Below are positions 1-64,000 of a DNA stretch of 64,000 nucleotides, piece after piece. Source of the DNA: a virus (taxonomy: Duplodnaviria; Heunggongvirae; Uroviricota; Caudoviricetes). The DNA lies in the IMG/VR virus record IMGVR_UViG_2681813233_000007. One strand, written 5' to 3'. The translations under genes were made by a program, and so were the position numbers. The notes beneath the pieces are model-generated. The model saw only the letters and a list, made by a program, of their open reading frames with translations. It did not search any database and was not told the DNA's origin. Within the stretch, counting starts at the first letter, position 1; each line of letters begins with the position of its first letter.

Positions 1-3
1 GAG

Positions 4-29
4 TTCTCTTAAACCAAGGTTTAGGATTG
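4..29. other. cix/gix-family crossover site (TTCTCTTAAACC-AA-GGTTTAGGATTG) overlapping the invertase 3-prime end
   Basis: Dyad AAACC-nn-GGTTT with TTC...GAA-like flanks, as in Gin/Cin/Hin crossover sites; sits at the stop of the invertase gene. Confidence 0.5.
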
Positions 30-581
30 AAATGATGACGCCGGAAACTTCTTATAAAGCGTGGAAACAGCCACATCATAGATGATTGCAACCTGCTTAC
101 GGGGGATGCCCTTCTCGAGCAATCGCCGCATTTGCTGCCATGTTTCTTCTTGGTATTTAGGCCGACGCCCACCTATACGACCTTCTGCGCGAGCTGCATC
201 AAGTCCAGCGCGTGTACGTTCAACGATAAGCTCACGTTCCATTTCTGCCAGCGCCCCCATTACGTGAAAGAAAAAGCGCCCCATTGGTGTACTGGTGTCG
301 ATGGAGTCAGTGAGACTCCGGAAGTTAATGCCTCTGTCACGCAGCTCTTCCACCAGCACAACTAAGTGACGCATGCTGCGCCCAAGACGATCTAACTTCC
401 ATACGACTAGGGTGTCACCTCTGGAAAGCATACGGAGAACCTTTTTTAACCCTGGGCGTTCAGCCTTTTTGCCGCTCGCCTTATCCTCAAAAATTAGCTC
501 ACATCCTGCGCTTTCAAGGGCGTTTCGTTGTAAAGCGGTGTTTTGGTCATTAGTTGATACGCGAATGTATCCAATAAGCAT
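21..581 (-). CDS. cin: Serine recombinase, DNA invertase (Cin/Gin/Pin family)
   Basis: 186 aa; N-terminal MLIGYIRVSTNDQ with catalytic Ser, C-terminal HTH, C-terminus ...YKKFPASSFQS typical of Cin-type invertases. Confidence 0.9.
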   Translation of the reverse strand: MLIGYIRVSTNDQNTALQRNALESAGCELIFEDKASGKKAERPGLKKVLRMLSRGDTLVVWKLDRLGRSMRHLVVLVEELRDRGINFRSLTDSIDTSTPMGRFFFHVMGALAEMERELIVERTRAGLDAARAEGRIGGRRPKYQEETWQQMRRLLEKGIPRKQVAIIYDVAVSTLYKKFPASSFQS

Positions 582-686
582 ATGTCCCCCCTTGTATGTT
601 AAGGGGGGAGATTTTAGAAGATGTCCTGTAAGGAAATAACAAACTGACTAAGTTAGTGGCGCATTAGATGTTATTTCTGGAGGGGT

Positions 687-1013
687 ATGTTTGCAGATTA
701 TGAAAATCTGGCTGTAGTAGTCATAACATCCCTACTAAGTGGAACCGGCGTATTCCTTCTCGGAGTTAGAGACGGGCGCATTTCTGCGTCCCTGCTCAAT
801 CTTGCGAGTGAATTGTTTACTGCGGTAACAGCCGGGCTTGCGGGGTATGGGGTGGCGGTTAGCCAAGAATGGCCTGAAGGTATCATTTTCTGCGTTGTTC
901 TGATTGCCAGTAACAACGGTAGTGAAATTTTACAGGGCTTGAAGTCCAGAGCTAGTAACGTCTTGAATCTCTTAAGCGTAATAGCGAATGGGGGAAAAGG
1001 TGGAGAGAAATAA
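687..1013 (+). CDS. Small membrane protein, holin-like (LydA-like by size and position)
   Basis: 108 aa with hydrophobic helices; first gene of a rightward operon; assignment by context only. Confidence 0.35.
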   Translation: MFADYENLAVVVITSLLSGTGVFLLGVRDGRISASLLNLASELFTAVTAGLAGYGVAVSQEWPEGIIFCVVLIASNNGSEILQGLKSRASNVLNLLSVIANGGKGGEK

Positions 1014-1459
1014 TGGGTAACTTTGGAAATTATTTCATTTTTATCATGGCATTTGTTGCCATCATTGACCGTTTCATTTTTCGTCGCAAGAGTGTTGAGA
1101 TTTTGAGTATTGGTGACGCTGTAGTGAAAGAATCCGCTATAGCATTTCCTGTTTCGCTACGTGTTAAGCGAAGCTGGGTCAGCAATGCTCAAATCGAATA
1201 TTGGTTGCAAGACCTGAAAAATCCATCTGTGGTTATTTCAGGGAAAACGCGACCAGTTGACGCCTCAAAACGCGGTGAGAGAGAAGAGTATTTGCTCATC
1301 GATACGAAATATCTTGAGCCAACGAAGTGGGATCTGAAAGTCACATTGACTAACGGTAACTGCCGACTGAATCCGCTTTATCGCATTTTCCCTATCAATG
1401 ACTGCATAGAGCGCCAGTTTACGATCGAAAAGCGTGAAGGAGACTGGGATGTCAAATAA
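1013..1459 (+). CDS. Hypothetical protein with N-terminal TM segment (LydB-like position)
   Basis: 148 aa; start overlaps the stop of the upstream ORF. Confidence 0.3.
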   Translation: MGNFGNYFIFIMAFVAIIDRFIFRRKSVEILSIGDAVVKESAIAFPVSLRVKRSWVSNAQIEYWLQDLKNPSVVISGKTRPVDASKRGEREEYLLIDTKYLEPTKWDLKVTLTNGNCRLNPLYRIFPINDCIERQFTIEKREGDWDVK

Positions 1460-2069
1460 GAATAATTATGTTCTTCTTAATTATGCTGAATTAAACGAAA
1501 AGGGGCTGGCAAAACTCGTCAAAGAAATCAGCAAAGGTGGTTACAAGATAGCGAGGGTGATCCCTGCAAGTAATGGCAGGAAGAAAGATGGGATCATGAC
1601 GCGCACGTTTACCCTTATTGGTATTGATGAACAGACAATGGAAGTTCAGGTTAACGATACCGGCGATATATCTGGGATCAAACTGAATGGTAAAACAGTA
1701 CCGTTCAAGCCAGTAAAAACAATGTCGGCTTTGGGGCAATCTCTTGCGGCTTTATTTAATCGCGGAGCAACTTCTTTCCAGAAGTCATTAGCTCGAAAAC
1801 TTGCTCGTGCAGCAAAAAATATTGATGACGGAAATAAGAAGCGGCAGGGAGTTAAATCTAACGCTCAGAAATTAGCTGAAGCGAAAGAATCACGTGATGC
1901 ACTCCGTGAAGATATCGCTAATGCTAACGACAAACTGTCTAAACTCCAGAGCAAGTCAGACAAAGTAATGCAAGATACGGGTAACGTTAAAGCTGCCTTG
2001 TCTCAGGAAGTAGCTAAGACACGTGCTCTTAAAGAAGAAATCGCGCGTCTGGAGGATGAGCATGATTAA
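1449..2069 (+). CDS. Hypothetical coiled-coil protein, likely head-associated
   Basis: AAGGAG RBS before ATG at 1449; Lys/Ala-rich coiled-coil C-terminus; sits just upstream of the DarA-like gene. Confidence 0.4.
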   Translation: MSNKNNYVLLNYAELNEKGLAKLVKEISKGGYKIARVIPASNGRKKDGIMTRTFTLIGIDEQTMEVQVNDTGDISGIKLNGKTVPFKPVKTMSALGQSLAALFNRGATSFQKSLARKLARAAKNIDDGNKKRQGVKSNAQKLAEAKESRDALREDIANANDKLSKLQSKSDKVMQDTGNVKAALSQEVAKTRALKEEIARLEDEHD

Positions 2070-4017
2070 CAATCCTTTACGAATTAATATTCAGTCTACT
2101 TTTGCTGATACGATCCCCGGCTATATGCCAAGTCGCTGGTCTTCAGAAGAATTAAGCGAAGATGACCTGATTTTTGAGGCGGCGACCTTAGAAGATATTG
2201 AGCTTGCCTATATGGGCAATGAAATTCTGGTTGTGTCTGACGAAGCTATGTTTGAGTCCATAACTACAACCAGAATTCGGTTAGCTCAAACAATGCGAGC
2301 TTTCGTCCGTGCGCTGAATCGTGGCCTGAATGGTACGAATATTATGGCAGGGACTGATGAAGCTGGGACCGATGAAAATGGACGTAATTGTATTGGTGGT
2401 GCGATTATCGGTCGTGTACGTCGGGTAGCTAATATCCCTGTTTTGACCGCGCAGATACCGCTTACTGACGGGCAGAGTACAAGCATAATTTTCCACTCTC
2501 CAACAGCTGACGGGGCAAAAATAAAGAGTAACGACGAGCTTGTTGCATTTCAGTTTTTACTTAATAAGCGTAACGTAACTCACGTTGTCGCCCCGATTGG
2601 TGGGAGAGATGTTTCTTTAAGCCAGGTATGCCAGGCGCTATCTAATTTGATTGAGCGTAACAGCGAAAAATTTAAGAAAGCAAAAGAGCGCCAGGACAAA
2701 ATGAAGGCAGATATTGAGAGTTATCTCAATGAAGCAGATAAACTGGCAGAAGAACGGTCAATAATGATTGATCAGGTGGACGTTGCGCAACGTGGGCTGA
2801 CTGAAAAGCGTGCTGCTCTTACGGAGATGCAAAAAAAACTTGATGCCCAGAAAGCTATCAATGAGGAATTACAAGCAAAACGCGATAAATTGTTGTCTGC
2901 TAAAGGTGAAAAAACGAAAGAACGAGCGTTTAGTGACCAGCTGCGACATGTAAAACATAATCTTGCCATTGACGGAAAAACAGTGCTTGATAATGGCGCT
3001 GAAGTTAATTATGTCACGTCCGGCAGTGACAATTTCGTTACGATAGTAGCACCTGAAGGTAAATTCAGTATTGATGCCAGTGCTGTCAAAGGAGGCAGTT
3101 TGGCAGATGCTGCAACCAAATTACTTAAAGCCTACCGAGAGCATAACGCAGATAAATATAAAGTTGATGTGTTACCAGGCCAGTTGGAAGACTCCGAACC
3201 ACCACAGACAGACCCCGAAACGAACCCAGTATTACAACCAGAGAGCCAAGATGTAGGTGAATACCACTATGCACTTCAATCTCGCCCGGCTGGTGTTGGT
3301 GCTGTTCCGGATGGAAATAAAGCCGTGCTTGATCGTCCTGACCAGGCTGATCAGTATTACGAATATGCTCGTCACGGTATCATTACGTATGACCGTAAAC
3401 TGACAGATGAAGAAGTCAGCCAGTACGAGTTGCTTTATCTTCCTGATGAAGATGAGCTGAAAGATTTTGCAGGCCAATTGGTTGCGTCCAGCATGTCGAA
3501 ACATATTGATGGCTATGTGGACCTGTTTGGCAGTGACCTGAAAACATTCAAGGCGCAAGTGAAAATTCTTTTCCGCAAAGCGTTTCCAAACGTGGCGTAT
3601 CCACTTAGTGATGGGGAGAACCTTTTCATTATGGACGTGTATAACGCCCTTCAAAATCATTCAAGCGAAGTAAAAACAGAGCATGTGGTTGAGCCAGAAT
3701 CACAACCACAACCACAACCACAACCACAACCACAACCACAACCAGCACCAGAACAGGAGTCGGAGCCAGAAGAAGCGGGTGAATCAGCAAGTGAAGCTGA
3801 TCAGGAAGCAGATAAAGCGCTGGAGTACCTGAAATCCGTGCCGGAGCAGTTTACATCCCGCGATCTGACGGTCATCAGTGCTGAACTTGATCATGTGCAG
3901 GAAGCAGCAAACGCTCTAATCAGTGCAGGTCGATACGACGAGAACGAAGCCACTGTGGGTGCAGCAGTTGACTACCTGATCAATATTCTGGCTGAAATTC
4001 AGCAGGGAGGTGTTTAA
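2059..4017 (+). CDS. Large head-associated protein with (PQ)n linker, DarA-like by size and context
   Basis: ~650 aa ORF with GGAGGA RBS; size and position match the P1 darA operon; no catalytic motif recognised. Confidence 0.45.
   Translation, partial: SMINNPLRINIQSTFADTIPGYMPSRWSSEELSEDDLIFEAATLEDIELAYMGNEILVVSDEAMFESITTTRIRLAQTMRAFVRALNRGLNGTNIMAGTDEAGTDENGRNCIGGAIIGRVRRVANIPVLTAQIPLTDGQSTSIIFHSPTADGAKIKSNDELVAFQFLLNKRNVTHVVAPIGGRDVSLSQVCQALSNLIERNSEKFKKAKERQDKMKADIESYLNEADKLAEERSIMIDQVDVAQRGLTEKRAALTEMQKKLDAQKAINEELQAKRDKLLSAKGEKTKERAFSDQLRHVKHNLAIDGKTVLDNGAEVNYVTSGSDNFVTIVAPEGKFSIDASAVKGGSLADAATKLLKAYREHNADKYKVDVLPGQLEDSEPPQTDPETNPVLQPESQDVGEYHYALQSRPAGVGAVPDGNKAVLDRPDQADQYYEYARHGIITYDRKLTDEEVSQYELLYLPDEDELKDFAGQLVASSMSKHIDGYVDLFGSDLKTFKAQVKILFRKAFPNVAYPLSDGENLFIMDVYNALQNHSSEVKTEHVVEPESQPQPQPQPQPQPQPAPEQESEPEEAGESASEADQEADKALEYLKSVPEQFTSRDLTVISAELDHVQEAANALISAGRYDENEATVGAAVDYLINILAEIQQGGV
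3701..3742 (+). repeat. (CACAAC)x7 hexanucleotide tandem repeat encoding a PQPQ linker
   Basis: Seven perfect CACAAC units inside the DarA-like ORF. Confidence 0.9.
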
Positions 4018-4385
4018 TGACCATCTCTGTTTTAGACCGCCTGAAATTAGGTAAAGAGCTATCAGATCTAATGCAGGCGCAGAAAACTGCGCCAGTATTG
4101 CAACGCGTCACCATTGGTAAGCAGATTGTTGATGTGATGCTGAAATTGGGCCTGGGGACTGCCGCGCAACCGGCAGCGGAACCGCAACAACAGGCTGATC
4201 CTGTTGTAGATGAAGTCCCTAAGATAGTGACTGACTTCCTGGGCGGTGTGTTCACAAAGTCCACACAAATGGAATTTATTGATGCGCTGCGTGGGATCTC
4301 AAACTATGTTGGCGAGTTCCTTACGTTGGAGCAGGCTAAAGAGCAGACCATAAGCTGGGTGAAAGCTAACGGTTATGCCGGGTAA
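4017..4385 (+). CDS. Hypothetical protein (DdrA-like position)
   Basis: 122 aa; ATG overlaps the upstream stop. Confidence 0.4.
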   Translation: MTISVLDRLKLGKELSDLMQAQKTAPVLQRVTIGKQIVDVMLKLGLGTAAQPAAEPQQQADPVVDEVPKIVTDFLGGVFTKSTQMEFIDALRGISNYVGEFLTLEQAKEQTISWVKANGYAG

Positions 4386-4467
4386 TCAAAAGGGGCTGAA
4401 ATGCCCCTTTCACTTATCTGTTCTCACATAAATCACACACTTTTTACACTCACAGCTTTCTCTATAG

Positions 4468-5865
4468 TTGGAGTGTATTTTGAACAAATCAGTTACTTCT
4501 GCGCTTTCCGAGGCCGCAGATATTAACAGCGTCATTGCTCTGGTTTCTTCATTAGAGAGGAAAGAAACACGCCTGGGGCGAAGTAGCTACGTAGTCACCA
4601 GCAAAGGTGCAGAGGTAAAGACGGCTTTTAAGGTCGTTGATGCCAGCAGTCTGATCATTTCGAACAACCTTGACGGTACGATTAACCCGGCCTTCCCGGA
4701 AGAACTCCAACCACGAGATCGTACCCGGCTATCCAGCAAACTCCAGGTTAACCGTATTGCCTCCAATTTACGCCCGGCACAATTAACGGATTCCGGTATG
4801 AGCAGCCACGGAGCGCCTATAGTTGGTCCGGACAACGTTGTTGAATCCGGCAACGGAAGGAGTATGGGTATCTGGCGTGCCTATGAGCAAGGACAGGCGG
4901 ATGAGTATCGCCAGTACCTGATCGACCATGCGAAAGAGTTTGGTCTGAATCCTGACGAAATTTCGCAAATGTCTATGCCCGTACTGGTGCGAGAAAGACT
5001 CACAGATGTAGACCGCGCTCAATTTGCCCGCGATTCAAACATTAGCGATCTGCAAGAGATGGCAGCAAGTGAAAAAGCGTATGCGGATGCGCAATTTCTC
5101 ACTGAGAGCGTCATGGCGCTATTTAATCCTTCAGATGATGGAAATCTGCTGGCGCGGTCCAATGATGCGTTTATTCGTGCGTTTTTGCGCGAAATTGGCG
5201 ATACAGCGACGGCAGGCTTGCTTACTGCCGATGGGCGTCCCACGAAACAGCTTATCGATCGCATCCAGAATGCAATTTTTGCCAAAGCGTACAAGGATGA
5301 AAGGCTTGTTCGGCTGGTGTCGGAAGAGCCAGATCCGGAAATGCGTAATATCCTGACCGCATTAAATACGGCAGCCAGCGATTTTGCGCAAATGCAGTCG
5401 CTGTCTGGCGACGCTCACCATGACGCAGTAACAGGCTTAGTGGACGGTATAGAGCAGGTTAATGGCCTGGATACACAGGCGATAGCAGCACTCCAGGAAG
5501 CAATTAATCTTGTACGTGAAGCCAAAGACAACGGTCAGGCCGTTGAAGAAGTGATCGCCCAAAGGGGGTTATTCGGCGACAGTACACCGGAAGCTGAGGC
5601 ATTGGCGCTATTCATCGTAGCAAATAATCGCAGTGCGAAGCGTATGGGGGCAGCATTCAAAAAAATGGCGCAAAAAATCAACGACGAGCTGACTCATAAA
5701 CAACAGGCATTGGGCGATATGTTCGGCGGTGGCGATGTTGATCTGCGTCGTATTTTGTCTGCTGTATCTGATGAAATTGAGGGTGAATTTGGCGAAGGGA
5801 AAGGTCTGAACTTTGCTATGTTTGAAAATTCTACGGATCTAAATAATTGCCGTACGGAAAACTAA
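4468..5865 (+). CDS. Hypothetical protein, probably virion/antirestriction-associated
   Basis: 465 aa ORF; track start is TTG, true start uncertain (possible TTG at 4480 after GGAG). Confidence 0.4.
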   Translation: MECILNKSVTSALSEAADINSVIALVSSLERKETRLGRSSYVVTSKGAEVKTAFKVVDASSLIISNNLDGTINPAFPEELQPRDRTRLSSKLQVNRIASNLRPAQLTDSGMSSHGAPIVGPDNVVESGNGRSMGIWRAYEQGQADEYRQYLIDHAKEFGLNPDEISQMSMPVLVRERLTDVDRAQFARDSNISDLQEMAASEKAYADAQFLTESVMALFNPSDDGNLLARSNDAFIRAFLREIGDTATAGLLTADGRPTKQLIDRIQNAIFAKAYKDERLVRLVSEEPDPEMRNILTALNTAASDFAQMQSLSGDAHHDAVTGLVDGIEQVNGLDTQAIAALQEAINLVREAKDNGQAVEEVIAQRGLFGDSTPEAEALALFIVANNRSAKRMGAAFKKMAQKINDELTHKQQALGDMFGGGDVDLRRILSAVSDEIEGEFGEGKGLNFAMFENSTDLNNCRTEN

Positions 5866-5929
5866 ACCAACCGCTGAAATCACATACTGATTATGCTGCC
5901 GCAAAACTGGAAACGATTTGCGGTGATTC

Positions 5930-7612
5930 ATGGCAACGAAAGACAAAAACAAAGGCTTTCTGTCAGCATTGAAGAAAGCCTTCAACGGTGGTGATGTTAC
6001 GCCCGCCGATCCGGTCGTTTTTACGAGCGGACATAGTGTCGTTGCTCGTTCCGGCCTGTCTGCTTTACGTCCAGGCATCCTGGGGAGCAATAGCGATGGC
6101 ATGACGAGTGAGGCAGATTCAATTTCTTTATCCGCTGAACTGCCCGGCGAGCGCCTGCAAAAGTACAACATCCTGGAAACGATGGCTAAAAGCCCGACTA
6201 TCTCGACGGCTTTAAACATTCACATTGCACATGCGCTTGCGCCTTCAAAAAAAACCGGACAGGCATTCATCCTTTCGCCAAAGGATGGTTCCGATGCCGA
6301 GGCAGTAAGTAGATGTGAAGAGTTAACCGCTGATTTGGGGGCGATGATTAATGACGGACTTCCTTCATGGGCCATGATCATGGCGATCTTTGGGGTGTCT
6401 TATGTCCGACCTTATGCTGAACAGGGCAGGGGGATAACAGGCATTGAGTCCAGTTATTACACTCTGCCACATTTCGTCCAGGAATTTTATCGCGGTAGCC
6501 AGCTGGTTGGATTCAGTGGTGATTACATCCTGGATACGCATAGTTTGCGCAGAGTAATAACCGAACCGTGGAATCTGGTTTCCATGAAAAATCCCTATTG
6601 GACGCCACAGCATAAAGTTATTCCGGTTAGCTACGGCACAAAAGGGTACTCACTGTTAAGTGAGCAGGCTGATAAGCCGTTAATGGAGACGCAGAATTAC
6701 GGAACTTCATTCCTGGAATACAGCTATGAACCTTACCTTAATTTATGTGCTTCGCTCGCCGCGCTGAAATCAACGCGAAATAATGCAGCCAAAATTGACC
6801 GCCTGATTGCTCTTACGACGAACACACTGGACCCGGTTAATGCGGCGAACTATACGCGTGGCGTCAGCCAGGCATTGAAGCGTCATAGTGACCTGGTGGC
6901 GCAAAGGTCGATTAATGCCAACGCTATTCCGACTGTGCTTAACCATCTGATACCTGTTATGGGAGACGGGAAGAACGGCATCACCATTGATACGCAATCC
7001 ATACCCGCAGATATCAGTGGTATCGAAGACGTTATGTTTCACCTCCGGCAGCTTGCTGCAAGCCTCGGCATTGACGCAACAATGCTTGGCTGGGCTGATC
7101 AGATGAGCGGAGGGCTTGGAGAAGGCGGCTGGCAGCAAACTGCTATCCAGGCTGCATTGCGTGCGAACTGGATCAGACAGGCCGCCCAGCGAACTATTTA
7201 TCGGCTTCTGGACATTCACCTCGCTTATAAATACGGCAAGGTTTACACCGAAACAAACCGCCCTTATGACGTGCAATTCAACTCAATGAACACTGCTATC
7301 CAGGAAGAGGAAAACCGGGAACTGGATGCACGCGCCAACTTTGTTGCTGTCATCTCCCAAATTATGGACCAGATCCAGAACAACCCGAAACTGGCTGGTA
7401 GTGACGCGTTTATGCGTTATCTGTTCACTGAGCAGTTGCACATCGACGATGACACTCTCAACACCATGATCAAAGAGTTTAAGGCGAATGAATCAGAGCA
7501 AAACAACGAGCATGGTATGTACGAATCCGCGCCGTTGTCGTCCGGTGACGATCCGGAAAACTGGACGCCAGAACAGTTAATAAACTTTGCAAAATTTGTG
7601 ATGAGCAATTAA
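5930..7612 (+). CDS. Putative portal protein (Prt-like)
   Basis: 560 aa, portal-sized, immediately followed by a protease-sized ORF; assignment by size and synteny. Confidence 0.4.
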   Translation: MATKDKNKGFLSALKKAFNGGDVTPADPVVFTSGHSVVARSGLSALRPGILGSNSDGMTSEADSISLSAELPGERLQKYNILETMAKSPTISTALNIHIAHALAPSKKTGQAFILSPKDGSDAEAVSRCEELTADLGAMINDGLPSWAMIMAIFGVSYVRPYAEQGRGITGIESSYYTLPHFVQEFYRGSQLVGFSGDYILDTHSLRRVITEPWNLVSMKNPYWTPQHKVIPVSYGTKGYSLLSEQADKPLMETQNYGTSFLEYSYEPYLNLCASLAALKSTRNNAAKIDRLIALTTNTLDPVNAANYTRGVSQALKRHSDLVAQRSINANAIPTVLNHLIPVMGDGKNGITIDTQSIPADISGIEDVMFHLRQLAASLGIDATMLGWADQMSGGLGEGGWQQTAIQAALRANWIRQAAQRTIYRLLDIHLAYKYGKVYTETNRPYDVQFNSMNTAIQEEENRELDARANFVAVISQIMDQIQNNPKLAGSDAFMRYLFTEQLHIDDDTLNTMIKEFKANESEQNNEHGMYESAPLSSGDDPENWTPEQLINFAKFVMSN

Positions 7613-7625
7613 CCGGAGGGAAATA

Positions 7626-8624
7626 ATGCAATCACTGAATACTGTTACGGATCGCTTCTCCCTGGTAGAGAAAATCCGCAAACACACACCGCAGAACAAC
7701 CGAAATTATGTCATTCAGTCGGTACGAGACACATTCAACTCGCCAGAAACAAAAGAGCGTATCGCGCTGGGTGAGATGTATGGTTATTACGGTCATGGTC
7801 GCCGGGCGATGCACTATAACAAAACGAAAAGCCTGAACTTGCCGGAAGTCTCTGTTGTGATGGTAGATGGGAAGCCTGTTGTATTGGAGAACGTGCCGTC
7901 AAACAGGACTATCGACATTTCGATTGACGACAACGGCATTGTTACGCATACGCAGGAAATACTGGATACAGACACCGGGCGTATTGTTCAGGGCATGATT
8001 AATTCTGGTGCTGGTGGTTGGTCGTGGGCTACATCTGGTCCAGATTCATCGGTATCCCTGGTAAAGTCTTTCCACGGCTTTGATTACGTAACTGTGCCTA
8101 ACTATATCAGCCTCGACAAGAAAAGCCTGATGCTTGAATCAGCAGAAGAGCGCGATGCGGCTATTCATGCAGCACTTATCGAACAAGGTTTTACCGATAA
8201 CGCTGCTACGGATCTGGTTCACCACTTTTCAGCAATGAAAAATCAGCAAGCCATGCTCGAATCTGCACATCGTGAAGCCCTGGAATCAGAATTGATGCTC
8301 CTTGAAGTGGAAAACATACAGCTTCGAGATAAGCTGCGCGCTCAAACAGCGATGATGGAAAGCCAGGGGGAAAATGCAAAGCAATGCCGCCGGATTTTGC
8401 GTGACGCTATCCAGGAAATGCCTGTTTTTATCAGCGCAGAACAGCGCCGGGCGCTCTGCCGTATGCAGTCTGAAGATGATGCCCGCATAGTGGCTGCGAT
8501 GCTTGAATCTCTTGGGGCAAATGCTACTTATGGCTTACCGGTATCAGGCAAGAAAGAACCAGAGTTATCACCGAAGGAGAACAAAAACACCACCCCGTTA
8601 CTCTTCGTTTCTAGAAGGGGGTAA
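7626..8624 (+). CDS. Putative prohead protease/scaffold (Pro-like)
   Basis: 332 aa directly after the portal-like ORF; coiled-coil C-terminal half. Confidence 0.35.
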   Translation: MQSLNTVTDRFSLVEKIRKHTPQNNRNYVIQSVRDTFNSPETKERIALGEMYGYYGHGRRAMHYNKTKSLNLPEVSVVMVDGKPVVLENVPSNRTIDISIDDNGIVTHTQEILDTDTGRIVQGMINSGAGGWSWATSGPDSSVSLVKSFHGFDYVTVPNYISLDKKSLMLESAEERDAAIHAALIEQGFTDNAATDLVHHFSAMKNQQAMLESAHREALESELMLLEVENIQLRDKLRAQTAMMESQGENAKQCRRILRDAIQEMPVFISAEQRRALCRMQSEDDARIVAAMLESLGANATYGLPVSGKKEPELSPKENKNTTPLLFVSRRG

Positions 8625-8634
8625 TCGCCTTGTT

Positions 8635-8652
8635 AAGTTAAATTTCTAACAT
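8635..8652 (-). promoter_or_regulatory. Operator-like motif ATGTTAGAAATTTAACTT
   Basis: Member of the dispersed TGTTAGAAA motif family; upstream of the 8825 ORF. Confidence 0.45.
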
Positions 8653-8737
8653 AGTGTATTTATATACACTGTTGATCCTGGTGGATGGGATCGAGTAGGA
8701 TCGCGGTCACTGCTCCGGTAGCGACTGCCAAAAAAGC

Positions 8738-8764
8738 AAAAGCCGCTGAGAAGCGGCTTTTTGG
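8738..8764 (+). terminator. Rho-independent terminator
   Basis: GC hairpin AGCCGC-tgagaa-GCGGCT followed by a T-run after the 7626-8624 ORF. Confidence 0.6.
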
Positions 8765-8824
8765 GTGTATAAATCCACTGCCATAGATTTATACGGTAGA
8801 TAGATTTTTTCACGGAACTATCTG

Positions 8825-9787
8825 GTGAGTATTTTAAATTCAGTTTCAGTAACTTTCAACACTTCTGAGTATAAAAACAACACTGAATACCACAAAAAAA
8901 TCAAAGGTCATCAGTTGAGTTTTTTTGCTCGTCATAGCGGTCTTCTTTCCCCTTCACATAGCGCCATTATTGCCGAGTTCGCCAACCTGGCAGGGTCTAC
9001 CGATGAATACATGATCCGTCGCTCATATGCTGATATGTCCGAGATTACAGGACGCAGCATTTCTACTGTGCGCCGGGCATTTGCTGAAGCGACGAAGTGC
9101 GGAATGCTTGTTAAGCAACATCAGGTAGCGAATAACAATGCCCAGGTGTGTAACGTATATCGGTTTACGACACAATTTCTCCACTTCATTCATGTAGCAA
9201 TGGAGATAGGGGGTAAGCAGGGCATCAAATTTGCCAACGCCACAAAGCTGGTTAAGCAATTGATTTCAAAGGTACGTTATTTTTTTGAAACTGGGACCCC
9301 CCTGTTCAAATTGAACAAGTCCCCCCATGTTCAATTTGAACAGCCAATAGAAAATAAGAGTCACTCTATAGCCAAAAGAAGAGAAAGATCATGCGCGGTT
9401 CAGCCAAAGGCTTCACCAGCAGATAGTTCTCAAGCGGATAATGGGGGACTGGATAAAAAAACAGTAATCAGGGAAGAACATACCAACCACTGCCTGGCGG
9501 CGGCAAAAGCGAGAGCTGCAAAGCGTCGTTCAGACGAGGGGCACGCAAAACGGCAGGCTCTGTATCGTACCGCTGAAAAGCTGGCAAAAAAATTTGCATG
9601 GATACGTAGTGCCGCTACCGCAGTGAATAAGCCTAAACAATCCAGTGCCCTGGATTTCTCAATGGATTATTCTGGCTCCCAGGGGTGTGCAACCATTGGT
9701 GAAGCCTTTGACCTGATGAAACAGCGTGGCTATCTGTCTGAATTTGACCGTGAGGATTGGTCAATCCCTGCGGGATTTAGGGGATGA
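8825..9787 (+). CDS. HTH DNA-binding protein, possible KilA/RepL-region homolog (lytic replicon candidate)
   Basis: 320 aa; HTH-like segment MSEITGRSISTVRRAFAEA; internal inverted palindrome pair at 9304-9343; GTG start uncertain. Confidence 0.35.
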   Translation: MSILNSVSVTFNTSEYKNNTEYHKKIKGHQLSFFARHSGLLSPSHSAIIAEFANLAGSTDEYMIRRSYADMSEITGRSISTVRRAFAEATKCGMLVKQHQVANNNAQVCNVYRFTTQFLHFIHVAMEIGGKQGIKFANATKLVKQLISKVRYFFETGTPLFKLNKSPHVQFEQPIENKSHSIAKRRERSCAVQPKASPADSSQADNGGLDKKTVIREEHTNHCLAAAKARAAKRRSDEGHAKRQALYRTAEKLAKKFAWIRSAATAVNKPKQSSALDFSMDYSGSQGCATIGEAFDLMKQRGYLSEFDREDWSIPAGFRG

Positions 9788-9840
9788 CCTGTGTGTCTAC
9801 AAAACATCCCAATGATCGGAAAATGCTCGCTCGATAATTT

Positions 9841-9858
9841 GTGTTAGAAAATTAATTT
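9841..9858 (+). promoter_or_regulatory. Operator-like motif GTGTTAGAAAATTAATTT with inverted partial partner at 9861-9873
   Basis: Motif family member upstream of the first icd-ant module. Confidence 0.5.
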
Positions 9859-10200
9859 GCTGTTTCTAAATCGGAATGTATGATCTGCATCATCGTCTGA
9901 AGTCATCCATTGCTGAAATTTTTAGTTGATCTTCCATGTTTTCAGGCTTATATTCATGCCGTCGTAGCAAATTCTGCGACCGGGTTTGACAGCCTGAATA
10001 CTTACGCGGACAACCGCACATTTCCGATATTGCGGTATTTTTGTGTCCGTAAAACCACGTTACGCCCGAATTATGGTGGGGCGTGATGGGGAGGCTTCGG
10101 CCTGCTGGTTTCGTAAGTGCCAGTCTGTCAACCCTGTCACGTCCTGCCACCTGTTTGACAGCGGGTCGCAGGTTGTTTATCAACTTACGAGGCCGTAACT

Positions 10201-10425
10201 ATGGTTAATGCCAATCCTTGCTCACGTCCAGAATTCATCTGGCGTTTCCACTCCCTGCAAAAACACTGCGATCACTTCGCAATTGCCGCAACCGAAAAAG
10301 AAGCCCGTTCTCTGATCCCTGATCAGTATGGTGTTCTTACTGGTCGTTTCTCTACTTCCCCACAACCAAACACTAATCCCTGGTATCGCAATATTACCAA
10401 TCCCGGAATTGCGGAGGCACACTGA
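10201..10425 (+). CDS. Icd-like small protein (copy 1)
   Basis: 74 aa, motif EFIWRF(H/Y)S.QKH shared with the paralog at 49445; directly upstream of the Ant-like gene as in P1 immI. Confidence 0.5.
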   Translation: MVNANPCSRPEFIWRFHSLQKHCDHFAIAATEKEARSLIPDQYGVLTGRFSTSPQPNTNPWYRNITNPGIAEAH

Positions 10426-11132
10426 TGGAAATCTGCATTCTTGAAAAGCCATCAATGACCAGCATTGAGATCGCGGAGCTGGTGGGAAGTCGCCCGGATA
10501 ACGTTAAACGCACTATTGAACGCTTGAGTAAATCAGGTGTTATTCCACTTCCTCCAATGGAGGTTTCCGAAAATATCAATAACTTAGGATTTAAAGTTAA
10601 AAATTCACACTACGTCTTCGAAGGCGAGCAAGGCAAGCGTGACAGTATCATTGTCGTTGCGCAGCTTTCTCCCGAATTCACCGCCCGGCTGGTGGACCGC
10701 TGGCGCGAACTGGAAGAACAAGTACGCCAGCCGTTGACCGAAATAGAGATGATCGCCGCAATGGCTGCAAATGCAGTTCAGCAGCAAAAGCGGCTTCATG
10801 TTGTTGAGTCAAAGGTTAGCCAGGTGGTAGAAACCGTCGAGCAAATCAAGAAGGGCAACATGCCGGAAGGCTACATTGGCTACCGCCAGCTGGCGGCGAA
10901 ATGTGGCCTGACTGAAGCCAAATGCCGAAACCTGGTCAACGCTTACCGGATTCCCACCGATACACATGAGTTTTTAACTCCAGAGGGGGTATTGTCGCGT
11001 CGTTCCATCGTGGCCTTATCTCCCTTCATGAATGCTTTTAACCGGATGATGTCGGAGGCTGAACACCGAGGAAAACGCTGGTATCACCCCAAAATGGGGC
11101 AATTCCAGGTGATCGGTTGGGGAGGTGAGTGA
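10425..11132 (+). CDS. Antirepressor-like protein (Ant/KilA-type), copy 1
   Basis: 235 aa; N-terminal MTSIEIAELVG..DNVKRTIE shared with the 313-aa paralog at 49660. Confidence 0.55.
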   Translation: MEICILEKPSMTSIEIAELVGSRPDNVKRTIERLSKSGVIPLPPMEVSENINNLGFKVKNSHYVFEGEQGKRDSIIVVAQLSPEFTARLVDRWRELEEQVRQPLTEIEMIAAMAANAVQQQKRLHVVESKVSQVVETVEQIKKGNMPEGYIGYRQLAAKCGLTEAKCRNLVNAYRIPTDTHEFLTPEGVLSRRSIVALSPFMNAFNRMMSEAEHRGKRWYHPKMGQFQVIGWGGE

Positions 11133-11329
11133 TGGACATCATGCAGGCGGTAAAAAAAATCAGGGAAGGACATGCTGAAGTGTGCCGCCGTAAAGCATGG
11201 AGTGTTGGTGTATGGGCCTGGCCTGATAATTACTCTACTACCGGATGGTTTTGTATTAATGGACTCCAGATCCGGGAAGTTGATTTATCGACGGCTGATA
11301 TAGTCGGTAATGATTGGATCGTGACTTGA
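11129..11329 (+). CDS. Small hypothetical protein
   Basis: 66 aa ORF overlapping the ant stop; weak. Confidence 0.25.
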   Translation: MMDIMQAVKKIREGHAEVCRRKAWSVGVWAWPDNYSTTGWFCINGLQIREVDLSTADIVGNDWIVT

Positions 11330-11337
11330 AGCGTGAT

Positions 11338-11362
11338 GCCCCGGCCTGGCCGGGGCTTTTTT
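11338..11362. terminator. Bidirectional terminator hairpin GCCCCGGCC-TGG-CCGGGGC plus T-run
   Basis: Perfect 9/7-bp GC stem with TTTTTT; nearly the same hairpin recurs after the second ant copy. Confidence 0.6.
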
Positions 11363-11847
11363 CATGCCTCATTAGTTGAGGTTGCTGCGTCTCCGACTGG
11401 TAACAGAGCGGTATTGCGTGGTTCGCCAGCAGGCCAGCGATAGCCAGACACTCTTGATGTTGGGAATGCGCGAATATTAACCGCATCCCCCTGGTTCCCA
11501 CCCAGGACAAGCAGATCGCCATTGGCGCGGCGTCCGACAACGAAGCCTACGTGCCCACCGCCTACGCGGGTAAATACAACGATACATCCGTATGCCGGTG
11601 TATCTAATTTCTCGCCCCAATCCAGATAGGATTTTGCCGACTCAAATCTTGTTGAGCGGATGCCTACACGTTCCAGCATTGCACCGACAAATGCTGCGCA
11701 CCACGGCGTTTCATCGTCTTTAATTCCGCCGCGCTTGATGTCGCGCCAGAACTGAACGATTTCAGGGTTGTGTTTAGCGCCTTTTATTTCAGTCAGGCCA
11801 ATGTGCTTACGGGCTTCAATTAGCCAGCGAGGTTCAATGTTTGCCAT
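11362..11847 (-). CDS. Cell-wall peptidase-like protein (NlpC/P60- or CHAP-like Cys/His hydrolase)
   Basis: 161 aa; conserved Cys (TPWCAAFV) and His (GGHVGFVVG) in the typical spacing. Confidence 0.5.
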   Translation of the reverse strand: MANIEPRWLIEARKHIGLTEIKGAKHNPEIVQFWRDIKRGGIKDDETPWCAAFVGAMLERVGIRSTRFESAKSYLDWGEKLDTPAYGCIVVFTRVGGGHVGFVVGRRANGDLLVLGGNQGDAVNIRAFPTSRVSGYRWPAGEPRNTALLPVGDAATSTNEA

Positions 11848-11996
11848 ATTTTTCTCCCGGTCATGGGTTAATAAGTAGGCAAACTATGGGGAGTATGTGA
11901 TTTTGACGGTAGTATCGTCCCCTGAAAATAACATTCTCCATACCCTCTCAACCGTACCGCATAGCGGAATTTTTACGGTTTAGAGGGGGAAATCCT

Positions 11997-14900
11997 TTGG
12001 ACAAACTACTTTATTCAATCAGTGAAGCCTCCAGCTTAGGCGAACTGATTGAAATTGTTAGTCGGTTGCATAAATTACGTGCTGTTGCGACCTTTGGCGT
12101 CAGGAAAGCCGATGGCGTCAGTATTCAGAAAACACGTCGTGCAGCAAACAATGCCGCAGTAAATCTTCTTAATTCCCTTCCGCCCGGCTTCGATGGGGCG
12201 AAATTAACTGACGAACAACGTCAGATTCTTGCCGGGTATACCGGTGAAGGCGGCCTGACAGATGGTGAGGGCAGCCAATACGAATACTACACGCCACAGT
12301 TTATGGCTGAAGGTATATGGGATCTGTTTGCTGACTACGGTATTGATGGCGGGCACGTACTGGAACCATCAGCGGGCACAGGTATTTTCCAGGAGACAAA
12401 ACGGCAGGGCATGATAATGACCAGCGCCGAACTGTCTCCGATTTCTGGTCGAATAAACCAGCTTTTGCACCCGGAAGACGATGTGAATATCGGGGCGTTT
12501 GAGGCGCTGGCGGCGAAAGATGCAATGTATGACCACGCTGTTGGTAACGTACCGTTTGGTGAAGGGCGTTCCGGCGTCGCCGGTCTTGATCCGGCATATG
12601 CAAACGAGAAGAACGTTGGCAATTACTTTGTGCTGCGCACGATCGACAAGGTTAAGCCTGGTGGGCTTATCGTATTGGTGGTGCCGAATGGCATGACTGA
12701 TGGTACGAAATACAAAAAATTGCGCGATAAAGTCAGCCGTAAAGCGGAATTTTTGGGCGCGCATCGTATGCCTTCCGGTACGTTCAGTGAATCAGGTACA
12801 GATACCGTGGTGGACGTATGGGTATTGCGTAAACACCCGGAAGCCTTCCTGGAGATGATCCCCGATACGGATGATTCGACGCTCAAATCGGCAAACGTCC
12901 TTTGGGATACCTTCCTCAAAGGAAAATGGTTTACAACCGAAGGGAAGCGATTTGTTTACGGCGACATGGAACGTACCAGCTTCCGCAATACCCTGGTGGT
13001 GAAAAAAGACGGTCGTGTATCCAATGAGTCGATGAAAACCGCGCTATCTCGTCGCTTTGATAGTCGCATCAATTGGGATTTGCTCGGCGTAACTACTCAG
13101 GCATGGCAGGGCGCGAAAGTGGGCGATAAACGCCTTGTAGGCGGTATCTGGCATGAGTTTGATGGTCTGAAATGGGTTAAGGACACGACAACCAAATCCT
13201 CCGCGCTTGATGTAAGTCGATATGGTGTTTCGACGTTTGGCGATCTGCAGATCGCGTTCCAGTCAACAAACGGGATTCTGGCTTTGTCATGGGACCAGAT
13301 ATCGGCGATCGCGTCCGACTATCCATCGGTTGTCAGTGATGAAGTGGCAGCAATGATTCGCTTTGCTGGCAAGCAGCGAGAAAAAGACAGGGAGCGCGTT
13401 ATGCGCGGTGCACTGATAGGTCAGTTGATCAACAAGGCACTTGATTTGCGTAACCTGGGGGTGAACGTTGATGACAAACTGGCAGATGCATCCCGCCTGG
13501 CGGCAGCAGAAGTTGCGAAGTATGGACCACCGCACGCGATTAAGCTGAATGGGCTTGCTGAAGCTGGCGCTAAAAACTGGATGACGTTCACTGGCAATGT
13601 GAAACAGGATGGTTCCACTTCTGACCTTCTGGCAGGGCGACTTGATGTAACGGATGGTGCTGCCGGTATTGACTTTACGCGTCCTGAACAAGTGATAGCA
13701 CATCTTTTTAGTGATGTAGCCCTTAATCCTATAACGCTGGGCGACTTTCGTGAGGCGTTTGCTGGTGAACTGCCAGAGGACGACGACGCGGCCCTTGAAT
13801 ACCTGGCGAAATTTGATGATATCGCTATTGATGGGTATGGCTGTCTGCTGCCGATGGACCGCGCCACCAGCGGCGATGTTGCAACCAAAACAGCACTGCT
13901 GGTGGGTTGGCGTGATGCGTCAACAGGTGAGCAGAAAGCGAACTTTGAGCGTCAGTTGGCGAAAATCGAAGAGAAACGCATTTTCACGCCACTAAATAAA
14001 GTCACCGTTAATCTGAACGCCCGCTGGCTGGATCGCCGCTTGATAAAAGAGTTCCTGGCAGAGCAGGGCTATGACGAGTTTAAGTACACTGAACCTGATC
14101 TGAAGGTCGTCGATGGCATTCTGGTATCTCCGGACGATTACGAAGGTAAGGACGGGGTATTTACCGGCTATCAGCTACGAACCGTAAACGGCAAAAACGG
14201 GAATGAGTTCAAGAAGGCCAACAATAAAGACGGCTTCCTGAACCAGTTAGAAAACTACCTGAACGGTGTTAAACCGCGTGGGCAGAACGCTAACGAGTAC
14301 CTGGATAAAATTGCTCAACTGGAAGTTAGCTTTAACGACTGGTTACGCACTCACCCGCAGGCTGATCAGATAGCCCGCGAGTATAACGACGCATTCAATG
14401 GTTTCATTCCGTTCACGCATTCTGACGCACCGCTTGGCCTGGAAGGGATTAGTGGAAAGCGCATTCCTCTGACTTATCAGAATGAAGAAGTTCGGCGCTT
14501 GTCAGAAGATGGGCGCGGCATCATGGGATTTGGTACCGGGCTGGGTAAAACCACGACCGCGCTTGCGCTTGAGGCGTATAACTTCGAAACAGGTCGCACT
14601 AAACGCACGTGTATTGTTGTTCCGAAGGCGGTTTATCAGAACTGGTATCACGAGGCACAGAGTTTCTACAGTGCTGATGCCTTCGCCAATATGATGTTTA
14701 TCGGTTTGGATGAAGTTCGTGATGACAGCGGAAATATTCTGACCGCGCCGGTGCTTGATGAAAATGGCGAACCACGCCTCGACAGTAACGGGCAGCCTCT
14801 TACCAGAAATGTTGTGAAAGAGTCCGCCAGCGCCGTTATCGTTCAGCGCATGAACATGATCCCGTCGTCAAATTGGCGAACGGTCATCATGACAAAAGAA

Positions 14901-17900
14901 CAATTCGCGTCTATCCCGCTACGAGAAAAAACCATCGAGGAGAACTCACAGCAAGCTGTCTTTAATGCTGTGGAAATGGGGCGTCTTGACCTGGCGTCTG
15001 GCAAACACCGTGATGCACAGAAGAAGAACAAGATTAAGGATCAGGCCGCGAATACCGGTACAACGAAGAAGCAGAATATCCCGTACTTTGAGGATATGAA
15101 CTTCGATAGCGTGATTGCCGACGAGGGGCATAACTACCGCAACTCCTTTAATGCCGGGCGTGAAGCGGGACAACTGGCATATTTGCCTAACCCGGCAGTA
15201 TCCAAGATGGCCCGCGACATGGCTGTAAAAGCTGCGTACATGATGAAACGCAACAACGGACGTGGTGTAGTCATGCTGACGGCAACTCCGCTGGTGAACA
15301 GTCCGATTGATGCCTTCAACATGCTGTCTACTGTCATTCCGCAGGAAGAGTGGATGCGCATGGGCATCATTACGCCTGATGATTTCGTTCGTGTGTTTGG
15401 CAAAACAGCCACAGTTCAGGTCCAGAAAATTTCCGGGGAAGTGGAAGAGAAGCAGGGGCTGGTGGGCTTCCAGAACCTTGACGGCCTGCGTGGTATTTTC
15501 CATCGTTGGACCACTCTGAAGACTGCTGCAGATGTCGGAGCGACGGTTAAAATTCCCGACATCATTGAGAACACCTTGCAGATCCCGATGACAGGGGAGC
15601 AGGAGACTGCTTATGAAGAGCTTCGTAAGCGTGCTCAGGAGTTAAGTCGCAATGATGAGCTGACAGTCGATGAAAACGGGCATATCACTAACGACAAACC
15701 AGATGATTTCATCTTCTCCATCATCCGTGACATGGACAAGGTTGCTATAGACCCGGATCTGTATGCCAGTGCGATTACATTCCAGTTCCCCGTTGAGCTT
15801 GCAGACCAGGTAAAAGCTATTGCTGATGCCTTGCCAAAAGTAGCTGGCGGTAAAGTGGCAGATGATGTTGATGAGGCCGAGGAAGACGGCGCTGGCGGGC
15901 TGGTCAGTACGCGTACCAGCAAGGTAGTGAAGACCGCTTTTAGTGAACATCCGACGCATGTTGAAATACGTGCCAGCATTGAACTGGAAGCTGAAATACT
16001 GAAGGCCATTGCGGCTGCCGGTATTGATATGCAGCAGGTATCGCACCCCATCCCGCCGAAGTATGCCGCGCTGATCGAAAATCTTCGTGAAGGTCTGAAG
16101 AACGGTAAGCAGATCGTCTTTATTGATGAAAAAGCCCAGCACCAGAAGCTGCGCCGTATTATCGCCAGTGCACTGCAAATGCCGGAGCAGGAGATTGGCA
16201 TTATCAATGCGACGACAGTTAGCCAGGCTGGCGGCATCAAGCTGAAGAAGGTGAATAAGCCGACCGAACCTACTCCAAACAAAAACGGTGAATACAAAGA
16301 AGGGGCATGGGAAACCTACTACAGCAAACTTGCACAATATGAGGATTATCTCTCAGCTAAAAATGATGCTGGCCTTGAGGGCATGGAAGGTATTGCCGCC
16401 GACTATAACGAAGGTCGCACGCGCATCATAATCTGTAACAAGAAGGCTGAAGTAGGTATTAACCTGCACATCGGGACAACCGATATCCATCACCTGACAC
16501 TACCCTGGACACCAGCCAGTATCGACCAACGAAATGGGCGCGGTGCGCGCGTAGGTTCACCGCAAGAAAAGGTCAATGTTCACTACTATTGTGGCAAAGG
16601 CACATTCGATGACTTCCGTCTGGATACGCTGAAACGTAAGAAAGACTGGATCAAGATGGTGATGACATCCGACATGTCAGAGATCGCCAATGGTGATGCG
16701 GATGATGCTGATGAACGCGCCATTATGCTGGCGGCAAACCCGGAAGAACGCCGCGCAATCATGGCTCGCCAGGCGCAAGTGCGTGAAGAACGTCTGAAAC
16801 TGAAAGCACAGCGCGAGGCCAACAATGCTCTCGATATCTACCTGAAAGCGGCAAACGCCGCCGGAAAAGATATCGGCATGATGGAGACAGAACTGAAAAG
16901 CGCGATGGAACAGATAGAGTATTACCAGCGCAATCTTGACGACCTGATAAAAGCGGGTACGAACAGGAATGGGCAAAAATACGCGCTTGAGCAGTTGAGT
17001 AGCTACAGAAAACGTGCGCGGGTGCTGCGGTTTGCGATCACCAGGGCAAAAGACGCGGATACCATAATGAAACGCTCTCGTGGTGATGTGGAGCGCGCTA
17101 TTAAGTCTGGTGTGCTGGATATCAGTATCGATGTTATTCAGAACCCACAGGAATATATGCGCACTGACAAGAATATCCTGTTGCATAAAGGTAGTTATTA
17201 CCGTGCAGTCATTGATGATCGCGAAACAACAGCGATTGTCCGGGTGGAAAAAATTGACGGTGAAAAAGCACAATACATCTGTCGTATCGCCTGGCTGGAT
17301 AGAGCAAGTCGTTACGCTCGATCACCGGGGTCAATCGTTACATTGCCGTTTGACTCTGTGATTGAAGCGGTAACTTTTGAAGAGGGGGTTGCTGAATCGC
17401 GCGCAACGGCTGCGCGTGGTGTTCAGTGCCACCAGCTATCAACAATACTTACTCGCGATCAGTTCTATGATGCTATTCGCAATGGGGTAATGAATGTTAT
17501 TGCTGGTAAACCTGGTAATGCATGGGGCGGTGGATCAGCTATTAAATACTGGGCATATCGCACAGAAGATGGTCAGATCGCGCTGTCATCGGCCTATGAT
17601 GGCGTGATAGGCCAAAAAATCGGGCGAGCATCGGATATAGCACCTGAACGATGGATATATCCTGATGGCAACGACGAGGCGCTGAAGCGTGAAGTGGCAA
17701 AAATACAAGCCAGTGATAACCCGCTGAATATCGTGGACGGAGAGGGATTCCTCCAGGCATTGTATGGGTATGATTACATCCAGGGAATGCAGGCATGGGG
17801 CGCACAGGCAACGATGGATGATGTTGCCAAGGAGTTCGAAAACTGGATGGCTGGGCGTGGTCTGTCAGGTCGTTCGCTTAATAAAGTCACTTCTGAAGAT

Positions 17901-18833
17901 ATTCTTAGCTTGTTCCGTAAACCGTCCGGAGAAGGTCTGGAATCATTCTGGAGGACCGTGCTGGCATACCGTTTATTCCAGGGCAGGATGAAAGCCTTTA
18001 GCAATATCGATGATATTGAACGGATGTTTAATCAGGTCAAGATCGCGAAAATTAAGGCGAAGATCGAAAAAACACGTTCTGCGCTGGTGGCCTGGCGCGA
18101 TGCATTGTTTGAGCAATATAAATCACTCAGTGATGCAGATGGATGGGCGGCGCTGGAACAGTTGACGAATAATGGGGTAGATGGGGCGAAACTCGCCATT
18201 GTCCAGGCTGATAACCCCCTGGAATCACCGGCAGCACAGTGGATTAAGGTGGGGGCTGTCATCAATGCATTTGATGAAAAACACATTAGTAAGGACGATT
18301 TTGCTGATGCTGTTTCTGTTAATCGCCTGGTAGAAATGGCTACCCGCCGCGCCCGTGAGTTGAAAGATGGCGACTATGTGAATGAGTTGCCGGATACGCT
18401 CAAATCGGCAACGTGGCAGGACTATGTATCGCTGAAAAACGGCGGGGCCACTGAATCAGAGATCGCGGAAAGGCTTGAGCAGGCTGAAAGCAAAAGAGAA
18501 GAGCAGGCGGCAGTGGCTGAAGCCAGAGCTGATGAAGCGGCAAATGATGACTATATCATTGTGGTTAATGATAAGCCTATTCGCGCTAAGGCGCGTGTTC
18601 GCGGGCGCTGGTGGAGCGTCAGCGAGGACGTTGGCGCGGTTTATCTCATTGCCGACCAACCAGGTTCCTCGACAATACGGAACGCCAAAGACGCGATTAA
18701 GAAGATTGGCGGGCGTTTCTGGAATTTTGAAGTGAATCCGGTCGCGGATGTGGACTTTGACCGTCCGGCGTGGATGGTATCTACGCGTTACTCGGTAGAT
18801 GAACTGCGTAAAATAATCGCCGATGCGGCTTAA
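11997..18833 (+). CDS. darB: DarB-like giant antirestriction protein: N6-adenine methyltransferase fused to SF2 helicase
   Basis: 2278 aa; SAM motif VLEPSAGTGIF, NVPFG (NPPF-like), helicase Walker A GFGTGLGKTT and DEGH box; size matches P1 DarB. Confidence 0.85.
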   Translation: MDKLLYSISEASSLGELIEIVSRLHKLRAVATFGVRKADGVSIQKTRRAANNAAVNLLNSLPPGFDGAKLTDEQRQILAGYTGEGGLTDGEGSQYEYYTPQFMAEGIWDLFADYGIDGGHVLEPSAGTGIFQETKRQGMIMTSAELSPISGRINQLLHPEDDVNIGAFEALAAKDAMYDHAVGNVPFGEGRSGVAGLDPAYANEKNVGNYFVLRTIDKVKPGGLIVLVVPNGMTDGTKYKKLRDKVSRKAEFLGAHRMPSGTFSESGTDTVVDVWVLRKHPEAFLEMIPDTDDSTLKSANVLWDTFLKGKWFTTEGKRFVYGDMERTSFRNTLVVKKDGRVSNESMKTALSRRFDSRINWDLLGVTTQAWQGAKVGDKRLVGGIWHEFDGLKWVKDTTTKSSALDVSRYGVSTFGDLQIAFQSTNGILALSWDQISAIASDYPSVVSDEVAAMIRFAGKQREKDRERVMRGALIGQLINKALDLRNLGVNVDDKLADASRLAAAEVAKYGPPHAIKLNGLAEAGAKNWMTFTGNVKQDGSTSDLLAGRLDVTDGAAGIDFTRPEQVIAHLFSDVALNPITLGDFREAFAGELPEDDDAALEYLAKFDDIAIDGYGCLLPMDRATSGDVATKTALLVGWRDASTGEQKANFERQLAKIEEKRIFTPLNKVTVNLNARWLDRRLIKEFLAEQGYDEFKYTEPDLKVVDGILVSPDDYEGKDGVFTGYQLRTVNGKNGNEFKKANNKDGFLNQLENYLNGVKPRGQNANEYLDKIAQLEVSFNDWLRTHPQADQIAREYNDAFNGFIPFTHSDAPLGLEGISGKRIPLTYQNEEVRRLSEDGRGIMGFGTGLGKTTTALALEAYNFETGRTKRTCIVVPKAVYQNWYHEAQSFYSADAFANMMFIGLDEVRDDSGNILTAPVLDENGEPRLDSNGQPLTRNVVKESASAVIVQRMNMIPSSNWRTVIMTKEQFASIPLREKTIEENSQQAVFNAVEMGRLDLASGKHRDAQKKNKIKDQAANTGTTKKQNIPYFEDMNFDSVIADEGHNYRNSFNAGREAGQLAYLPNPAVSKMARDMAVKAAYMMKRNNGRGVVMLTATPLVNSPIDAFNMLSTVIPQEEWMRMGIITPDDFVRVFGKTATVQVQKISGEVEEKQGLVGFQNLDGLRGIFHRWTTLKTAADVGATVKIPDIIENTLQIPMTGEQETAYEELRKRAQELSRNDELTVDENGHITNDKPDDFIFSIIRDMDKVAIDPDLYASAITFQFPVELADQVKAIADALPKVAGGKVADDVDEAEEDGAGGLVSTRTSKVVKTAFSEHPTHVEIRASIELEAEILKAIAAAGIDMQQVSHPIPPKYAALIENLREGLKNGKQIVFIDEKAQHQKLRRIIASALQMPEQEIGIINATTVSQAGGIKLKKVNKPTEPTPNKNGEYKEGAWETYYSKLAQYEDYLSAKNDAGLEGMEGIAADYNEGRTRIIICNKKAEVGINLHIGTTDIHHLTLPWTPASIDQRNGRGARVGSPQEKVNVHYYCGKGTFDDFRLDTLKRKKDWIKMVMTSDMSEIANGDADDADERAIMLAANPEERRAIMARQAQVREERLKLKAQREANNALDIYLKAANAAGKDIGMMETELKSAMEQIEYYQRNLDDLIKAGTNRNGQKYALEQLSSYRKRARVLRFAITRAKDADTIMKRSRGDVERAIKSGVLDISIDVIQNPQEYMRTDKNILLHKGSYYRAVIDDRETTAIVRVEKIDGEKAQYICRIAWLDRASRYARSPGSIVTLPFDSVIEAVTFEEGVAESRATAARGVQCHQLSTILTRDQFYDAIRNGVMNVIAGKPGNAWGGGSAIKYWAYRTEDGQIALSSAYDGVIGQKIGRASDIAPERWIYPDGNDEALKREVAKIQASDNPLNIVDGEGFLQALYGYDYIQGMQAWGAQATMDDVAKEFENWMAGRGLSGRSLNKVTSEDILSLFRKPSGEGLESFWRTVLAYRLFQGRMKAFSNIDDIERMFNQVKIAKIKAKIEKTRSALVAWRDALFEQYKSLSDADGWAALEQLTNNGVDGAKLAIVQADNPLESPAAQWIKVGAVINAFDEKHISKDDFADAVSVNRLVEMATRRARELKDGDYVNELPDTLKSATWQDYVSLKNGGATESEIAERLEQAESKREEQAAVAEARADEAANDDYIIVVNDKPIRAKARVRGRWWSVSEDVGAVYLIADQPGSSTIRNAKDAIKKIGGRFWNFEVNPVADVDFDRPAWMVSTRYSVDELRKIIADAA

Positions 18834-18869
18834 CAGATAAGGAGCGGCCCCAACCGGGGCCGAATTTGA

Positions 18870-19304
18870 ATGACGACACTAATTGACACTGTAAAACCGA
18901 CGGAATCCTACCTTGAGGACATTTTGCCGCAGGCGCTCAATGGCAGGAGTGAAGAGGCGTTTCTGGATGCATATCTGAATGGCATGGTGGAAAGGCTGAA
19001 ACGAGATCCACAGCTTTATCACCTTTATGGGCCGTGGTGGCCTGCGCTTAAAACGTTATTGCTGGAGCGCGGCGACATATCATTTGGACAAGTTGTAGAT
19101 AGTGATGTGGCAGAGATCTACAAAATGAGTCGCCCGGCGCTTACGGTTTTGGCTGGGCATCTGTATTCGAGCGATCGCCTGGAAAATGACGCGGTATACA
19201 ATCCTGTTCATGCTCTGGAAGTCGCACCTTATGCCGATGATACAGAGCCATACGTGTACACAAGTTACGACGAGTCTATAGAGAAATATCGAATCATGGG
19301 GTAG
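18870..19304 (+). CDS. Hypothetical protein
   Basis: 144 aa ORF 36 bp after darB. Confidence 0.4.
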   Translation: MTTLIDTVKPTESYLEDILPQALNGRSEEAFLDAYLNGMVERLKRDPQLYHLYGPWWPALKTLLLERGDISFGQVVDSDVAEIYKMSRPALTVLAGHLYSSDRLENDAVYNPVHALEVAPYADDTEPYVYTSYDESIEKYRIMG

Positions 19305-19306
19305 CC

Positions 19307-19567
19307 ATGCGAAAGAATCGTAGGTTTACGGTCGAAGACCTAAAGGAATATTCCATATCGAAGGGGTATGTCCTTGAGTTCCACCGATACAAGAAGGTTT
19401 TTACGCTGCGAAAAGCAGAAAACCCCGCGAACTGGAGCTGGGTATACTTTCCTCACACCGATGATAAGTTGGTAGAACTTGTTGATGATTTAACCTATGA
19501 AGGTTGGTTGATCGCAATCGACAAGACAATCAAAGAATTATCCGAACAGGATAAAATAACCCTTTAA
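19307..19567 (+). CDS. Hypothetical protein
   Basis: 86 aa ORF, ATG 3 bp after the upstream stop. Confidence 0.4.
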   Translation: MRKNRRFTVEDLKEYSISKGYVLEFHRYKKVFTLRKAENPANWSWVYFPHTDDKLVELVDDLTYEGWLIAIDKTIKELSEQDKITL

Positions 19568-19703
19568 AAATAACAGGTTGGGTAAATGCCATGCGATTTA
19601 CCCTCCTTGTTGATTAAGGTCACTCTTTACTCTAAAAGCAAATCCGACCTGTTGCATATAGACCATCCTTGAGTAGTATCTCTCTTGTTTTATAAATCTA
19701 ACG

Positions 19704-20198
19704 TTGTTGTTATTATTTCGCATATTTACTATCAATAGGTGTGTTAGAAAAATAGCGCGAAAGAGAAGGCGTCGCAGTGAATATTCTGAAACATCCCCAC
19801 ATGCCGCAGCTCTTAGAGAACTGGAGAAAAACCCAGATCTAATCAAAAGGAACCATGAGCATTACGAGCAGGTTCGCGTCCTGGACTGGTTGTATCGCAA
19901 TATGCGTTATGTGTATGAGCATACTCACGCCACTCCAAACGGTGGCCTGCGAGGCATAAGGACGGCAATAAAAATGGTGGCAGAGGGCCAAAAGAAGGGA
20001 TATCCCGATCTTTCTATAGACCTTGCTTGTGGGGGATACCACGGAATGCGCATTGAGATGAAACATGGGAGAAATCGCCTGACTCCCGAACAACTCGTCT
20101 GGATGACCCGCCTCACTGAAGCCGGTTACTACTGCTTTGAGGCGCGCAGTGCCGCTGAAGCCATAAAAGCTATCACGGAGTATGTTTGTCTTGATTAA
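19704..20198 (+). CDS. VRR-NUC-like (PD-(D/E)xK) nuclease domain protein
   Basis: C-terminal GYPDLSI...GGYHGMRIEMK resembles the VRR-NUC signature; track start is TTG, start uncertain. Confidence 0.45.
   Translation: MLLLFRIFTINRCVRKIARKRRRRSEYSETSPHAAALRELEKNPDLIKRNHEHYEQVRVLDWLYRNMRYVYEHTHATPNGGLRGIRTAIKMVAEGQKKGYPDLSIDLACGGYHGMRIEMKHGRNRLTPEQLVWMTRLTEAGYYCFEARSAAEAIKAITEYVCLD
19741..19758 (+). promoter_or_regulatory. Operator-like motif GTGTTAGAAAAATAGCGC
   Basis: Motif family member; lies inside the track ORF 19704, so the true start of that gene is probably downstream. Confidence 0.4.
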
Positions 20199-20212
20199 AC
20201 GGAGAAATCGTT

Positions 20213-20413
20213 TTGCGTTTACTTAACGTGGCAGAACTTATCCCTGCAGGAACTAATGCTATCGCTCGTCGTCGCTCATGGCAGCAGGCTCTATGTATTG
20301 AGATCTCGAAACGTATCAATGGAAGTTTTGAAGCTCGCAATATTGTTACTGGCGATAAGGTTCACATAACCCCGGAAAGTGCAAGCGCTGATGATTGGGA
20401 GTTTGTGCATTGA
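20213..20413 (+). CDS. Small hypothetical protein
   Basis: 66 aa ORF in operon context. Confidence 0.3.
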   Translation: MRLLNVAELIPAGTNAIARRRSWQQALCIEISKRINGSFEARNIVTGDKVHITPESASADDWEFVH

Positions 20414-20709
20414 GCAAAAAATATCATGTGAGTCTGGCGTTCGCTGACGATGCGGGGAGGACGCGGAGTATCACGTTGAGCACGCCGGTTAAGGCTGTGA
20501 CAGCGCCGTTAATCCGTGAAGCTCTCAGAGAGCTGGAATTGGGGGAAAACTCGGCACTGTTGTCGGTTAGTTGGTTAGGGAAAATGTCAGAGAAACAATA
20601 CGTGGATGGAGTTACCCCAATAACAGTAATGAGGCTACTTTCATTGCTGCAATGGGCCATCGTACCTGTATTTATCGCGTATCTTATTTATCAGGCTGCA
20701 ACACAGTAA
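20395..20709 (+). CDS. Hypothetical protein with C-terminal TM helix
   Basis: 104 aa; hydrophobic C-terminus; followed by a terminator. Confidence 0.3.
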   Translation: MGVCALSKKYHVSLAFADDAGRTRSITLSTPVKAVTAPLIREALRELELGENSALLSVSWLGKMSEKQYVDGVTPITVMRLLSLLQWAIVPVFIAYLIYQAATQ

Positions 20710-20715
20710 TTGCAT

Positions 20716-20745
20716 AAAAACCCGCCAATTAGCGGGTTTTTTGTT
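20716..20745 (+). terminator. Rho-independent terminator
   Basis: CCCGC-caatta-GCGGG hairpin followed by TTTTTT. Confidence 0.7.
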
Positions 20746-20783
20746 TATTGCATCTTCCGATACCGTCATCAAACTAATAAAAT

Positions 20784-20801
20784 ATGTTAGAAAACTAATT
20801 T
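20784..20801 (+). promoter_or_regulatory. Operator-like motif ATGTTAGAAAACTAATTT
   Basis: Identical 18-mer recurs inverted at 48627-48644; immediately upstream of the 20808 gene. Confidence 0.55.
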
Positions 20802-20807
20802 AACAAA

Positions 20808-22031
20808 GTGACGGGAACAGCAATGAGTCAACACACTGATACTTCTAATCTGGAAATTATCTCGACAGCAATTGAAACGCTGCGCACACAAATCGCTCTT
20901 ATACAGAAACGGAATCCGGGTGATGACCTGTCAAAGCGACTGCACGAGAGTGTCATTGCCACTACAGATAACCTGGTGGCGGAAATCAACAAGCTGCTTG
21001 ATGATGGGGCAGTTGATTACAATAAGCTGGTGGATCAGTTTGAGGAATACCAACAAGCCGTTAATGATGGCTTGATCCGTTTTTCACAAGTCACAGGCGT
21101 ATCAGCGACAGTTGAAAGCCTAGGTGATGCAGTTAATCAATTTGCCGCGAATATGCGTAATGAGATCGGCAATCTGGAAGCGCGTCTTGAACAGGCAAAT
21201 ACACTGCGTAAATCTGCCGAAGCCGATTTGAACCGTTACAAAAAAGACTATCCGCCAAGCCTGACAAAGCGGCTGGATGTTGCGGAGAAGGATAACCGCA
21301 CGCTGAAAAGAGAGCGCAGGGAACTAAAAGAGCGTTTAACCAAGCTCAATCAGCAATGCATTGATTATCAAGGCGAAGGCGTCACACTGCGTAAAAAGTT
21401 GGCTACAGCGCAGAGCATTATCGAAACATTAAAGCGAGAGTGCTCACAGCTTGGTCACGATCTGAACCGTGCTTGTGGCATGGGACAAAGACCAGAGACA
21501 TTTCCACTCATGTATGATGGAAGGGATGCCATTGCCTACATCCATGAGTATCCGCACGGCCTGGTTGCGGAAACAGGGCAGCGTGGCGAAGCACTGTTGA
21601 CGGCTAATTACCATCAACAAATCAGAACCAATCGCCTGTTAACGATGGATGTGATCCCATCGGTATGGGGAACGCCGCTTTACTATCGCCTGCCGGGCTT
21701 CGAAAAGGACTGGAATACCGACATAGACGAATGTCTCGCAGATAAAATTATGGCGTACCTGGAGACGGATTTTCCGCGCTTATATCGCCGGATTATGGAC
21801 TCTAAGGATGCGCCAATCGATGAATTAAAAATGCGTCCGGAGACGCTGGAGGCAATCAAGCAGACGGAGTTTGATACTGTATTCAGTGTGGCCTGCATTC
21901 CAAGCTGTTTCCATGAAAGCATCCCGTTCATGCAAGGAGATCGTCGTCAGGAAATCATTGACGCTTGCCGGGTATGGGCGAACGAATGGGATAAGAAGAA
22001 TGGGGGTGTAGAAGATCTTTATGGGAAATAA
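20808..22031 (+). CDS. Hypothetical protein, N-terminal coiled coil
   Basis: 407 aa ORF downstream of an operator-like motif; no recognised domain. Confidence 0.45.
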   Translation: MTGTAMSQHTDTSNLEIISTAIETLRTQIALIQKRNPGDDLSKRLHESVIATTDNLVAEINKLLDDGAVDYNKLVDQFEEYQQAVNDGLIRFSQVTGVSATVESLGDAVNQFAANMRNEIGNLEARLEQANTLRKSAEADLNRYKKDYPPSLTKRLDVAEKDNRTLKRERRELKERLTKLNQQCIDYQGEGVTLRKKLATAQSIIETLKRECSQLGHDLNRACGMGQRPETFPLMYDGRDAIAYIHEYPHGLVAETGQRGEALLTANYHQQIRTNRLLTMDVIPSVWGTPLYYRLPGFEKDWNTDIDECLADKIMAYLETDFPRLYRRIMDSKDAPIDELKMRPETLEAIKQTEFDTVFSVACIPSCFHESIPFMQGDRRQEIIDACRVWANEWDKKNGGVEDLYGK

Positions 22032-22032
22032 T

Positions 22033-22050
22033 GTGTTAGAAATCTAAAAT
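22033..22050 (+). promoter_or_regulatory. Operator-like motif GTGTTAGAAATCTAAAAT
   Basis: Motif family member at the start of the non-coding/tRNA region. Confidence 0.45.
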
Positions 22051-22188
22051 CACAATTCGAATGTATTGATTGTGGAGATAACTTAACATAGAATTTTCCT
22101 TGCTGGTGGGCAGTACCCACGTTTCGCTTGCTGGGCTTGATAGTCACTTATTGGTTATTGTTTGCCCACCAGCATTTAACAAATTAAA

Positions 22189-22206
22189 GTGTTAGAAAAG
22201 TATGGT
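22189..22206 (+). promoter_or_regulatory. Operator-like motif GTGTTAGAAAAGTATGGT
   Basis: Motif family member 155 bp after the previous one. Confidence 0.4.
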
Positions 22207-22685
22207 AATGCAAGAGCACGCTTTGGCACCGTGCAGGCCAAAGTTCAGCAGGTTTAGTGCGGAAAGTGGTTTCAGAGAGAGCACTTTGCGGAGTAAACGA
22301 CAATACATGTTGAGCCACGGAAGGTCTTTTTAAGGTGTTCATTGATGATGGTCCGGCAGAGAGTAACGGTACATGCTGCATCTAATCATCAATGCACATC
22401 TTCAACATTAAGGAGGCATAGGGATTTTTGTGGCGGTTACCTTTTGCCCTGAGTCTCCTTAATGTTGCGGTAATGCACCTATGCGGATGTGGCCTTGCAT
22501 TGTGTCTTGAAAGAATGGGGTAAGGCCGGGGATATCCCCAGGGGGAGGCACCCCCGCTGCAACGAACAGCCACAGACGGCAGTCGAGTGATGGAAACGTG
22601 TAAAGACTTTAAACCTCGTTACGGCTGGCGTGGCAAACGCGACAACCGAGACAGAGCGGTGACGGGCGGAGAGAGTGCCGCATCA

Positions 22686-22805
22686 AGAAAGAAGCCGACT
22701 TGTGATCCCTTTCTGCGGGCATTTGAAAGTGAATCCAGCTCAGGCAGTCGGCTTCTTTCTTGTGTGAGATGTAGCGTATTTGCCCATCTTCGGGTGGGCT
22801 TTTTT
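22686..22805 (+). ncRNA. Candidate structured RNA 3-prime end: 15-bp perfect inverted repeat hairpin plus rho-independent terminator
   Basis: AGAAAGAAGCCGACT (22686-22700) pairs with 22746-22760; then GCCCATC-TTCG-GGTGGGC and T-run at 22782-22805. Confidence 0.4.
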
Positions 22806-23265
22806 AGGGTTTTCGTCATGGTTAGCGACTTTGCGGCGGTTTAGAAACCGACCATTAAAGTAAATGCAAACGATGATCTGATGATGGTAGCGGCCTAAGA
22901 AGCCAGACGCCACGGGGTATGAGTCGTCCCCCGTCAAAAAATCGACCGCAGAGTGTCCCCGTCTGTGTATTAGGGAACGGGGAGGCATAACAGGCAAGGG
23001 CGCTGGTGTGATTAACCAGATGAATGAGAAGGGTCAGGTCTTTCTGGTCAGCGCCCTTACCTGTTACGTCCCTCCCGCGTAACAGCCATTGGTTAATGGC
23101 TTTCTGGGATAATGTCTTGTAACGGGTATATCCCGTCATGCTGAAGGCGCTAATCACGCTGGAAGCCAGGGTTATGCATCCCCTGTTACCGAATTGCAGC
23201 CAGGGCGCGGTGCGCCGAAAAGCATACGGAGGTGGAAGCCCTCGCCGGAGACGTACCCGGCAAGT

Positions 23266-23342
23266 GATGGTGTAGCTCAGTAGGATAGAGCAGCAGCCTT
23301 CTAAGCTGTCGGTCGGTGGTTCGAATCCATCCACCATCGCCA
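23266..23342 (+). tRNA. tRNA-Arg (anticodon UCU)
   Basis: Cloverleaf by hand: acceptor GATGGTG/CACCATC, D-arm GCTC/GAGC, anticodon loop CTTCTAA, T-loop TTCGAAT, encoded CCA. Confidence 0.75.
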
Positions 23343-23344
23343 AT

Positions 23345-23417
23345 GCCGGTTTAGCTCAGTTGGTAGAGCGCCTGCCTTGTAAGCAGGATGTCAGCGGTTC
23401 GAGTCCGTTAACCGGCA
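23345..23417 (+). tRNA. tRNA-Thr (anticodon UGU)
   Basis: Acceptor GCCGGTT/AACCGGC, D-loop AGTTGGTA, anticodon loop CTTGTAA, T-loop TTCGAGT. Confidence 0.8.
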
Positions 23418-23428
23418 CCGACACAACA

Positions 23429-23502
23429 GGTAAGGGTATTTTGCGACGTCGGAGATCGCCGTGCTTGGCAGAGGGTTCGAATCCCTACGAAGTACCCTTA
23501 CC
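23429..23502 (+). ncRNA. Atypical tRNA-like element (possible degenerate tRNA)
   Basis: Has GGTTCGAATCC T-loop and paired termini GGTAAGGG/CCCTTACC, but D and anticodon arms do not fold canonically by hand. Confidence 0.3.
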
Positions 23503-23649
23503 GTTGTGATGAAGTGCAGCTCTTTGAAGCAACCAGAAGATAAGCATCTGGCTTCACAACATAAACCGCATGAACGACCAATAAACGGTAGTCCGTATGG
23601 AGAACACCCCGTTGAGGAAGAGGCCTGGCCGGAACCGTAACCGGCACTA

Positions 23650-23739
23650 CAACGTTGAGAACACTGGCGTAACGGGGTCATATCCCAATCTATGAATAAA
23701 TGTTGCGTTGCAGCGTGACAACCAGTGTTCTCAACATTG
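23650..23739. repeat. 18-bp inverted repeat (one mismatch) with 54-nt loop
   Basis: CAACGTTGAGAACACTGG at 23650-23667 pairs with CCAGTGTTCTCAACATTG at 23722-23739. Confidence 0.7.
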
Positions 23740-23874
23740 TGGTGAATGCGCAGGCTGATGCGCGAAAGACATTGCAGCTATTGCGGAAAAGAGCTGTTCG
23801 GCGGGGCAATTAAACGCCCGTGAGAGTCTGAAATAACCGCAAGCCGGAGATCAGCACCGGTCGCCACAATCAGC

Positions 23875-23961
23875 GGAGAGTAGGGGGCATGGTGCTCAAG
23901 CGGTCTTGAAAACCGTCCCATTGCGCAAGCGATGATGGTTCGATTCCATTACTCTCCGCCA
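23875..23961 (+). tRNA. Long-variable-arm tRNA-like gene, Ser-like (anticodon UGA), atypical D-arm
   Basis: Acceptor GGAGAGT/ACTCTCC, anticodon arm GCGGT-CTTGAAA-ACCGT, T-arm GATGG-TTCGATT-CCATT, encoded CCA; D-stem weak. Confidence 0.45.
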
Positions 23962-24211
23962 TCGCAACGTTAAGAGTATTTGGCTAATTAAGCGAATGCC
24001 GGAAGCAGAACCGGATCATCAAATGCGTACAGGCGTCATCGCCGCCCAGCCAGCCAAGTGCTCTTACCATTGCGGTGAATGCGGCTAAGCGCACGCGGAA
24101 CAGTTAAAACAATCCTCCTTAGTGGTTAAGTCAAACATCCCGGCGTTAATTGTTAACTGGTTAACGTCACCTGGAGGCACCAGGCACCGCAATCTAATAA
24201 AGTTTCAAGCA

Positions 24212-24445
24212 ATGGGGTTTTTGTTGTCAGACTTCAGATATAGATGGTTGTGGAAGGAGAGCCTGTACATAGTGCAGTTATTTCTTCCGCTATTTGTCTG
24301 CTTTGTCATGCTTCCTGAGCTGAAATACGCAATTTCAGACACTTTAAGCACTATCGTTACTTTTGTGTTTTATCTTTACTTTGATTACTTATTGAGCACT
24401 AAAATCAATGAATTATCCGCGGAAATGCAAGGTGGCTGTAAGTGA
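24212..24445 (+). CDS. Small hydrophobic membrane protein (hypothetical)
   Basis: 78 aa from ATG at 24212, in an AT-rich patch; highly hydrophobic. Confidence 0.3.
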   Translation: MGFLLSDFRYRWLWKESLYIVQLFLPLFVCFVMLPELKYAISDTLSTIVTFVFYLYFDYLLSTKINELSAEMQGGCK

Positions 24446-24573
24446 TGGATTTTTGGGCGTTTGCCGATAAGAACCCTGGTTGGACATTTTTATTTTTGCT
24501 GGTGGTTGCATATGGGGTAGAGCAAGCGGCTAAAGCCTTACGCGGTTCTGGCAAAAAGCGTAAGCGGAATTAA
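24445..24573 (+). CDS. 42-aa peptide with a TM segment and basic C-terminus (hypothetical)
   Basis: ATG overlaps the upstream stop (ATGA); MDFWAF...GWTFLFLLVVAYGV...KKRKRN; below the ORF-track size cutoff. Confidence 0.3.
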   Translation: MDFWAFADKNPGWTFLFLLVVAYGVEQAAKALRGSGKKRKRN

Positions 24574-24582
24574 CAGTAATCT

Positions 24583-24658
24583 GGCCCTTTAGCTCAGTGG
24601 TTAGAGCAGGCGACTCATAATCGCACGGTCACCGGTTCAAATCCGGTAGGGGCCACCA
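24583..24658 (+). tRNA. tRNA-Ile2 type (anticodon CAU, lysidine-type AUA reader) or tRNA-Met
   Basis: Near-identical to the E. coli ileX-type sequence as I recall it; anticodon loop CTCATAA, encoded CCA. Confidence 0.8.
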
Positions 24659-25112
24659 TATTTGGTTGTAACACGGCGTATGGCACATGCGTCGTTAGCG
24701 GTCTGGTGTAGCTGTTAGGTACCTTACTAACACTGCATGGGCACATCAGGTAGCCGGAATGTGCAAGTCACCGCTGGAGGGATAGCGGACTCAGGGACTC
24801 ACCATCCTGGCGATTCGGTGTGACAGCCGGAATAGCACGGCGCACAACAGGAAAAGGCGTTTAATTAACGCGAGCGCCGTTTCCGTTGTGGTAATTGCGG
24901 CTATGCGCTCGTGACGAAGCCATTTTCATTCACTACGTTCTGATAAGTGACGTCGCCGGGAGTGGCTAACCTGGCAGGTGGAGGCACCACCGCCACAACT
25001 CCTCTCAATTCATCATATAGCCGCTCAGGCTGTACCTCTTAATTAATACGAAGTTACGACATCACTACCGGTACTTCCGGGGGATAGTCGCGCGTGTAAA
25101 AAAGGAGACGTT

Positions 25113-25688
25113 ATGTTAATGGCGAACGATAACGCATATGCAGAAGAAGATCTCATTTTGAGTGACTTCATAGGGAAGCGGGAACGCTGGACCCAAAAGC
25201 GAGAGGAACTTTACGCCTCATTAGTTCGCAAAGGCGTCAATATCGAAACCGCACAGAGCGGCGATATGACAGTGGTAAGCGTTGGATTGCACGGTGTAAG
25301 CGTGTCAGCAATCAATCATGAGCCATACGTTGCGTTATCCGAGTCAATGGTAAGGTTAGTTAAGTTCCTGAAGTACACAGAAGCGAATAATGTAATCATT
25401 GGCAAAAAGAATATCCCTTTTTCCTCGGCTTTTTACTGGATGATGAAAGGGCTTGATGCCCGGCGGACATCATGGCCTAAAGGGAGCTATATATCGATGT
25501 TCCGTGGCAGCATTGGCAGCAAAGAAAAGCTCTTCGAATTCTTGCCGGAAGAGGCATTCGATATTGTGGAAGGGTGCGATGTGATGGTGATGCCTCGCCT
25601 GGTAATGATGAATGGGGATTTACAGGCGCAGACAGACTGGTTTGCAACTGGTGTGGATATTATCGCGACTGACTGGGAGGCTTTCTGA
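25113..25688 (+). CDS. Hypothetical protein with C-terminal DUF2829-like segment
   Basis: 191 aa; C-terminus ...FYWMMKGLDARRTSWPKG...DWFATGVDIIATDWEAF resembles the DUF2829 pattern seen in the 33335 ORF. Confidence 0.4.
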   Translation: MLMANDNAYAEEDLILSDFIGKRERWTQKREELYASLVRKGVNIETAQSGDMTVVSVGLHGVSVSAINHEPYVALSESMVRLVKFLKYTEANNVIIGKKNIPFSSAFYWMMKGLDARRTSWPKGSYISMFRGSIGSKEKLFEFLPEEAFDIVEGCDVMVMPRLVMMNGDLQAQTDWFATGVDIIATDWEAF

Positions 25689-26080
25689 TGTACGGGACTA
25701 CCAAATTAAGCACTCAACAGGCCACCAATATGGAGTGGTCTATCGCTAACTGTAAGATCGTGTCATGCAATGCCACGCGTACTGATGTGGGCCATAAAAG
25801 CACTATAACAGGCTATCTAGTAATGACCACCAGGGGGATGAGGGTTAGATTTCGCTGGAAAGCAGAGCAAGTAACGCCATTCAGAGAGCCATCAATGCCG
25901 CTGCAGGTTGAGCAGGATTATCTATGTTTACCAGAAATAGATGGAGGAATGCTGGTGGAGTCTGATGGTAGTAAGGCTGATTTTGAAGCCAATTTGAAGC
26001 TGGCACAGGCCGTAATCAATAGTTATCGCGGAAAGTGGATCGCAAAAGTGAAACATGTTGTTCGTTTGTCTCGCTGGTAG
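25688..26080 (+). CDS. Hypothetical protein
   Basis: 130 aa; ATG overlaps the upstream stop. Confidence 0.4.
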   Translation: MYGTTKLSTQQATNMEWSIANCKIVSCNATRTDVGHKSTITGYLVMTTRGMRVRFRWKAEQVTPFREPSMPLQVEQDYLCLPEIDGGMLVESDGSKADFEANLKLAQAVINSYRGKWIAKVKHVVRLSRW

Positions 26081-26094
26081 CGTTAGATATTTAA

Positions 26095-26111
26095 TATTAA
26101 TTTTCTAATAT
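26095..26111 (-). promoter_or_regulatory. Variant operator-like motif ATATTAGAAAATTAATA
   Basis: T instead of G at position 3 of the core; upstream of the Lpa-like gene. Confidence 0.3.
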
Positions 26112-26188
26112 AATCATCTTTTTACCAGTCTATACAGTTTTAACATTCTCATTATCATCCCCTCGGTCATTTCCTGCCCGGGGGATTA

Positions 26189-26581
26189 ATGGAACAAATC
26201 AGCAGCGCAGAAATTGCGGATATCATGATCAGGGCTGACTGCTATCTGACAGTCACTGAAATTACCACTCTCGCCAAAGAAAAATACCCTCATCTCCATG
26301 TTTCACGAGTAAGTGTAACTAACATCATTCGTCATTTTGTTCGTTCAAGCAGGGCAATCTGTGAGCTGGATGATCGTGTGTATCCACGAAAATACTGGCT
26401 ACATGGTCTGAACGGATATCAGTTCAAGGTGCGCGGGCGCACGCCTGAATACGGTAGCTTACTGGTTAAAAACTGTAGCAGGAAATCAGTCGAACAGGCG
26501 CGAAAAGAGCAACGAGAGCTGGTGGACATGGCGAATAAGCTGTGGAATGCCGCCGTTAAAAAGCGTGGTGTTGCTTTATGA
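26189..26581 (+). CDS. Putative late-gene activator (Lpa-like by position)
   Basis: 130 aa, immediately upstream of pacA-like as lpa is in P1; stop overlaps the pacA start. Confidence 0.35.
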   Translation: MEQISSAEIADIMIRADCYLTVTEITTLAKEKYPHLHVSRVSVTNIIRHFVRSSRAICELDDRVYPRKYWLHGLNGYQFKVRGRTPEYGSLLVKNCSRKSVEQARKEQRELVDMANKLWNAAVKKRGVAL

Positions 26582-27942
26582 GTCTGGTTAATTGGGAGGA
26601 GCACCGCGCCCGCTTTATAGCGTTGCGTGAAGAAAAAGGGATCACTGTAAAGGAATACTGTGAGGAGCATGGCCTTAGCTTCAATACAGCCAGAAAGCAT
26701 CTCAATATGAAAAAAAATGAGGTGCGGTCGCAGGTAAAGACAACAAAAAAAAGCACCAAATCACCTGAAAAAAAACGGGCGGGAAGAGCAACAAAAAAGC
26801 TGGAAGAGGGCGCAGAAAAAACAAAATTTACAGAAATTGACAATTCGCAGGGTGCAGGTTCTTTCCGAAGTATGCCAAGAAAGAAAACTCCGGATCATGA
26901 AAGTAATACCAATAATAACAATGAGATAAAAGAATCTGTCAGGAGATCATTGCGCGAAAAAATGGCGAAAATGATCCCCGAAGAAGATAAAAGCGCCCCA
27001 AAAATTGAGGGATCTTCAGCAATGATCCCTGGCGGTGCTGTGCAACGTGCCACATTGCCCACTACGAATGTGGCTCGCGACATGATGAAGAACGGCGCAG
27101 AAGAACACCTGCGGTTAGCAATTCAAATGGCGCAAGAGCGCGCACTTCAGTATCAAAGCATTGTTGATCAGGAGGCCGAACGTCTACAGGCGGAAATAGA
27201 CGCCTTGGGCGATAAAGAGCCAGAAGGAATGCACCCTGGGCAGCGCCTTCTCGGTCTAATCAGTGACGCGGCCTACTACATGAATGATTTTATCAGTAGG
27301 TTGGCAGCTATATATCAGTCCGAACAAAAGCTGCGACAGGGGGATGAAAAGCTTCGTCAGAGCGCTCGCCAGCAAGCATTCAAAGAGGCTGAGGCCAGAG
27401 AAAAACTCGAATTAGCACGCCTACAGGCCGAACAGCGTGGCAAAGAGATTGAATATCGCATTGGCGCTGACGCACGCGCAGCCAGAGTTATCGCCGCCGC
27501 TATACGTATGCGTGAGCGCGAGGAACTGGATGATATCGGTGTTGCTGAATACATCGAGCGCCAGGGGGTCAGCGTCCCGGCTATCCTCGCGGCGCGCGCG
27601 GCGAAAGCTATCACTCTTCTCGAACCACCTGTTTCTGACGTCAATGATGTTGATGATGAACAGCTGGACAAAGAGGCAAGGGAGTTTGCGACGCTTCAGG
27701 CTAACCATCCGCAATGGCTGGCAGAGCGCCGGGCGGATGTGGCAACCATTGTTGAAGAATTGGGGTGCGGAGATTACGACCGCAATGGCGAGCGTAAAGC
27801 TGGAGAATTCGAGGCCAACGACGAAGAGCTGGATATTGACCCTTCGGCAACGGCTGAAATTTACGGTGATTATGATGCATCTGATGCAGGGTATGACGCC
27901 GGAGATGATGATATCGCGATAGAACCGCCGGAGGATGATTAA
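26578..27942 (+). CDS. Terminase small/recognition subunit (PacA-like)
   Basis: 454 aa, translationally coupled to the large subunit; contains a GATC cluster; Lys/Glu-rich. Confidence 0.55.
   Translation: MSLVNWEEHRARFIALREEKGITVKEYCEEHGLSFNTARKHLNMKKNEVRSQVKTTKKSTKSPEKKRAGRATKKLEEGAEKTKFTEIDNSQGAGSFRSMPRKKTPDHESNTNNNNEIKESVRRSLREKMAKMIPEEDKSAPKIEGSSAMIPGGAVQRATLPTTNVARDMMKNGAEEHLRLAIQMAQERALQYQSIVDQEAERLQAEIDALGDKEPEGMHPGQRLLGLISDAAYYMNDFISRLAAIYQSEQKLRQGDEKLRQSARQQAFKEAEAREKLELARLQAEQRGKEIEYRIGADARAARVIAAAIRMREREELDDIGVAEYIERQGVSVPAILAARAAKAITLLEPPVSDVNDVDDEQLDKEAREFATLQANHPQWLAERRADVATIVEELGCGDYDRNGERKAGEFEANDEELDIDPSATAEIYGDYDASDAGYDAGDDDIAIEPPEDD
26893..27027. other. Candidate pac site: cluster of five GATC within 135 bp inside the pacA-like gene
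   Basis: GATC at 26893, 26945, 26973, 27011, 27024; P1 pac is a Dam-regulated cluster of TGATCA/G elements inside pacA. Confidence 0.4.
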
Positions 27943-29450
27943 TGGCTGGAGGGCGCAAGATTAAATGCGTCACCAGCGATCCACGCTGGCGCGATATGGT
28001 AATCAAATACCGCTACAACTTTACCCAGGCTGTTGTCGATATTTTTGGGATGTTCCCCTCCCACCAGCAGCAGCAGATCATTCAGTCCGTGCAGGAAACG
28101 GGGAGTAGGACGACCGTCACGTCCGGACACGGAACGGGGAAGTCGTCCCTTACCGCGATGTTGCTGTTGATTTTCATGATCCTGTTCCCCGATGCCCGTG
28201 TCATCATTGTTGCTAACAAGATAGGCCAGGTAAAAACAGGCGTATTCAAATACGTTAAACAGTATTGGGCGAATGCAGTTAAGCGTCATGGGTGGTTGCA
28301 GACCTATTTTGTCCTCTCTGACACCATGTTTTATGAGCGCTCCCGTAAGGGGATTTGGGAAGTTCTCTGCAAAGGTTATCGACTCGGCAACGAAGAAGCG
28401 CTGGCGGGGGAACACGCGGCACATTTGCTTCTAATTCTGGATGAAGCATCTGGTATATCTGATAAGGCGATCGGCGTAATGACCGGTGCTCTTACTGAAG
28501 AAGATAACCGGATGTTGATGCTATCCCAGCCAACAAGGCCAAGTGGTTATTTTTACGATTCGCACCATTCTCAAGCAAAAACCCCAGACAACCCGAAAGG
28601 GATCTGGACAGCAATTGTTCTTAACTCGGAAGAATCACCGTTCGTCACACCACAATTCATCAAGCAGAAGCTTCTGGAATATGGGGGGCGCGATTCTATT
28701 GAGTACATGGTCAAGGTGCTTGGTCAGTTCCCACGAGAAATTAACGGCTATTTGCTTGGTCGTGATGAATGCGATCGCGCTGCTCGCCGCAAGGTGCTGT
28801 TGGAGAAAAACTGGGGATGGGTGGCAACGGCTGACGTTGGTAATGGGCGAGATAAGTCGGTCCTCAACATCTGCAAGGTATCTGGTCACAGGGATAAGCG
28901 GCGCGTTGTTAACTTTAAGGTAATGGAGATGCCTGGCACTATGGACCCATTGGCCTTTGCTGACTTCATATATAACGAATGTACGCCGGAAAAATACCCG
29001 AATATAACAATCGCGGTTGATGCTGATGGTTTTGGTTCTGATACGTGTGCGCAGTTGGTGCGTCGTGGTGCGAACCCGGTACGTATTCGGTGGGGAAAAC
29101 CCATGTTTGCGAACAAAGACAGGGAGCGATTTGTTAATCAGCGTGCCTACGCAAATATTATGGCGCGAGATGCCATAAAGTCAGGGCGTATGCGGATAGA
29201 CAGTGACCCTAAAACGGCAGAGCAAGCGTCAAAAATCCCCTTTTTACTGAATGAAGAAGGGAAAATGGCGATGATGCGCAAAGAGCACATGCGGCAAAAG
29301 CTAAACATCAAATCGCCTGACCGATGGGATACCTACTGCTTCACTATGCTGGTGGACTATGTGCCTGCTAATGAAGATATTGGTGCCGAAATGGCAACTT
29401 TCCGAGATCAGGTTCTGGCGGATATCGAAATGCCGGATCTGGATATATAA
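27942..29450 (+). CDS. pacB: Terminase large subunit (PacB-like)
   Basis: 502 aa; Walker A SGHGTGKSS, Walker B LLLILDEAS. Confidence 0.8.
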   Translation: MAGGRKIKCVTSDPRWRDMVIKYRYNFTQAVVDIFGMFPSHQQQQIIQSVQETGSRTTVTSGHGTGKSSLTAMLLLIFMILFPDARVIIVANKIGQVKTGVFKYVKQYWANAVKRHGWLQTYFVLSDTMFYERSRKGIWEVLCKGYRLGNEEALAGEHAAHLLLILDEASGISDKAIGVMTGALTEEDNRMLMLSQPTRPSGYFYDSHHSQAKTPDNPKGIWTAIVLNSEESPFVTPQFIKQKLLEYGGRDSIEYMVKVLGQFPREINGYLLGRDECDRAARRKVLLEKNWGWVATADVGNGRDKSVLNICKVSGHRDKRRVVNFKVMEMPGTMDPLAFADFIYNECTPEKYPNITIAVDADGFGSDTCAQLVRRGANPVRIRWGKPMFANKDRERFVNQRAYANIMARDAIKSGRMRIDSDPKTAEQASKIPFLLNEEGKMAMMRKEHMRQKLNIKSPDRWDTYCFTMLVDYVPANEDIGAEMATFRDQVLADIEMPDLDI

Positions 29451-29451
29451 A

Positions 29452-29468
29452 GCCCCGCGATGCGGGGC
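29452..29468. terminator. Bidirectional terminator-like hairpin GCCCCGC-GAT-GCGGGGC
   Basis: Perfect GC stem between convergent pacB and the c1-like gene; weak T-run. Confidence 0.45.
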
Positions 29469-29477
29469 CGGTTGTGA

Positions 29478-30515
29478 TTACCAGAGCTTCGCGGCGTACT
29501 GCGTTTGGGGGAATGTGTATCCGTAACGTTCTTCGATTGCTTTGCCGTATTTTTTACGAGCTTCATTCAGTTTAATGCCGGTCAGGTCGTCTCCAGAGGC
29601 CATCATTACGTCTAACAATTCCAGATCCATTTTATCCAGCCTTGCCATTGCTTCACGTGATGTACGTATCTTACGTTCAATGATATGGCGAATAGCCGGA
29701 TCGGCATCCTCCAGCATCTTAGCGGATTTCTGCTTAAGGCTTTCATTGCGAATATCGATGTTCCTTAAGATGTACGACTTCGCAACGTAGCTTGGCTGGT
29801 GTTTTTCCAGGTCACGAACACGATATAAGTTAAAATCGCCGAGAAGGCTGCAAGGTACCGATTCGACGCCAGAATAAATTGTAATGCTCCGGCGTTCACC
29901 AACATTATTGACAACGGGGATCGTTGTCTTCGGTAGTCTTGCGAAAACCAATGCGCCATGTGCGCCAACTCTAAAGCGAGAAAGGGCATTGCTGCCTTCG
30001 ATGTTTGTTGTCAGCACAACATCTGTATATGCCTCTTTACGCGCCCGGTAGATCTCGCCTTCAGGCTCAGCTTCAAAGAAGCGCTGTTCTTCTTCAAGAG
30101 CACCTACGATTTGAGAAAAAACCCTATTTTTCAGGCTTTTCTTTATGATTTTGTCGTATTTTTTTAGCAATTGTTCACGTGTAAATGTACGTGTTGTTGT
30201 AGCGCTTTGCACAACGACATGCGTGCTTTGATTGGTGTCCTCAATGATGAATGGGATCGGAGAATATACAGACTCAACAATGTTCGACGCTTTGCCGTCG
30301 GCATCGCGGCACATGTCAACGAAGGCTTTCCATTCAGCAAGACATTTTTCAGCTTCTTCTAATATGTTTTGGTCATGCGTTAATGCAACATGGCGGAATT
30401 CCTCGCCAGCATAACTGGTATCATGGAAAACAGAGTTTGCGACCACCAGCTCTTTCCACCGTTCAGCGGTTTGCAGGAACCGTTTGTACTCTTTCTCGAT
30501 CGACTTCTTACTCAT
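29478..30515 (-). CDS. Putative primary repressor (C1-like, by position)
   Basis: 345 aa, convergent with pacB and next to the lox-type site as c1 is in P1; operator-like motif 12 bp upstream of its start. Confidence 0.4.
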   Translation of the reverse strand: MSKKSIEKEYKRFLQTAERWKELVVANSVFHDTSYAGEEFRHVALTHDQNILEEAEKCLAEWKAFVDMCRDADGKASNIVESVYSPIPFIIEDTNQSTHVVVQSATTTRTFTREQLLKKYDKIIKKSLKNRVFSQIVGALEEEQRFFEAEPEGEIYRARKEAYTDVVLTTNIEGSNALSRFRVGAHGALVFARLPKTTIPVVNNVGERRSITIYSGVESVPCSLLGDFNLYRVRDLEKHQPSYVAKSYILRNIDIRNESLKQKSAKMLEDADPAIRHIIERKIRTSREAMARLDKMDLELLDVMMASGDDLTGIKLNEARKKYGKAIEERYGYTFPQTQYAAKLW

Positions 30516-30526
30516 TATTCCTACTC

Positions 30527-30544
30527 GATTTAGTTTTCTAACAT
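30527..30544 (-). promoter_or_regulatory. Operator-like motif ATGTTAGAAAACTAAATC at the c1-like start
   Basis: Motif family member overlapping the presumed promoter/RBS of the c1-like gene, suggesting autoregulation. Confidence 0.5.
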
Positions 30545-30725
30545 AAAATTACTATGACAAATTTATGTCGAATAACAGAGTGAGTAAAGGATCGAACTGT
30601 GATTTTTTGTCATCAATTTTAGAAAACCAACCGTAGAAACCACACTTCGCAAATTAAAGACCATGAAGGCAACGTGTTACTGGTCATCATCAATCTATGA
30701 TGGATTTAAAAAAATCGGCATTTTA

Positions 30726-30757
30726 TAACTTTAAATAATTGGCATTATTTAAAGTTA
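30726..30757. other. rox recombination site (14-bp inverted repeats, 4-bp spacer)
   Basis: TAACTTTAAATAAT-TGGC-ATTATTTAAAGTTA; reverse complement of the rox sequence as I recall it; 150 bp upstream of the Cre-like gene. Confidence 0.85.
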
Positions 30758-30909
30758 GGCTATAATCATGTGTAGATGAACAGTGTTGACATCACTGAAA
30801 ATACGTGCCTCGAATCAAAGGCTTGTATTTTGAAAATTAACTTATAGCTACCCTGTCATTTTTATATTTTTCGCGTAGCGTCATCTGTATATAGAGGTGT
30901 AATAGTTTC

Positions 30910-31938
30910 ATGAGTGAATTAATTATCTCTGGCAGTTCCGGTGGTTTTCTGCGCAACATTGGCAAAGAGTACCAGGAAGCCGCAGAAAACTTTATGCGGT
31001 TCATGAATGACCAGGGGGCTTATGCGCCGAATACTCTGCGCGACCTCCGGTTGGTGTTTCATTCCTGGGCGCGCTGGTGTCACGCTCGCCAGCTTGCCTG
31101 GTTTCCGATCTCACCAGAAATGGCCCGCGAGTATTTTCTTCAGCTGCATGATGCCGATCTGGCTTCGACCACCATTGATAAGCACTACGCCATGCTGAAC
31201 ATGCTGCTTTCGCATTGTGGCCTTCCGCCACTTTCGGATGATAAAAGTGTTTCTCTGGCTATGCGGCGCATCCGGCGCGAAGCGGCAACTGAAAAAGGCG
31301 AACGAACAGGCCAGGCTATACCGCTTCGGTGGGACGATCTGAAACTGCTCGACGTCCTGTTGTCCAGGTCAGAACGGCTGGTGGACCTGCGCAACCTGGC
31401 TTTTCTCTTTGTTGCATACAATACGCTGATGCGTATGTCGGAAATATCGCGTATTCGTGTAGGTGATCTGGACCAAACAGGTGACACTGTCACGCTACAT
31501 ATTTCACACACGAAGACAATAACGACCGCCGCCGGGCTTGATAAGGTGCTTTCCCGTCGCACTACCGCTGTGCTGAATGACTGGCTGGATGTTTCCGGGC
31601 TTCGCGAGCATCCTGACGCTGTGCTGTTCCCGCCGATACACCGTAGCAATAAGGCCAGGATCACGATAACGCCCCTTACTGCACCTGCAATGGAGAAAAT
31701 ATTCAGCGACGCCTGGGTGTTGCTGAATAAAAGAGATGCTACGCCAAACAAAGGAAGATACCGGACGTGGACCGGGCATAGTGCACGCGTCGGGGCCGCT
31801 ATTGATATGGCTGAAAAGCAGGTGTCTATGGTGGAGATCATGCAGGAAGGAACCTGGAAGAAACCGGAAACACTTATGCGGTATCTTCGCCGTGGCGGCG
31901 TGTCTGTGGGGGCTAATAGCCGCCTGATGGATTTGTAA
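30910..31938 (+). CDS. dre: Tyrosine site-specific recombinase Dre (Cre family)
   Basis: 342 aa; collinear with Cre (WFP..PE, SVSLAMRRIRRE, IRNLAFL..YNTL.R..EI.RIRV.D, W.GHSARVGAA.DMA). Confidence 0.9.
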   Translation: MSELIISGSSGGFLRNIGKEYQEAAENFMRFMNDQGAYAPNTLRDLRLVFHSWARWCHARQLAWFPISPEMAREYFLQLHDADLASTTIDKHYAMLNMLLSHCGLPPLSDDKSVSLAMRRIRREAATEKGERTGQAIPLRWDDLKLLDVLLSRSERLVDLRNLAFLFVAYNTLMRMSEISRIRVGDLDQTGDTVTLHISHTKTITTAAGLDKVLSRRTTAVLNDWLDVSGLREHPDAVLFPPIHRSNKARITITPLTAPAMEKIFSDAWVLLNKRDATPNKGRYRTWTGHSARVGAAIDMAEKQVSMVEIMQEGTWKKPETLMRYLRRGGVSVGANSRLMDL

Positions 31939-31955
31939 ATTAAATTTCTAACACA
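31938..31955 (-). promoter_or_regulatory. Operator-like motif GTGTTAGAAATTTAATTT
   Basis: Motif family member immediately after the dre stop, upstream of the 32012 operon. Confidence 0.5.
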
Positions 31956-32011
31956 TCTTTTTAGATTAACATCTTTGCTGTAAAGTACCCTCGCCTATTT
32001 AGGAGGGTGCT

Positions 32012-32356
32012 TTGCAGAGTCAAATCACGGAATCAAGACGCTTCAAGGTGGATGGTTACACCGTAACCTTCGCCGCTGGTGTTAAGAACAGTCATGCTGT
32101 CGTTGTGTTCGGCATCATGACCGGGCTTGAGGCCGTCCCTGTGTTTACCCTCGAAAAAAACTGGCGAAATCTGGAGGAAGCAGAAAGCTACGTCCGGAAA
32201 GTAACCATCATTGCCGCCGAAAAACTCCTGGCCCACTATCAGGAAAATTATCGCACTATGGTCGAGAAGATTAATCTCGCTTTCACTCGCCCCACTACCG
32301 GCTTTATTGCACCGGATACTAATGCAGGTCGATATCCTGCAAGGGGGCGTCGGTGA
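32012..32356 (+). CDS. Hypothetical protein
   Basis: 114 aa, first gene of a tightly coupled 6-gene operon. Confidence 0.4.
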   Translation: MQSQITESRRFKVDGYTVTFAAGVKNSHAVVVFGIMTGLEAVPVFTLEKNWRNLEEAESYVRKVTIIAAEKLLAHYQENYRTMVEKINLAFTRPTTGFIAPDTNAGRYPARGRR

Positions 32357-32829
32357 AAACTTATTACCCATCTCTGAATTGTTACCCGTCTTCCTATCCA
32401 GAATTATCCGGGAAGCTGTTAGCTCTATTAGCTAAAGCACCTACGGAATGGTTTAAGCCAGTCGTTATCAATCCACACTTCCTGGATTACGGAACTGTTC
32501 GCACTCGTAACGAACTCAAAAACCTACTGGCGCATGGATTCATTCGACACCGTGCCGGGAAAGGCTATCAGTTAGCGATTGCGCCAGAAGAGGCCGTGCG
32601 GCTATTCGCATATCGTGACAGCCAGACAAAAGCTCGGGTAATAGCTCAAATACTTCATAACGGCAGCACCTATGCCCGCCAGTTTGGCGGCGACACGTCG
32701 CAGTTCTTGCGGGCGGTGCGATCGCTGGAGGAGCAAGGAGTTATTGAAAGTTCCTGTCTTCCTGTTCCTACCGTTCCACATATCAAACGTCGGGTTTACA
32801 CCTTCACGCAGAGAGCTAAAAAACAATGA
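32353..32829 (+). CDS. Hypothetical protein, possible winged-helix
   Basis: 158 aa; 4-bp overlap with the upstream ORF. Confidence 0.4.
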   Translation: MKTYYPSLNCYPSSYPELSGKLLALLAKAPTEWFKPVVINPHFLDYGTVRTRNELKNLLAHGFIRHRAGKGYQLAIAPEEAVRLFAYRDSQTKARVIAQILHNGSTYARQFGGDTSQFLRAVRSLEEQGVIESSCLPVPTVPHIKRRVYTFTQRAKKQ

Positions 32830-33320
32830 TTTACGTAAAAGTGAAACGCCTACATCCGGCAGCAAAACTTCCAGCTTATGCCACCTCCGGATCGGCGGCG
32901 ATGGATTTTGAGGCTGTTGAAATAAAACCATGCGTCGATAGCAATGGTGCAATTTCCTCAAGCTGGTGGGTGTACACCGGACTGGCTATGGAGATCCCGC
33001 CCGGCTGGTGTCTGAAACTCTATCCGCGCTCCGGATTGGGCTGCAAAAAACATACTCGCCTGGCTAACTGCGTAGGAATTATCGACTCCGATTATCGCGG
33101 TGAAATCATGGCAAAACTGATTACTGATCCCGGCGGGGAAGGCGTTTGTCTCAAGCCTGGAATGGCTGTCATGCAAGGCATTTTTGAGCGTGTTGAACAA
33201 GTCTCACTAGTCGAGGTTGAGGAACTCAACGAAACGGAACGTGGTGCTGGTGGCTTTGGTAGCACATCGGAAGACCACTTTGAAATCAAGCGCACACCGC
33301 TTCAGTACGCAAAGTTTTAA
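32826..33320 (+). CDS. dut: dUTPase (trimeric dUTP diphosphatase family)
   Basis: Motifs PRSGLG, GIIDSDYRGE and C-terminal RGAGGFGSTS. Confidence 0.75.
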   Translation: MIYVKVKRLHPAAKLPAYATSGSAAMDFEAVEIKPCVDSNGAISSSWWVYTGLAMEIPPGWCLKLYPRSGLGCKKHTRLANCVGIIDSDYRGEIMAKLITDPGGEGVCLKPGMAVMQGIFERVEQVSLVEVEELNETERGAGGFGSTSEDHFEIKRTPLQYAKF

Positions 33321-33334
33321 GCAGAGGAAAGGCT

Positions 33335-34036
33335 ATGAATTACATGACAACGAAAGAGCTTTTTAAGTTCCTTCCCAAATACAAAGCTCACAAAAACGTT
33401 AGTGCATCGAAAATCAAAAATGTTGTTATTTTCGGAGTAACTGCTTCCCCACTTTGGGGCTGCATCGAACTCGTTGAACCAAAAGGGGCAACAGTTTGTG
33501 TTGACGCAATTTTTTTACAAAAACACCGACCAAAAACTGGCGGGTATCTGATCGTTTATGAAAACGGTTATCTGTTCTATGCCCCGGAGAAACCATTTGA
33601 GCAATGCTATGGCCTGGTTAACGACGCCTCCGAAAATGGGGTATCGCTCAGCATTGAAGGTCACAATGGGGTGACATTCATTACAGCCAGGGACGTAACT
33701 ATTTCTGCTGGCGGTATCGCTACTCTACAAGAAGAAATCGACCTTGAAGCAGCCGACTTTTCTGACGCGCTGATGTGGCTGAAGGATGGCAAGAAAGTTG
33801 CTCGACGCGGGTGGAACGGCGAAAACCAATTCTGCTGGCTGGTTCCTGACAAACAGGGTGCTTCAAGACTAACCCCTATAAAACATGCCGCAAACGGAGA
33901 GCTTGAAATCAATTTCGACTCTCCTCTTGCTCCTTATGGTGCGCATTTCGTTTTGAAAAATGCACAAGGTGTAGTTGTTCCATGGATGCCTTCTGTAGGT
34001 GACCTGCTGGCATGTGACTGGTTTGTAGTGGAGTGA
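33335..34036 (+). CDS. Two-domain protein with C-terminal DUF2829 (Tad2-like) domain
   Basis: C-terminal ~90 aa ALMWLKDGKKVARRGWNG...VPWMPSVGDLLACDWFVVE fits the DUF2829 pattern as I recall it; N-terminal ~140 aa unknown. Confidence 0.5.
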   Translation: MNYMTTKELFKFLPKYKAHKNVSASKIKNVVIFGVTASPLWGCIELVEPKGATVCVDAIFLQKHRPKTGGYLIVYENGYLFYAPEKPFEQCYGLVNDASENGVSLSIEGHNGVTFITARDVTISAGGIATLQEEIDLEAADFSDALMWLKDGKKVARRGWNGENQFCWLVPDKQGASRLTPIKHAANGELEINFDSPLAPYGAHFVLKNAQGVVVPWMPSVGDLLACDWFVVE

Positions 34037-34042
34037 TTTAAC

Positions 34043-34849
34043 GTGGAAAATACTAAAGCAATTCAATACCGCTTGCGTAATGGCCTGCTGGTGGCTGTTA
34101 ACGCCGACATGTCACTGCCGTTTGACACGATTGAACGCACCATAATGACGTATCTCGGCTTTAATGAAGAACTGAATGAAGAGCATGGCGTAGCTATATG
34201 GAGTGATGCAGACAGCGGCGTTCGTCGTTACATCACCGCCAGGGGCAAAGACTACTCTCTGGAAGAACTGTTTGCCCTTGCGCAGTCTTTCGAATGTGTA
34301 GCATTAGACCTGTTTAATGATCCTGCTATAGCGCAACGACTTATACGCGAGCTTGGGCTATCCGTTACACCAATTATCTTTAAAAATGGCAGCCTGACTG
34401 GCACATGGCGCGTAGAACGCATATCAAACTACCTTCCATATAACCGACAGTTAAATGGAGTAATCTCCGGCGTTAATCAGCCCGTAGCATGTGAAAATGT
34501 AAACCTGGTTGTCGCTGTTTTGGCAACCGCATGTCGTGTTATCGGTTTGGCTAAACAGGCATTTATTCATTTCCCAAATGGTGCAGAAGGTAGCGCAGAG
34601 ATTATCGCGTGTGATTTCGAATTTACCTGGATGCTACGCGAATATCTGGACCAAACAGTATTCCGTGCCGAAGAACTGGATATGTATATCACGTCAACGA
34701 TTCCAGACGATGTGCGAGCTGAAGCAATCGCTACAGCCAGGGCGAAATGCCGTGCGGCGATTGCAGAACAGGCCAAAGAAGAACAGTCCGATGAAGTCGC
34801 GGCAGATGTGGAGGCAGAGGTAGCGGAGGATGCTGATGCTGACGCCTAA
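34043..34849 (+). CDS. Hypothetical protein with acidic C-terminal tail
   Basis: 268 aa; C-terminus EEQSDEVAADVEAEVAEDADADA. Confidence 0.4.
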   Translation: MENTKAIQYRLRNGLLVAVNADMSLPFDTIERTIMTYLGFNEELNEEHGVAIWSDADSGVRRYITARGKDYSLEELFALAQSFECVALDLFNDPAIAQRLIRELGLSVTPIIFKNGSLTGTWRVERISNYLPYNRQLNGVISGVNQPVACENVNLVVAVLATACRVIGLAKQAFIHFPNGAEGSAEIIACDFEFTWMLREYLDQTVFRAEELDMYITSTIPDDVRAEAIATARAKCRAAIAEQAKEEQSDEVAADVEAEVAEDADADA

Positions 34850-35936
34850 AAACATCACCGAATTACCAGAGTGGAGAGAGCTGGTAAGCAAATATAGCCA
34901 TGACTGGGCATTAGCAGCAGAAGAGTTGATGGGTGTTAAGTTAACCCACCAGCAAAAGCTAATTGTTGAGGCGATTCAACAAAAAGGTTCAGCAGTCAGC
35001 GTCACCACTCCTGAAGGGATAGGCCAAAAGACGGTTATCGCTATAATTAGTATTCTTTATACAATCCTGATGCCTGAGTCTAAAACGGTTATTGTTTCCC
35101 CAAAGTTCTATAATTGTCGCAGGCAAGTTATCCAATACATAAGTACGTATTGGGATAGAGTCAGTAACAGAATCCCATTGCTGGGAGAATATTTTAAAGT
35201 CGATGGAAACGGCATCAATCATCGTTACCGGGAATATTGGGGCTGCGAAATTAAGCCATATCACCGAAATTATGAGGAAGGTTTCGGTGGATATTATGCT
35301 GAACATCTTTTAATCATTGTTACGGAGGCGGCTCTTGCTGGCGATCGGCTATTCAGCATGTTAAGAGCATCGTTAGTAAGTGACGATTCACGTATACTTT
35401 TAATGTCCGCTCCTTCAGAGGAGGAGCATGGACACTTTTACGATTCCCATCATGGTCGTGCTAAATCAGAAGAAAATCCATGTGGTATTTATACAGCCAT
35501 CAAGCTGAACGCAGAAGATACCCCCATTATTTCTCAAGGTTATCTTGATAACATTGCAGAAATATATGGTGGTAAAAACAGCGATTACTACCGTCGTATG
35601 ATTCTTGGTGAGTTTCCTGGTATTAGGGAGGCTGTTCTTGAATCAGATATGCCGAAGACAATGCGCTTTTCGATGCCTGATGGTAGTGAATGGATAATGC
35701 CATTACGAGTGATAGCCCGGCATCATGCACAGCACCACGCCAAAAAACATGGCGTTACAACATTGGAGTGGTTGAAATCGCACACCATTCCACTCTTCAC
35801 TGCAGATCACAATGCTATCGTTGAGTGGGCAAAAACAATTCCGTGGGAGAATGTTGCTGAATACGCCCACATGCTAAAACCGCCGAAAGACAGGCAAGAA
35901 ATTAGCTGGCTGACAGCAGAAAAAATCATTGAGTGA
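34830..35936 (+). CDS. Terminase large-subunit ATPase-domain paralog, truncated, degenerate Walker motifs
   Basis: Collinear with the PacB-like N-terminal ~360 aa (GHFYDSHHGRAK vs GYFYDSHHSQAK) but Walker A is GIGQKT and Walker B is LLIIVTEAA; no C-terminal nuclease domain. Confidence 0.6.
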   Translation: MLMLTPKNITELPEWRELVSKYSHDWALAAEELMGVKLTHQQKLIVEAIQQKGSAVSVTTPEGIGQKTVIAIISILYTILMPESKTVIVSPKFYNCRRQVIQYISTYWDRVSNRIPLLGEYFKVDGNGINHRYREYWGCEIKPYHRNYEEGFGGYYAEHLLIIVTEAALAGDRLFSMLRASLVSDDSRILLMSAPSEEEHGHFYDSHHGRAKSEENPCGIYTAIKLNAEDTPIISQGYLDNIAEIYGGKNSDYYRRMILGEFPGIREAVLESDMPKTMRFSMPDGSEWIMPLRVIARHHAQHHAKKHGVTTLEWLKSHTIPLFTADHNAIVEWAKTIPWENVAEYAHMLKPPKDRQEISWLTAEKIIE

Positions 35937-35943
35937 TAGTAGG

Positions 35944-35974
35944 AAGCCCGCCTGGTTGAGCGGGCTTCTTTTCA
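35944..35974. terminator. Bidirectional rho-independent terminator
   Basis: GAAGCCCGC-ctggttga-GCGGGCTTC followed by TTTT, between the terminase paralog and convergent doc. Confidence 0.65.
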
Positions 35975-36352
35975 AATATTGGAACCATATAGTTCACGTA
36001 GTTTTTCCGCTACTGAAGATACGGGGATTTCACCAGTTGCAGCCCCCACCGCAAGTTCCACCAGCACGGGAGAATCATATACCTGTATACCGTTACGGCG
36101 TAGAAATAGCAGCGCACTGTTTAGCGCGGTACGCTTATTGGCATCATTGAATATATGCCCTCTCGCAGTAGCCACCAGGTAGGTTGCGGAGACTTCGAAA
36201 AGGTCGGTGATCTCTTCGTAGGCAACTCTGGCCTGAACTCTCCCGATAATGGCCTCTGCCCTACCCGGATCTGACATTCCCGGCAGGCCGCCGTAGCGGC
36301 TTATATTCGCATCATGAAGCGCAATAAGTTCTTCCGGTGATATATGCCTCAT
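35972..36352 (-). CDS. doc: Doc toxin (Fic-family kinase)
   Basis: 126 aa, near-identical to P1 Doc as I recall it ([22 protein letters not shown]...). Confidence 0.95.
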
Positions 36353-36573
36353 TATCGGTTAACCAGTTCCTTGTTGGTGGAGTCCAGGGTGTCAAACAGG
36401 GATGCAAATTCAGCATCCAGCGCCGCCTTTTTGTAGGCTTCGAAAGTAGCCTTGCTGACAATTACTGCTGGTTCACGGCCTCTGCGGGTGATTTCAACCT
36501 CTTCCCCGGCTTCAACATTGTTGAGCAATTCAGAAAGGTTGCCGCGCGCGGTACGGAAGTTAATGGACTGCAT
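36352..36573 (-). CDS. phd: Phd antitoxin
   Basis: [15 protein letters not shown]... matches P1 Phd as I recall it; overlaps the doc start. Confidence 0.9.
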
Positions 36574-36645
36574 AAACACCTCGTGTACTCGTTATGTGTA
36601 CACAATCATAAACTTCACAGGCATAAAGCACCAGCACTTTGCAGC

Positions 36646-37035
36646 TTAAATGACCGGACAATCATCAAACTCCCCACTTCGGGCATCATTGATGACATGA
36701 GTGATCACACCAAAAACAGCATTACTACCCGTGTAACCATCGTCATCTACTGGTAACGCCTCTTTCTTCCCGGTGCTTAAATCCTCCAGGTGCTGGCGCG
36801 GATACTTTCGGTATCTCTTTATGCGATATTCACCCTCCATAGCGCACACAAGCAGCGAACCATCAACTGGAGTAAGCGAAGAATCAACCACCAGCAAAGC
36901 ACCCTGCAATATTCCCTCACGGTGATGGCTGTCTGCCGCCCGCATGAAGTATGTCGCTGATGGATGCCTGATTAGTTGCTGATCAAGAGAAATTCTGCTT
37001 TCAACATAGTCCGCCGCAGGAGAAGGGAAGCCCAT
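36646..37035 (-). CDS. humD: HumD (UmuD-prime homolog, S24 peptidase fold)
   Basis: 129 aa; gene order humD-phd-doc as in P1. Confidence 0.8.
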   Translation of the reverse strand: MGFPSPAADYVESRISLDQQLIRHPSATYFMRAADSHHREGILQGALLVVDSSLTPVDGSLLVCAMEGEYRIKRYRKYPRQHLEDLSTGKKEALPVDDDGYTGSNAVFGVITHVINDARSGEFDDCPVI

Positions 37036-37122
37036 AGCGTTTTCACCTCAATAATACTGTTCATTTATACAGTATACATTAAAGAGACACCTTTGGTGCA
37101 AACGCGTTATCGCCGGTCATCA

Positions 37123-37407
37123 TTAACTCCTACATTCAGGGCAAGAGTTCCCTTCCGCAAAATAGGGGAAACTGCTATCAAGCTCATCACACCATCTGCG
37201 ATGGTCGTAGCACCAAAACGCCTCCCACGGTGCACGGAAATACTTCATCCACCAGGACACTCGATCAGGTATATCTGCTGGTGGCAGCTCTTCTGGCAAT
37301 AATTTGCCTGATAATTCCCTTTCCGCCCGCGCCAGCATTCCTTTTAGACTCGCATTCTCTTTTTCAAGAATCTCTATGCGCGCCTGTAACTCAGCTTTCG
37401 TTGGCAT
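37123..37407 (-). CDS. Hypothetical protein with coiled coil and Cys-rich C-terminus
   Basis: ORF-track 37123..37479 trimmed to the internal Met (MPTKAELQ...) to limit overlap with the upstream gene. Confidence 0.3.
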   Translation of the reverse strand: MPTKAELQARIEILEKENASLKGMLARAERELSGKLLPEELPPADIPDRVSWWMKYFRAPWEAFWCYDHRRWCDELDSSFPYFAEGNSCPECRS

Positions 37408-38158
37408 GGTCCGCCTCATGTTTATCAGCCACCAGCGGCAATAAAGCCTTCGCCATTTCATGAACCAACATGGCATCAATGACGCCTAGCGTATGGCCCG
37501 GCTTAATCTTTAATGCGGCCTCAAGATAGCCTCTTTCCAGAGTGGTTTTTACGCTTTTCCTGGGCGCTTGTTGGGAACTATCCGGAAAATCCGGATGGTT
37601 CCCAGCCTCATAAGCTACCCGCAACCAGTGCATGAATGTTTCCGCAGACACACAACCGCAGTCCACATCGATTTTCCCGCGTTGCTGTTCCAGCCATTGC
37701 TCAAAATCTAACTTGTAAGCCTTACTTTCAGACTTAACTTTCTGAGACGCTATGCGAGCTGCTTCATACTGTTCACGAGTGACAACCGATGTAAACGCAC
37801 TGCGATCAAGGTCACTGATATCGCAAATAATGCCATCAATGGAATAATTCTTTGATGATTGGTAATTTTTATGGCGCGTACCAAAAAGAACCGTAGCGCG
37901 ACTACTACCTGGCATCGTAATGGATAGATGGCAAAAATCTTTTCCATCAGGCCATCCACGCCCCTTAGATAATTCCTTCACTAACAAGTCAATCAGTGTC
38001 ATAGCTTTACCATCCTTGCAAGGCGCTAAAGCTATTTTGGCAAGCTCCAATACTTCATCTGCTGTGTATCCAGCACCGTGACCATACATTTCGATACGGG
38101 AAATAATATCTGAAATACGCTCTTTAGTGATTCTTGTCATAGTTTTATTTCCTTGCAT
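37391..38158 (-). CDS. Hypothetical protein
   Basis: 255 aa ORF in the leftward operon. Confidence 0.45.
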   Translation of the reverse strand: MQGNKTMTRITKERISDIISRIEMYGHGAGYTADEVLELAKIALAPCKDGKAMTLIDLLVKELSKGRGWPDGKDFCHLSITMPGSSRATVLFGTRHKNYQSSKNYSIDGIICDISDLDRSAFTSVVTREQYEAARIASQKVKSESKAYKLDFEQWLEQQRGKIDVDCGCVSAETFMHWLRVAYEAGNHPDFPDSSQQAPRKSVKTTLERGYLEAALKIKPGHTLGVIDAMLVHEMAKALLPLVADKHEADHANES

Positions 38159-38346
38159 GGTTCGCCTTTACGGCAAACAGCTACACGGTCATTTCTTACA
38201 TTAACCACAGTCACCGTTCCGTCATCGCATTGAATAACGATGAAAGGGTGTTCATTCTCTTTTGTGCAATGTTGCTGTTCCCCTGCTGTAACAGTGAGGG
38301 GAATTAATAAAATAATAATTACTGCGAATTTACTAAATGTTGCCAT
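38137..38346 (-). CDS. Small secreted protein (signal peptide)
   Basis: 69 aa; N-terminal hydrophobic signal-like segment, 4 Cys in the mature part. Confidence 0.4.
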   Translation of the reverse strand: MATFSKFAVIIILLIPLTVTAGEQQHCTKENEHPFIVIQCDDGTVTVVNVRNDRVAVCRKGEPCKEIKL

Positions 38347-38370
38347 AGCAATCTTTCTTTCTGTTTTTCA

Positions 38371-38664
38371 TTATGGTTGAATCCAGTTATCTTCAATAGC
38401 AATGCTCAATCTTTGTAACCATTCTGCTAATTTCAGCATTGCTTCTCTTTCGCTTAAACCACGAGGAAAATCATCAAGCGATATTGTTGGCTTGAAGTTT
38501 CCCAAATTATCCATTTCAACGGTCAGATTTTGCTCCAGCACGGTATTCCTTACGCGGCTATTGTGCCGAAGCAAATATACTGAACGTGATTTATTGGTTT
38601 TGTGGTCGAACGTATATTCGGTAAGTATCATCTGGCTTCCGCCATGATTATTACCGCGCCACAT
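38371..38664 (-). CDS. Hypothetical protein
   Basis: 97 aa ORF. Confidence 0.35.
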   Translation of the reverse strand: MWRGNNHGGSQMILTEYTFDHKTNKSRSVYLLRHNSRVRNTVLEQNLTVEMDNLGNFKPTISLDDFPRGLSEREAMLKLAEWLQRLSIAIEDNWIQP

Positions 38665-38971
38665 AATTACTCCGTGTTAATTTTACCTTTATCGCGAACA
38701 CCTTTACCGGTTTATCGCCGAAGTGCGGGTGTGTGATTATCTTGATTTCATAGCCGTCATACGGAACATCAATTCTGCGGCTGGAATCGTCGCGCTTCGG
38801 ATATCCCTTTGTGATAATCAGGCGGTCATACTTACGGTTAACGAGGCGCTTATTCCAGTAGTCATTACACAGGCGATACTCTTCCGTTTTCTCCCCGCGA
38901 ATCATGGCATCGAAGTATTCACCTTTAACGGCAAGTTGCAGGTTAGCCATTACCTCACCTCCAGTCTCCAT
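38651..38971 (-). CDS. ASCH/PUA-like small protein (hypothetical)
   Basis: 106 aa; GEYFDAMIRGEKTEEYR resembles an ASCH-type N-terminus. Confidence 0.35.
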   Translation of the reverse strand: METGGEVMANLQLAVKGEYFDAMIRGEKTEEYRLCNDYWNKRLVNRKYDRLIITKGYPKRDDSSRRIDVPYDGYEIKIITHPHFGDKPVKVFAIKVKLTRSNYVAR

Positions 38972-39210
38972 ACCGCCTGACCAATCCGGCTGGCATGGGT
39001 ATCTTTGGATACTGTTCCGTCTTTAGCCAGCTCCATAAGAATTTTGCGCAAATCTGCCGAACGCCATTCTTCATCAGGAAATTCCTTCTCCATTGCCAAC
39101 CGCAGATTCCAGGTTGCCATCCTGAATGGATATTCCCCGCCGAGAGCTTTATCTTGCAGGGCAGCCCGGGAACGCATCACCTGCAAAACCTTCTCTTTTA
39201 CATCCATCAT
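38950..39210 (-). CDS. Hypothetical protein
   Basis: 86 aa ORF. Confidence 0.35.
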   Translation of the reverse strand: MMDVKEKVLQVMRSRAALQDKALGGEYPFRMATWNLRLAMEKEFPDEEWRSADLRKILMELAKDGTVSKDTHASRIGQAVWRLEVR

Positions 39211-39836
39211 TCCGCCTCCTGCGGCGGTTCTGGTAGCGGCATCCAGTGAGTTACTTTCGATGCCGGTTCTTCCCCATCGTCAGTAACTGCCCACCATTTG
39301 TTTCTCGACCAATCGTAATACCCTTCGAAGGTATTGCACTCAGTCCAGCCGTAAGACTTACCCCAACACCAAACATACTGTTTATCGTTCGGCATTCGCT
39401 CACTACAGCTTATCCAACTATCCGGAATTACCGGAGAGTTGCCATTTACATCGAAGTTTGGTTCTGCGTCCTGAACTAGGAGGATGTAACCATTCTTGGC
39501 TGTATCAAGTTCTAACGCCTCGGTTACGGTACCGAAATAGCGATTACCTAAATCCGCATCACAAGTGCTTACATCAATGGAAACCTCCATGCCTTCGATT
39601 AATTCTGGCAAGTTGTAAGTTTGGCTTACAGGCTCTGCTTCCAGTGATGCCAGTGCAATTCGTGCCAGCTCACGCACAACTTCAGGGGGCGCGTAACGGT
39701 CATTCAGGTCATCCCACAGGCGTAGCATGTTATCGCTACCAGGGTGAACATCCTCGTTAGTTCCGGCAAGCGCACTAATAACCTCATCGGCTGCTTCAAT
39801 AATTTTCTGTGCCTGTTCTCTGGTAATAGTGGTCAT
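39207..39836 (-). CDS. Hypothetical protein with C-terminal DUF551-like Trp-rich segment
   Basis: 209 aa; C-terminus ...WCWGKSYGW...KVTHWMPLPEPP. Confidence 0.4.
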   Translation of the reverse strand: MTTITREQAQKIIEAADEVISALAGTNEDVHPGSDNMLRLWDDLNDRYAPPEVVRELARIALASLEAEPVSQTYNLPELIEGMEVSIDVSTCDADLGNRYFGTVTEALELDTAKNGYILLVQDAEPNFDVNGNSPVIPDSWISCSERMPNDKQYVWCWGKSYGWTECNTFEGYYDWSRNKWWAVTDDGEEPASKVTHWMPLPEPPQEAE

Positions 39837-40042
39837 TTGTTAATCCTTAAAACTTTATGCCCTGGCGCAAAAGCACGTGTTTTGTCTTTGCTTATTCGCC
39901 AGCCATCCTTACGTGCCTCTTTTGCACAGCCAGCCCATGACGTACCGATATATTCACCGAAGTCTGGTACTGGATATACACCTTCCGTACACTGGCGGCA
40001 GTCACAATAGAGATGCATGGTGTAACTTGCGGCAATAGCCAT
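39833..40042 (-). CDS. Small Cys-rich protein (hypothetical)
   Basis: ORF-track 39833..40114 trimmed to the internal Met (MAIAASY...); CxC...C.C pattern. Confidence 0.3.
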   Translation of the reverse strand: MAIAASYTMHLYCDCRQCTEGVYPVPDFGEYIGTSWAGCAKEARKDGWRISKDKTRAFAPGHKVLRINK

Positions 40043-40404
40043 ATCACTCTCCTTTAGTACGCAAGTGGTTTTTCCAGCGGTTTTGCGCCGCGCTGGGCTT
40101 TTTGCAAAAACCACAATCCATCATCCCGTAATGTTTCATTAACCCCATCCGTCGGTTGCTGAGTCTCACCCACTGCCAGACGCCAGGACCGTTTCTGCGA
40201 ACTAATAGGATTTTTGCTTTACGGTTTTTCATCGCTTTGCTCTCCTGCGTTTCTTTGCTGCTCGTCGTGCCGCCGCAATACCTGTATGGCGGCGCTTTGG
40301 TGCCGGGATGATGTTGTCAGCCATCAGGACATGCGGCTTTGTAATTAGCGCAGAAGCCCAAAAACGAGTCGGATACGGTAACAAGCCGATACATGCCACA
40401 CGCA

Positions 40405-40884
40405 TTACTCACCTTCTTTGATGCGAATGCCTGCGGCGCGTGGCACATTAACTTCCACGATGCGCACTGTTGGTTTGTACATCTCAATCGCTGTCAGCCA
40501 GTCAGCGCCGGTCATACGCTTTTCTGCATCGCCATTAGTCCACTTAACCGGTACACCAATAGCCTTCATCGCAATTTCTATTTCCCCGGCAATGGCGCTT
40601 TTCCCGCAACCAGTAAAACCAGATACAACGACAAGAACTTCGCCTTTTGCTGGTTTTATTTCCCGCGCCTCCACCTCTGCAATTCGGCACATAGCATCGA
40701 TATTTGTGTCTTCCTGGCGTTTAACTTCATCCAATAATGCCAACGCGATATCTGGCGAAAAGTGCTTCATAAAATCGTTAAGCGCATTAATTCGCTGATC
40801 GAAAGGCATTACAGGCGCTTCACCAGCAATTTTTGTTTTTTCAGCAATTTCACGAAGCTTTTGATAGTCAATTTTGTTTGTCAT
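40405..40884 (-). CDS. Small P-loop NTPase (hypothetical)
   Basis: 159 aa; Walker A-like VVVSGFTGCGKSA. Confidence 0.45.
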   Translation of the reverse strand: MTNKIDYQKLREIAEKTKIAGEAPVMPFDQRINALNDFMKHFSPDIALALLDEVKRQEDTNIDAMCRIAEVEAREIKPAKGEVLVVVSGFTGCGKSAIAGEIEIAMKAIGVPVKWTNGDAEKRMTGADWLTAIEMYKPTVRIVEVNVPRAAGIRIKEGE

Positions 40885-41759
40885 GCCACTACCTCTTCGA
40901 ATTTCAACTCCAATTGGTCACCCCAGATTTCACATGATTCGGAACACGAACCAGTATCAAACCGCTTGGCCTGCACCATCGCCTGATACAAATTTCTGTA
41001 GTCGCTGTCGGCATACATTCTGGCAATCCCGTCAAGCGTCAGGTGACCACGGTACATAACGTCTTTACCTGTTCTGCGATGACCATCCCTGACGTGTTTG
41101 CCTGTAACCAGTTCATTAAAAACCCGCATCAGACCTGGTTCGTCTTTACATGCAAGCCCCAGCTTTTGCGTTGACTTTTTGATGCAAAAAACACAGTTCC
41201 CGAGGTGCTCCGGGATTTGCAAATCAAAAGGTTGTTTTCGCCACCACCGGATAACATCCGACTTATCAAAATCTGACAGCTCGGCAAGATACCGGACGCC
41301 CGGTTTCGGTTTCAGCCTACGGGGTTCGTCCGCACGAATACCCAGCCATGTGATGTAATTCCCTCGCCCAAAATGGTCATCGCAATATTTCGTGAAAGGG
41401 GTGAGTTTTAGCCTGTCAGTACAGAACGCGCCGCCGATGTATGGCGTACCGTACTTTTTAACCATGTCCATAAACGGTTTAAGCACCGGCATTCGCGTCT
41501 GAATATCCTTTGGTTCCCATTCCGTATAACCATTTGGCTGCCCAAGTTCTGGATTTATATCGACCTGCAACACCGTTAGCGGTACATTCCAGAACTTCAC
41601 AACCTCACGAATAAAGCGATACGTCAGAGGATGTTCACAGCCGGTATCCATAAAAATGAAATGGACGCTAGCGCCAGCTTTTCGCTGTGCTTCCATCAGA
41701 TGAACGAGATAAGCCGATGTTCGTCCACCTGAAAAGCTGACGACTTGATGCATACTCAC
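40881..41759 (-). CDS. PAPS-reductase-like PP-loop ATPase family protein
   Basis: 292 aa; N-terminal PP-loop SFSGGRTS; stop/start coupled with neighbours. Confidence 0.6.
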   Translation of the reverse strand: MSMHQVVSFSGGRTSAYLVHLMEAQRKAGASVHFIFMDTGCEHPLTYRFIREVVKFWNVPLTVLQVDINPELGQPNGYTEWEPKDIQTRMPVLKPFMDMVKKYGTPYIGGAFCTDRLKLTPFTKYCDDHFGRGNYITWLGIRADEPRRLKPKPGVRYLAELSDFDKSDVIRWWRKQPFDLQIPEHLGNCVFCIKKSTQKLGLACKDEPGLMRVFNELVTGKHVRDGHRRTGKDVMYRGHLTLDGIARMYADSDYRNLYQAMVQAKRFDTGSCSESCEIWGDQLELKFEEVVA

Positions 41760-41762
41760 GGT

Positions 41763-42455
41763 TTATTCCTGAACGCGCTTAAACTCGATTACCCATACCC
41801 ACGGGTTAGATAGCCAGTTATCCTGCCCGTAAATACTGCGCCAGATATCACCAAAACCAACGCGATAAACAGCTTCCGGCGGCGTAATTTTGTACATCGC
41901 CGGAGATGCGCCTTCTGCTTTAGCATCTGCCTCGCTCATATCACGCAGCCGTTCCACACGCACGTCGGTAATTTCCAGCAAAATGCGCGATGCCCAGCGC
42001 GGCATGTGAATTGATGGACGCCACCCGCCATCAAATTTTTCATTCACAGTGTGAGGTTTCCAGTCGGCATCATCGGGTATCGACCACAAGCCGTAATCAC
42101 CCGGCTTTTGCTCACAACTGGCCCGATAAATCCTTGCTGCGTTCTTCTCATCGCCACGACAAAGGTTGTCGTTCCAGTCCACACTGCAACCATCCTCATT
42201 GCCTAATATCGCCCACGCCTCACGGACCCATATGCGATCACCAACGTTACCGAACGGGCATAAACCATGTTCAGGTGCATCCATAACGTGGGTATAGACA
42301 CCATTGCGTTTCTTGGTCGGTTTACGGATAACCAGGCAGTTATCGGCCCTGACATTTTTTACAGGTCGGCGAGTCTGCGTCTTCCTTCCTTCGAGGATGG
42401 CCCTGACCATCTCATCGTTAAAAATCATCCCGCGTTCTTTCATTTTTTGATCCAC
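41763..42455 (-). CDS. Hypothetical protein with ASCH-like N-terminus
   Basis: 230 aa; MIFNDEMVRAILEGRKTQTRRP. Confidence 0.35.
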   Translation of the reverse strand: MDQKMKERGMIFNDEMVRAILEGRKTQTRRPVKNVRADNCLVIRKPTKKRNGVYTHVMDAPEHGLCPFGNVGDRIWVREAWAILGNEDGCSVDWNDNLCRGDEKNAARIYRASCEQKPGDYGLWSIPDDADWKPHTVNEKFDGGWRPSIHMPRWASRILLEITDVRVERLRDMSEADAKAEGASPAMYKITPPEAVYRVGFGDIWRSIYGQDNWLSNPWVWVIEFKRVQE

Positions 42456-42459
42456 CTCA

Positions 42460-43455
42460 TCAGTTATTGAACGTGATCACTCCGCGCTCGATGGCGAAGT
42501 CGAAAAGCTGGTTAGCTGCTACGTAAAGGCGTATGCCATGTGCTTTTTCCCATGCCCGGACATCGTTTTCTGCGCTTCTGGCGCAGTCATCGCAAAGAGG
42601 AACAGCCCAGCGGTCGTGTTCGTTTAACGAGCGGGCGCGGTACATGAATGGGTGATTAACCTTGCCGCCGCAGCCTACACACGGGCGAGACACCACAAAC
42701 CGGAGATAAGCCGGGCTTTTTCCGAGTAAGGTTTTTGGACGGCGCATATATAGGAGGCCAGAATCTTCATCGACGGACAGATTGACGATCTGCTCTGCGG
42801 AAATATCCACCAGCTCGCGGGTACTATGCTCCCAGGTAATATCCGACTCTTTCAGAGTGCCGGTAGGGATTTCAGTTTTTGGCTGACAAAATGCAATGCG
42901 ACCAGCTTCATCAGGCAGTTCGTCTTTAAGATTCCGGCGAATGGCCCAAAAGGTGAGTTCAACCATGCTCAGATCGCGATCTGGCGGAAGTTTTAACTCG
43001 CTGGCAGCCCAGTTCATAATCCAGTTGGCGCGATTCAGTGACAGTTGGTCTTCCAGCTTGCCGTATCCCTTCATCATGTATTCCGCATCATGCTTCCAGC
43101 ACAGGCGAACGGCAGAACCGTTATAGAAATGGGTGGTTAACTGGTGGCTGCAATCGCGCTTATCATGCGCCTGGCAATCGTGAATGTTGGTGCTAACCCA
43201 GTGAACGAGAGAATCCTCACCACCTAACGCGTTAAATACGCGCTCACTTTGAAAAAAGGGTGCCAGTGACTGGTTGGTAACCAGTGAATAATTCAGGTCA
43301 ACGACACCATCAGGGGTGTTTTCAGCCTGTTCACGCGGCAATGGGGATATAAGAAAACGACGTCCTGCGCCGATGTAATTGCTGGTGGGCTTATCTACAG
43401 GAAAGACAGCCACACCAGTTTCATTTACGACATATGGGGTGATTATTGCACTCAT
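42460..43455 (-). CDS. Hypothetical protein with C-terminal Cys-cluster (DUF968-like)
   Basis: 331 aa; CVGCGGK...CDDC near the C-terminus. Confidence 0.4.
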   Translation of the reverse strand: MSAIITPYVVNETGVAVFPVDKPTSNYIGAGRRFLISPLPREQAENTPDGVVDLNYSLVTNQSLAPFFQSERVFNALGGEDSLVHWVSTNIHDCQAHDKRDCSHQLTTHFYNGSAVRLCWKHDAEYMMKGYGKLEDQLSLNRANWIMNWAASELKLPPDRDLSMVELTFWAIRRNLKDELPDEAGRIAFCQPKTEIPTGTLKESDITWEHSTRELVDISAEQIVNLSVDEDSGLLYMRRPKTLLGKSPAYLRFVVSRPCVGCGGKVNHPFMYRARSLNEHDRWAVPLCDDCARSAENDVRAWEKAHGIRLYVAANQLFDFAIERGVITFNN

Positions 43456-43496
43456 AATGCATACCGACTCTGTTTTGTTCCGAGCGGTAAAATAAT

Positions 43497-43514
43497 ATGT
43501 TAGAAAACTAAAAT
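43497..43514 (+). promoter_or_regulatory. Operator-like motif ATGTTAGAAAACTAAAAT with inverted partial partner at 43520-43532
   Basis: Motif family member in the intergenic region upstream of the leftward 43455 operon. Confidence 0.5.
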
Positions 43515-43553
43515 CAATGTTCTAACGCATTTTTGAGTGCGTAAGTGATTTGA

Positions 43554-44246
43554 TCAGACTTTAAGCTGCCCTCCCTTCACCTGCATTAGCGTCAGATTTC
43601 CGCAAAAAACCGCGCCCGTGTCTATGTAGTGCTGATTCCAGTATGCTTTTGGTCTTCGTACCGGTGTGTGCCCAAAGATAAAGCGATCTGCGCCTGTAAT
43701 TTCTCCACCAATGCCATCTATCGAATCACCGACGCGACTGCGCGACCAGACAACATCAAAAAGCGACACATCCTTACCGAACTGGTACTCTCCACCTGGA
43801 TAGTCGGCATGGGCTATAACGATAGTTTCATGCCCGGTGTTCAACTCAATGATATATGGCAGACGCTTTACCAGCTCCACCAGCGCCCTGGCTAATATTT
43901 CCTGATCAGCGTCCAGCATGAAGAACCATTGTCCGCCATTCATTAGCCAGTTATTCACGTTGCCATCAGGACTTAACGCATCGATCATTAATCGCTCGTG
44001 GTTTCCCATAACCGACCGAAACCAGGGCATCTGCAATAGCTCCAGGCATTCAACATTTTCGGTGCCGCGATCGATAAGGTCGCCAACCGATATCAGTAAA
44101 TCCTGCGCCGGGTCAAAATCCACACGATGGAGTTCGGACATCAGTCTGGTGTAGCAACCATGCAGATCACCAACAACCCATATGTTTCTGTAGCCAGAAC
44201 CATCAATACGGCTATATAAATTCACTTCATGCATAGCCTGTGTCAT
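43554..44246 (-). CDS. ppp: Ser/Thr protein phosphatase (lambda PPase-like metallophosphatase)
   Basis: Motifs GDLHGC, GDLIDRG, GNHE. Confidence 0.8.
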
Positions 44247-44554
44247 GCGGCAACCTTCTCACGCAGCCAGATACAAACCGGACCATCTTCAGTGTCATGA
44301 ATAGAGCCAACAAACCAGCCTTCACCCTCTGGTCGCTCAGGTTCCCAGGCGGCAATATCGGGACCAGCTGCGTCCAGATCAAAATCATCTTCATCCATAC
44401 TGCGAATAGTCCACTGAAGATTATTTCCCTTCATCCAGGCGTCAAATTCCTCAGTGGAAATATATTCACGGCCTGCGCAAAACTTTTCATACTCCGGATG
44501 TGTCCAGCAGCCATATTCATCACGTTCTACCGGCATTTCTTTAATTGTGCTCAC
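44243..44554 (-). CDS. Hypothetical protein
   Basis: 103 aa ORF, coupled. Confidence 0.35.
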
Positions 44555-44775
44555 TCTTCATCCTCCAAATCGGCAACGGCCTCCATCACATCAGAACCGC
44601 GAATAAACTCAAAAGCACGGCAAGCCATTTCAAACACCTGTTGTTCTTGCGGATGCGGTGACTCCCAATACTTAAAACCAGGTCGATGCTCGTAACCCAT
44701 CATGGAATAAAAATCGCCAGCAAGTTCAATCGCGGCATCAACAAGTTCGCGATTTGTCATCGTCTGTTCTGTCAT
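44551..44775 (-). CDS. Hypothetical protein
   Basis: 74 aa ORF, coupled. Confidence 0.3.
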   Translation of the reverse strand: MTEQTMTNRELVDAAIELAGDFYSMMGYEHRPGFKYWESPHPQEQQVFEMACRAFEFIRGSDVMEAVADLEDEE

Positions 44776-45047
44776 TTTGTTTTCTCCTGTCTGAACATCA
44801 CTATCATCAGGTCGCCTTTTGTCGCTATCCTGGCTGTTGTGCCTGGTTCTATGCGGCTAAGTTCAAATGCGTCATAGAACGCTTCTAATGCCTTCTGGCG
44901 TAGTTCCTGTTTGCGCCGTTTTTTCCACTGTTTTAGGAAAATGGAACCCAGCCATCGCCATGTACTGGACATGATGTAAAGCCAACCGAGAAGTGCCAGT
45001 CCGGTATTTAGGGCCGTATCGATCGTTATCGTGGTGTCGATATTCAC
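44772..45047 (-). CDS. Small membrane protein (hypothetical)
   Basis: 91 aa with a hydrophobic helix. Confidence 0.3.
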   Translation of the reverse strand: MNIDTTITIDTALNTGLALLGWLYIMSSTWRWLGSIFLKQWKKRRKQELRQKALEAFYDAFELSRIEPGTTARIATKGDLMIVMFRQEKTK

Positions 45048-45292
45048 TGTGGAGGCTCCTGCTTTTCTGCCTTCAATACCATGCGAGAACCATCATCCAG
45101 CTCCCAATTAATTTCACCGCCTTCAGCCATGACTAGATGCCAAACGAGTTGTGCGGCCTCGTTGGTTACATCGCGACCGCGATCATTGCCGACACGACGT
45201 TTTGTTCCATCCCCTAAGTCACGCATTTTTGCCAACACGATTGTTTTTGATAGCGGTGAAAAACCAAGCTGTAGTCGTGCTGAATTGCTCAC
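45044..45292 (-). CDS. Hypothetical protein
   Basis: 82 aa ORF, coupled. Confidence 0.3.
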   Translation of the reverse strand: MSNSARLQLGFSPLSKTIVLAKMRDLGDGTKRRVGNDRGRDVTNEAAQLVWHLVMAEGGEINWELDDGSRMVLKAEKQEPPQ

Positions 45293-45960
45293 TGTTTGCC
45301 TCCTTTGCGAATCCGGGCGGCTAACTCGTCACATATGTGCGTCAAAGAGAAAAGTTTGATTGATGGGTGTTCGCGCATCATCTCCAATCCCTGCGCCCGG
45401 ACTTCAGCTAGGAAAGCATCAGTGGTTGGCGTTTCAGGTATCTGTCTCCTCATCCGTTCTACTGCATGATTGAACCCGAAGTCTTCCGCGAGAGATACGT
45501 CATCCATATTGTCATTGTCATCCTCAATATCCAGTGGTTCTGGAATTGCAGACTTTATTCCCGCATTCTCCGCCGCCAGCGCCGCGCGATTACCCTCCAG
45601 CTCTGCAATGCGCTGTTTTGCGGTATCAAGTTCAATCGATAATTTTTCCAACTGCTCTTTATGCTTCTTGTATTCCTGATATGCGTGCCAGGACTGACCT
45701 TTGCGCACACTATCAGTAATATCAGTAATCTGTTCTGGTGTTAGCGTAGTCAGTGGCTGTGCTGGGAAAATCAGCACTTTCCCGGAATCCCAATCAAAAC
45801 CAGCGTGAATTGACTGAACCTCAATTGAAGGTGTTGAACCAACGCTGCCAGGCGAATGAACAACGATCGTTACATCCATATCGCGACGATGGCTGTGGTT
45901 ATTGGACAAAATACGATTCACCAACTCAGAAAATTTGGAGAATTTCATGCGGAGCCTCAA
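45289..45960 (-). CDS. Coiled-coil protein, paralog of the 46364 ORF (Ead/Ea22-like)
   Basis: Shares AAENA and TDAFLAE(V/I)RA segments with 46364..46867. Confidence 0.4.
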   Translation of the reverse strand: MRLRMKFSKFSELVNRILSNNHSHRRDMDVTIVVHSPGSVGSTPSIEVQSIHAGFDWDSGKVLIFPAQPLTTLTPEQITDITDSVRKGQSWHAYQEYKKHKEQLEKLSIELDTAKQRIAELEGNRAALAAENAGIKSAIPEPLDIEDDNDNMDDVSLAEDFGFNHAVERMRRQIPETPTTDAFLAEVRAQGLEMMREHPSIKLFSLTHICDELAARIRKGGKQ

Positions 45961-46367
45961 TATGCAAAATAGACAGTTGCCACACCGTTATAGTGATCAA
46001 ACGATACGGCGTTTACTTCATAGCTGGCAGGAAGCTTCGAGCCGAGAACGTATCCGGGCCACGTTTTCCATGGAATTTCTCTACTCTCACTATCCCCATA
46101 TACCGTACATCCAAGCGAACCTACAGCCTCGTCAGAACGTTTGCCGCATGTTATGAAACCTATATTTTTCTTGCTGGCCTTAATGGCGATTGGGTGAACA
46201 CTGGCTGATGCATTGGCAGCACGCTGTGACTGTTGGTTTGCGATATTCGCAGAGTTCGCAGCAGCTACAGCAGCCGTGGTCGCGGCGGTAGATGCCACAA
46301 TAACTGCTGAAGCCTGCGCCTGTTGGGTAATGGTCAGCAATGCCGCCACAAAAATCATCTTCTTCAC
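45957..46367 (-). CDS. Secreted periplasmic protein with Ala/Thr-rich linker
   Basis: Signal peptide MKKMIFVAALLTITQQAQA then low-complexity linker and a globular domain with 2 Cys. Confidence 0.45.
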   Translation of the reverse strand: MKKMIFVAALLTITQQAQASAVIVASTAATTAAVAAANSANIANQQSQRAANASASVHPIAIKASKKNIGFITCGKRSDEAVGSLGCTVYGDSESREIPWKTWPGYVLGSKLPASYEVNAVSFDHYNGVATVYFAY

Positions 46368-46867
46368 TTGTCAGCTCCTTTGCGAATCTGTTCCGCCCAT
46401 TCTTCAAGGGATTTCTCCGCATATTCACCGGACAGGCCATCAATCGGGTGCGATTCATTAGCCAACTCTTCTTTCGCTGACAGAATCATGCGCGTAACGT
46501 CGAAAACTTCACGTAAAGACTTATTGATAAATCCGTGGTTGAAAGCAGCAGCAAGACGGCTTGCGGTATAGTTAATCCCCTCGTTGCGAGCCTCCGCACG
46601 AATTTCAGCCAGGAAAGCATCGGTGACTGGCATATTTCCTGTTGCCTTCATGGCCTCCAAAATAACCAGAACGCCATCTCTCCCTACCTCCTCGCAGATA
46701 ACCTCGGTGTTGTCGCCAACAACATCGCAGAATGCCTGAACTGCTTTACGAGCAAGTGCATTCTCCGCCGCCAGCGCAGCACACGCTTTCTCAAGTCGGG
46801 AAATTTCCGTTACATACTCAGCGTTACGCTCTGCCAGTTGTGCGGGCGTTAAACCTTCAGACTTCAT
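46364..46867 (-). CDS. Coiled-coil protein, paralog of the 45289 ORF
   Basis: 167 aa; shared motifs with 45289..45960. Confidence 0.4.
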   Translation of the reverse strand: MKSEGLTPAQLAERNAEYVTEISRLEKACAALAAENALARKAVQAFCDVVGDNTEVICEEVGRDGVLVILEAMKATGNMPVTDAFLAEIRAEARNEGINYTASRLAAAFNHGFINKSLREVFDVTRMILSAKEELANESHPIDGLSGEYAEKSLEEWAEQIRKGADK

Positions 46868-47174
46868 ACACTCTCCTTTCGAAATAAACGTACTGATTAA
46901 TCATGCCCAGGGGCATTTCGAGTTTTTCCGCGATCTCACGGCGGGGAACGCCACACTGATGAAGCTGCCGCGCCAGCTCTATATCGCTCTGCCGGTATTT
47001 GGCTGACTGGTGAAAGTCACCTTTCAGAATCATGCTGATCCCAAGCTCTCGCGCTTTAGTCCTGACGGCATCACCGGTACGACCGATCAGCTTCCCAATA
47101 CTCTCGACCGTCATAGTTCCGGCGCACTGGCGGAGTATCATGATTTCTGCCCTTCCCCATCCCCGCCAGCTCAC
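46857..47174 (-). CDS. Putative HTH DNA-binding protein
   Basis: 105 aa with two HTH-like segments; start uncertain. Confidence 0.3.
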   Translation of the reverse strand: MSWRGWGRAEIMILRQCAGTMTVESIGKLIGRTGDAVRTKARELGISMILKGDFHQSAKYRQSDIELARQLHQCGVPRREIAEKLEMPLGMINQYVYFERRVYEV

Positions 47175-47809
47175 GCAGAACTCCTTCTAACCAAAAGAAC
47201 GCCATCTTCAGAAACAACGTTGCAGGACTTCAGGTAATTCATTGCCTCTTTCGGTAATGGATTCTTTGGATCGGCGTTTGCCAGGGATTTCGATAACCTC
47301 ATGATAAATTTGATCATTACCTTCTGGCGGAGCTTGTGCTCATGAGATAAAGAAAGGTAATAGGAAATGGTATGGGCTAAACGCTCACGAAGCTGTTCTG
47401 TGCCGTGATATACAGCAGCGATATCACGCAGTGCATTGACCAGTTCCCGGTAAATATGCGGAGCAACCTGGCATTCAATGTTGGTTGGTGACTCATAAAT
47501 TACAGTCAGCCCCAGCTTTTCAGCCAGCGCGTGCTCTGCACGAGCACCAACCGATTCTTCCCATCGATTGAGCAAATAAATCGCATCAGCAGAACGCACC
47601 ATTGCCAGGCAAATATCCATGTATTCACTCTGGCAAAGGCCACCAGGTAACACCGCTGGATTCAGAACGATATGCCCTTCAGCCATCAGCTCGCTCGCTT
47701 TCGCATTAAACGCCGCACGGTTGTAATCTGGATAACCAGTCATCGGCCCCGCGATGTAAATTTTCAAAATACGTTTCACCATCAAAATTTCCCCAAAATC
47801 GTGACGCAA
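47171..47809 (-). CDS. DUF4406-like (nucleoside 2-deoxyribosyltransferase-like fold) protein with C-terminal extension
   Basis: IYIAGPMTGYPDYNRAAF...HIVLNP resembles DUF4406 proteins. Confidence 0.45.
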   Translation of the reverse strand: MRHDFGEILMVKRILKIYIAGPMTGYPDYNRAAFNAKASELMAEGHIVLNPAVLPGGLCQSEYMDICLAMVRSADAIYLLNRWEESVGARAEHALAEKLGLTVIYESPTNIECQVAPHIYRELVNALRDIAAVYHGTEQLRERLAHTISYYLSLSHEHKLRQKVMIKFIMRLSKSLANADPKNPLPKEAMNYLKSCNVVSEDGVLLVRRSSA

Positions 47810-47975
47810 AACATAAGCACTGCGAAAAGCTCAATACCAAGCTCAAGTAGCGCCAACGCCCCGAAAAACAACACATAGAACAGGCCAATCTCATTCACAG
47901 ATGGCTGGTGGATCGCACTTAAAGCTATAAGCATCATGTCCTCCAAACAGTTATCAGGAATGATATTAATGTTTT

Positions 47976-47993
47976 GTGTTAGAAAATCAATTT
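47976..47993 (+). promoter_or_regulatory. Operator-like motif GTGTTAGAAAATCAATTT with inverted partner at about 47995-48010
   Basis: Divergent promoter region between the leftward 47809 operon and ref. Confidence 0.55.
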
Positions 47994-48054
47994 TGAATAT
48001 CTAACCATTTTGATCAATCATAGAAAAATCGCTGAAAAGTAAGAGGCAGCCATC

Positions 48055-48633
48055 ATGCAGAAACAGAGCTACTGGGAGAAACAGAGACAAAAAGCCATGC
48101 AAAGATTGGCTGACCCGGCCTGGCGAGAGGAACAAAGGGCAAAGCGCCTTCAACAAGCTCAACGCCAGCAGCAGCGAGCGAGAGAAAAAGCCGCATCGCC
48201 TGAATATCGGCAAAAGAGAATTGAAAAAGCAAAGCAATATGACCAGCGGAGAAAAGAGAAAGCTGTATCCGCTCCGTCCAAAAAAACACGCACGTCACGC
48301 GGCCTGAAGGGCAGATCACTCACAGCCGATGAACGCCGGATACAGACCGCTATCGGTACTCTCCCCTGCATTGCCTGCCATATTCACGGGCAACATAGCC
48401 CAGTGGTATCCCTGCACCATATCTTCGGGAGAACGGCAGAGAACGCGCATAAATATGTCCTCCCTTTGTGTAAATGGCACCACCAGTACGCAGCGCCAGC
48501 CGAGGTCCGAGAACAATATCCCTGGCTGGTCCCTGTTCATGCTGATGGAAAAATAGGCGGAAAAGCAGATTTCATACGGCACAATGCCGATGAAATGGCG
48601 TTGTATCAGATGGCAATTGAATTGATAAATTAG
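48055..48633 (+). CDS. ref: Ref recombination enhancement function (HNH endonuclease)
   Basis: 192 aa; C-terminal half near-identical to P1 Ref as I recall it (LPCIAC..H...VSLHHI.GRTA...PLC.WHHQ.AAPAEVRE.YPWLVPVHADG). Confidence 0.85.
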   Translation: MQKQSYWEKQRQKAMQRLADPAWREEQRAKRLQQAQRQQQRAREKAASPEYRQKRIEKAKQYDQRRKEKAVSAPSKKTRTSRGLKGRSLTADERRIQTAIGTLPCIACHIHGQHSPVVSLHHIFGRTAENAHKYVLPLCKWHHQYAAPAEVREQYPWLVPVHADGKIGGKADFIRHNADEMALYQMAIELIN

Positions 48634-48644
48634 TTTTCTAACAT
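48627..48644 (-). promoter_or_regulatory. Operator-like motif ATGTTAGAAAACTAATTT
   Basis: Identical 18-mer to 20784-20801; downstream of ref, upstream of the second icd-ant leader. Confidence 0.5.
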
Positions 48645-48965
48645 TTTAAGTTGAATTGGAAATTTCTCCGATGTACATTCACTACCGATTGGCACACCGG
48701 TCAACTTTTTGAGACAAACTGTTTAGTTTTTCGTATTATTGCCGCCGCCATACCTATGGCGGTGCAATATAGGTGGCTGAAAAGCCCCCGTTGACTCACG
48801 GTGTTCCAGCCTTTATTGCGCCGCCACCAGACCGTGGAACAGTCGATGGCGGCTCCGAAAGCAAGGAGTCACTACACTATGAACAACTACAGTCTTTTCC
48901 CATCACTCGTCGTCCACCACTCACGCGATAATCTGCATTCTTTACTCGCGCTGGGGGTGTCAAAA

Positions 48966-49133
48966 TGACTGTTCGCTACCTCAACTTTCAAATCAAGAAC
49001 ATTACTGGCGGTTGCTATGACTGGTTTGTCACTCTCGGAAAAGAAGTGATCACCGGGAAGCTGGATGAAGTGAAAGCTAAAGCAATGGCCTACGCCTGCA
49101 AGCAAGCCCGGAAAAAATCCGCCAAAGCATAAA
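48966..49133 (+). CDS. Small basic protein (55 aa, hypothetical)
   Basis: ATG with upstream GGGGGTG; below the ORF-track cutoff; 100 bp upstream of a terminator. Confidence 0.3.
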
Positions 49134-49237
49134 ATACTGACTGTTGCGCCCTGGCATTATCGTGGGGTATATTTCTACGGCACCTTAGAAAAACGGGTGC
49201 CGGGATTGGAACCCCGGATAATGTCAAAGGCGACACA

Positions 49238-49259
49238 GACGCCGAAAGCGTCTTTTTTT
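49238..49259 (+). terminator. Rho-independent terminator
   Basis: GACGC-cgaaa-GCGTC followed by TTTTTTT. Confidence 0.7.
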
Positions 49260-49444
49260 GTGTCATGCCATCGCACAGCCATACGTAGCGTTTAGCTCAG
49301 AGATCAATGGTAGTGCTGGCTGGGCTGCCGAAAGGCAGGCCGGTTCCCTTTGACGCCGGTAGTTCCAACCCAGTCAGTGCTACCGCCATTGAGATTGGAA
49401 CCTCACGCGGTAGCTCCTTAACTTAGTCAAAGGAGGCTGCCAAT

Positions 49445-49660
49445 ATGGCTACTATCCCCACCCCAACTCATTCTGAATTTATCTGGCGTTTCTATTCCTG
49501 CCAAAAACACCTCTATATCTGCGTCATGGCTGCTACCGAAGCAGAAGCGCGCTCATGCATTCCCGAAGAACCCTGCATTTTTGCTGCTCGCTTCACTCTT
49601 GATGCGATGGAGATCCTCAATTACTGGAATCTGCCGATGAACTGCGTGGAGGTGCACTGA
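49445..49660 (+). CDS. Icd-like small protein (copy 2)
   Basis: 71 aa; EFIWRFYSCQKH motif; paralog of 10201..10425. Confidence 0.5.
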   Translation: MATIPTPTHSEFIWRFYSCQKHLYICVMAATEAEARSCIPEEPCIFAARFTLDAMEILNYWNLPMNCVEVH

Positions 49661-50601
49661 TGAATCTGTCCATCTCTCAAAAAGCGACAATGACCAGTAT
49701 TGAGATCGCGGAACTGGTAGGTAAGCGTCATGATAATGTGAAGCGTACCATTGAAGTATTAACTAAAGGTGGTGTCATTCAATTTCCTCAAATTGAGGAA
49801 ATTGAAAATAAACAATCAGTTGGCCCTCGTCGATTTTCCAAGGCTTACATCTTTGAAGGCGAACAAGGCAAGCGTGACAGTATCATTGTCGTCGCACAGC
49901 TTTCTCCCGAATTTACCGCCCGGCTGGTGGACCGCTGGCGCGAACTGGAGAATGCCCGGGTACAGTTAAAATCAAAAGCCGAAATCCTAGCTGAAATGGC
50001 GCAAATGCATCTTGAGCATGAACGCCGGATCAACGCCGTTAATGCCCAGGTAGCCGAAGTATCGGCACAAGTGTCCAAAGTCGCTGAAACCGTCGAGCAA
50101 ATCAAGAAAGGCAATATGCCGGAAGGCTACATTGGCTACCGCCAGCTGGCGGCGAAATGCGGCCTGACTGAAGCCAAATGTCGCAACCTTGTCAACGCTT
50201 ACCGGATTCCCACCGATACACATGAGTTTTTGACCCCCGATGGCTTGCTTGCGCGACGCTCCATTGTGGCCCTGGCCCCCTTCCGGAAAGCCTTTAAGCA
50301 GGTGATGTCGGAGGCAGAACCACGCAATAAACGCTGGTATCATCCAAAGATGGGGATGTTTCAGGCAATCCACCATCCTGTGCCTGAAAGTCCAAAGGCA
50401 AACCTGTCGTTGCATACCGCCAGAGAGAGGATTAAAACAGGGTATGCAATCGTATGCCGTCGAGCATCTTGGCCTGAAGGTGTATGGGTATGGCCCGAAG
50501 GTGGATCACGAAAGCACTGGCGCACTATCCGGGATGGGAAAATCCATGCGATTGATTTAGCTCCAGAGGATGTTGTTGCTACGGACTGGATTGTTAGTTA
50601 A
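49660..50601 (+). CDS. Antirepressor-like protein (Ant/KilA-type), copy 2
   Basis: 313 aa; N-terminal and central blocks shared with copy 1, including near-identical nucleotide stretches. Confidence 0.55.
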   Translation: MNLSISQKATMTSIEIAELVGKRHDNVKRTIEVLTKGGVIQFPQIEEIENKQSVGPRRFSKAYIFEGEQGKRDSIIVVAQLSPEFTARLVDRWRELENARVQLKSKAEILAEMAQMHLEHERRINAVNAQVAEVSAQVSKVAETVEQIKKGNMPEGYIGYRQLAAKCGLTEAKCRNLVNAYRIPTDTHEFLTPDGLLARRSIVALAPFRKAFKQVMSEAEPRNKRWYHPKMGMFQAIHHPVPESPKANLSLHTARERIKTGYAIVCRRASWPEGVWVWPEGGSRKHWRTIRDGKIHAIDLAPEDVVATDWIVS

Positions 50602-50609
50602 TTACTGTT

Positions 50610-50628
50610 GCCCCGGCCTGTCCGGGGC
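50610..50628 (+). terminator. Hairpin GCCCCGGCC-TGT-CCGGGGC (terminator-like)
   Basis: Same stem as the hairpin after ant copy 1; weaker T-run. Confidence 0.45.
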
Positions 50629-51081
50629 TTTAACTACTAAATAACCGGATTCTCCGCACGATGAAGAAAATAGATTTCACTTACTCTGCTGCCACAATCC
50701 AGCGACGTTTCAGTCTCATAAGGGAAGTGGAACTATCAAAAAACTGGTATCAAATTCTACTGGATGAAGAGTTTTCACTGATGGTTATAGCATAAAAATT
50801 GGCTATGCCGAATGACCGGCACAAGGTCATAGCCAGCCTGGATCTGGTGACAAACAGATACTGGGAATCCGAGGAACTACTTGAAGTTGGCTTGATACGC
50901 GAGATGATAGAACAGGCTGTTCCCCTCCACTTACAGCAACCATAATTGAAAGGTCTTAACGATAGTCTGCCACGAATAGTTACTTTCACTGCCTAAAGTT
51001 ATTTAATTGCATTACAAAGTGTAAATTAGTAACATTAGAATCTCACACAGCACTATAACTATATGTTTTTTATGTAAAAGG

Positions 51082-51441
51082 ATGATAATCGTGGCTACTA
51101 AAATTAAACTTGAAAACCCTCAAACTGGCGAATCAATCACCGGTTTTTATGGTTTTTCCTGGACTACATTCTTGTTTGGTGCTTTTCCAGCTTTGTTCAG
51201 GAAAGACTTTATAACTTTTATTGGGGTATTCGTAGTGATGCTGATACTGGCATTCCTCACAGCCGGAATTGGCCCGTGGATTGCCTCATTTATCTGGGCG
51301 TTCATGTATAATAAATATTTCACCGTAAATAAGATAAAACAAGGCTTCATTTTTGCTGGTTCTCACACAGAAAATGAGTTGGCTGCTAGCAAGCTAGGAT
51401 TGTCATTAAATCAAAACAACTGCAAAACTATTACCGAGTAA
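51082..51441 (+). CDS. Small integral membrane protein (DUF2628-like)
   Basis: NPQTGE...GFSWTTFLFGAF...LFRK pattern with two TM helices; start may be the GTG near 51091. Confidence 0.4.
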   Translation: MIIVATKIKLENPQTGESITGFYGFSWTTFLFGAFPALFRKDFITFIGVFVVMLILAFLTAGIGPWIASFIWAFMYNKYFTVNKIKQGFIFAGSHTENELAASKLGLSLNQNNCKTITE

Positions 51442-51481
51442 TAGCCAAAAAGCAGGCTTAATAGTAAGCCTGCTATGTCAA

Positions 51482-52366
51482 TCACGAATCTCTCTGACAA
51501 TTCAGAAACATAAACGCCCGCTTGTCTGTTAAATCCGTAACATAATACTCTCTCATGCCTGTAGGTTTTATTCTACGAGCATATACAAACTTATGAACTG
51601 GTTGTTTTTCCCCATAACTTACATCAGTCCTAAATTCATCAACCACGCTACCATCTTTTTCGACTTCCTTCCTCACCAGCTTATTTTCTAATGCTGGCTT
51701 TAATTCGTCCATGCCACTAAAAGCATCCTGGCCTGTACTATTGCCTCGATTTCCGCGCGGCAAATCCCAGGAGAAATAAGTGCCATAGTCAGTAATCACA
51801 CGATCCCAGACTCCGGTATCCCCCATATAGTTAGAGCGCTTTCCATTGTAGGTTACAGCCACTTTACAGGAGTACGTTTCTTCATTCCCTCCAGCCTTAG
51901 TCGCTGTGGTTGCAGGGATATTTTGGATAGATGCGCTTACGTCATCTTGCGTTAATTCCTCAACTGGAGCAAATTCATATATGGGTGTGCCGAGGCTATT
52001 TAAATATAACTTATATCTAACCCTAAGCGCACTTCCATCTGAGAATTCATACGTTCCCAGGCATTGGAGCTTATTTTTTTCTCTTATCTCATTGATCTGA
52101 TTATAAGCATCAATTACAGAGATTGCTTCCTGATCGTCCTTCAGCAGTTCATTATAATCATCAATTAACATCTGTCTGGTTTTAGGGGCATTGCAGTCAA
52201 TTTTGCTAAAATCATAAGCAAAGGCAAATGTGGGAACAGAGAGAGCAACAACAGTAGCAAGTATTGTTGAGGAACATCTTTTTCCATTTTTTATAAAAAA
52301 CATTTCATTAACTCCATACTTTACCATCTTAGCCGCGAGCGCGGTCCCTAAAACCATTAACTTCAC
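51482..52366 (-). CDS. Secreted/periplasmic protein (hypothetical), low-GC
   Basis: Signal-peptide-like N-terminus; AT-rich coding sequence; start uncertain. Confidence 0.45.
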   Translation of the reverse strand: MKLMVLGTALAAKMVKYGVNEMFFIKNGKRCSSTILATVVALSVPTFAFAYDFSKIDCNAPKTRQMLIDDYNELLKDDQEAISVIDAYNQINEIREKNKLQCLGTYEFSDGSALRVRYKLYLNSLGTPIYEFAPVEELTQDDVSASIQNIPATTATKAGGNEETYSCKVAVTYNGKRSNYMGDTGVWDRVITDYGTYFSWDLPRGNRGNSTGQDAFSGMDELKPALENKLVRKEVEKDGSVVDEFRTDVSYGEKQPVHKFVYARRIKPTGMREYYVTDLTDKRAFMFLNCQRDS

Positions 52367-52649
52367 TGCACCGTTCCTTCATGCAATCAAAATGACTTTT
52401 ATGTTATAAAAATAATCAGCCAAATCAACATGATTTAGGCCAAATTTCTGTCAAAAAATAAAATCCACAAAAAGTGGTTGACACTATTTTGGAAATCACA
52501 AACTGCACATAATCCATCGCGCTAACGGCTCCCGTTGAAGGTTCTTTTGACGATTAACTTTCAGCCGAAGCGCGGTAGGGAGTCATAACGCCAAAGCAGG
52601 CCGCCATGTGCGGCCTTTTTTTGTATCCGTCATCCGTGGAGGAAGGACA

Positions 52650-53303
52650 ATGGAAAAGATCGCAATATTCAGCCTGACCACCAGCAAGCCTCAAATGCTC
52701 ACTGCAATACTGAAAGACGGTGCTCTCATTATTAACGAAGTAAAACCCCTTCCCGCGTCAGCATTGGAGCAAAAGCAAAAAATTCCTCCAGCTATAGCAG
52801 CCCTGCGGAAAAGCAAATTTAAGGTACTGGTAGACGAAATTACGCCAACGATCTCCGCTGGCACCGGAGCAAGCCAGGTGACTCTCAAGACCCGTCATGC
52901 CGATGGCAGAGCAGCAATCATCGTCGGGATGGAGAGATACAGAGAGTTAAAACTCCAGAAGCTATTATCCCTGCCGCAAAATAACAAAGGTGCTTTCGAA
53001 ATCCCCGACTCCATCGTTGACACCGAATACAACGGTAACGGAGAAGAAGTCTACCGGGTGAACTGGCAGGATATCAGGCCGGAACATATTCTGATGATCC
53101 TGTGTTGCTACGCGACCGTATACCACAACGTTGCCAGTGCAGATTACGTAGAGCAGATGACCGGTACAGTCGAGAAAGAGCAAAAAACAGGCATACTCGC
53201 TTCGTTCCTTTCCATTATTGGGCATGAAAAAGTTAAAGCAGGCACCTCCCAGCCAAAGTCACTGGCCGGGAAAGAAGTTGATGAAGATACCGTGATACTT
53301 TGA
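52650..53303 (+). CDS. Hypothetical protein
   Basis: ORF-track 52608..53303 trimmed to MEKIAIF; no recognised domain. Confidence 0.4.
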   Translation: MEKIAIFSLTTSKPQMLTAILKDGALIINEVKPLPASALEQKQKIPPAIAALRKSKFKVLVDEITPTISAGTGASQVTLKTRHADGRAAIIVGMERYRELKLQKLLSLPQNNKGAFEIPDSIVDTEYNGNGEEVYRVNWQDIRPEHILMILCCYATVYHNVASADYVEQMTGTVEKEQKTGILASFLSIIGHEKVKAGTSQPKSLAGKEVDEDTVIL

Positions 53304-53631
53304 TCACATTAGTAGCTTTGTTAACTCCCTCAATACCAGGTAGAAGAGTAACAAAAATATTGACGCAAGTATTTGCGTGGTCAATGAGGCGTTCATAAAC
53401 AGATCAATAAGCTTTAACAATTCTAGAATAACATCCATGTCATTCACTCCGTTTAATTTTTAATCTAATGCCAGCAAATGAAGCTGGCCCCCGCATAAAG
53501 ATTAATGAAAGTCACTTGTCACCAGTGAGGGGATTTATGAACCACATCCCCCTGAACTGGTGGCCTGTCTGTTTCTCGCATTTCACACCCTGCATACAGT
53601 TTCCCCCAGGTTATGACTGAGAGGCTTTGTT

Positions 53632-53961
53632 ATGGGCTATAGCAGACTCGACGATAGGTACATTGAAGACGATATTTTTCGTGCGCTGTTTCACCAGGAA
53701 ATGATTAAGCGGGTATCGGAGTATCACTCTGATAATTTCCAGTACACGATAAAGATTGATGAAGTATATCGTTCAGACCTTGCAGCCTACAGGGCGTATG
53801 GCAATGCAGATTTGCGCTGGGTATTCCGGGTGCTGGTGGGCCATGAGTCAGAAATGGAAGAAATGCCCGCAGGGACCACGTTAACTCTTCCTGATGTGGC
53901 ATGGCTGAGGAACAAGATCCGTGATTACGCAAGCGCGAAACCGGAGATAGAAAATGCCTGA
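53632..53961 (+). CDS. Hypothetical protein
   Basis: 109 aa; stop overlaps the start of the next ORF. Confidence 0.4.
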   Translation: MGYSRLDDRYIEDDIFRALFHQEMIKRVSEYHSDNFQYTIKIDEVYRSDLAAYRAYGNADLRWVFRVLVGHESEMEEMPAGTTLTLPDVAWLRNKIRDYASAKPEIENA

Positions 53962-55147
53962 TTTCCTGAAAAACCAGGACGGGCGCTATATCACTGACGG
54001 CCTGTCCTCTAAGGACTTCACGCGTTTATTCGACCTTATCAGGAAAGAACAAACCCGTAAGCGCCGACAAGCTCACCGGACGCTGACGCCAGGTAGACTG
54101 AGGAACAAATCCGCCGAAGATATTCTCAAGTTAGGGAAGAAAAAAGGCGGCACGTTCTTCACGCGAGACGACCTGAAAGGTTTCGAAAAGCTACGGAGTA
54201 AAACGCGCGAAAAATATGACAGCAAGACGGCTGGCATCACATACGCCCAGCTGGTGGCATCCAGCCAGGCAATCGATATTAAGCGTGCAAATAACGCCGT
54301 GGATGACGGATCTGGTATCAAAAGAGCTACACCCGTATCTCTTCGCCACAATGTGATTAATATCCGCGTAGAAGCATCGGATATATCCGTCCACCAGCAC
54401 CATATCGTCCGGATACGCTTTGAAGAATGGGATCAGATGGTTGATGACATCGCAGAAGACGATAAATCAGCTCTCAAAATCACTAAATCACTGTGCGCCG
54501 GGCGAGTGTCTTTCGATTGTGACTGTGGTCGTCATCAATACTGGTATCGTTACATCGCCACTGCGGGTAACTTTGCCCTGGCACCGCCAAAAGAATACGC
54601 CTATCCAAAAGTTCGCAACCCGAAGCTGCAAGGCGTCGCCTGTAAACACGTGATCCACTCAATGACGCGGTTACAGTCCGCCAGTTGGCAAATGAGTATT
54701 GCTCGTGCGCTACAAAAGGCTGCAACGCAAATTGCATTTGGTGACGATCGCCGCCGTACAACTAAACACTTCTCAAAAGAAGACGAGAAGGAGTTTAATC
54801 GCAATCGTAGCAGTAAAACGAACGTTGAAGCCGCCAAACGCGAATGGAGGCTCTATCAGAAGCGCCAGGCAGCTTTAAGTACAAAACTGGCAAAGGACAA
54901 CGGCAAGATCGACAAACTACGTGACCAATTGACCAAGGCCAGAAAGTTGTCAGATGCACAGAAAAAACGGGCGGCAGCAAAAGAAGCGGCCTTGCAACGT
55001 GAGAAACAGAAAAACAAGGAGCTTCAGCAACGCCTTGCCGATCAGTTCGCACTGAAGAAGCAGGCGTTCATTGATGCGCTTGTCATGGCTGGAACACCAC
55101 CAGCACAAGCTGAAAAAATGTTCATGGAGTATGTAAAAAAAGCATAA
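53954..55147 (+). CDS. Hypothetical protein with SWIM-like zinc-finger pattern and basic coiled-coil C-terminus
   Basis: 397 aa; FDCDCGRH...VACKH (CxC...CxH); Lys/Ala/Gln-rich C-terminal 100 aa. Confidence 0.45.
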   Translation: MPDFLKNQDGRYITDGLSSKDFTRLFDLIRKEQTRKRRQAHRTLTPGRLRNKSAEDILKLGKKKGGTFFTRDDLKGFEKLRSKTREKYDSKTAGITYAQLVASSQAIDIKRANNAVDDGSGIKRATPVSLRHNVINIRVEASDISVHQHHIVRIRFEEWDQMVDDIAEDDKSALKITKSLCAGRVSFDCDCGRHQYWYRYIATAGNFALAPPKEYAYPKVRNPKLQGVACKHVIHSMTRLQSASWQMSIARALQKAATQIAFGDDRRRTTKHFSKEDEKEFNRNRSSKTNVEAAKREWRLYQKRQAALSTKLAKDNGKIDKLRDQLTKARKLSDAQKKRAAAKEAALQREKQKNKELQQRLADQFALKKQAFIDALVMAGTPPAQAEKMFMEYVKKA

Positions 55148-55180
55148 ACCACACATAGCCTAGTAGTTTATGCTGGGCTT

Positions 55181-55909
55181 TCATTTTTTTGAAAGATCAA
55201 CTCCAGTATTATCAAACAAACTGGAAATATCAGACACCAATTTATTAAAATGCTTGTCATCATTATAGAATGATGTGCTTTTTATAGCGACTATAAAATC
55301 ACATAAATCTTGCGGAGATTCAATGCTAACCCCCTTATTTTTATATAGTTCAATAATACTGCCAACATCAGTATGCAATAGTTTTATCGCGCCACAAATT
55401 TCTCGCTGTTTCGTAACCAAGTCATTAAGTTTATTTTCATTTTCATCTAAGATTTGTTTTGAATATTTAGCGTCATTGGTTGCTTGATTTAACTTTGTTT
55501 TCTTTCTTTGCAATTCTATTCTTTTATCATAATCAGCAACTTCATCTAAATATCTTATTTCAGTGTATAATTTACTTGTTAGCTTAGATATCGTCAGTGT
55601 GAGAATAGGAGCTAATACAGATGCAAATACTCCATAAATAAATGGGATTACAACGTGACAAACCCACGGGGGTACAATCCAATTATCAAAGAACGGTACA
55701 TTACCACCAACAAAAACAATAGATAATGTATATAGGATGTCGTCCTTTGACTTTAATATAATTAAAATATCCTTCCAGTTAAGGATTAGAAAAGAAATGA
55801 CAACATATGCAAAAACCTTGTTAAATATTTTATCTTTTATTATTTCAGAAAATGATTTTAGTTCTGTTTCATTTATAGACGAATTATCTTTAACTTTTTC
55901 TGACATCAT
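55181..55909 (-). CDS. Membrane protein with cytoplasmic coiled coil; candidate exclusion/abortive-infection effector
   Basis: 242 aa; 2-3 N-terminal TM helices then coiled coil; very AT-rich gene; last gene of the higB-higA-orf66 leftward string. Confidence 0.5.
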   Translation of the reverse strand: MMSEKVKDNSSINETELKSFSEIIKDKIFNKVFAYVVISFLILNWKDILIILKSKDDILYTLSIVFVGGNVPFFDNWIVPPWVCHVVIPFIYGVFASVLAPILTLTISKLTSKLYTEIRYLDEVADYDKRIELQRKKTKLNQATNDAKYSKQILDENENKLNDLVTKQREICGAIKLLHTDVGSIIELYKNKGVSIESPQDLCDFIVAIKSTSFYNDDKHFNKLVSDISSLFDNTGVDLSKK

Positions 55910-55930
55910 AGCTTATCCTGATTACTTTTA

Positions 55931-56131
55931 TTATGGATAGTTAAAAGATTCAACAGGTGATGGTGGCTGAATTGGGTAATGTTTCTTCTCGTACTCCTCA
56001 ATGAGAAGACTCATAACCTCAAAGAAATCACCTTCCGGAGTATTCATTTCCGGTTCGTTATCGAACATCGGTTCGACCGCACGCAGTGCGGCCTCATAAT
56101 CTTGTTCTGTACGGATAGGTTTAATGTTCAT
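55931..56131 (-). CDS. Orphan antitoxin-like small acidic protein
   Basis: 66 aa; MNIKPIRTEQDYEAALRAVEPMFD resembles the N-terminal segment of HTH-XRE antitoxins but has no HTH. Confidence 0.4.
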   Translation of the reverse strand: MNIKPIRTEQDYEAALRAVEPMFDNEPEMNTPEGDFFEVMSLLIEEYEKKHYPIQPPSPVESFNYP

Positions 56132-56187
56132 TAATTACAAAGGAAAGCCCACTTGCTAAGTGGGCTTTTTGTATGTGTTTTACTATA

Positions 56188-56526
56188 TCAGGCTGCTTTT
56201 TTATTCAGGTTCCGCTGAGAAATAAATTTTTCAGCAGTATTGATACGACTTAACTCTTCCTGAACGCGCATATCATTTTCGACTTCCCACAGATCTACTG
56301 CGGTCTGAAGATTAATCCAAAAATCTACAGAAGTATCGAATGCTTTTGCCAGGCGATATGCCATATCCATCGTTAGCTTACGATTATTATTAACAAGAGC
56401 ACTTACGGTGTTACGATGAACATGAAGTATTTCTGCTAACTCGTTGATCTTCAGCTCTAACGGCTCCAGGTATTCGTACAGCAGGATATCACCTACGGTC
56501 GTCGGTTTTCTGGTTGCCTGTTTCAT
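56188..56526 (-). CDS. higA: HigA antitoxin (HTH-XRE)
   Basis: VGDILLYEYLEPLELKINELAEILHVHRNTVSALVNN HTH motif; downstream of higB. Confidence 0.85.
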   Translation of the reverse strand: MKQATRKPTTVGDILLYEYLEPLELKINELAEILHVHRNTVSALVNNNRKLTMDMAYRLAKAFDTSVDFWINLQTAVDLWEVENDMRVQEELSRINTAEKFISQRNLNKKAA

Positions 56527-56596
56527 TTTTTGCCCTTACTAGCGTGCGTATTAAGTGGACTCTGGTCAGAACCCGGTCCGTAACCGGGTATCTGTT

Positions 56597-56899
56597 TTAG
56601 TATTTGTGAGGGTCGAGATACAAGTCCTCGGCCTTTCCGTTAACCCACTTAAAAATTAACCTATATTGCTTATTCACCCTTACTGATGAATAGCCATTTA
56701 GCTTCCCTGACAGTTCCTCATACCGATTACCTGGTGGTGATCTTAAATCCTTACAGGTAGTTGCGGCATTGATAATGTCCAACTTCCGTGACAATGTCAT
56801 ATGAATATCAGGAGGTATCTTTCTATGTGGTGTTGAAAATTCAAAAAAATCATCAAGCCACGCATCCCTGAAATCCTTTATGTTAATTTTTTTGGTCAT
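56597..56899 (-). CDS. higB: HigB toxin (RelE/ParE-fold killer protein)
   Basis: 100 aa; ...PPGNRYEELSGKLNGYSSVRVNKQYRLIFKW... typical of the HigB family; toxin-first order. Confidence 0.85.
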   Translation of the reverse strand: MTKKINIKDFRDAWLDDFFEFSTPHRKIPPDIHMTLSRKLDIINAATTCKDLRSPPGNRYEELSGKLNGYSSVRVNKQYRLIFKWVNGKAEDLYLDPHKY

Positions 56900-57049
56900 T
56901 AGTCATTTGATCCTCCGTGATGATTACCGAATGCCATAACTATAGCGCACCGTTGCACTGTGCGCAAGTGCATTTTATGAATTCCCCCTCCTTCATCCAA
57001 AATCACAATCTCCCGAAAATCTTCCTTTCGATACCTGACAGATCGACCT

Positions 57050-57853
57050 TTGAGGATGCTTATGGGCCGTTTTGACGAATGGTTTGCTGACGATGCAAAC
57101 CTGGCAAGTAAGGAGTCAGAACATGACAGCACGCAGAGAGAAACGCCAGCGCCGATTGAAGCGAATGCAGGAGGCGCGCCGGAACATGGCAATACCGGTT
57201 CGGATTCATTCAGCATTCTGGAAGAGCAACCCGCCGCCAAAGCTGATAGCCATGATAATTTTGCTGATAGCAACGGTGGCCTTACTCCGGATGCTGGCGA
57301 ATCAGATATAGCCATACTTCCATCTTCCCTGGCTGGCAGAGAACCGACTCCACAGTTAAAAGCACGCTATAACGGGCATAAAGCCTTTAACGACCAAATC
57401 CGCGCAGACTGGATGCTGATTATTGAATCCAGCCCAGACGCGTTTCAGGCTCTCTTATATCGACCAGATGTTGGCACATATGGGGTAGTCAGCGACGAAA
57501 CAGGAGAAGAGTCATTCACTGAACTGGATAACAACCAACGCGAACTGACTTACCAGGAACCTGAAATCGTTTATGTGCTGGATAACCCTGACGGGCGTGA
57601 CTCTTTCCATGCGATTGACGCAGACGGTGAGCAGGATGGCTTAACCGATGATGTTCTGATTCTGCGTATTGCAGCAAATAACGTCCCCGTCGGCTCAATT
57701 CTTGAATGGAATGAAGAGATGGTAAACGGCGTAGCGCGCCGCTGGTGGTACGTGCACCGTATTTTTAGCTACGGCACACAGCATGTTGGTTCGCTTTACT
57801 ACTGCATACCTGCCAGGAATTTTGATACGACTCAAAACGGAGTGATCGAATGA
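57050..57853 (+). CDS. Hypothetical virion-morphogenesis protein
   Basis: 267 aa; first of four translationally coupled ORFs ending in a spike-like protein. Confidence 0.4.
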   Translation: MRMLMGRFDEWFADDANLASKESEHDSTQRETPAPIEANAGGAPEHGNTGSDSFSILEEQPAAKADSHDNFADSNGGLTPDAGESDIAILPSSLAGREPTPQLKARYNGHKAFNDQIRADWMLIIESSPDAFQALLYRPDVGTYGVVSDETGEESFTELDNNQRELTYQEPEIVYVLDNPDGRDSFHAIDADGEQDGLTDDVLILRIAANNVPVGSILEWNEEMVNGVARRWWYVHRIFSYGTQHVGSLYYCIPARNFDTTQNGVIE

Positions 57854-58617
57854 CTTCAAATAAAACCCTCCTGGCGCGAACAGGTGAATGGCAAACCTCA
57901 CGCACAGGAAAATTCCAGACCACGGGCTTTGAAAACGTGGATAACGCGTTTGCGACGCTAATCAGCAACATTTTTTCTGATATCTTACTGGTGGCCCCCG
58001 CGCCGGAAGAAAAACGCTTTGCGTCATTCCTGAATCGTCCACCAGCAGAGCGTGTCTATGTGGCCCGTTTCGACAATGCGATCGAGTTTCTTAAAGCAGT
58101 TCGTCGCGCAAATGCCGGGCAAGGGAGAAAACCTGAAAACCAGAACATTAACCGGGATGCTCTCCCCCTGGTCAATATCTCACGCACTATGGATATCAAT
58201 TATATCAACGATGATCAGCAGATTGACCGCAAAAAAGTAGCCAGTTTTTGCGAACCGGATACCGGAATGCCTTTAGCAGAACTGGAATACACCCAGGCCA
58301 TTCTGACGTATGACGTTACGTTAATGGCAACTGATAAAGCGACCATGAGTCTGATGTGTAATTCGCTGGGCGCACGGCTTCGCCTGATGACAGGTACACA
58401 ATTTGAAGCAACCACTCACCTTGTTCGTGTCCCGGTCCCGCTGATTTGCTCGATACAGGATGCCAAAGAAGTCGGCTTTACGGATGTTTCAGCACCAATT
58501 GGAGAAGAGCGTATTTATGCCACACAAGCGCCGATAAGTGTGATTGCAGACGTGATCACAACATGGGAGTTGGACGCAAAACGTATTATTACCGAAACCT
58601 CGATATCTATGGGGTGA
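57850..58617 (+). CDS. Hypothetical baseplate/tail-assembly protein
   Basis: 255 aa, coupled. Confidence 0.4.
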   Translation: MTSNKTLLARTGEWQTSRTGKFQTTGFENVDNAFATLISNIFSDILLVAPAPEEKRFASFLNRPPAERVYVARFDNAIEFLKAVRRANAGQGRKPENQNINRDALPLVNISRTMDINYINDDQQIDRKKVASFCEPDTGMPLAELEYTQAILTYDVTLMATDKATMSLMCNSLGARLRLMTGTQFEATTHLVRVPVPLICSIQDAKEVGFTDVSAPIGEERIYATQAPISVIADVITTWELDAKRIITETSISMG

Positions 58618-58620
58618 TAA

Positions 58621-59601
58621 GTGGCCCAGGAGTTACAACAATATTTTCTACAGTCAGTGCTCATTAACGATAACAAAGTGCCACGAGACTGGATTTTTAC
58701 CGCAGTATATGTAGAAAAAACCAGCCTCAAAGCCCCTTTGCTAAAACTGGAAATTCATGACGCTACCGGCACCGTAATTGATGACTGGAAAGCCAAATAC
58801 GGTGCATCGCTGGTGGCTGAAATGGGCGATCCAAACGGTAATGCAGGCACTTTTAAAACAGATTTCTTTGTTACGTCTGCAATGCTGGCTGGTGATGTTG
58901 TTACCGTTATTGCTGTCAGTGAAGACGTGCGCAGGTTTAAGATCCCCTCCCCGCGCACAAATTTACATACCAACAAAACACCAGACGCTATATTCAAGGC
59001 ATATTCCGGCAAACTTAAAATTACCAGCAGCGTGCTAAAACGCGCAGTTACATATCATCTGAATGCCGGTGACAAACCGTCAAAAATGCTTTCTGAGATA
59101 GCGCGAGACAAAGGTGCATTGTGTTGGGTATGTCGGGGGGAATTTAACTTTTACACCCTGGCTGATCTGATGAAGCAAACGCCATCATTTACCTACGAGG
59201 GGAATAACCCTAAAGCAGAATACACTTTGTCAAAAATGCGCCTACTCCAACAGGAACATGCGACAACAGCAAAGAATCAATATCGTTTTGTTGGGTATTC
59301 CATGACCGATGGCTACGTCGAATATGGCGATAGCTCACTCCCAGTGCGTTATATATCCGACTCTGATATGGAAACTCTTCGCAATATGCAGCTGTCTCTC
59401 GTCCCCAAAATGGATATAGAAGTCGCAGGCAATCCTGATATAAAACCGGGGATGGTGATAGAGATTATCGTATACCGCTATGACCAGGAAAACCGCATTG
59501 ATGAATCAATGCCCCGTAAGCTGATAGTAAAAAATGTTGCGCACTTTGAAGACCGCGTAGGCTACACAACACGAATGATATTGGGAGTGCCGAACAAATG
59601 A
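58621..59601 (+). CDS. Hypothetical baseplate/tail-assembly protein
   Basis: 326 aa, coupled. Confidence 0.4.
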   Translation: MAQELQQYFLQSVLINDNKVPRDWIFTAVYVEKTSLKAPLLKLEIHDATGTVIDDWKAKYGASLVAEMGDPNGNAGTFKTDFFVTSAMLAGDVVTVIAVSEDVRRFKIPSPRTNLHTNKTPDAIFKAYSGKLKITSSVLKRAVTYHLNAGDKPSKMLSEIARDKGALCWVCRGEFNFYTLADLMKQTPSFTYEGNNPKAEYTLSKMRLLQQEHATTAKNQYRFVGYSMTDGYVEYGDSSLPVRYISDSDMETLRNMQLSLVPKMDIEVAGNPDIKPGMVIEIIVYRYDQENRIDESMPRKLIVKNVAHFEDRVGYTTRMILGVPNK

Positions 59602-60251
59602 AGCGTAGAGCGCAAATTGTTGGAACTGTGCACCCGGCAGGGCTTATGCGTGCTCAAGTCCGTGTTTTACCTGACTGGAATGGCGTTCCTGATGACGATC
59701 TACCCTGGGCGGAATACCTGTTACCCATCGGAAACGCTTTTGTACCCACAGTCAAAGGTGACCTGGTTTGGGTAGAGTTTCCTTATTTAGATGTTAACGG
59801 TCGAATAGACACCAGACGCCCAATGATAGTTGGTGCCGCTCAGGATGCACCGGGAGGAATTCCAAACGTTGCACCAGAAGCATCTGGCAAAGGCAACGGC
59901 TGGACGCCGCCGGAAGTAGATGGAGCACCTCCCCGCCCCCAAATCTCAGCAACGAAAGACTTCGTTATTCACCGCAACAATATTCTTGAAGTACGAACTG
60001 CTGGTGGCGGCTATGAAATTGCCAATACGGCAGCAGGCTCAAGGATTGGCATGAATGAGTCCGGGCAGATATATATCATTGGTCCGGCTGATGTAATCGT
60101 GAATGCAGGAGGGAGTGTTAACGTCAAATCAGCCAACAACATCAATGTTAAAGGGGAAAATATTGCTGTCACCGCTAACGGAGACATAGCTTTCAAGGCA
60201 GGAGGAACCTTTCAGGCCACTGCTAGCAACTTCGATTTCAAGAAAGGATAG
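59598..60251 (+). CDS. Baseplate central spike (gpV/gp45-like)
   Basis: N-terminal OB-fold-like segment (VGTV...VRV...W..P.VGD.VWV) and C-terminal beta-helical repeats (GGSVNVKSANNINVKGENIAVTANG). Confidence 0.55.
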   Translation: MKRRAQIVGTVHPAGLMRAQVRVLPDWNGVPDDDLPWAEYLLPIGNAFVPTVKGDLVWVEFPYLDVNGRIDTRRPMIVGAAQDAPGGIPNVAPEASGKGNGWTPPEVDGAPPRPQISATKDFVIHRNNILEVRTAGGGYEIANTAAGSRIGMNESGQIYIIGPADVIVNAGGSVNVKSANNINVKGENIAVTANGDIAFKAGGTFQATASNFDFKKG

Positions 60252-60266
60252 AAAATGCACCAGTTT

Positions 60267-60298
60267 GTGTTAGATAATTAATATGTATTTTCTAACAC
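60267..60298. promoter_or_regulatory. Overlapping inverted pair of operator-like motifs
   Basis: GTGTTAGATAATTAATAT on plus and GTGTTAGAAAATACATAT on minus, just upstream of rdgC-dmt. Confidence 0.55.
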
Positions 60299-60310
60299 AA
60301 ATGGTGAGAC

Positions 60311-61216
60311 ATGAGATCAGTCGCTTTCAAAAATATCTTCATCTATCGTCTTTCACGCGAAGTTAGCTGGGATACTGCAGAAGTAAATGCAGCCCTTAGC
60401 AAGTTTGTGTTTACCCCATGCGGTTCTCAGGATATGGCTAAAGCTGGTTGGACCCCCGTTCTTGGCGACAACCTCACCCATGAATACCAGGGTTTTCTTC
60501 TGATACAGCATAAACGAGAGGAAAAAATCCTACCCTCTCAAGTGCTCAAAGAAGAGTTACAGAAAAAAATCCTGACACTTGAAGAAGAGCAAGACAGAAA
60601 GCTGAAGAAGACTGAAAAAGATTCGCTGAAGGATGAAGTGCTTCACTCTCTTCTTCCTCGTGCTTTCACGAGAAAATCAGTCGCTAAAATCCTGATAGAC
60701 CGAAGCAATCATCTGGTTTTTGTCGAGGCCAGCAGTGCTAAAAAAGCAGAGGATCAGCTGGCTTTGTTACGGAAATCGCTTGGCAGCTTGCCCGTTGTCC
60801 CCTTCTCTCCGAAAGACCCATTAGAACTGACCATCACTGGCTGGATTAAAAATGGCTTCCCGAACGGTTTCCGTGCCGGTGAGGAAGCGACCTTAAAAGC
60901 ATTGCTTGATGATGGCGGCGCGGTCCGCTGCAAAAAAGTGGACCTGCTATCCGACGAGATCATGAGTCATATAGAAGCTGGTAAGGTTGCAACCACAGTT
61001 GCGGTTAACTGGCAAGACCGTGCATTTTTCAGACTGAATGACGATATGAGTATCAAGGCTTTGTCGTTCAGCGACGAATTGTACGACCAGAACGACGATA
61101 TTGATCGAGAGGATGTTGCGCAACGATTTGACGCTGACTTTATCCTATTTACTGCTGAATTATCAGCGATGTTCACCTCGCTAGTGGAGGCCGTTGGTGG
61201 TGAAGCAGAACGTTAA
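60311..61216 (+). CDS. rdgC: RdgC-like recombination-associated protein
   Basis: 301 aa, collinear with E. coli RdgC as I recall it (FKN...[59 protein letters not shown]). Confidence 0.8.
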
Positions 61217-63488
61217 CCTTCGATATGGTTCAGTTTGCAGTGGAATTGAAGCCGCGAGCATTGCCTGGGAACCGTTGGGTATGCGTCCGGCGTGGTTTGC
61301 TGAAATTGAGCCTTTTCCATCTGCCGTTCTTGCGCACCGCTGGCCTCATGTCGCCAACCTTGGCGATATGACAAAACTTGCCAAAAAAGTCCTGGCTGGG
61401 GAAATCGAATCCCCTGATGTGCTCGTCGGGGGAACACCTTGTCAGGCATTCAGTATCGCGGGATTACGTGGTGGGCTTGATGATGAGCGTGGCGCGCTAA
61501 CTTTAAAGTATGTGGAGCTTGCAAATGCAATTGACGACAAACGGGCTGAGTCATTTCTCAAACCAGCCGTTATCGTCTGGGAAAATGTCCCAGGAGTCTT
61601 GTCATCGGCAGATAACGCCTTCGGATGTTTCCTTGCCGGATTGGCTGGAGAAGATGCGCCATTTGAACCAGGTGATCGACCTGAATCAGGAAAAAGTAAC
61701 ACGTTCTGGCGGTGGGATGGCAAAACCGGTTGCCATGCTCCAAAGTGGCCGCAGTGTGGTTGTATTTATGGACCGCAGCGAAAAGTGGCCTGGAGAATCC
61801 TTGATGCCCAATACTTCGGAGTGGCACAACGACGCCGACGCGTGTTTGTTGTCGCAAGTGCTCGAACAGACCTCGATCCCGCAACGGTACTTTTTGAGTT
61901 CGAAGGCGTGCGCCGGAATATTGCGCCGAGCCGAAAAAAGAAGGAAATCGCTTCCGCCATTATTGCAAATGGCGCTGCAATCAGTGGCGAAAGCCTAAAT
62001 CCATGCCTACACGCTGACATGCCACCCGGTATGAAATCGACGAAAGCCGTAAACGCTTTCAGGATGGCAGCATTTGGGGAATATATTGACGATGAAACCG
62101 CATCGACAGTAAAGGCAAGAGATTTTAAAGATGCCACTGACCTTGCCGTTTTTAGCAGCACAGGAGCAGGTTTTTGGTCAGAAGGGCATGGTACATTGCG
62201 GGCACGTGAGCAAGAAAGCCATGAGCATCTTGTTACATTGGCTTTTCCTGAGCGTATGAGCGGTACACAACATGCTGCAACTAAGAATACTTCACCATCT
62301 CTAATGGCTAAAAATCCAACAGCTGTTTGCTATGAAGTAAGAAACGCAGAAGTAGCTGTCCGCCGTCTTACCCCTGTCGAATGTGAAAGGCTGCAAGGTT
62401 TTCCTGAGGGGCATACGTTGATCCCGACGGAAAAGCGTAAAAAAGTTTCTTCAGATGAACTGGCATACCTTCGCAATCACTATCCAGATTTAAGCGAAGA
62501 AGAGGCCGCGATGCTTGCAGCTGACGGACCGCGTTACAAAGCGATCGGCAACAGCATGGCAGTTCCTGTTATGCAATGGATAGGGTGTCGCATTCTTGCG
62601 ACCGTAGCGGATAAACAGCAAAAAACAATAAATACCATTACCTACACAAGAAAACTCCGGACTCCGGATGAATATGAACGCCCAATATTCAAATGGGTAG
62701 GCGGTAAATTCTCAGAGTTGCCTACAGTGCTTGAGCATCTACCACACGGCAAGCGGTTAATAGAACCATTCGTTGGTGGCGGTTCCGTATTTACGAATGC
62801 AGGATTTCGCCACAACCTGCTTAATGATATTAACGGTGACCTGATTAACTTCTATCAGACATTGCAGCGAGAGGGACATTCGCTCGTCACGCTGGCATAT
62901 AGTTTTTTCAAAAATTACAACAACGCTGACGCTTACCTCGAAGTGCGTGAGGCATTTAACAGAGGAAAGTATGACCAACTACATCATGCTGCTGCCTTTT
63001 TGTACCTTAATCGGCACTGTTTTAATGGCGTAACGCGGTACAACCAAAATGGCGAGTTCAACGTAGGGTATGGCAAATACAAAGCGCCCTACTTCCCACA
63101 TGCAGAGATGGAGGCATTTTTGGCTGATGACGTACTCAAAAACACTTCCTTTGTATCAGGTGACTTTGCTAGCGTCATTGAGGCGGCTGGTGAAGACGAT
63201 GTGATTTTTTGTGATCCGCCGTATGAACCGCTTCCGGATACAGAGGGATTTACCAGCTATTCAGGAAATAGCTTCCGTTTCGACGAACAGAAACGGCTTG
63301 TATCACTGTTGGTGGATGCCCACCAGCGCGGCGCTAAGGTAGTGATAACAAATAGTGGTGCTCCAAACATCCGTGAACTATATGAAGGAAACGGGTTTAA
63401 AGTACATCATATGGCAGCCAGACGGTCGGTTTCCTGCAAGGCGTCAACACGTGTAGTTGCTAACGATATAATTGCAATAATGAAGTAA
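61194..63488 (+). CDS. dmt: Bifunctional DNA methyltransferase: N-terminal C5-cytosine MTase fused to C-terminal Dam-like N6-adenine MTase
   Basis: [12 protein letters not shown] (PCQ) and ENVPG in the N-half; KWVGGK and DPPY in the C-half; start overlaps the rdgC stop. Confidence 0.85.
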
Positions 63489-63512
63489 AAAACGCCGCAG
63501 TAGCGGCGTTTA
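63489..63512. terminator. Bidirectional rho-independent terminator
   Basis: AAAA-CGCCGC-agta-GCGGCG-TTT between dmt and the convergent glnS-like gene. Confidence 0.7.
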
Positions 63513-63536
63513 CTTTTTCATGTGGCGAAATACCTA

Positions 63537-64000
63537 TTAACCTAACTTCGCCCAGGTATCACGCAGCCCAACGGTGCGGTTAAATACCGGTTTTTCCGCC
63601 GTAGAATGGCGGCTGTCGAGGCAGAAATAACCTTCACGCTCAAACTGGAATGCTTTACCCGCTACCGCTTCTTTCAGCGACGGTTCAGCAAAGCCCTGTT
63701 TGATCACCAGCGATTCCGGGTTAATCACCGACAGGAAATCATCCGCAGCACCTGGGTTCGGCACGTTGAACAGACGATCGTACAGGCGGATTTCAACCGG
63801 CAGCGCATGTGCCGCGCTCACCCAGTGAATAACGCCTTTCACTTTACGACCATCTGCCGGATCTTTGCTTAAGGTGTCGGCGTCATAAGTACAGAAGATG
63901 GTGGTGATATTGCCTTCGGCATCTTTCTCCACGCGTTCAGCCTTAATGACGTAAGCATTACGCAGACGCACTTCTTTACCCAGCACCAGACGTTTGTACT
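63537..64000 (-). CDS. glnS: Glutaminyl-tRNA synthetase C-terminal (anticodon-binding) region, truncated by the window edge
   Basis: 149 aa called plus open frame to the window end; matches the E. coli GlnRS C-terminus as I recall it (...[13 protein letters not shown]..). Confidence 0.6.

Follow-up and report, generated by a model that had tools for sequence, protein, structure and literature searches.

The 2278-residue open reading frame at positions 11997-18833 is very likely the D6-lineage orthologue of phage P1 DarB, lying within a complete Dar gene set on a D6-type E. coli plasmid prophage. The published D6 genome, reportedly that of Gilcrease and Casjens (2018), already has annotations for both gene and layout; the finding is real but ordinary. 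The function of the D6-type darB product is predicted from homology only. The features discussed below, numbered along the 64,000-nucleotide stretch analysed (the window), are listed here, with identities given to the corresponding P1 proteins.

687-1459, + strand: lydA (holin, from 687; 43% to LydA; D6 orf30) and lydB (antiholin, from 1013; 34% to LydB; D6 orf29)
1434-2069, + strand: hdf orthologue, 211 aa (39% to Hdf over 144 aa, E 9e-31; D6 orf28)
2023-4017, + strand: darA orthologue, 664 aa (38% to DarA, E 3e-139)
4017-4385, + strand: ddrA orthologue, 122 aa (33% to DdrA, E 2e-23)
4468-5865, + strand: short ddrB, 465 aa (64% to DdrB aa 2-442)
5930-7612, + strand: portal gene, prt (50% to Prt; D6 orf22)
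7626-8624, + strand: prohead protease gene, pro (42% to Pro; D6 orf21)
8825-9787: repL-like gene
10201-10425: icd
10425-11132: ant/Roi-like gene
11362-11847, - strand: CHAP-domain peptidoglycan hydrolase, divergent from darB (Pfam CHAP, 31.4 bits)
11997-18833, + strand: darB orthologue of D6 type, TTG start, 2278 aa, uninterrupted
18870-19304, + strand: ulx orthologue, 144 aa (46% to Ulx, E 7e-45; phrog_1629 'Ulx-like anti-restriction', E 2e-59)
19307-19567, + strand: 86-aa ORF (phrog_6844, unknown function)
19704-20198, + strand: PmgM-like VRR-NUC nuclease (57% to PmgM over 136 aa; Pfam VRR_NUC)
20213-20413, + strand: 66-aa ORF without a named homologue
20395-20709, + strand: PmgR-like gene (34% over 64 aa, E 3e-7)
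20808-22031, + strand: PmgS-like head-morphogenesis/scaffold gene (21% over full length; phrog_1660, E 1e-146)

The protein is collinear with P1 DarB (YP_006479, 2255 aa) from end to end, at 40% identity over the 2372 columns of a single BLASTP alignment and 43% when aligned with MAFFT, and PHROG 1685 matches it over its whole length. The two proteins have the same succession of an LPD36 region, an N6-adenine methyltransferase, a linker (about aa 300-800 in the D6-type protein), a SWI2/SNF2 helicase and a C-terminal module. The DarB family has been defined by an LPD36-like N-terminus (GxG[GAS]) followed by a dyad of gamma-class N6-adenine methyltransferase and SNF2 helicase (PMC5512222), the methyltransferase being recognised by a TP cap, motif I and an N-x-P-F/Y motif IV. 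Here the LPD36-like region contains GEGG at aa 83, the methyltransferase motifs are YYTP (97), EPSAGTG (123) and NVPF (184), and those of the helicase are the Walker A sequence GTGLGKT (846), DEGH (1042), TATP (1095) and QRNGRGAR (1511). Every one of these methyltransferase and helicase motifs is kept at a position equivalent to that in P1 DarB, and conservation along the protein is highest in the two catalytic cores, at 55-68% identity. Profile matches to the methyltransferase are weak: the Pfam N6 adenine methyltransferase region (aa 152-281) scores 20.2 bits, just below its cut-off of 20.4, and the Eco57I-type match is also weak. A phmmer search of the PDB returned a type I methyltransferase subunit at E 9e-4. 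The helicase is recognised by SNF2-rel_dom (aa 840-964, 46.8 bits), and ResIII (aa 826-1047) and Helicase_C (aa 1464-1520) lie above their cut-offs. The original prediction, that a single ORF joins an N6-adenine methyltransferase to an SF2 helicase in the manner of DarB, thus agrees with the intact reading frame, the Pfam regions, the conserved motifs and the full-length collinearity with P1, as well as with ulx downstream and hdf-darA-ddrA-ddrB upstream.

In Escherichia phage D6 (MF356679 / NC_050154) the counterpart is orf15 (ASR76325.1), annotated as 'defense against restriction; similar to P1 gene darB'. Both genes start with TTG and encode 2278 amino acids; the proteins are 99.1% identical (20 amino-acid differences) and the DNA is 98.7% identical across 100% of the ORF. 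The codon differences, evenly spread along the gene, comprise 69 synonymous and 20 nonsynonymous changes, which indicates that D6-type darB is under purifying selection. The same neighbours flank darB on either side, from cin to pmgS. In D6 a 1.05-kb AT-rich insert with two small ORFs (orf24, orf23) separates ddrB from prt and has no counterpart in the window; the insert aside, only scattered point differences are found. Judged by this comparison, the gene order of the window is that of the D6 genome architecture. It is also widespread: E. coli plasmid prophages match the initial 24 kb at 99.9% identity, and 80% or more of positions 1-24000 is shared by at least 97 sequenced plasmids. The description of a rearranged antirestriction gene set was therefore an overstatement, as this is the standard D6 layout, the same in many plasmid prophages. 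Anti-restriction modules of D6-like type have already been noted in the literature (PMC6799933).

A DarA operon including portal and protease genes had been proposed at 687-8624, about 8 kb from darB. Homologues running from lydA to pro were located there, with lydA-lydB heading the dar operon as they do in P1, and darA ends 7,980 bp before the darB start. The starts of hdf and darA given above are those of the ORF list; the D6 annotation places the hdf start slightly later and that of darA at approximately position 2062. DarA scores 1128 bits with the NCBIfam model NF052326 'antirestriction phage head protein DarA', whose cut-off is 350. P1 DdrB (995 aa) begins with a ParB-like domain and ends with a zincin metallopeptidase (PMC5512222), and only the ParB-like half is encoded here. 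A tblastn search with the C-terminal half (HELGHH) gave no match at E<1 in either the window or the D6 locus. The missing HExxH metallopeptidase half is a difference between lineages and no ground for exclusion from the Dar system.

The genes predicted to separate darA from darB were also found, namely the repL-like gene, icd, the ant/Roi-like gene and, as the convergent peptidase, the CHAP hydrolase; a 66-aa ORF lies between the last two. The hydrolase matches PHROG tail-lysozyme and endolysin families, and no homologue of P1 Lyz was detected in the window. It is probably an endolysin that stands in for Lyz.

All six genes downstream of darB had been described as lacking an assigned function, which holds for the ORFs at 19307-19567 and 20213-20413, neither with a named homologue, but not for the other four, which encode Ulx, PmgM (the VRR-NUC-like nuclease that had been anticipated), and PmgR-like and PmgS-like proteins. 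The ulx gene lies directly 3' of darB, the place it has in P1, where Ulx is a virion protein that helps DarB localisation (PMC9024508, Table 1). The 86-aa ORF occupies the place of P1 lxc and shows no similarity to P1 Lxc or PmgL; it begins 2 nt past the end of ulx, so that darB, ulx and this ORF probably make up a three-gene unit. A weak terminator-like hairpin (19580-19603) follows it, and a strong terminator lies at 20716-20741. The genes from 19704 to 22031 are of morphogenesis type rather than Dar genes.

The C-terminal module of DarB (aa ~1600-2278, ~680 aa) is only ~20% identical to that of P1. Aligned alone, this part gives 21.7% over 732 columns at E 2e-9, so that homology is weak but detectable. 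No recognisable fold relative was found for the last ~680 aa. Among 1.84 billion cluster representatives the module occurs in 27 clusters in all, where, apart from fragments, it always forms the C-terminal end of a DarB-sized protein (~1650-2300 aa). Because of this divergence, the target range or the partners of the D6-type protein may differ from those of P1 DarB. The opposite end of the protein is divergent too. Residues 1-30 of P1 DarB suffice for capsid targeting and residues 6-10 are critical (PMC9024508); D6-type and P1 DarB have 8 of the first 30 residues in common (M1, K3, L4, S12, S13, E16, R28, A29), and residues 6-10 read YSISE in the window versus MGVFR in P1. The capsid-targeting signal of D6-type DarB may have co-evolved with D6 capsid partners.

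By analogy with P1, DarB would be made during lytic growth. Its N-terminal ~30 residues would target it to the procapsid once Hdf/DarA, DdrA and DdrB have been incorporated, with Ulx assisting. Tens of copies might be packaged, if P1 is a guide, to be ejected with the DNA and to protect it in cis against type I enzymes of the EcoK and EcoB kind. The SWI2/SNF2 motor could then ride the entering duplex while the N6-adenine methyltransferase modifies or occludes target sites; this enzymatic step is our inference. For P1, others have shown that the protein is packaged, in what order the components are incorporated, which signal targets the capsid, that the action is in cis and that darB mutants are sensitive to EcoK and EcoB (PMC9024508, PMC12810830, PMC12707154), and the literature still calls the mechanism of DarB undefined, P1 included. 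For the element in the window, the steps beyond homology and synteny are inferred. Its 64 kb contain 6 EcoKI and 13 EcoBI sites, so DarB has something to protect. No -22 late-promoter box of P1 type was found in the 150 bp upstream of darB; the box that precedes lydA, at 647-657, is another palindrome, ACTAAGTTAGT. The only promoter annotated for darB in P1 is a predicted sigma-70 one.

DarB could instead serve chiefly as a structural or internal protein of the head, with vestigial enzymatic domains and any antirestriction due to passive DNA coating. Hdf and DarA act in P1 head morphogenesis (PMC12810830), a physical-occlusion hypothesis is cited in PMC12707154, and catalytic mutants of P1 darB left the effect in a plasmid assay unchanged (PMC11109961), although that effect was DNA-mediated. 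We nevertheless consider this reading improbable, since the retention of all methyltransferase and helicase motifs despite 40-43% overall identity, and the higher conservation of the cores, is a signature of selection on catalysis. The plasmid assay comes from a 2024 study in which P1 darB fragments on pBAD plasmids alleviated EcoKI restriction without protein (PMC11109961), and the antirestriction linked to darB might accordingly arise from the DNA, with Chi and type I sites triggering ClpXP-dependent restriction alleviation and the protein dispensable. The window has 43 Chi sites where ~1.3 are expected, 6 of them within darB, but such enrichment is seen throughout the element and not in darB alone. 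Moreover, the DNA effect requires a plasmid already present in the cell and works in trans, while the classical protection by Dar is cis-acting and virion-dependent (PMC12707154), and an intact 6.8-kb ORF under purifying selection argues for a function of the protein; an origin in the DNA is thus very unlikely. A pairing of SNF2 helicase and methylase is also seen in host or plasmid defence systems of the DISARM, BREX or Dpd type, and the helicase C-lobe has NCBIfam matches to DISARM DrmD, DpdE and a PLD anti-phage protein. At 30-44 bits these matches lie more than tenfold under the curated cut-offs (500-1100 bits) and reflect a generic helicase C-domain only. With no DISARM, BREX or Dpd partner genes nearby, and with synteny to ulx, the dar operon, portal, protease and scaffold of P1 and D6 type, we give almost no credence to a defence component in place of a phage counter-defence.

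A further reading accepts the DarB orthologue and takes the D6-type Dar system as a variant with a function of its own and not as the P1 system after drift, directed at other defences (type I families, BREX) or loaded into the capsid by another route, with the C-terminal module as specificity determinant. The lineage-restricted and fast-evolving C-terminus, the unconserved targeting residues and the DdrB without its autoproteolytic metallopeptidase half speak for it; we regard it as a tentative and rather unlikely proposal.

As a discovery the orthology of the window gene with DarB carries little weight, since GenBank (D6, 2017-2018) and ~100 sequenced plasmid prophages already document the gene, the homology to P1 and the surrounding genes. 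P1 and D6 nevertheless provide two DarB/Dar sets at ~40% identity that form a useful pair for comparison, in which the catalytic cores are conserved and sharp differences fall in the C-terminal third of DarB, its targeting residues and the peptidase half of DdrB. Because the mechanism of DarB is still undefined, P1/D6 chimeras could serve to map the parts concerned with specificity for restriction systems and with packaging. The antirestriction equipment of these elements is relevant to their spread, as D6-like phage-plasmids are common in E. coli and Salmonella.

Other DarB-like polyvalent proteins, from Bcep22/BcepIL02, Ralstonia phages, Thermus phage Lalka27a and others, have the methyltransferase-SNF2 dyad in common with DarB (Iyer et al. 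2017; PMC5512222). They match the window protein over aa ~66-1610 at 25-34% identity, without the 680-aa C-terminal module and without P1-type partner genes. Compared with P1, the claim of a different arrangement holds for the cargo around the Dar genes but not for the Dar genes themselves. In P1, prt-pro is inverted and abuts darB divergently, whereas in the window the pair is co-directional and directly 3' of ddrB. The P1 hxr/IS1/isaA/ssb/lyz block is replaced by repL/icd/ant and the CHAP hydrolase, and lxc and the EcoP1 restriction-modification genes mod and res, which follow ulx in P1, are replaced by the unassigned 86-aa ORF and the pmgM/pmgR/pmgS homologues. The P1 Dar blocks are likewise split by unrelated genes, the gap between ddrB and darB being 7.3 kb in P1 and 6.1 kb in the window. 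All six P1 Dar genes are present, and alignment to the P1 proteins, as originally proposed, gave identities from 33% (DdrA) to 64% (DdrB); they are grouped as in P1, into hdf-darA-ddrA-ddrB and darB-ulx, with internal order and relative orientation unchanged.

A single ORF of 2278 codons with a TTG start was found at 11997-18833 (+), and its limits are those of orf15 in Escherichia phage D6 (MF356679 / NC_050154), the nearest published relative. A Shine-Dalgarno-like sequence (AGAGGGGGA) lies a few bases 5' of the TTG, and this start is credible because P1 DarB and the window protein align from their first residues onward. BLASTP gives one collinear alignment of 2372 columns at 40% identity, and MAFFT gives 43%. 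The Pfam families SNF2-rel_dom, ResIII and Helicase_C exceed their cut-offs, while N6_Mtase scores 20.2 bits, just under its cut-off of 20.4. Eight motifs occupy positions equivalent to those in P1 DarB (residue numbers of the window protein):

GEGG 83, YYTP 97, EPSAGTG 123, NVPF 184
GTGLGKT 846, DEGH 1042, TATP 1095, QRNGRGAR 1511

This motif set agrees with Iyer et al. (PMC5512222), who describe DarB as an LPD36-methyltransferase-SWI2/SNF2 'dyad'. A PDB sequence search with the whole protein returned marginal matches only, to a type I methyltransferase subunit and to INO80, and an AlphaFold model of residues 1-820 (pLDDT 64) was too poor for use. Membership of the DISARM or Dpd defence systems was ruled out, with scores far under the cut-offs.

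Homologues of all six P1 Dar components, the head proteins injected with the DNA against host restriction, are present:

Hdf, 39% identity to P1
DarA, 38% identity to P1; NCBIfam 'antirestriction phage head protein DarA', 1128 bits
DdrA, 33% identity to P1
DdrB, 64% identity to P1
DarB, 40-43% identity to P1
Ulx, 46% identity to P1

The full set, together with the collinearity and the equivalent motif positions, bears out the original prediction of a DarB-like methyltransferase-helicase. DdrB (4468-5865) is only 465 residues long, compared with 995 in P1, and matches only P1 residues 2-442, the ParB-like half. The C-terminal zincin half of P1 DdrB, an HExxH metallopeptidase (HELGHH) proposed by Iyer et al. 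to process DdrB (PMC5512222), gave no tblastn match either in the window or at the D6 locus. Between ddrB and prt, an AT-rich insert of 1.05 kb with the small ORFs orf24 and orf23 is present in D6 (sequence piece L001, 5790-6930) but missing from the window (~5866-5929), and is thus a moron-like indel inside the lineage. The two ORFs were rejected as remnants of the missing DdrB half, as they show no similarity to it and lie on the insert that the window lacks.

In P1, the six Dar proteins enter the head in order, with Hdf and DarA first and DarB last, exit with the DNA and protect it in cis only; protection against EcoK and EcoB needs DarB, Ulx and DdrB, and that against EcoA needs DarA (PMC9024508, PMC12810830, PMC12707154). 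Residues 1-30 of P1 DarB are sufficient for capsid targeting of a reporter (PMC9024508). Residues 6-10 of this targeting region are unlike P1 in the window protein, so the D6-type signal and its capsid partners have probably evolved together. The biochemical mechanism of DarB has been described as still undefined (PMC11109961). According to a proposal by Iyer et al. (PMC5512222), the SNF2 motor moves the methylase along entering DNA, and we adopt this model for the D6-type protein, whose motor would likewise carry its methylase along incoming DNA, because the two catalytic cores are its best-conserved parts. Identity to P1 DarB is uneven along the protein:

methyltransferase core, ~55%
linker, residues 300-800, 29-46%
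helicase, 57-68%
last ~680 residues, 18-26%

Chi sites (GCTGGTGG) number 26 on the + strand and 17 on the - strand of the window (1-64000), against about 1.3 expected from shuffles; six lie within darB (4+2), compared with 6+5 in P1 darB. Chi enrichment is known for P1, and the excess in the window matches it. It also bears on the reported finding that darB plasmids alleviate restriction through their DNA (PMC11109961).

The C-terminal module (residues ~1600-2278), aligned alone, is still collinear with P1 DarB (21.7% identity, E 2e-9). 'DarB-like' proteins that are not of P1 type, including those of Bcep22, Ralstonia and Thermus phages, share only residues ~66-1610 by tblastn. An exhaustive search of 1.84 billion representatives with the last 679 residues found only 27 clusters, in which all long matches are C-termini of DarB-sized proteins of about 1650-2300 residues; a word-indexed homologue search with the same query returned only relatives at 83% identity or above and was of no use for depth. 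Notable among the few positions conserved across these relatives is W-x-YPD-xx-DE-x-LK at 1886-1897. The AlphaFold model of the module has good local confidence (pLDDT 84, pTM 0.44) and consists of two small beta domains and long helical bundles. Any partner or target specificity peculiar to the lineage would most likely reside in this module. D6-like sequences from E. coli and Salmonella include alleles of it (window 16794-18830) that are only 83-91% identical, whereas the window and D6 differ there by about 1%. Some database entries for this region are separate ORFs of 500-800 residues, an indication that certain plasmids have a split or truncated darB.

The window is a D6-type, P1-like plasmid prophage of E. 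coli. D6 matches the ORF over its full length at 98.7% DNA identity, and no other phage record matches it over more than a 170-bp patch. E. coli plasmids such as CP057047 are 99.9% identical to window 1-24000, at least 80% of which is present in one piece in 97 plasmid records. The 90 nucleotide differences between the darB genes of the window and D6 comprise 69 synonymous and 20 nonsynonymous codon changes, evenly distributed, and darB is therefore under purifying selection. Gene order is exactly that of D6 as deposited, and a population study of D6-like prophages has already described an antirestriction module of P1 homologues with additional genes (PMC6799933). The layout is thus a public trait of the lineage rather than peculiar to the window, and darB is a known, annotated orthologue within a known genome architecture, so that the novelty originally claimed for it falls away.

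No P1 late-promoter box (AAGTNAYTW-N4-TANNNT and looser forms) was found 5' of darB, and the two or three matches across the window are at chance level. Sigma-70 and terminator scans gave no convincing darB promoter, and a palindrome 5' of lydA (ACTAAGTTAGT) showed no significant recurrence. The darB leader (11900-12010, +) is predicted to fold into a stable hairpin (11943-11988) of -32.7 kcal/mol (z = -2.8, equalled by 1 of 200 shuffles). Its CCCUCUC stretch (11943-11949) sequesters the Shine-Dalgarno region immediately 5' of the TTG by pairing with it, and the structure may exert translational control of darB.

Six genes lie downstream of darB:

18870-19304, Ulx, a Dar component found in P1 virions (PMC9024508)
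19307-19567, 86-residue ORF of unknown function, starting two bases after ulx
19704-20198, PmgM homologue, 57% identity, with a VRR-NUC domain
20213-20413, unknown ORF
20395-20709, PmgR-like, 34% over 64 residues
20808-22031, PmgS-like (phrog_1660, E 1e-146), annotated in D6 as a putative scaffold

The statement that none has an assigned function therefore holds for 19307-19567 and 20213-20413 only. The former was ruled out as Lxc or PmgL, having no similarity to either. The VRR-NUC domain scores 26.2 bits in Pfam and the protein falls in the PHROG 'Holliday junction resolvase' family; P1 PmgM is annotated only as 'putative morphogenetic function'. In the window gene, a promoter-like site overlaps the TTG start and the alignment to P1 PmgM runs from residue 29, so the true start may be further downstream. 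The pmgR gene is essential in P1 (PMC9024508). Three units, darB-ulx-orf, pmgM-orf-pmgR and pmgS, are suggested by a weak terminator-like hairpin at 19580-19603 and a strong terminator at 20716-20741.

The two gene orders, with darB on the + strand, compare as follows:

P1: cin(-), lydC, lydA, lydB, hdf, darA, ddrA, ddrB, hxr; isaB, IS1, isaA, ssb; lyz, lydD, lydE; pro(-), prt(-); darB, ulx, lxc, mod, res
Window: cin(-), lydA, lydB, hdf, darA, ddrA, ddrB, prt, pro, repL, icd, ant, orf; CHAP hydrolase(-); darB, ulx, orf, pmgM, orf, pmgR, pmgS

A tblastn search of the 64-kb window with P1 proteins found no homologue of Lyz, LydC/D/E, Hxr, IsaB, Ssb, Lxc or Res. The Cin invertase (21-581, -) is 98.9% identical to P1 Cin, whereas the adjoining lydA (holin), lydB (antiholin), hdf and darA are only 34-43% identical, which points to a sharp mosaic boundary between cin and lydA (687 onward). 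The CHAP-domain peptidoglycan hydrolase (11362-11847, -), between the Dar blocks and roughly at the position of P1 Lyz, is probably the endolysin of this lineage. Two icd-antirepressor pairs occur in the lineage, one at window 10201-11132 beside repL with a Roi-like antirepressor, and a second, Rha/KilA-like, in D6 (orf83/orf82; sequence piece L004, 18023-19179). The P1 C1-operator consensus (ATTGCTCTAATAAATTT) has no match within 3 mismatches in the whole window, and the D6-type repressor must therefore recognise a different operator.

The antirestriction set had been described as rearranged, yet both Dar blocks, lydA-lydB-hdf-darA-ddrA-ddrB and darB-ulx, keep the P1 order and orientation, and unrelated genes divide them in both genomes (ddrB end to darB, 6.1 kb in the window and 7.3 kb in P1). 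What differs is prt-pro (portal and prohead protease), inverted and directly 3' of ddrB in the window but adjoining darB divergently in P1, and the surrounding segments: the repL-icd-ant module and CHAP hydrolase take the place of the hxr/IS1/ssb/lyz segment of P1, and 3' of ulx the window has homologues of P1 genes near 79-84 kb, where P1 has lxc and EcoP1 mod-res. The points of interest left are comparative: DdrB is short, and both the C-terminal module and the targeting signal have diverged.

Follow-up and report, generated by a model that had tools for sequence, protein, structure and literature searches.

A structured non-coding RNA as the probable leader of a repressor-controlled early operon in a D6-type phage-plasmid

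What is encoded in the 1.2 kb gap without genes that separates a pmgS-like gene (20808–22031) from the tRNA array in this phage genome? The window, which is the whole stretch of 64,000 nucleotides that was analysed (IMG/VR record IMGVR_UViG_2681813233_000007), had received a first-pass annotation in which positions 22380–22810 were flagged as a candidate noncoding RNA. The non-coding and structured character of this block holds up, but its extent does not: it forms only the downstream part, the 3′ two-thirds, of a leader RNA of about 700 bases (∼705 nt). The structured unit is thus larger than the flagged interval, begins near 22101 and is the leader of an operon, not a stand-alone gene within 22380–22810. 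Comparison with related sequences leads us to propose, as the probable reading, that positions ∼22101–22805 specify an untranslated plus-strand RNA that serves as the leader, or small-RNA (sRNA) precursor, of a repressor-controlled early operon in a D6-type phage-plasmid. The features of the region are listed in Table 1.

Over positions 22000–23300 the window and Escherichia phage D6 have 98.5% identity, which identifies the window as a D6-type P1-like phage-plasmid, and from 22779 onwards it shares 90–92% identity with P1, P7, SJ46 and other P1-type phages. The corresponding slot in D6, between the pmgS-like gene and the tRNA array, is without annotation. The tRNAs of the window start with Arg-TCT at 23266, followed by Thr, Ser and Met. 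In P1 the counterpart slot consists of the C1-controlled promoter Pban (Op72), a 'dicF-like region' and the tRNA genes trnA and trnT, with tciABC, trnI and ban further downstream. From this order of elements, the flagged block can be placed within the leader of the operon that in D6 corresponds to the P1 ban operon, and the leader would be the positional equivalent of the P1 stretch from Pban through the 'dicF-like region'. Among 5,426 complete E. coli genomes the region is found in 99 (∼2%), on plasmids in every case and at no chromosomal place, and a 19-mer scan of GTDB genomes gave no match to the element, which seems from these searches to be restricted to D6-like phage-plasmids found in Escherichia, Shigella and Salmonella. 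D6-type leaders gathered from PLSDB, IMG/VR and metagenomes amount to about 29 distinct sequences with 80–100% identity; two Salmonella Sa1423 plasmids with many indels, probably assembly errors, were left out of the covariation counts. Published P1 transcriptomics and work on D6-like plasmids do not mention the leader.

The region begins with signals for regulated transcription. The motif AWWRTGTTAGAAA occurs at 12 sites in the window compared with 0.85 expected, a number that none of 100 shuffles reached, and by analogy these sites would act as the dispersed operator of a repressor of the P1 C1 type. Two of them are the operator-like motifs that had been noticed upstream of the block (22030–22042 and 22186–22198). 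The sigma-70-type promoter between them is the only promoter-like site in 21900–23400, so that none was found 3′ of the terminator and before the tRNAs. Its hexamers are kept in all D6-type relatives, while the sequence of the 17-nt spacer is variable, and a transcription start near 22101 is predicted from the conserved hexamers and their position. Beyond the terminator, the 460 nt that lead to the first tRNA are 90–92% identical to P1-type phages and 85–100% identical to the window across 68 unique sequences.

Table 1. Features of the leader region and its surroundings, in window coordinates
Feature	Position	Strand	Remarks
Operator-like site 1, AATGTGTTAGAAA	22030..22042	+	Match to AWWRTGTTAGAAA; direct repeat of the site at 22186
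Sigma-70-type promoter, TTGATT-17-TAGAAT	22066..22094	+	Between both operator-like sites
5′-terminal hairpin	22101..22174	+	12-bp perfect stem; inverted repeat I5; z −4.3 over 22098–22178
Operator-like site 2, AAAGTGTTAGAAA	22186..22198	+	Match to AWWRTGTTAGAAA; downstream of predicted start
Hairpin Pa	22260..22290	+	z −4.7 (22260–22294); G-C to G·U variants
Hairpin Pb	22334..22400	+	CATTGATGAT / ATCATCAATG stem and inner stem; inverted repeat I2; z −3.1
Hairpin Pc	22400..22471	+	∼22 pairs; inverted repeat I3; z −5.9
31-aa hydrophobic ORF, MWRLPFALSLLNVAVMHLCGCGLALCLERMG	22428..22523	+	TTG start; basis of the peptide reading
Short hairpins Pe, Pf, Pg	22491..22555	+	Predicted; include both G/C palindromes
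Junction motif CCCCGCTGCAACG	22552..22564	+	Module switch point in relatives
Module B1	22565..22683	+	Conserved purine-rich stretch without significant structure
85-aa ORF	22587..22844	+	Spurious: premature stops and indels in relatives
Hairpin I4	22684..22762	+	17-bp perfect basal stem, asymmetric internal loop, inner stem, apical loop
Intrinsic terminator, GCCCATC-TTCG-GGTGGGC + T6	22782..22805	+	7 pairs, UUCG loop; stem 22782–22799, T6 22800–22805
Rest of untranslated leader to first tRNA	22806..23265	+	Shared with P1

The block had been described as GC-rich and highly structured, and both descriptions hold in part. GC content is 0.53–0.58 at 22400–22800, a modest enrichment over the promoter (0.37) and the neighbouring gene (0.45–0.49). 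The plus strand folds as a series of independent hairpins, with a minimum free energy of −235 kcal/mol compared with −195 kcal/mol on the minus strand. When folding energies were compared with 200 shuffles for each hairpin, several proved to be more stable than the shuffles (z scores of −3.1 to −5.9 in Table 1, with −4.4 for I4 over 22682–22764), but this does not extend to 22489–22558 (z −1.7, not beyond the shuffles) or to module B1 (z −0.2 over 22566–22683). The former stretch includes hairpins Pe, Pf and Pg, which are nearly invariant with single wobble variants only, and the palindromes noted earlier, GGGGATATCCCC at 22528–22539 and GGGGGAGGCACCCCC at 22541–22555. The perfect inverted repeat reported at 22686–22700 / 22746–22760 is present as the basal stem of I4, but is 17 bp long instead of 15 bp, with arms at 22684–22700 and 22746–22762 that lie 45 nt apart. 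A linker of 19 nt, ending in an invariant UUU, connects I4 to the terminator, which was found at the position first reported. All of the features in the first-pass annotation are present, with coordinates that are off by 1–2 bases. Two single-stranded segments of the leader, GGAGUAAACGACA and GGUAAUGCACCUAUGCGGAUG, are conserved. A long-range helix that closes the structure in the minimum-free-energy fold (22207–22219 / 22489–22501) was rejected, as its 5′ partner varies freely and its 3′ partner is invariant.

Substitutions among the relatives follow the predicted pairing. In I4, with 26 pairs, 97.6% of cells are paired compared with 34–51% when the partner is slid, and the apical-loop sequence UGCGGGC is unchanged even where both stems differ. 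In the upstream module (22250–22566, 82 predicted pairs) the corresponding values are 98.9% and 40–47%. Changes on both sides affect seven of the 26 pairs in I4 (G-C to C-G, A-U to U-A and U-A to C-G, for example) and double changes occupy 12 cells in the upstream module; neither the I4 covariation score nor the 12 cells were reached by any of 500 shuffles, a control that shared ancestry alone can exceed in a sample this closely related (80–100% identity), in which many helices never vary. The compensatory changes that the first-pass annotation had suggested looking for are thus found in I4 (seven pairs) and in Pc, where none of the 22 pairs is broken in any sequence and three of the pairs show double changes. 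The other helices contribute wobble changes only or are invariant; in Pb, one-sided changes occur at four pairs, with G·U pairing in most sequences and loss of the pair in three sequences at one of them. As read from the alignment, relatives also retain the stem of the 5′-terminal hairpin, in which a C-G pair has been exchanged for G-C and a U·G wobble occurs. Some 135 P1- and D6-type loci keep the terminator, with variants from U·G to C-G and from G-C to G·U and with 6–8 T residues.

The same alignments bear on the strand. In the upstream module 114 cells hold G·U and five hold A·C, the pair columns comprise 15 of the Watson–Crick/G·U kind against four that vary to A·C, and the invariant pairs include three G·U and no A·C; the binomial p is ∼0.006. 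Because G·U cells far exceed A·C cells, the upstream module is best read as plus-strand RNA, the only assignment that such an asymmetry would fit; I4 alone gives no strand discrimination in this comparison. Taken as a whole, the comparative evidence makes it very probable that the region specifies a non-coding structured RNA from the plus strand.

Inverted repeats may also function as DNA, for example as cruciforms, as a single-strand initiation or priming signal, as a recombination or inversion site or as an origin-associated structure. I4 pairs equally well on both strands, the operon to which the region belongs ends with the ban helicase gene in P1, and at two different hairpins loops have been flipped by recombination between the arms: the Pc loop is exactly inverted in relatives L011 and L023 and the Pa loop is inverted in L037. 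The Pc loop (22416–22454) is also replaceable, with three unrelated versions among relatives, and its inversion weakens the plus-strand Pc stem in the variants concerned. Given these loop inversions, DNA-level processes also shape the region. However, a strong excess of G·U over A·C, as seen in the upstream module and in the terminator, would have no meaning in duplex or cruciform DNA, the region is bounded as a transcription unit by the promoter, operators and terminator, and no iterons or tandem repeats were seen in the region, making a primarily DNA-level element very improbable.

The ORF track suggests that the block might instead be translated. The 85-aa ORF at 22587–22844 is open in the window and its close relatives, but it crosses I4 and the terminator. 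At least six distinct relatives have TGA in place of TGT at codon 5, additional stops and an insertion of 110 nt interrupt the ORF in the MINF7C group, and the S. dysenteriae and E. fergusonii versions lack it altogether. Neither Pfam nor NCBIfam gave a match to the ORF, and it has never been annotated. The earlier suspicion that this ORF is spurious is borne out, since it is interrupted or absent among relatives and so is not conserved as protein, and there is next to no likelihood that it is a real gene. Minus-strand ORFs in the block are likewise broken in relatives. No annotated feature underlies the region in 121 PLSDB records or in 99 complete RefSeq E. coli plasmids, and this absence, together with the stops and the lack of Pfam or NCBIfam matches, leads us to agree that the block is non-coding.

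A more elaborate coding alternative concerns the upstream module, which could be the structured mRNA of a 31-aa membrane peptide that resembles a type I toxin. A perfect Shine–Dalgarno sequence, AAGGAGG (22410–22416), lies in the 5′ arm of Pc opposite the anti-SD-like CTCCTTAA in the 3′ arm, by which it would be locked until freed by processing or refolding, and the TTG at 22428 starts 11 nt after it, a suitable spacing. The predicted peptide has a hydrophobic helix followed by a charged tail, and a stable fold that sequesters the Shine–Dalgarno sequence of a hydrophobic ORF of about 30 residues is what is found in type I toxin mRNAs such as hok, tisB and zorO. The ORF is intact in 110 of 119 plasmid hits, all three unrelated versions of the Pc loop keep an open frame, a start codon and a hydrophobic N-terminus, and three of four substitutions in the conserved part are synonymous as read from the alignment. 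These synonymous changes, however, are exactly those that preserve the structure, and U-rich loops encode Phe and Leu by default. When counted by locus, the ORF is intact in 34 of 48 and altered in 14 (29%), through frameshift extensions, a 1-nt deletion or a loop inversion that removes the start, whereas the RNA helices are kept in all of them. The peptide has no Pfam or NCBIfam match, a single weak partial match among 5.8 billion protein clusters and no homologue outside D6-like plasmids, within which it has never been annotated. Unlike in the type I systems, no antitoxin RNA or antisense promoter was found, there being no promoter-like site on the minus strand in 21900–23400. As a peptide mRNA would also leave 22565–22805 unexplained, we regard this alternative as improbable.

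Does the non-coding leader belong to a described RNA family? A comparison with Rfam 15 at relaxed thresholds (using the region, the whole window, P1, relatives and Qin), a check that had been suggested at the outset, found no family that reaches its threshold in the leader, which therefore matches no described RNA family. The best scores, all of them far under the threshold, were 25 bits for STnc240 (minus strand), 22 bits for MicA and 24–25 bits for tmRNA_permuted; the last of these was rejected because its signal traces to the homologous terminator region and no tmRNA is detected by ARAGORN. C4 and P4 CI-type immunity RNAs (Rfam clan CL00128) are comparable as phage RNAs processed from an operator-controlled leader, and that family is present elsewhere in the window (10069–10154 and 49303–49390), but has no match in the leader. 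The DicF model (RF00039) gave no match at E ≤ 10 in 22096–22830, nor in P1 or the relatives L004 and L005, whereas the positive control, dicF of the cryptic prophage Qin, scored 76.7 bits (gathering threshold of 48 bits). A covariance model built from I4 did not detect the hairpin a second time in the window, nor in P1, Qin or five P1-type loci, and a gapped I4-like pattern gave chance matches only in IMG/VR, none of which had the conserved loop or the terminator. Within the window, the I4 loop has no more complementarity than expected by chance, and no significant internal complementarity was found. One match at 12 of 13 positions, at 53860–53872, was discarded as a target since it lies inside an ORF and far from a start codon. 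In its lower stem, asymmetric internal loop and upper stem, I4 is similar to RNase III processing hairpins of the T7 R1.1 type, as is Pc with its ∼22 pairs. The stems of I4 (17 bp) and Pc (∼22 bp) are suitable in size, as candidate sites only; a conserved apical loop such as that of I4 is not needed at RNase III sites.

The closest relationship is to the leader of the P1 ban operon, which also comprises a repressor-controlled promoter, an untranslated leader, a terminator, 460 nt and tRNAs, and in which the terminator and everything downstream are 90% homologous to the window. The C1 operators of P1 differ in sequence, and the interval between promoter and terminator in P1 contains only a ∼100-nt element related to the sequence that precedes dicF (the pre-dicF element), whereas the window has ∼680 nt of D6-specific modules (the 5′ hairpin, Pa–Pg, B1 and I4) without that element. 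The window shows 90% identity from 22779 to the tRNA, a promoter and an enrichment of operator motifs, and its leader belongs to the P1-type ban-operon leaders only through the terminator and the downstream part.

The 86 unique leaders fall into six architectures. The P1 type, with a short upstream part, the pre-dicF element and the terminator, is the most frequent (61 leaders), 15 leaders have the architecture of the window and five have that architecture with a pre-dicF element inserted between I4 and the terminator. The remaining five are recombinants at the CCCCGCYGCAAC junction (L005, L006 and L016), a low-quality assembly (L009) and L038, a P1-type leader without the pre-dicF element. 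The junction motif CCCCGCTGCAACG is the break-point between the architectures of L005 and L016, and the S. dysenteriae and E. fergusonii versions have no B1. Between relatives, whole hairpin modules have been exchanged, gained or lost.

By its neighbourhood, the leader is related to the dicF locus. The pre-dicF element, which is absent from the window and present in P1 and five MINF7C-type relatives, matches the Qin sequence directly 5′ of dicF with 78% identity over 98 nt, and the junction motif of the window is identical at 15 of 16 positions to the Qin sequence between the pre-dicF element and dicF. The 'dicF-like region' of P1 resembles the flank of dicF and not DicF itself. A sub-threshold STnc100-like module lies downstream in all three operons (window, P1 and Qin). 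DicF of the Qin dicBF operon is a small RNA that bears a terminator and lies within a long early transcript of the phage; RNase E and RNase III, together with termination, are known to release it from this polycistronic RNA (PMC5069750). By this analogy, the D6 leader looks like another version of the dicF-locus design, in which structured modules within a phage early transcript are closed by a terminator.

A leader of this kind might act purely in cis, with the array of hairpins serving as an attenuator or antiterminator at 22805 or as protection against Rho, thereby dosing the tRNAs and downstream genes without any trans product. A strong terminator does stand between the only detectable promoter and the tRNAs, with no promoter-like site after it, and the leader and tRNA array together form an untranslated stretch of over 1.2 kb. 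Modules A, B1 and I4 are not needed for read-through, however, because P1-type phages share the terminator, the downstream 460 nt and the tRNAs yet lack these modules entirely. The modules have also been gained and lost independently, and no alternative partner of the terminator arms proved to be conserved: pairing of an arm of the 5′ hairpin with the 5′ arm of the terminator, as an antiterminator, is possible in the window but is not kept in MINF7C-type sequences. A boxA/Nus-type antitermination site (AGCATTTAACAAA, 22172–22184) was likewise rejected, since its core is not conserved in relatives and it overlaps the operator region. An exclusively cis-acting leader is thus unlikely in our estimation.

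For the proposed leader and sRNA precursor the following scheme can be envisaged. Release of the repressor would allow the promoter at 22066–22094 to fire, and most transcripts would end at 22805 to give a stable structured RNA, with read-through supplying the tRNAs and downstream genes. The long stems of Pc and I4 and the unstructured B1 could serve as processing sites for RNase III and RNase E, yielding smaller stable RNAs. Among these, a 3′ species of ∼125 nt would comprise I4, the linker, the UUU, the terminator hairpin and the U-tail, which together resemble an Hfq-type 3′ end. This species might act in trans, as does DicF when cut from the Qin dicBF transcript. A role in trans is preferred to one in cis because P1 has the same terminator and downstream genes without the modules, which would make the modules dispensable for read-through and cargo-like; the trans-acting part of the proposal, drawn by analogy, is nevertheless tentative and is put forward at less than even confidence.

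An extension of this idea would treat the hairpin modules (Pc, I4 and the pre-dicF element) as independent trans-acting RNA cassettes, or 'RNA morons', that are traded among P1, D6 and lambdoid phages at junctions such as CCCCGCTGCAACG and that function as host-directed sRNAs or anti-defence decoys, with Pc doubling as a DNA flip-switch for the 31-aa ORF. We consider this extension speculative and quite improbable in its full form.

P1-like phage-plasmids frequently carry resistance genes in E. coli, Salmonella and Shigella, and the early repressor-controlled operon described here opens with more than 1 kb of unannotated RNA. The analysis corrects the impression, conveyed by the ORF track, that a protein is encoded in the block, and the new covariance model could join RNA family libraries. 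The leader provides a case of RNA modules shuffled between phage families and is a candidate source of new phage sRNAs through which the host may be manipulated at the lytic switch.

Between the intrinsic terminator that ends the structured leader RNA and the first tRNA of the array lies a 460-nt interval. Among 68 unique P1- and D6-type sequences its identity is 85-100%, and it is better conserved than the genes flanking it. No conserved open reading frame was found in this interval in the P1- and D6-type comparison, and it contains an imperfect inverted repeat; it probably represents more structured leader RNA. Two plasmids of Salmonella sp. Sa1423 (L003 and L009) carry dozens of 1-2-nt indels across the region relative to all other relatives. 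These are probably assembly errors, and both records are left out of the counts.

Within the leader, the loops of two hairpins, Pa and Pc, have been turned around in some relatives. L011 and L023 carry the Pc loop (window equivalent 22416-22454) as its exact reverse complement; in L250 this loop is inverted and has also lost 10 nt, and in L037 it is the Pa loop (window equivalent about 22262-22290) that is inverted. The inversions look like the outcome of recombination between the hairpin arms, and that of the Pc loop removes the start of the 31-residue open reading frame. For hairpin I4, complementarity to the conserved apical loop across the window is overall not above chance. One plus-strand site, GAAATGCCCGCAG (53860-53872), matches the complement of this loop at 12 of its 13 positions; it lies within the open reading frame at 53632-53961, with the next frame about 95 nt further on.

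The motif CCCCGCTGCAACG is the point at which modules switch among the relatives. Its counterpart in the Qin prophage (about 1052-1067 of L239) lies directly 5' of dicF, likewise after a G/C hairpin, and the two regions are identical at 15 of 16 positions. The motif may mark a recombination joint, or it may act as a processing signal. Beyond the leader, matches resembling STnc100 were obtained in the window, P1 and Qin, all of them sub-threshold, at 33-41 bits where the gathering score is 47. The STnc100-like element is a putative second RNA module common to ban-type and dicBF operons. The phage also contains two C4-type antisense RNA genes and therefore two immI-like RNA modules outside the leader.

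Coordinates of the features discussed (window unless a locus is named)
Feature	Position	Remarks
Terminator-to-tRNA interval, 460 nt	22806-23265	Conserved, without conserved ORF
Imperfect inverted repeat, 27 nt	22979-23005 / 23049-23075	Within the interval
AWWRTGTTAGAAA sites	8643, 9838, 20781, 22030, 22186, 26102, 30535, 31945, 43494, 47973, 48635, 60289	
Junction motif CCCCGCTGCAACG	22552-22564	3' of G/C hairpin
STnc100-like match	24071-24191	Upstream of 107-aa ORF
STnc100-like match, P1	L002 4226-4345	Directly before tciA
STnc100-like match, Qin	L239 1147-1287	Between dicF and dicB
C4-type antisense RNA gene 1 with a1b1 target element	9948-10154	a1b1, 9948-10000
C4-type antisense RNA gene 2 with adjoining isrK-like RNA	49180-49390	isrK-like, 49180-49258
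First tRNA of array	23266-23342	Arg, anticodon TCT

The 13-nt motif AWWRTGTTAGAAA occurs at 12 sites in the window, an approximately 14-fold over-representation, and is probably the operator of a D6-type C1-like repressor; it is distinct from the P1 operator, ATTGCTCTAATAAATTT.

The array itself also varies. Its first tRNA is Arg (TCT) in the window, L004, L006, L007, L008 and L010, whereas P1, L003, L005 and L011 have Asn (GTT) in the equivalent slot; the D6 record annotates its first array tRNA as tRNA-Asn. Additional Tyr (GTA) or His (GTG) tRNAs are present in the arrays of some relatives. Near-identical phages therefore differ both in anticodon identity and in array content.

Follow-up and report, generated by a model that had tools for sequence, protein, structure and literature searches.

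What are the structured elements that lie among the tRNA genes of this phage DNA, and what might they do there? The window, by which we mean the whole stretch of 64,000 nucleotides that was analyzed, is a D6/P1-like (P1/D6-type) plasmid prophage. The original prediction, made from the letters of this DNA, had described a cluster of three clean tRNAs and two atypical tRNA-like elements, together with a long inverted repeat and a motif occurring four times, and had offered processing signals, decayed tRNA copies and small-RNA genes as possible explanations. All of the features described below lie on the + strand.

The leader and its transcription signals

The cluster of tRNAs and other modules is the central part of an almost ORF-free leader of about 3 kb (approximately 22.1-25.1 kb), which belongs to a ban-operon-type transcription unit. 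Sequence matches place the region at the ban leader of P1, P7 and D6, and it was also found in more than 1,100 plasmids. A search for promoter-like sites in positions 21900-25300 returned one site only, a sigma-70 promoter-like sequence at the head of the leader (22066..22094), and the homologous place in P1 holds Pban with its C1 operators. An intrinsic terminator (22782..22799), consisting of a 7-bp stem followed by TTTTTT, closes a DicF-like segment, and the P1 record carries the annotation 'dicF-like region' at the same place. The ORF list contains a tciB-like ORF (24212-24445) and a tciC-like ORF (24442-24573), which together occupy 24212..24573 and are homologous to tciB/tciC of P1 and orf7 of D6; a search for related loci with TciB returned only near-identical loci. 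The first sizeable ORF past the leader (25113..25688) encodes a Tad2-like anti-Thoeris protein (Pfam PF11195, E=1e-9), and PGAP names its product 'Thoeris anti-defense Tad2 family protein' in an identical plasmid.

The ban leader of P1 (Pban, dicF-like region, tRNA1, tRNA2, plp/upl, tciABC, trnI, ban) is the orthologous locus. The order of the tRNA and tci genes is the same, and P1 also has the elements that we call X0, X1, E1, the inverted repeat, E2 and E3 below. There are also differences: tRNA1 of the window is Arg-UCU where P1 has Asn-GUU, and the window leader leads into the Tad2-like gene, not into ban. Like D6 and P7, the window has a tRNA-Ser; it further has E0 and E4 but no tciA. In the P1 record, the antisense ORFs plp and upl are drawn over the modules and no RNA features are annotated. 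The annotation of the textbook phage P1 thus shows two doubtful ORFs in this region, in place of the conserved RNA modules to which the comparative data point. When trnT, plp, upl, tciABC and trnI of P1 were knocked down by CRISPRi, no plaque defect resulted (PMC10695390), and any function of the leader is therefore accessory.

tRNA genes and codon use

ARAGORN, Rfam and PGAP confirmed the three clean tRNAs (Arg-UCU, Thr-UGU and Ile2-CAU). ARAGORN called Arg-TCT at 23266-23342, Thr-TGT at 23345-23419, Ser-TGA at 23875-23961 and CAT at 24583-24658, and the Rfam tRNA scores were 70.6 bits for Arg, 74.9 bits for Thr and 68.2 bits for CAT, against a gathering score of 29. The RefSeq/PGAP annotation of the identical plasmid lists tRNA-Arg, tRNA-Thr, 'tRNA-OTHER' and tRNA-Ile. 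The tRNA-Arg(UCU) (23266..23342), whose CCA is encoded, agrees with the tRNA-Asn of P1, P7 and D6 in its acceptor and T arms but not in its anticodon arm and D loop; the tRNA-Thr(UGU) follows it at 23345..23419. The tRNA with the CAU anticodon (24583..24658) is 89.5% identical to a chromosomal gene annotated as tRNA-Ile, which is present in 5,426/5,426 of the E. coli genomes searched, and the note in the P1 record states 89% identity to ileX. Judging from its sequence, this tRNA resembles ileX/ileY and not tRNA-Met, and belongs to the presumably lysidine-dependent Ile2 type.

The fourth tRNA (23875..23961) was correctly noted as a Ser-like element of atypical form. It has a long variable arm, a short D loop, a possible 8-bp acceptor stem and an encoded CCA. 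ARAGORN calls it Ser-TGA and PGAP labels it 'tRNA-OTHER', and its best match in the Rfam tRNA clan is tRNA-Sec (45.2 bits, gathering score 47), the model of which scores it higher than the general tRNA model does. It is no mere curiosity of the pseudogene kind. It shares 89% identity with the tRNA-Ser annotated in rV5-like phages, its homologues are annotated as tRNA-Ser in many phages, and it has an encoded GCCA, a class II variable arm and G73. Compensatory changes are seen at acceptor pairs 5 and 6 and at D-stem pairs among the window, Klebsiella phage p4727, phage isim and phage Sugarland. These sequence comparisons identify the element as a genuine, if atypical, tRNA-Ser(UGA) from a widespread and bona fide phage lineage with covarying stems, common to rV5-like, T5-like and SSU5-like phages.

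Like tRNA-Sec and allo-tRNA, this tRNA can fold with 8 bp in the acceptor stem and 4 bp each in the T stem and the D stem, with a D loop of 5 nt and a long variable arm; class II tRNAs of the tRNA-Sec/allo-tRNA-like kind were reportedly treated by Mukai and co-workers in 2017. Because no variation is seen in the 8th pair, this tRNA could equally well adopt a 7/5 fold with a linker of 3 nt. Unlike tRNA-Sec, the window tRNA has the anticodon UGA, which reads the cognate Ser codon, and no recoding is therefore implied.

The long ORFs of the window contain AGA, AUA, ACA and UCA at 6.4, 12.6, 15.1 and 13.1 per 1000 codons, respectively, which is about 2-3 times the usage generally known for E. coli K-12. 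These values support the view that the tRNAs serve rare codons, and show that the leader encodes four tRNAs for codons over-used by the phage, by a factor of 2-3 relative to those K-12 values.

X hairpins and the long inverted repeat

The comparison showed that the leader contains two kinds of repeated module. The first kind is a hairpin of the form ACAGGYAAGRG...CYCUUWCC, which we call X; there are four of them, and an E module lies directly 3' of each. X0 (22979..23075) is a long hairpin of the ACAGGYAAGRG...CYCUUACC type, detected as an inverted repeat with 27-nt arms and conserved in P1.

X1 (23429..23502) is the first of the two elements that had been described as tRNA-like. It is not a tRNA: neither ARAGORN, Rfam nor PGAP called one in 23429-23502, and the element does not show a cloverleaf with D, anticodon and T arms. 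Both the predicted fold (-31.6 kcal/mol, z=-4.1 against shuffled sequence) and the comparative data indicate a 15-bp hairpin. Its tip contains the T-arm-like GGGUUCGAAUCCC, which was noticed in the repeat search and read from the sequence. This tip is replaced in P7 and degenerate in SSU5-like plasmids, while the outer stem is kept by compensatory changes in P7, BUCT554 and SSU5-like plasmids. The suggestion of decayed tRNA copies is plausible for the X1 tip only.

X2 (23967..24067) surrounds a segment that BLAST matched, with 97% identity, to positions 44866-44930 in the late leader of lambda, and X3 (24843..24882) is a short hairpin of the X type before E4, which has a direct repeat in common with X1; the pairing of X2 and X3 was read from the sequence. 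Upstream of the E modules there is a boxA-like UGCUCUU(U/A), which is in fact the base-paired 3' strand of the X hairpin, and we keep it as a lead only.

The long inverted repeat (23645..23744) was borne out by the repeat search and by folding (-47.2 kcal/mol, z=-7.2). Its arms at 23645-23667 and 23722-23744 are 23 nt long, 91% complementary and 54 nt apart, and the 3' arm runs into the 5' strand of E2. In the SSU5-like orthologue, the helix is preserved by a change from A-U to C-G.

E modules and the repeated motif

The repetition of the motif at four sites is real, but the IUPAC string in which it had been expressed matches 23501 alone, because the other copies are one base shorter. The repeat search, made independently of this string, grouped 23724, 24057 and 24873 into a family of 39 nt, and 23495, 24061 and 24877 into one of 14 nt. 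An independent covariance model (R1), constructed from 34 viral-contig sequences, none of which came from the window, showed that the repetition is beyond chance: R1 had four matches in the window, all of them in this leader and on the + strand, with E values from 8e-24 to 9e-5. R1 also matched the orthologous places in P1, P7, D6, mEp460 and BUCT554. A loose hand-made descriptor (8-mer, P1 helix, hairpin) gave about 3 matches per shuffled window and was therefore uninformative.

The motif proved to be the X/E junction, that is, the boundary between an X hairpin and the closing helix of an E module, and the 5' edge of the domain. The E module consists of a closing helix P1 (GUUGYGGUG...CACCRCAAC), an AAU junction, a hairpin P2, a variable or pseudoknotted middle, and a hairpin P5 stacked on the 3' strand of P1.

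E1 (23503..23563; motif copy 1) is a minimal module of three helices (P1, P2 and P5) identified by comparison. Its R1 score in the window (6 bits) is not significant, the SSU5-like orthologue scores 12.2 bits (E=0.012), and E1 is conserved as a discrete unit with 94-96% identity in about 230 Klebsiella plasmids. E2 (23734..23872; motif copy 2; R1 22.2 bits, E=9e-5) has the STnc100-like frame, shares 97% identity with a module that the lambdoid phage mEp460 carries in its PL leader, and shows compensatory changes in P1 and P5 among the window, D6, P7 and phage P1. E3 (24067..24195; motif copy 3; R1 88.3 bits, E=8e-24; Rfam STnc100 39.4 bits) is a full STnc100-like core with a pseudoknot, in which AACAGTTAA pairs with TTAACTG. 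E4 (24883..25001; motif copy 4; R1 39.2 bits, E=1e-9) has an STnc100-like core and a pseudoknot AGCCA/UGGCU that was read from the sequence, and its orthologue is found in D6. One more STnc100-like core module, E0 (22462..22565; R1 44.2 bits, E=4e-11), lies outside the region first described and has orthologues in D6 and in viral contigs. E5 (24660..24830) is a conserved module of another kind, which also occurs close to the promoter in the PL leaders of lambdoid phages, and in phage BUCT554.

The structure of the family is supported by covariation. In a structure-blind MAFFT alignment, 93.7% of the cells were paired, compared with 38-46% when the partners were slid; the covariation score was 0.47 as against at most 0.13 with slid partners, and changes on both sides occurred in 17/28 pairs. 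In the P1-like set, 95.6% of the cells were paired. The complementarity of the pseudoknot is preserved by unrelated sequences, and the G-U pairs in helix P1 of the copy in phage P1 can form in the + strand RNA only. The stretch 23501-23745 hardly differs between P1, P7, D6 and the window, in contrast to its diverging flanks. E0, E2, E3 and E4, all of which R1 detects, belong to the STnc100/PasD RNA family, and E1 is a minimal derivative.

Relationship with STnc100 and PasD

The score of E3 against STnc100 (RF02076), covering model positions 31-147 only, is below the gathering score of 47, and the Rfam STnc100 scan reported none of the other E copies. Hammerhead and other known ribozymes, as well as riboswitches, were considered by eye and rejected, for an Rfam scan with all 4,227 families returned only STnc100. 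Riboswitch-like control, in which P2 would compete with a downstream terminator, is not supported either, because the terminators vary freely while P2 is constant.

The core fold is the same as that of STnc100/PasD, comprising P1 with GGUGAAU, P2, P4, P5 with its GGAGGCACC loop, and the P1 3' strand CACC; E1, E2 and E4 have mainly the outer frame in common with STnc100. The setting is also the same, namely phages and prophages, near tRNAs and TerB/DUF3927-type genes. Unlike STnc100/PasD, the window copies are embedded in an operon leader, have an X hairpin in front, and lack a promoter, a single-stranded tail and a terminator of their own. In the stand-alone copies of the STnc100 type, a promoter lies about 7 nt before helix P1 and a terminator follows 25-45 nt downstream, whereas the search of 21900-25300 found no promoter-like or terminator-like sites flanking E1-E4. 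Thus, small-RNA genes came closest among the three guesses, in that the motif is the 5' edge of an STnc100/PasD-type module, although this module has no promoter or terminator of its own.

STnc100 and PasD are Hfq-associated sRNAs (10.64898/2026.05.13.724894), and in the literature on PasD this RNA is abundant in RIL-seq and has many mRNA partners. We do not expect Hfq binding by the window copies, because they lack their own tail and terminator, E3 scores below the threshold, and E1, E2 and E4 share mainly the outer frame. For want of the terminator and U-tail that make STnc100 and PasD ligands of Hfq, the window modules may not act as those RNAs do.

The domain occurs not only in sRNA genes but also as promoter-less and terminator-less cassettes between the tRNAs of P1-, D6- and SSU5-type phage-plasmids, with a relic in the lambda late leader, which alters the view of this 'sRNA family'. 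The existence of such cassettes means that the conserved part is the folded, pseudoknotted domain and not a seed, and this points to a protein, RNAP or ligand partner that can now be searched for.

Regarding lambda, STnc100-type units occupy the position of PR'-tR' (6S transcript, StxS), downstream of Q and upstream of holin or nanS. Lambda itself has, right after tR', an X hairpin with the interior 97% identical to window 23986-24050, and then a degenerate E (GTTGTGCTGAAT...CAGCACAAC) that the family model R1 does not detect. To our knowledge, no function has been assigned to this part of the lambda late leader.

Possible function of the modules

We give about an even chance to the explanation that this ban-type leader carries its four tRNAs, X hairpins and STnc100-like modules as co-transcribed and processed RNA units that are stable or insulating. 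The leader would be transcribed rightward as one precursor after derepression, and RNase P together with trimming of the 3' ends would free the tRNAs. X0 and the 23645-23744 repeat, the long perfect hairpins, may serve as RNase III-type cut sites. The E and X modules would fold co-transcriptionally, prevent the misfolding of neighboring tRNAs, set processing boundaries and persist as stable RNA domains. In lambdoid prophages, the same domain, supplied with its own promoter, a single-stranded tail of 25-45 nt and a terminator, would be the Hfq-associated STnc100/PasD. At the DNA level, the conserved module edges may also be joints for cassette exchange between phages.

The suggestion of processing signals fits this explanation. 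The packing is tight, with spacers of 0-9 nt between modules and tRNAs; the 3' end of E2 lies 5 nt before the 5' end of the tRNA-Ser, and in SSU5-like plasmids E1 occupies the position of E2, likewise 5 nt before the tRNA-Ser. We infer from this spacing, and from the long perfect hairpins resembling RNase III substrates, that processing signals may be present, and a map of candidate processing units is thereby obtained for the leader. In the T4 tRNA cluster, the stable RNAs C and D are co-transcribed with the tRNAs and processed from a common precursor; the likeness to the window is conceptual only, there being no sequence relationship. A purely insulating role gives no account of the invariant GGUGAAU and GGAGGCACC nucleotides, which counts against our best explanation. 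The pseudoknotted core with these invariant loop and junction nucleotides suggests a specific ligand or protein partner.

We attach a limited probability to a second explanation. The modules may be trans-acting RNAs, either base-pairing sRNAs or decoys of host factors, that are freed from the precursor, the tRNA operon being their delivery vehicle. Their homology to the core of STnc100 and of the RIL-seq-abundant PasD agrees with this, the conserved pseudoknotted fold suits an RNA that binds a protein or ligand, and tRNA processing would free the modules with defined ends. However, in the stand-alone STnc100-type units the terminator, and probably also the single-stranded tail that would bear a seed, lies outside the core, and the embedded copies have neither.

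It is unlikely, on our analysis, that the E modules and E5 are cis-acting, RNAP-modifying elements like HK022 put, which would make RNAP resistant to Rho and intrinsic terminators across long untranslated leaders. As in the case of put, these are structured, promoter-proximal RNAs in leaders of phage operons that contain terminators. All members of the family are sense-oriented in long operon leaders (P1/D6 ban, lambdoid PL, and the late leader downstream of Q genes, which belong to two Pfam families), and in many cases the module begins at about +1 of a promoter and a terminator comes after it, upstream of the lysis genes. Between E2 and the first early-left gene of mEp460 there is a terminator-like hairpin. 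In the window, E0 precedes the 22782 terminator, and some lambdoid phages with no obvious nut-N arrangement have E5 and E2 at a putL-like position. The invariant loop nucleotides would suit a macromolecular partner here as well. But put, which works on RNAP by way of the beta' zinc-binding domain, is about 70 nt long and consists of a V-shaped pair of stem-loops lacking both a closing helix and a pseudoknot, and homology to it was rejected since there is neither BLAST similarity nor a common architecture. Downstream of Pban, P1 has this terminator too, and no E module precedes it there; yet according to the P1 record the Pban operator controls ban expression. Furthermore, the STnc100 units evidently terminate, since the sRNA accumulates; late antitermination is already explained by Q proteins; and four or five copies per leader exceed the need of a put-like mechanism.

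We regard it as improbable that the motif acts mainly at the DNA level, the module edges being homologous-recombination linkers by which temperate phages swap tRNA and moron cassettes, with the folds incidental. It is true that the mosaic joints fall at module edges: the homology of the window with P1, D6 and mEp460 begins and ends there, and the interiors of E2 and X1 have been swapped wholesale for unrelated sequence while the edges were kept. These modules are shared by P1-like, D6-like, SSU5-like, lambdoid and P22-like genomes, and tRNA1 exists in an Asn or an Arg version between identical flanks. The compensatory changes, the G-U pairs confined to one strand and the covariation of the pseudoknot, however, reveal selection on RNA structure, and the exclusive sense orientation favors a function of the RNA. 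A linker function is compatible with an RNA role rather than an alternative to it.

Finally, that the non-tRNA elements are decayed tRNA genes or junk in a dispensable region is most improbable: the T-arm-like tip of X1 and the dispensability of the region for P1 plaque formation (PMC10695390) would agree with it, but the near invariance of 23501-23745, the 94-96% identity of E1 in a different plasmid family, and the dissimilarity of the modules to tRNAs in ARAGORN and Rfam speak against it, the covariation of the family largely refutes it, and the X1 tip is the one part that could be a tRNA remnant.

A tmRNA-tag-like frame

Between the DicF-like segment and X0, a frame of 10 codons resembling a tmRNA tag (22866..22898; ANDDLMMVAA*) was noticed through a weak Rfam match to tmRNA_permuted (24.1 bits against 47, E=0.014) and through its conservation. 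ARAGORN found no tmRNA here, and no tRNA-like domain with G3-U70 and a CCA end was found; Rfam gave no tmRNA match in the SSU5-like locus, and no consistent partner was found for a 5' segment by the tag frame. X1 was considered as the acceptor piece of a two-piece tmRNA and was rejected, because in the SSU5 type the T-arm-bearing X1 does not co-occur with the tag frame, and no G3-U70/CCA acceptor can be built. We rate as quite unlikely a composite non-coding RNA system of P1/D6/SSU5-type phage-plasmids, in which this frame would be the tag template for a split or non-canonical trans-translation, and the STnc100-type domain, common to lambda-like, P22-like and P1-like leaders including the lambda late leader, would bind a host factor or modify RNAP.

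Earlier surveys of phage tmRNA did not report this tag-like frame (PMC4131195). It has no start codon; a stop in the same frame usually precedes it, and between that stop and the resume codon there is no ATG, GTG or TTG. The frame starts at a GCA resume codon and ends in a hydrophobic xAA, as a tag does. It is conserved in 14 sequence variants, which encode nine peptide variants, always of 10 codons followed by TAA, and which include synonymous changes.

Repeated motif and RNA domains of the STnc100 family

The original prediction described a motif of the form CC(A/G)TTG(T/C)G... that is repeated four times (23501, 23735, 24067 and 24883). As typed, the string matched only once because the copies differ in register by one base, but repeat finding recovered related families: one of 39 nt, with copies at 23724, 24057 and 24873, and another of 14 nt that includes 23495. 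Each motif copy is the 5' start of a helix, the partner of which lies 55-125 nt downstream (GUUGYGGUG...CACCRCAAC). In the minimum-free-energy folds all four stretches were closed by this helix, and a hairpin abutted its 3' strand. In E-value mode, Rfam aligned 24071-24191 to positions 31-147 of STnc100. STnc100 and PasD have been treated as Hfq-associated prophage sRNAs (10.64898/2026.05.13.724894).

Viral contigs scanned with a pattern (GGTGAAT, 70-100 nt, GGAGGCACC) yielded 120 loci, and about 95 of these were genuine members of the family. We aligned 34 non-redundant members with MAFFT, blind to structure (alignment A3), and RNAalifold gave five helices. Pairing was found in 93.7% of the cells of A3, against 38-46% with slid partners, and the covariation score was 0.47, against at most 0.13 in the slid-partner controls. 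The segment 3' of hairpin P2 pairs with the loop of P4, and this complementarity is kept through sequences that vary widely from member to member (CCAGUC/GACUGG, CUGGUGU/ACACCGG, AGACUGACA/UGUCAGUCU and others). Thus, the two segments form a pseudoknot.

The covariance model R1 was built from A3, with no sequences from the window or its close relatives. When the 64-kb window was searched with filters off, R1 gave four matches, all on the plus strand and all within the leader: E0 (22462-22565; 44.2 bits, E=4e-11), which is a new copy, E2 (23734-23872; 22.2 bits, E=9e-5), E3 (24067-24195; 88.3 bits, E=8e-24) and E4 (24883-25001; 39.2 bits, E=1e-9). The next match had 14 bits. E1 (23503-23563), a minimal P1-P2-P5 version, scored only 6 bits with R1; its orthologue in SSU5-like plasmids gave E=0.012 with the family model and is a discrete unit, with 94-96% identity, in about 230 Klebsiella plasmids. 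Orthologues of the E modules occur in P1, P7, D6, mEp460 and BUCT554, and in this set 95.6% of the cells pair, with both-sided changes in 16 of the 28 pairs.

Elsewhere, members of the STnc100 type usually have a sigma-70 promoter from which transcription would start at P1, and 25-45 nt past P1 they have an intrinsic terminator. They often form 2-4 tandem units close to tRNAs, and they lie 3' of Q genes (two Pfam families) and 5' of holin or nanS genes. This layout and this location mean that they occupy PR'-tR'-like positions. The PL leader of mEp460 and of an Stx2a phage is filled by a homologue of a different module, E5, together with a 97%-identical E2. A terminator-like hairpin stands there between the modules and the first gene, and therefore early-left expression of mEp460 may need read-through that is independent of phage protein.

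E5 is a separate conserved RNA-like module (window 24660-24830; L004, the mEp460 locus, 2501-2663; L134 1826-1995) with the invariant segments UAUGGCACAUG, GGUAGCCGGAAUGUGCAAGUC and GGCGAU..GGU.UGAC. In mEp460 and Stx2a_1447 it sits about 30 nt 3' of where PL is presumed to start, and the P22-like phage BUCT554 has it as well. The mEp460 hairpin (L004 2898-2940), 3' of E2 and 5' of the first early-left gene, has an 11-bp stem followed by CUUUUU.

X hairpins and the long inverted repeat

Directly 5' of each motif copy lies …CYCUUWCC, the 3' strand of an X hairpin whose 5' strand is ACAGGYAAGRG. Repeat search and reading of the sequence located X0 (22979-23075), X1 (23429-23502), X2 (23967-24067) and X3 (24843-24882). 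X1 is the first of the two elements that had been described as atypical and tRNA-like, and no tool calls it a tRNA. Compensatory changes preserve its 15-bp stem in P7, BUCT554 and SSU5-like plasmids. The tip resembles a T arm in P1, D6 and BUCT554, whereas in P7 it has been replaced and in the SSU5-like copies it is degenerate. A tRNA relic in X1 would thus be the tip at most.

The predicted 18-bp inverted repeat is real and longer than claimed. That is, its 23-nt arms are 91% complementary and lie 54 nt apart, and the fold has z=-7.2. This repeat plays the same role for E2 as the X hairpins play for the other modules. The late leader of lambda (L135, lambda 44790-44960) has, immediately 3' of tR', an X hairpin and then a degenerate E, with an interior that shares 97% identity with window 23986-24050.

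The P1 tRNA cluster, and STnc100 as an Rfam family, are already known. In the papers searched that mention STnc100 and in the P1, P7 and D6 records, we found no description of embedded STnc100 copies without promoter and terminator, of the X-E composite and the lambda relic, or of the pseudoknot of the STnc100 domain. Such embedded domains make up most of the 'spacer' of the tRNA leader of the P1/D6/SSU5 type.

tRNA genes and the tag-like frame

Both ARAGORN and Rfam bore out tRNA-Arg(UCU) (23266-23342), tRNA-Thr(UGU) (23345-23419) and the tRNA with anticodon CAU (24583-24658). The reading of the last as Ile2 was right, because PGAP annotates it as tRNA-Ile and it shares 89.5% identity with the chromosomal tRNA-Ile in 5,426 of the 5,426 E. 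coli genomes searched. The first tRNA is Asn-GUU in P1, P7 and D6 (1567-1642 in each of L001, L002 and L003), whereas it is Arg-UCU in the window. The acceptor and T arms of the two are the same, but the anticodon arm and the D loop are swapped, and the D loop of Arg-UCU has an extra A at the A20 position. In PLSDB the Arg version occurs in 83 plasmids and is thus the minority allele. At the 3' end of tRNA-Thr (23417-23421) the window has CCG in place of the CCA of P1, P7 and D6, and therefore this variant does not encode its complete CCA end.

The Ser-like element was called tRNA-Ser(UGA) by ARAGORN and 'tRNA-OTHER' by PGAP on an identical plasmid; it scored 45.2 bits on the Rfam tRNA-Sec model, of which the gathering score is 47. 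The gene annotated as tRNA-Ser in rV5-like phages shares 89% identity with it, and further relatives occur in Klebsiella SSU5-like phage-plasmids and T5-like phages. Across the aligned homologues, acceptor pairs 5 and 6 change from A-U/G-C to G-C/A-U, and there is covariation in the 4-bp D stem (23885-88 with 23894-97). Considering these covarying stems, the rV5-like relatives and the encoded GCCA, the gene can be regarded as a class II tRNA that is functional though atypical and has a short D loop. The 8/4 (Sec- or allo-like) and 7/5 folds are equally compatible because the eighth pair never varies.

Codon usage in 37 long ORFs of the window is 6.4 per 1000 codons for AGA, 12.6 for AUA, 15.1 for ACA and 13.1 for UCA, roughly 2-3 times the values of E. 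coli K-12. All four tRNAs, Ser-UGA included, therefore fit a codon-supplement pattern. The tRNA array of rV5-like phages (phage isim, L131 21-691) consists of Arg-UCU, Tyr, Ser-UGA, an odd 'tRNA-OTHER', Thr-UGU and Met. Its members resemble the P1/D6 set, which suggests that phages draw on a common pool of tRNA cassettes.

A frame of 10 codons, GCA AAC GAT ... GCC TAA (ANDDLMMVAA*; window 22866-22898, L003 1163-1195, L136 1183-1215), lies 5' of the tRNAs. It resembles the SsrA tag, lacks a start codon and gives a weak match of only 24 bits to Rfam tmRNA_permuted. The frame is present in P1, P7, D6 and SSU5-like elements, and a pattern scan found it in at least 120 viral contigs, where 14 nucleotide variants encode 9 peptides (among them ANEEVYLAVA, ANEDTYLAVA and ANDNQYLAVA). 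It always has 10 codons plus TAA, four changes are synonymous, and usually a stop lies in frame upstream of the GCA with no ATG, GTG or TTG between. We looked for a tRNA-like domain belonging to this frame and found none, ARAGORN also being negative. A 2014 survey reported no tmRNA in phages except mycobacteriophages and Bacillus phage G (PMC4131195).

Possible role of the modules

The leader is a tight string of independently closed RNA domains and tRNAs with spacers of 0-9 nt. The 3' end of E2 lies 5 nt before tRNA-Ser, and in SSU5-like plasmids E1 lies 5 nt before it. All these domains and tRNAs are on one strand, downstream of the sole promoter-like site. We suspect that a single leader precursor would be cut by RNase P and other RNases, with the long perfect hairpins as putative RNase III sites. 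The modules may then serve as folding insulators and processing boundaries, and they would persist as stable RNAs.

The invariant nucleotides in the loop and junction of the E modules, together with the pseudoknot, hint that these modules bind a specific partner, either as decoys or in the manner of put, the HK022 antiterminator RNA. However, the E modules do not resemble put, and in P1 transcription from Pban passes the same terminator without a preceding E module, both of which speak against the put-like reading. The module edges also appear to act as recombination joints, since homology breakpoints between phages fall there. CRISPRi of P1 showed that the region is dispensable for plaque formation (PMC10695390).

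The locus and its prophage

Window 22.0-25.2 kb matches the ban-operon leader of phages D6 (94-95%), P7 and P1, as well as more than 1,100 PLSDB plasmids (best 99.9%). The window also has C4 antisense RNAs (Rfam) and pmgS-, lpa- and pacA/B-like genes among its ORFs. Thus, the window is a common E. coli plasmid prophage of the D6/P1 type. In the P1 record, the homologous unit is ordered Pban (with C1 operators), dicF-like region, tRNA-Asn, tRNA-Thr, tciA-B-C, trnI and ban, with plp and upl between tRNA-Thr and tciA on the opposite strand. These two ORFs (L003 1691-2260; window 23391-23681, minus strand) run opposite to X1, E1, the inverted repeat and E2. In P7, 19 nt inside 'plp' are replaced and neither ORF is annotated. 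Both are probably spurious.

The first ORF past the RNA leader (25113-25688) has a Tad2-like Thoeris anti-defence domain (PF11195, E=1e-9), and PGAP names it likewise, so that the operon could be an anti-defence or early accessory unit.

The C4 antisense RNA has two loci (9948-10154 and 49180-49390), one with its a1/b1 targets and the other adjoining an isrK-like RNA, and all of them exceed the Rfam gathering scores. The DicF-like segment contains a perfect inverted repeat of 17 bp (22684-22762), 5' of the terminator at 22782.

Follow-up and report, generated by a model that had tools for sequence, protein, structure and literature searches.

Five closely spaced GATC tetranucleotides inside a pacA-like gene raise the question whether they mark the pac site of the virus, and whether cutting at this site is under the control of DNA methylation. 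In phage P1, pac covers 161–162 bp inside pacA; its seven TGATCA/G hexamers form one block of four and one of three, and its cutting is regulated by Dam methylation. The P1 record annotates an IHF site and four primary pac cut positions, and both the cuts and the IHF site fall between four TGATCA (pacA offsets 195–229) and three TGATCA/G (offsets 325–348). Hence, the view of P1 pac as a cluster of GATC hexamers within pacA, from which the original prediction started, is borne out by the placement of these elements among the hexamers. P1 pac has been described as a segment of 161 bp with seven hexamers, at which cutting is controlled by methylation (PMC10028697). For the present locus, which was analysed in the context of the whole 64,000-bp stretch of viral DNA (from here: the window), our reading is that the array at positions 26892–27028 is probably the pac site of a D6-type phage-plasmid, or at least the recognised part of it. 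As far as can be judged from sequences, the comparison with relatives is decisive for this reading, whereas the density of the GATC sites alone is weak evidence.

The gene that hosts the candidate pac array, pacA (26578..27942, plus strand), encodes the predicted pacase A subunit of 454 aa, a small-terminase-like recognition subunit. It is preceded by the ORF lpa (26189–26581) and followed by pacB (27942..29450, plus strand), the gene for the terminase large subunit with its ATPase and nuclease, while c1 (29478–30515) is located on the strand opposite to pacA and pacB. The gene names were taken from a P1-like plasmid prophage, Escherichia phage D6, with which the block lpa-pacA-pacB-c1 shares 99.5% identity; the same value was obtained for pacA compared to D6 pacA. 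A rox recombination site at 30726..30757, 3.7 kb downstream of the array, matches exactly the annotated rox of AY753669 and is identical to the annotated D6 rox, the target of Dre. D6-type phage-plasmids are present in 99 of 5426 complete E. coli genomes (about 2%), always on plasmids, and were also found in Salmonella and Shigella. The original prediction had further assigned a Dam-like domain to Dmt. This domain is present in a dmt-like ORF for a bifunctional DNA methylase (61281..63488, plus strand), with a match to PF02086 (Dam-class N6-adenine methylase) at aa 472–716 (E=3.6e-56), in addition to a second domain, PF00145 (C5-methylase, E=1.2e-32), and a match to PHROG 116. The Dam-class domain could methylate GATC sites, and in encoding a methylase of this class the D6-type element resembles P1.

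Sequence similarity places the D6-type gene upstream of pacB as a true but distant homologue of PacA. Its product shares 21% identity with P1 PacA over the full length (~430 aa; BLASTP, E=2e-9), and the neighbouring PacB shares 56% identity with P1 PacB over 488 aa. PacA matched PHROG 1711 ('terminase', E=1.8e-183), with the small-terminase PHROGs 370 and 51 on its N-terminus, while a Pfam search returned no family above threshold for PacA, a weak HTH_23 match at aa 7–42 being located below the cut-off. PacB matched PHROG 2 (terminase large subunit) and, again weakly and below the Pfam cut-off, Terminase_6N. No relative of PacA was found among the solved structures searched. In an alignment of eight lineages, the invariant residues W6, H9, G21, Y27, L33, N36-T37-A38-R39 and L42 constitute the core of an N-terminal helix-turn-helix, which is followed by a variable, gap-rich linker and then by a conserved C-terminal part. 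The designation of the gene as pacA-like was thus appropriate, with homology to P1 PacA, the N-terminal helix-turn-helix in common with it and pacB adjoining. A previous survey had stated that the D6 subgroup (P1-g2) carries only pacB homologues, and suggested that it is less likely to include general transducers (PMC7969092). With PacA as the query in a tblastn search at 1e-5, P1 was not reached because the match is too weak, and this may be the reason why only pacB was reported for the D6 subgroup. The distant PacA corrects the impression of PacA absence conveyed by that survey.

The five GATC sites are located at 26893, 26945, 26973, 27011 and 27024. They occupy 135 bp (26893–27027) at offsets 316–450 of the 1365 nt of pacA, which corresponds to codons 106–151 in the first third of the ORF and agrees with the position originally predicted. 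The whole window contains 221 GATC in 64,000 bp, on average one in about 290 bp, and the local density is about ten times this average. A GATC scan of the entire element, which had been proposed as background, identified the pacA cluster as the densest group of five sites; the next groups span 225 bp, overlapping the pacA cluster, and 270 bp (3799–4068), the latter being the next independent one. The claim of a density far above random expectation holds for this tenfold local excess but not for its significance across the window: when 221 sites were placed at random, 20% of the trials produced at least one group of five sites within 135 bp (P=0.20), which is why density by itself carries little weight window-wide. 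For the first third of pacA alone, the probability of such a cluster is roughly 0.001, an estimate derived from the 20% figure.

The window-wide P value of 0.20 is compatible with an accidental cluster, and a protein-level constraint could have the same effect if the GATC tetranucleotides were a by-product of conserved D-H, M-I-P and G/R-S residues; M-I-P (twice) and D-H (once) are indeed conserved. The comparison with relatives bears directly on this explanation. The pacA sequences were obtained from plasmid records, from species-representative genomes found through PacB and from IMG/VR. Of the 140 site instances that 28 distinct pacA sequences of the D6 group provide for these five positions, 138 have retained GATC, and this set includes several lineages which are 62–65% identical to the window at offsets 251–500, less than their gene average of 70–75%. 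Across four deep lineages, 123 of the 250 columns in this stretch and 14% of its 4-nt windows are invariant, while the GATC are invariant in five out of five cases (P=5.5e-5). Six runs of at least 6 nt are invariant, and four of these correspond to the repeats, namely CGGATCA, GATCATT, AAATGATCCC and AATGATCCC, and outside the array no comparable conservation at the DNA level was found within offsets 251–500. Two natural variants, 99% and 95% identical, have GATC replaced by GACC at repeat 2 or 3 (L034:2868–2871 and L054:2896–2899), which implies that single repeats are dispensable or that packaging of these copies is impaired.

According to prediction, the part of PacA that is encoded by the array is a disordered linker, and it is otherwise the least conserved part of this protein. 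AlphaFold, run on the single sequence, gave a low-confidence model (pLDDT 62.6) in which this linker connects, poorly ordered, the N-terminal helices to a long helical region. The GATC sites span all three codon phases (0, 1 and 2), and the same DNA motif is therefore read in three different ways. At repeats 2 and 4, the encoded residues switch between R-S and G-S among relatives, yet GATC is retained. The synonymous choices within the array are always those that preserve GATC (ATC in 8/8, GAT in 4/4, TCN in 8/8 and NGA in 8/8 cases), compared to 36% for ATC, 63% for GAT and 53% for TCN elsewhere in pacA, and the neighbouring synonymous position, the third base of the proline codon CCN, varies freely. 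Such clusters recur, moreover, in 19 pacA lineages. The codon choices indicate that the constraint on the five sites acts at the level of the DNA and not of the protein. Chance or protein-level constraint is ruled out to a large extent by these codon and conservation tests, and we give it almost no credence.

The array consists of five GATC-containing repeats. An asymmetric element with the consensus AATGATCC, often AAATGATCCCT, fits all five sites in the orientations −, −, +, −, +. Repeat 1 (26892..26899, minus strand) reads CATGATCC and encodes D106-H107 (GAT CAT), whereas repeat 2 (26944..26951, minus strand) reads AATGATCT and encodes R123-S124; the invariant runs CGGATCA and GATCATT belong to repeats 1 and 2, respectively. 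Repeat 3 (26970..26977) and repeat 5 (27021..27028), both on the plus strand and both matching AATGATCC, encode M132-I133-P134 and M149-I150-P151, respectively; AAATGATCCC is invariant in the former and AATGATCCC in the latter. Repeat 4 (27010..27017, minus strand) reads GAAGATCC and is slightly degenerate, as is repeat 2 in the window, while relatives carry AATGATCC or GATGATCT at the position of repeat 4. The start-to-start spacings are 52, 28, 38 and 13 bp. One relative (L004) possesses four perfect AAATGATCCCT 11-mers. Allowing up to one mismatch to AATGATCC, four matches fall within 129 bp of the window (P about 0.004), a value to which we attach little weight because the motif was derived from the same data.

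Between repeats 1 and 2 there is a spacer of 44 bp (26900..26943), the longest in the array, which is A+T-rich and conserved and contains the invariant ATAACA at 26915–26920; it is a possible, if speculative, region of bending or cutting. Inside the array, no IHF consensus with up to one mismatch was found, and the same is true for the D6-group sequences with the exception of one lineage. The sequence TAACAATGAGATA at 26916–26928 resembles the P1 IHF site AAACAAAGAGTTA only loosely. Some 125 bp beyond the downstream end of the array, at 27151–27163, there is a perfect IHF consensus (TATCAAAGCATTG) beside a TGATCA at 27165–27170. This consensus was rejected as a candidate: the diverged D6-group lineages have conserved neither element, and both are therefore probably there by chance.

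Repeat 2 forms an inverted repeat with repeat 3, and repeat 4 with repeat 5. These could be the arms of a hairpin, in the mRNA or in the DNA, through which translation of pacA is regulated, in which case the GATC would be incidental. The RNA fold predicted for 26880–27040 is more stable than those of shuffled sequences (z=−3.07), and perfect inverted repeats of 10–11 nt are present in relatives. Nevertheless, the covariation of 0.115 compares to 0.110 for shuffles and was reached by 161 of 500 of these. Changes in the arms, among them the GACC of the two variants and an A that three lineages carry at repeat 4, are uncompensated, the helices outside the repeats are just 59–65% paired, an Rfam search of the array gave no match, and repeat 1 has no partner. 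A regulatory hairpin is in our estimation very unlikely to account for the array.

Read as a pac site, the array has several properties in common with that of P1. It is located in the first third of pacA with pacB directly downstream (P1 offsets ~195–350), and it is composed of several short repeats, each of which holds the Dam target GATC. The distance to the recombination site is similar as well: the P1 record places pac at 90,806 and lox about 4 kb downstream of it, at 94,784, and rox is found at approximately this distance here. Other properties set the two apart. The D6-type repeat AATGATCC is of the TGATCC type, asymmetric and alternates in orientation, whereas the P1 repeat is TGATCA/G; neither TGATCA nor TGATCG occurs at any of the five sites on either strand (0/5). 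The five D6-type repeats form one compact array of 135 bp with a largest gap of 48 bp, no second block and no IHF consensus, whereas P1 possesses two blocks about 90 bp apart, around a core with the IHF and cut sites. The original prediction had cautioned that the sites are not perfect TGATCA/G hexamers and that recognition might differ from P1, and both points proved to be well taken. A pac site here would be an element of the expected kind, and its layout is very probably that of a rearranged relative of P1 pac.

Clusters of GATC in this part of pacA extend beyond the D6 group. All 19 representative pacB-linked pacA lineages, which include P1 as well as lineages from Pantoea, Xenorhabdus, Serratia, Citrobacter, Rosenbergiella and Vibrio, contain five to nine GATC at offsets 120–480 (14–25 per kb), compared to 2.4–5.1 GATC per kb in the flanks (pooled ratio 5.0). 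The P1-group phage-plasmids of Pantoea, Enterobacter, Xenorhabdus, Serratia, Citrobacter and Rosenbergiella resemble the D6 group in having their clusters at pacA offsets of about 150–480. Unlike the D6 group, most of these relatives possess two blocks, with three to seven TGATCA at a spacing of 12 bp on the left and two to three repeats on the right. The interpretation of the array as a pac site is thus supported by the homology of PacA and PacB, by a conservation of GATC beyond that of the surroundings and by clusters throughout the group, including P1.

Two of the IMG/VR sequences (L056 and L058; PacA 55% identical) combine a left block of GGGATCAT repeats at offsets 157, 169 and 181 with five D6-type right-hand sites (380–471), and the L056 lineage shares with the D6 group both the GGGATCAT/ATGATCC repeat and a helix-turn-helix with the motif NTARKH. 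Their layout looks intermediate between the P1-like two-block arrangement and the single D6 array; compared to it, the D6 group looks like the right-hand array alone. In Vibrio diabolicus (L023), the gene upstream of that for PacB (57% identical) lacks the NTAR helix-turn-helix motif and contains two blocks of three GATC at offsets 167–196 and 319–362, with the flanks GCGATCG and TTGATCG.

The type of repeat goes together with the helix-turn-helix of PacA, NTARKH being found with the TGATCC type and NTARRY or NTARRE with TGATCA. This pairing, which represents one evolutionary split only, is consistent with co-evolution of the protein and its site. It is conceivable, albeit doubtful, that the D6 group rebuilt the P1 signal through the loss of the left block and the IHF-bent core, a change of the repeat from the near-palindromic TGATCA/G to the asymmetric AATGATCC and of the PacA helix from NTARRY/RE to NTARKH, while each repeat kept its Dam target. 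If so, methylation sensing would be the conserved core of the signal and sequence specificity its changeable part, and P1-type and D6-type phage-plasmids residing in one cell would be orthogonal in packaging.

Packaging signals within the gene for the protein that recognises them are familiar from the headful phages P22, SPP1 and Sf6, whose pac sites are located within small-terminase genes, as the array is here. To our knowledge, these sites lack GATC repeats and no methylation control is known for them. Clustered GATC are also used for Dam/SeqA functions at replication origins and at some promoters. At P1 oriR and E. coli oriC, closely spaced Dam sites similar to those of the array are read by Dam and SeqA, and the methylation state serves as a switch. 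With this precedent, and with a second tight GATC triplet upstream of repL in the window (8674–8702), the repeats might have a different role of this kind and not one in packaging, for instance in the timing of pacA/pacB expression or in sequestering newly replicated DNA. However, the clusters at oriR and oriC are situated beside replication genes and DnaA boxes and not in a terminase gene, whereas the array is intragenic, about 300 nt past the start codon, at a position within pacA that matches the experimentally defined pac of P1. Unlike at oriR and oriC, its conserved flanks make up an asymmetric motif of 8–9 nt that tracks the PacA lineage, and SeqA or Dam alone need no such flanks. We regard a Dam/SeqA role outside packaging as quite improbable.

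If the array is the pac site, then by analogy to P1 the N-terminal helix-turn-helix of PacA would bind the AATGATCC repeats, and PacB, recruited by PacA, would cut nearby. As in P1, cutting of a bound site would hinge on the methylation state of the repeats. A Dam target in every repeat together with a Dam-class methylase of its own suggests that in this element, too, methylation controls the cutting, which probably requires that the GATC within the array are methylated at adenine. Headful packaging would then proceed in the direction of pacB, c1 and rox. In P1, packaging runs from pac to lox, and the redundancy of the first headful thus includes lox. The same pac-to-lox/rox geometry in the D6-type element fits the same packaging logic: rox would be contained in the terminally redundant part of the first headful, allowing circularisation by Dre.

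From the homology to P1 we infer that the first virion DNA end, generated by PacA and PacB, would be located within the array. Alternatively, the array might serve for PacA binding only, with the DNA being cut some distance away and no end within the 135-bp interval, a separation known from phages in which pac is recognised in one region and cut in another. We consider this unlikely. A central core between two blocks and a P1-like IHF site are absent from the array, as a distant cut would allow, and the sole contig break that was observed is at the edge of the array and not at its centre. In IMG genome 2537562191, contig L059 ends with ...CGGATCATGAAAATAA and contig L048 starts with ATGAAAATAATGC..., the two overlapping by 10 nt (ATGAAAATAA). 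The break is situated just right of repeat 1, equivalent to about 26897–26906 in the window. Either a physical end of the DNA or an artefact of assembly could explain the break, which we treat as an anecdotal lead; among the other 18 viral contigs and 5 metagenome contigs with the array, none ends at the edge of repeat 1. Speaking against a distant cut, the cuts of P1 fall between the repeat blocks, the conserved A+T-rich spacer of 44 bp could hold the cut, and no second stretch within offsets 251–500 is similarly conserved at the DNA level.

A literature search that did not extend to the D6 genome publication by Gilcrease and Casjens (2018) yielded no end-mapping or pac description for D6-type virion DNA; hence, a prior description is possible. 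The presence of a distant PacA together with a P1-like GATC-repeat signal suggests that the D6 subgroup probably shares the methylation-sensitive headful route of packaging with P1. While a specialist would expect a pac site at this place, the altered architecture and the paired change of the repeat and the PacA helix are useful, the latter as a natural experiment on the evolution of pacase specificity. A defined pac segment of ~150 bp would permit the development of D6-based phagemids or transduction tools without cross-reaction with P1.

The GATC scan yielded further observations in other parts of the window. Overall, GATC is mildly under-represented, with 221 instances compared to 252 expected from dinucleotide shuffles (99 of 100 shuffles contained at least 221), and this despite the encoded Dam-class methylase. 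A stretch of 2.99 kb (37808–40796) is free of GATC, with a single further GATC before 42236, although its GC content is ordinary (0.39–0.51); at one site per 290 bp, such a stretch is very unlikely to have arisen by chance. Conversely, the triplet at 8674–8702 combines three GATC in 29 bp (TTGATCCTGGTGGATGGGATCGAGTAGGATCG) between the pro-like gene and the repL-like gene for lytic replication; it is a possible Dam-sensitive element of a promoter or an origin.
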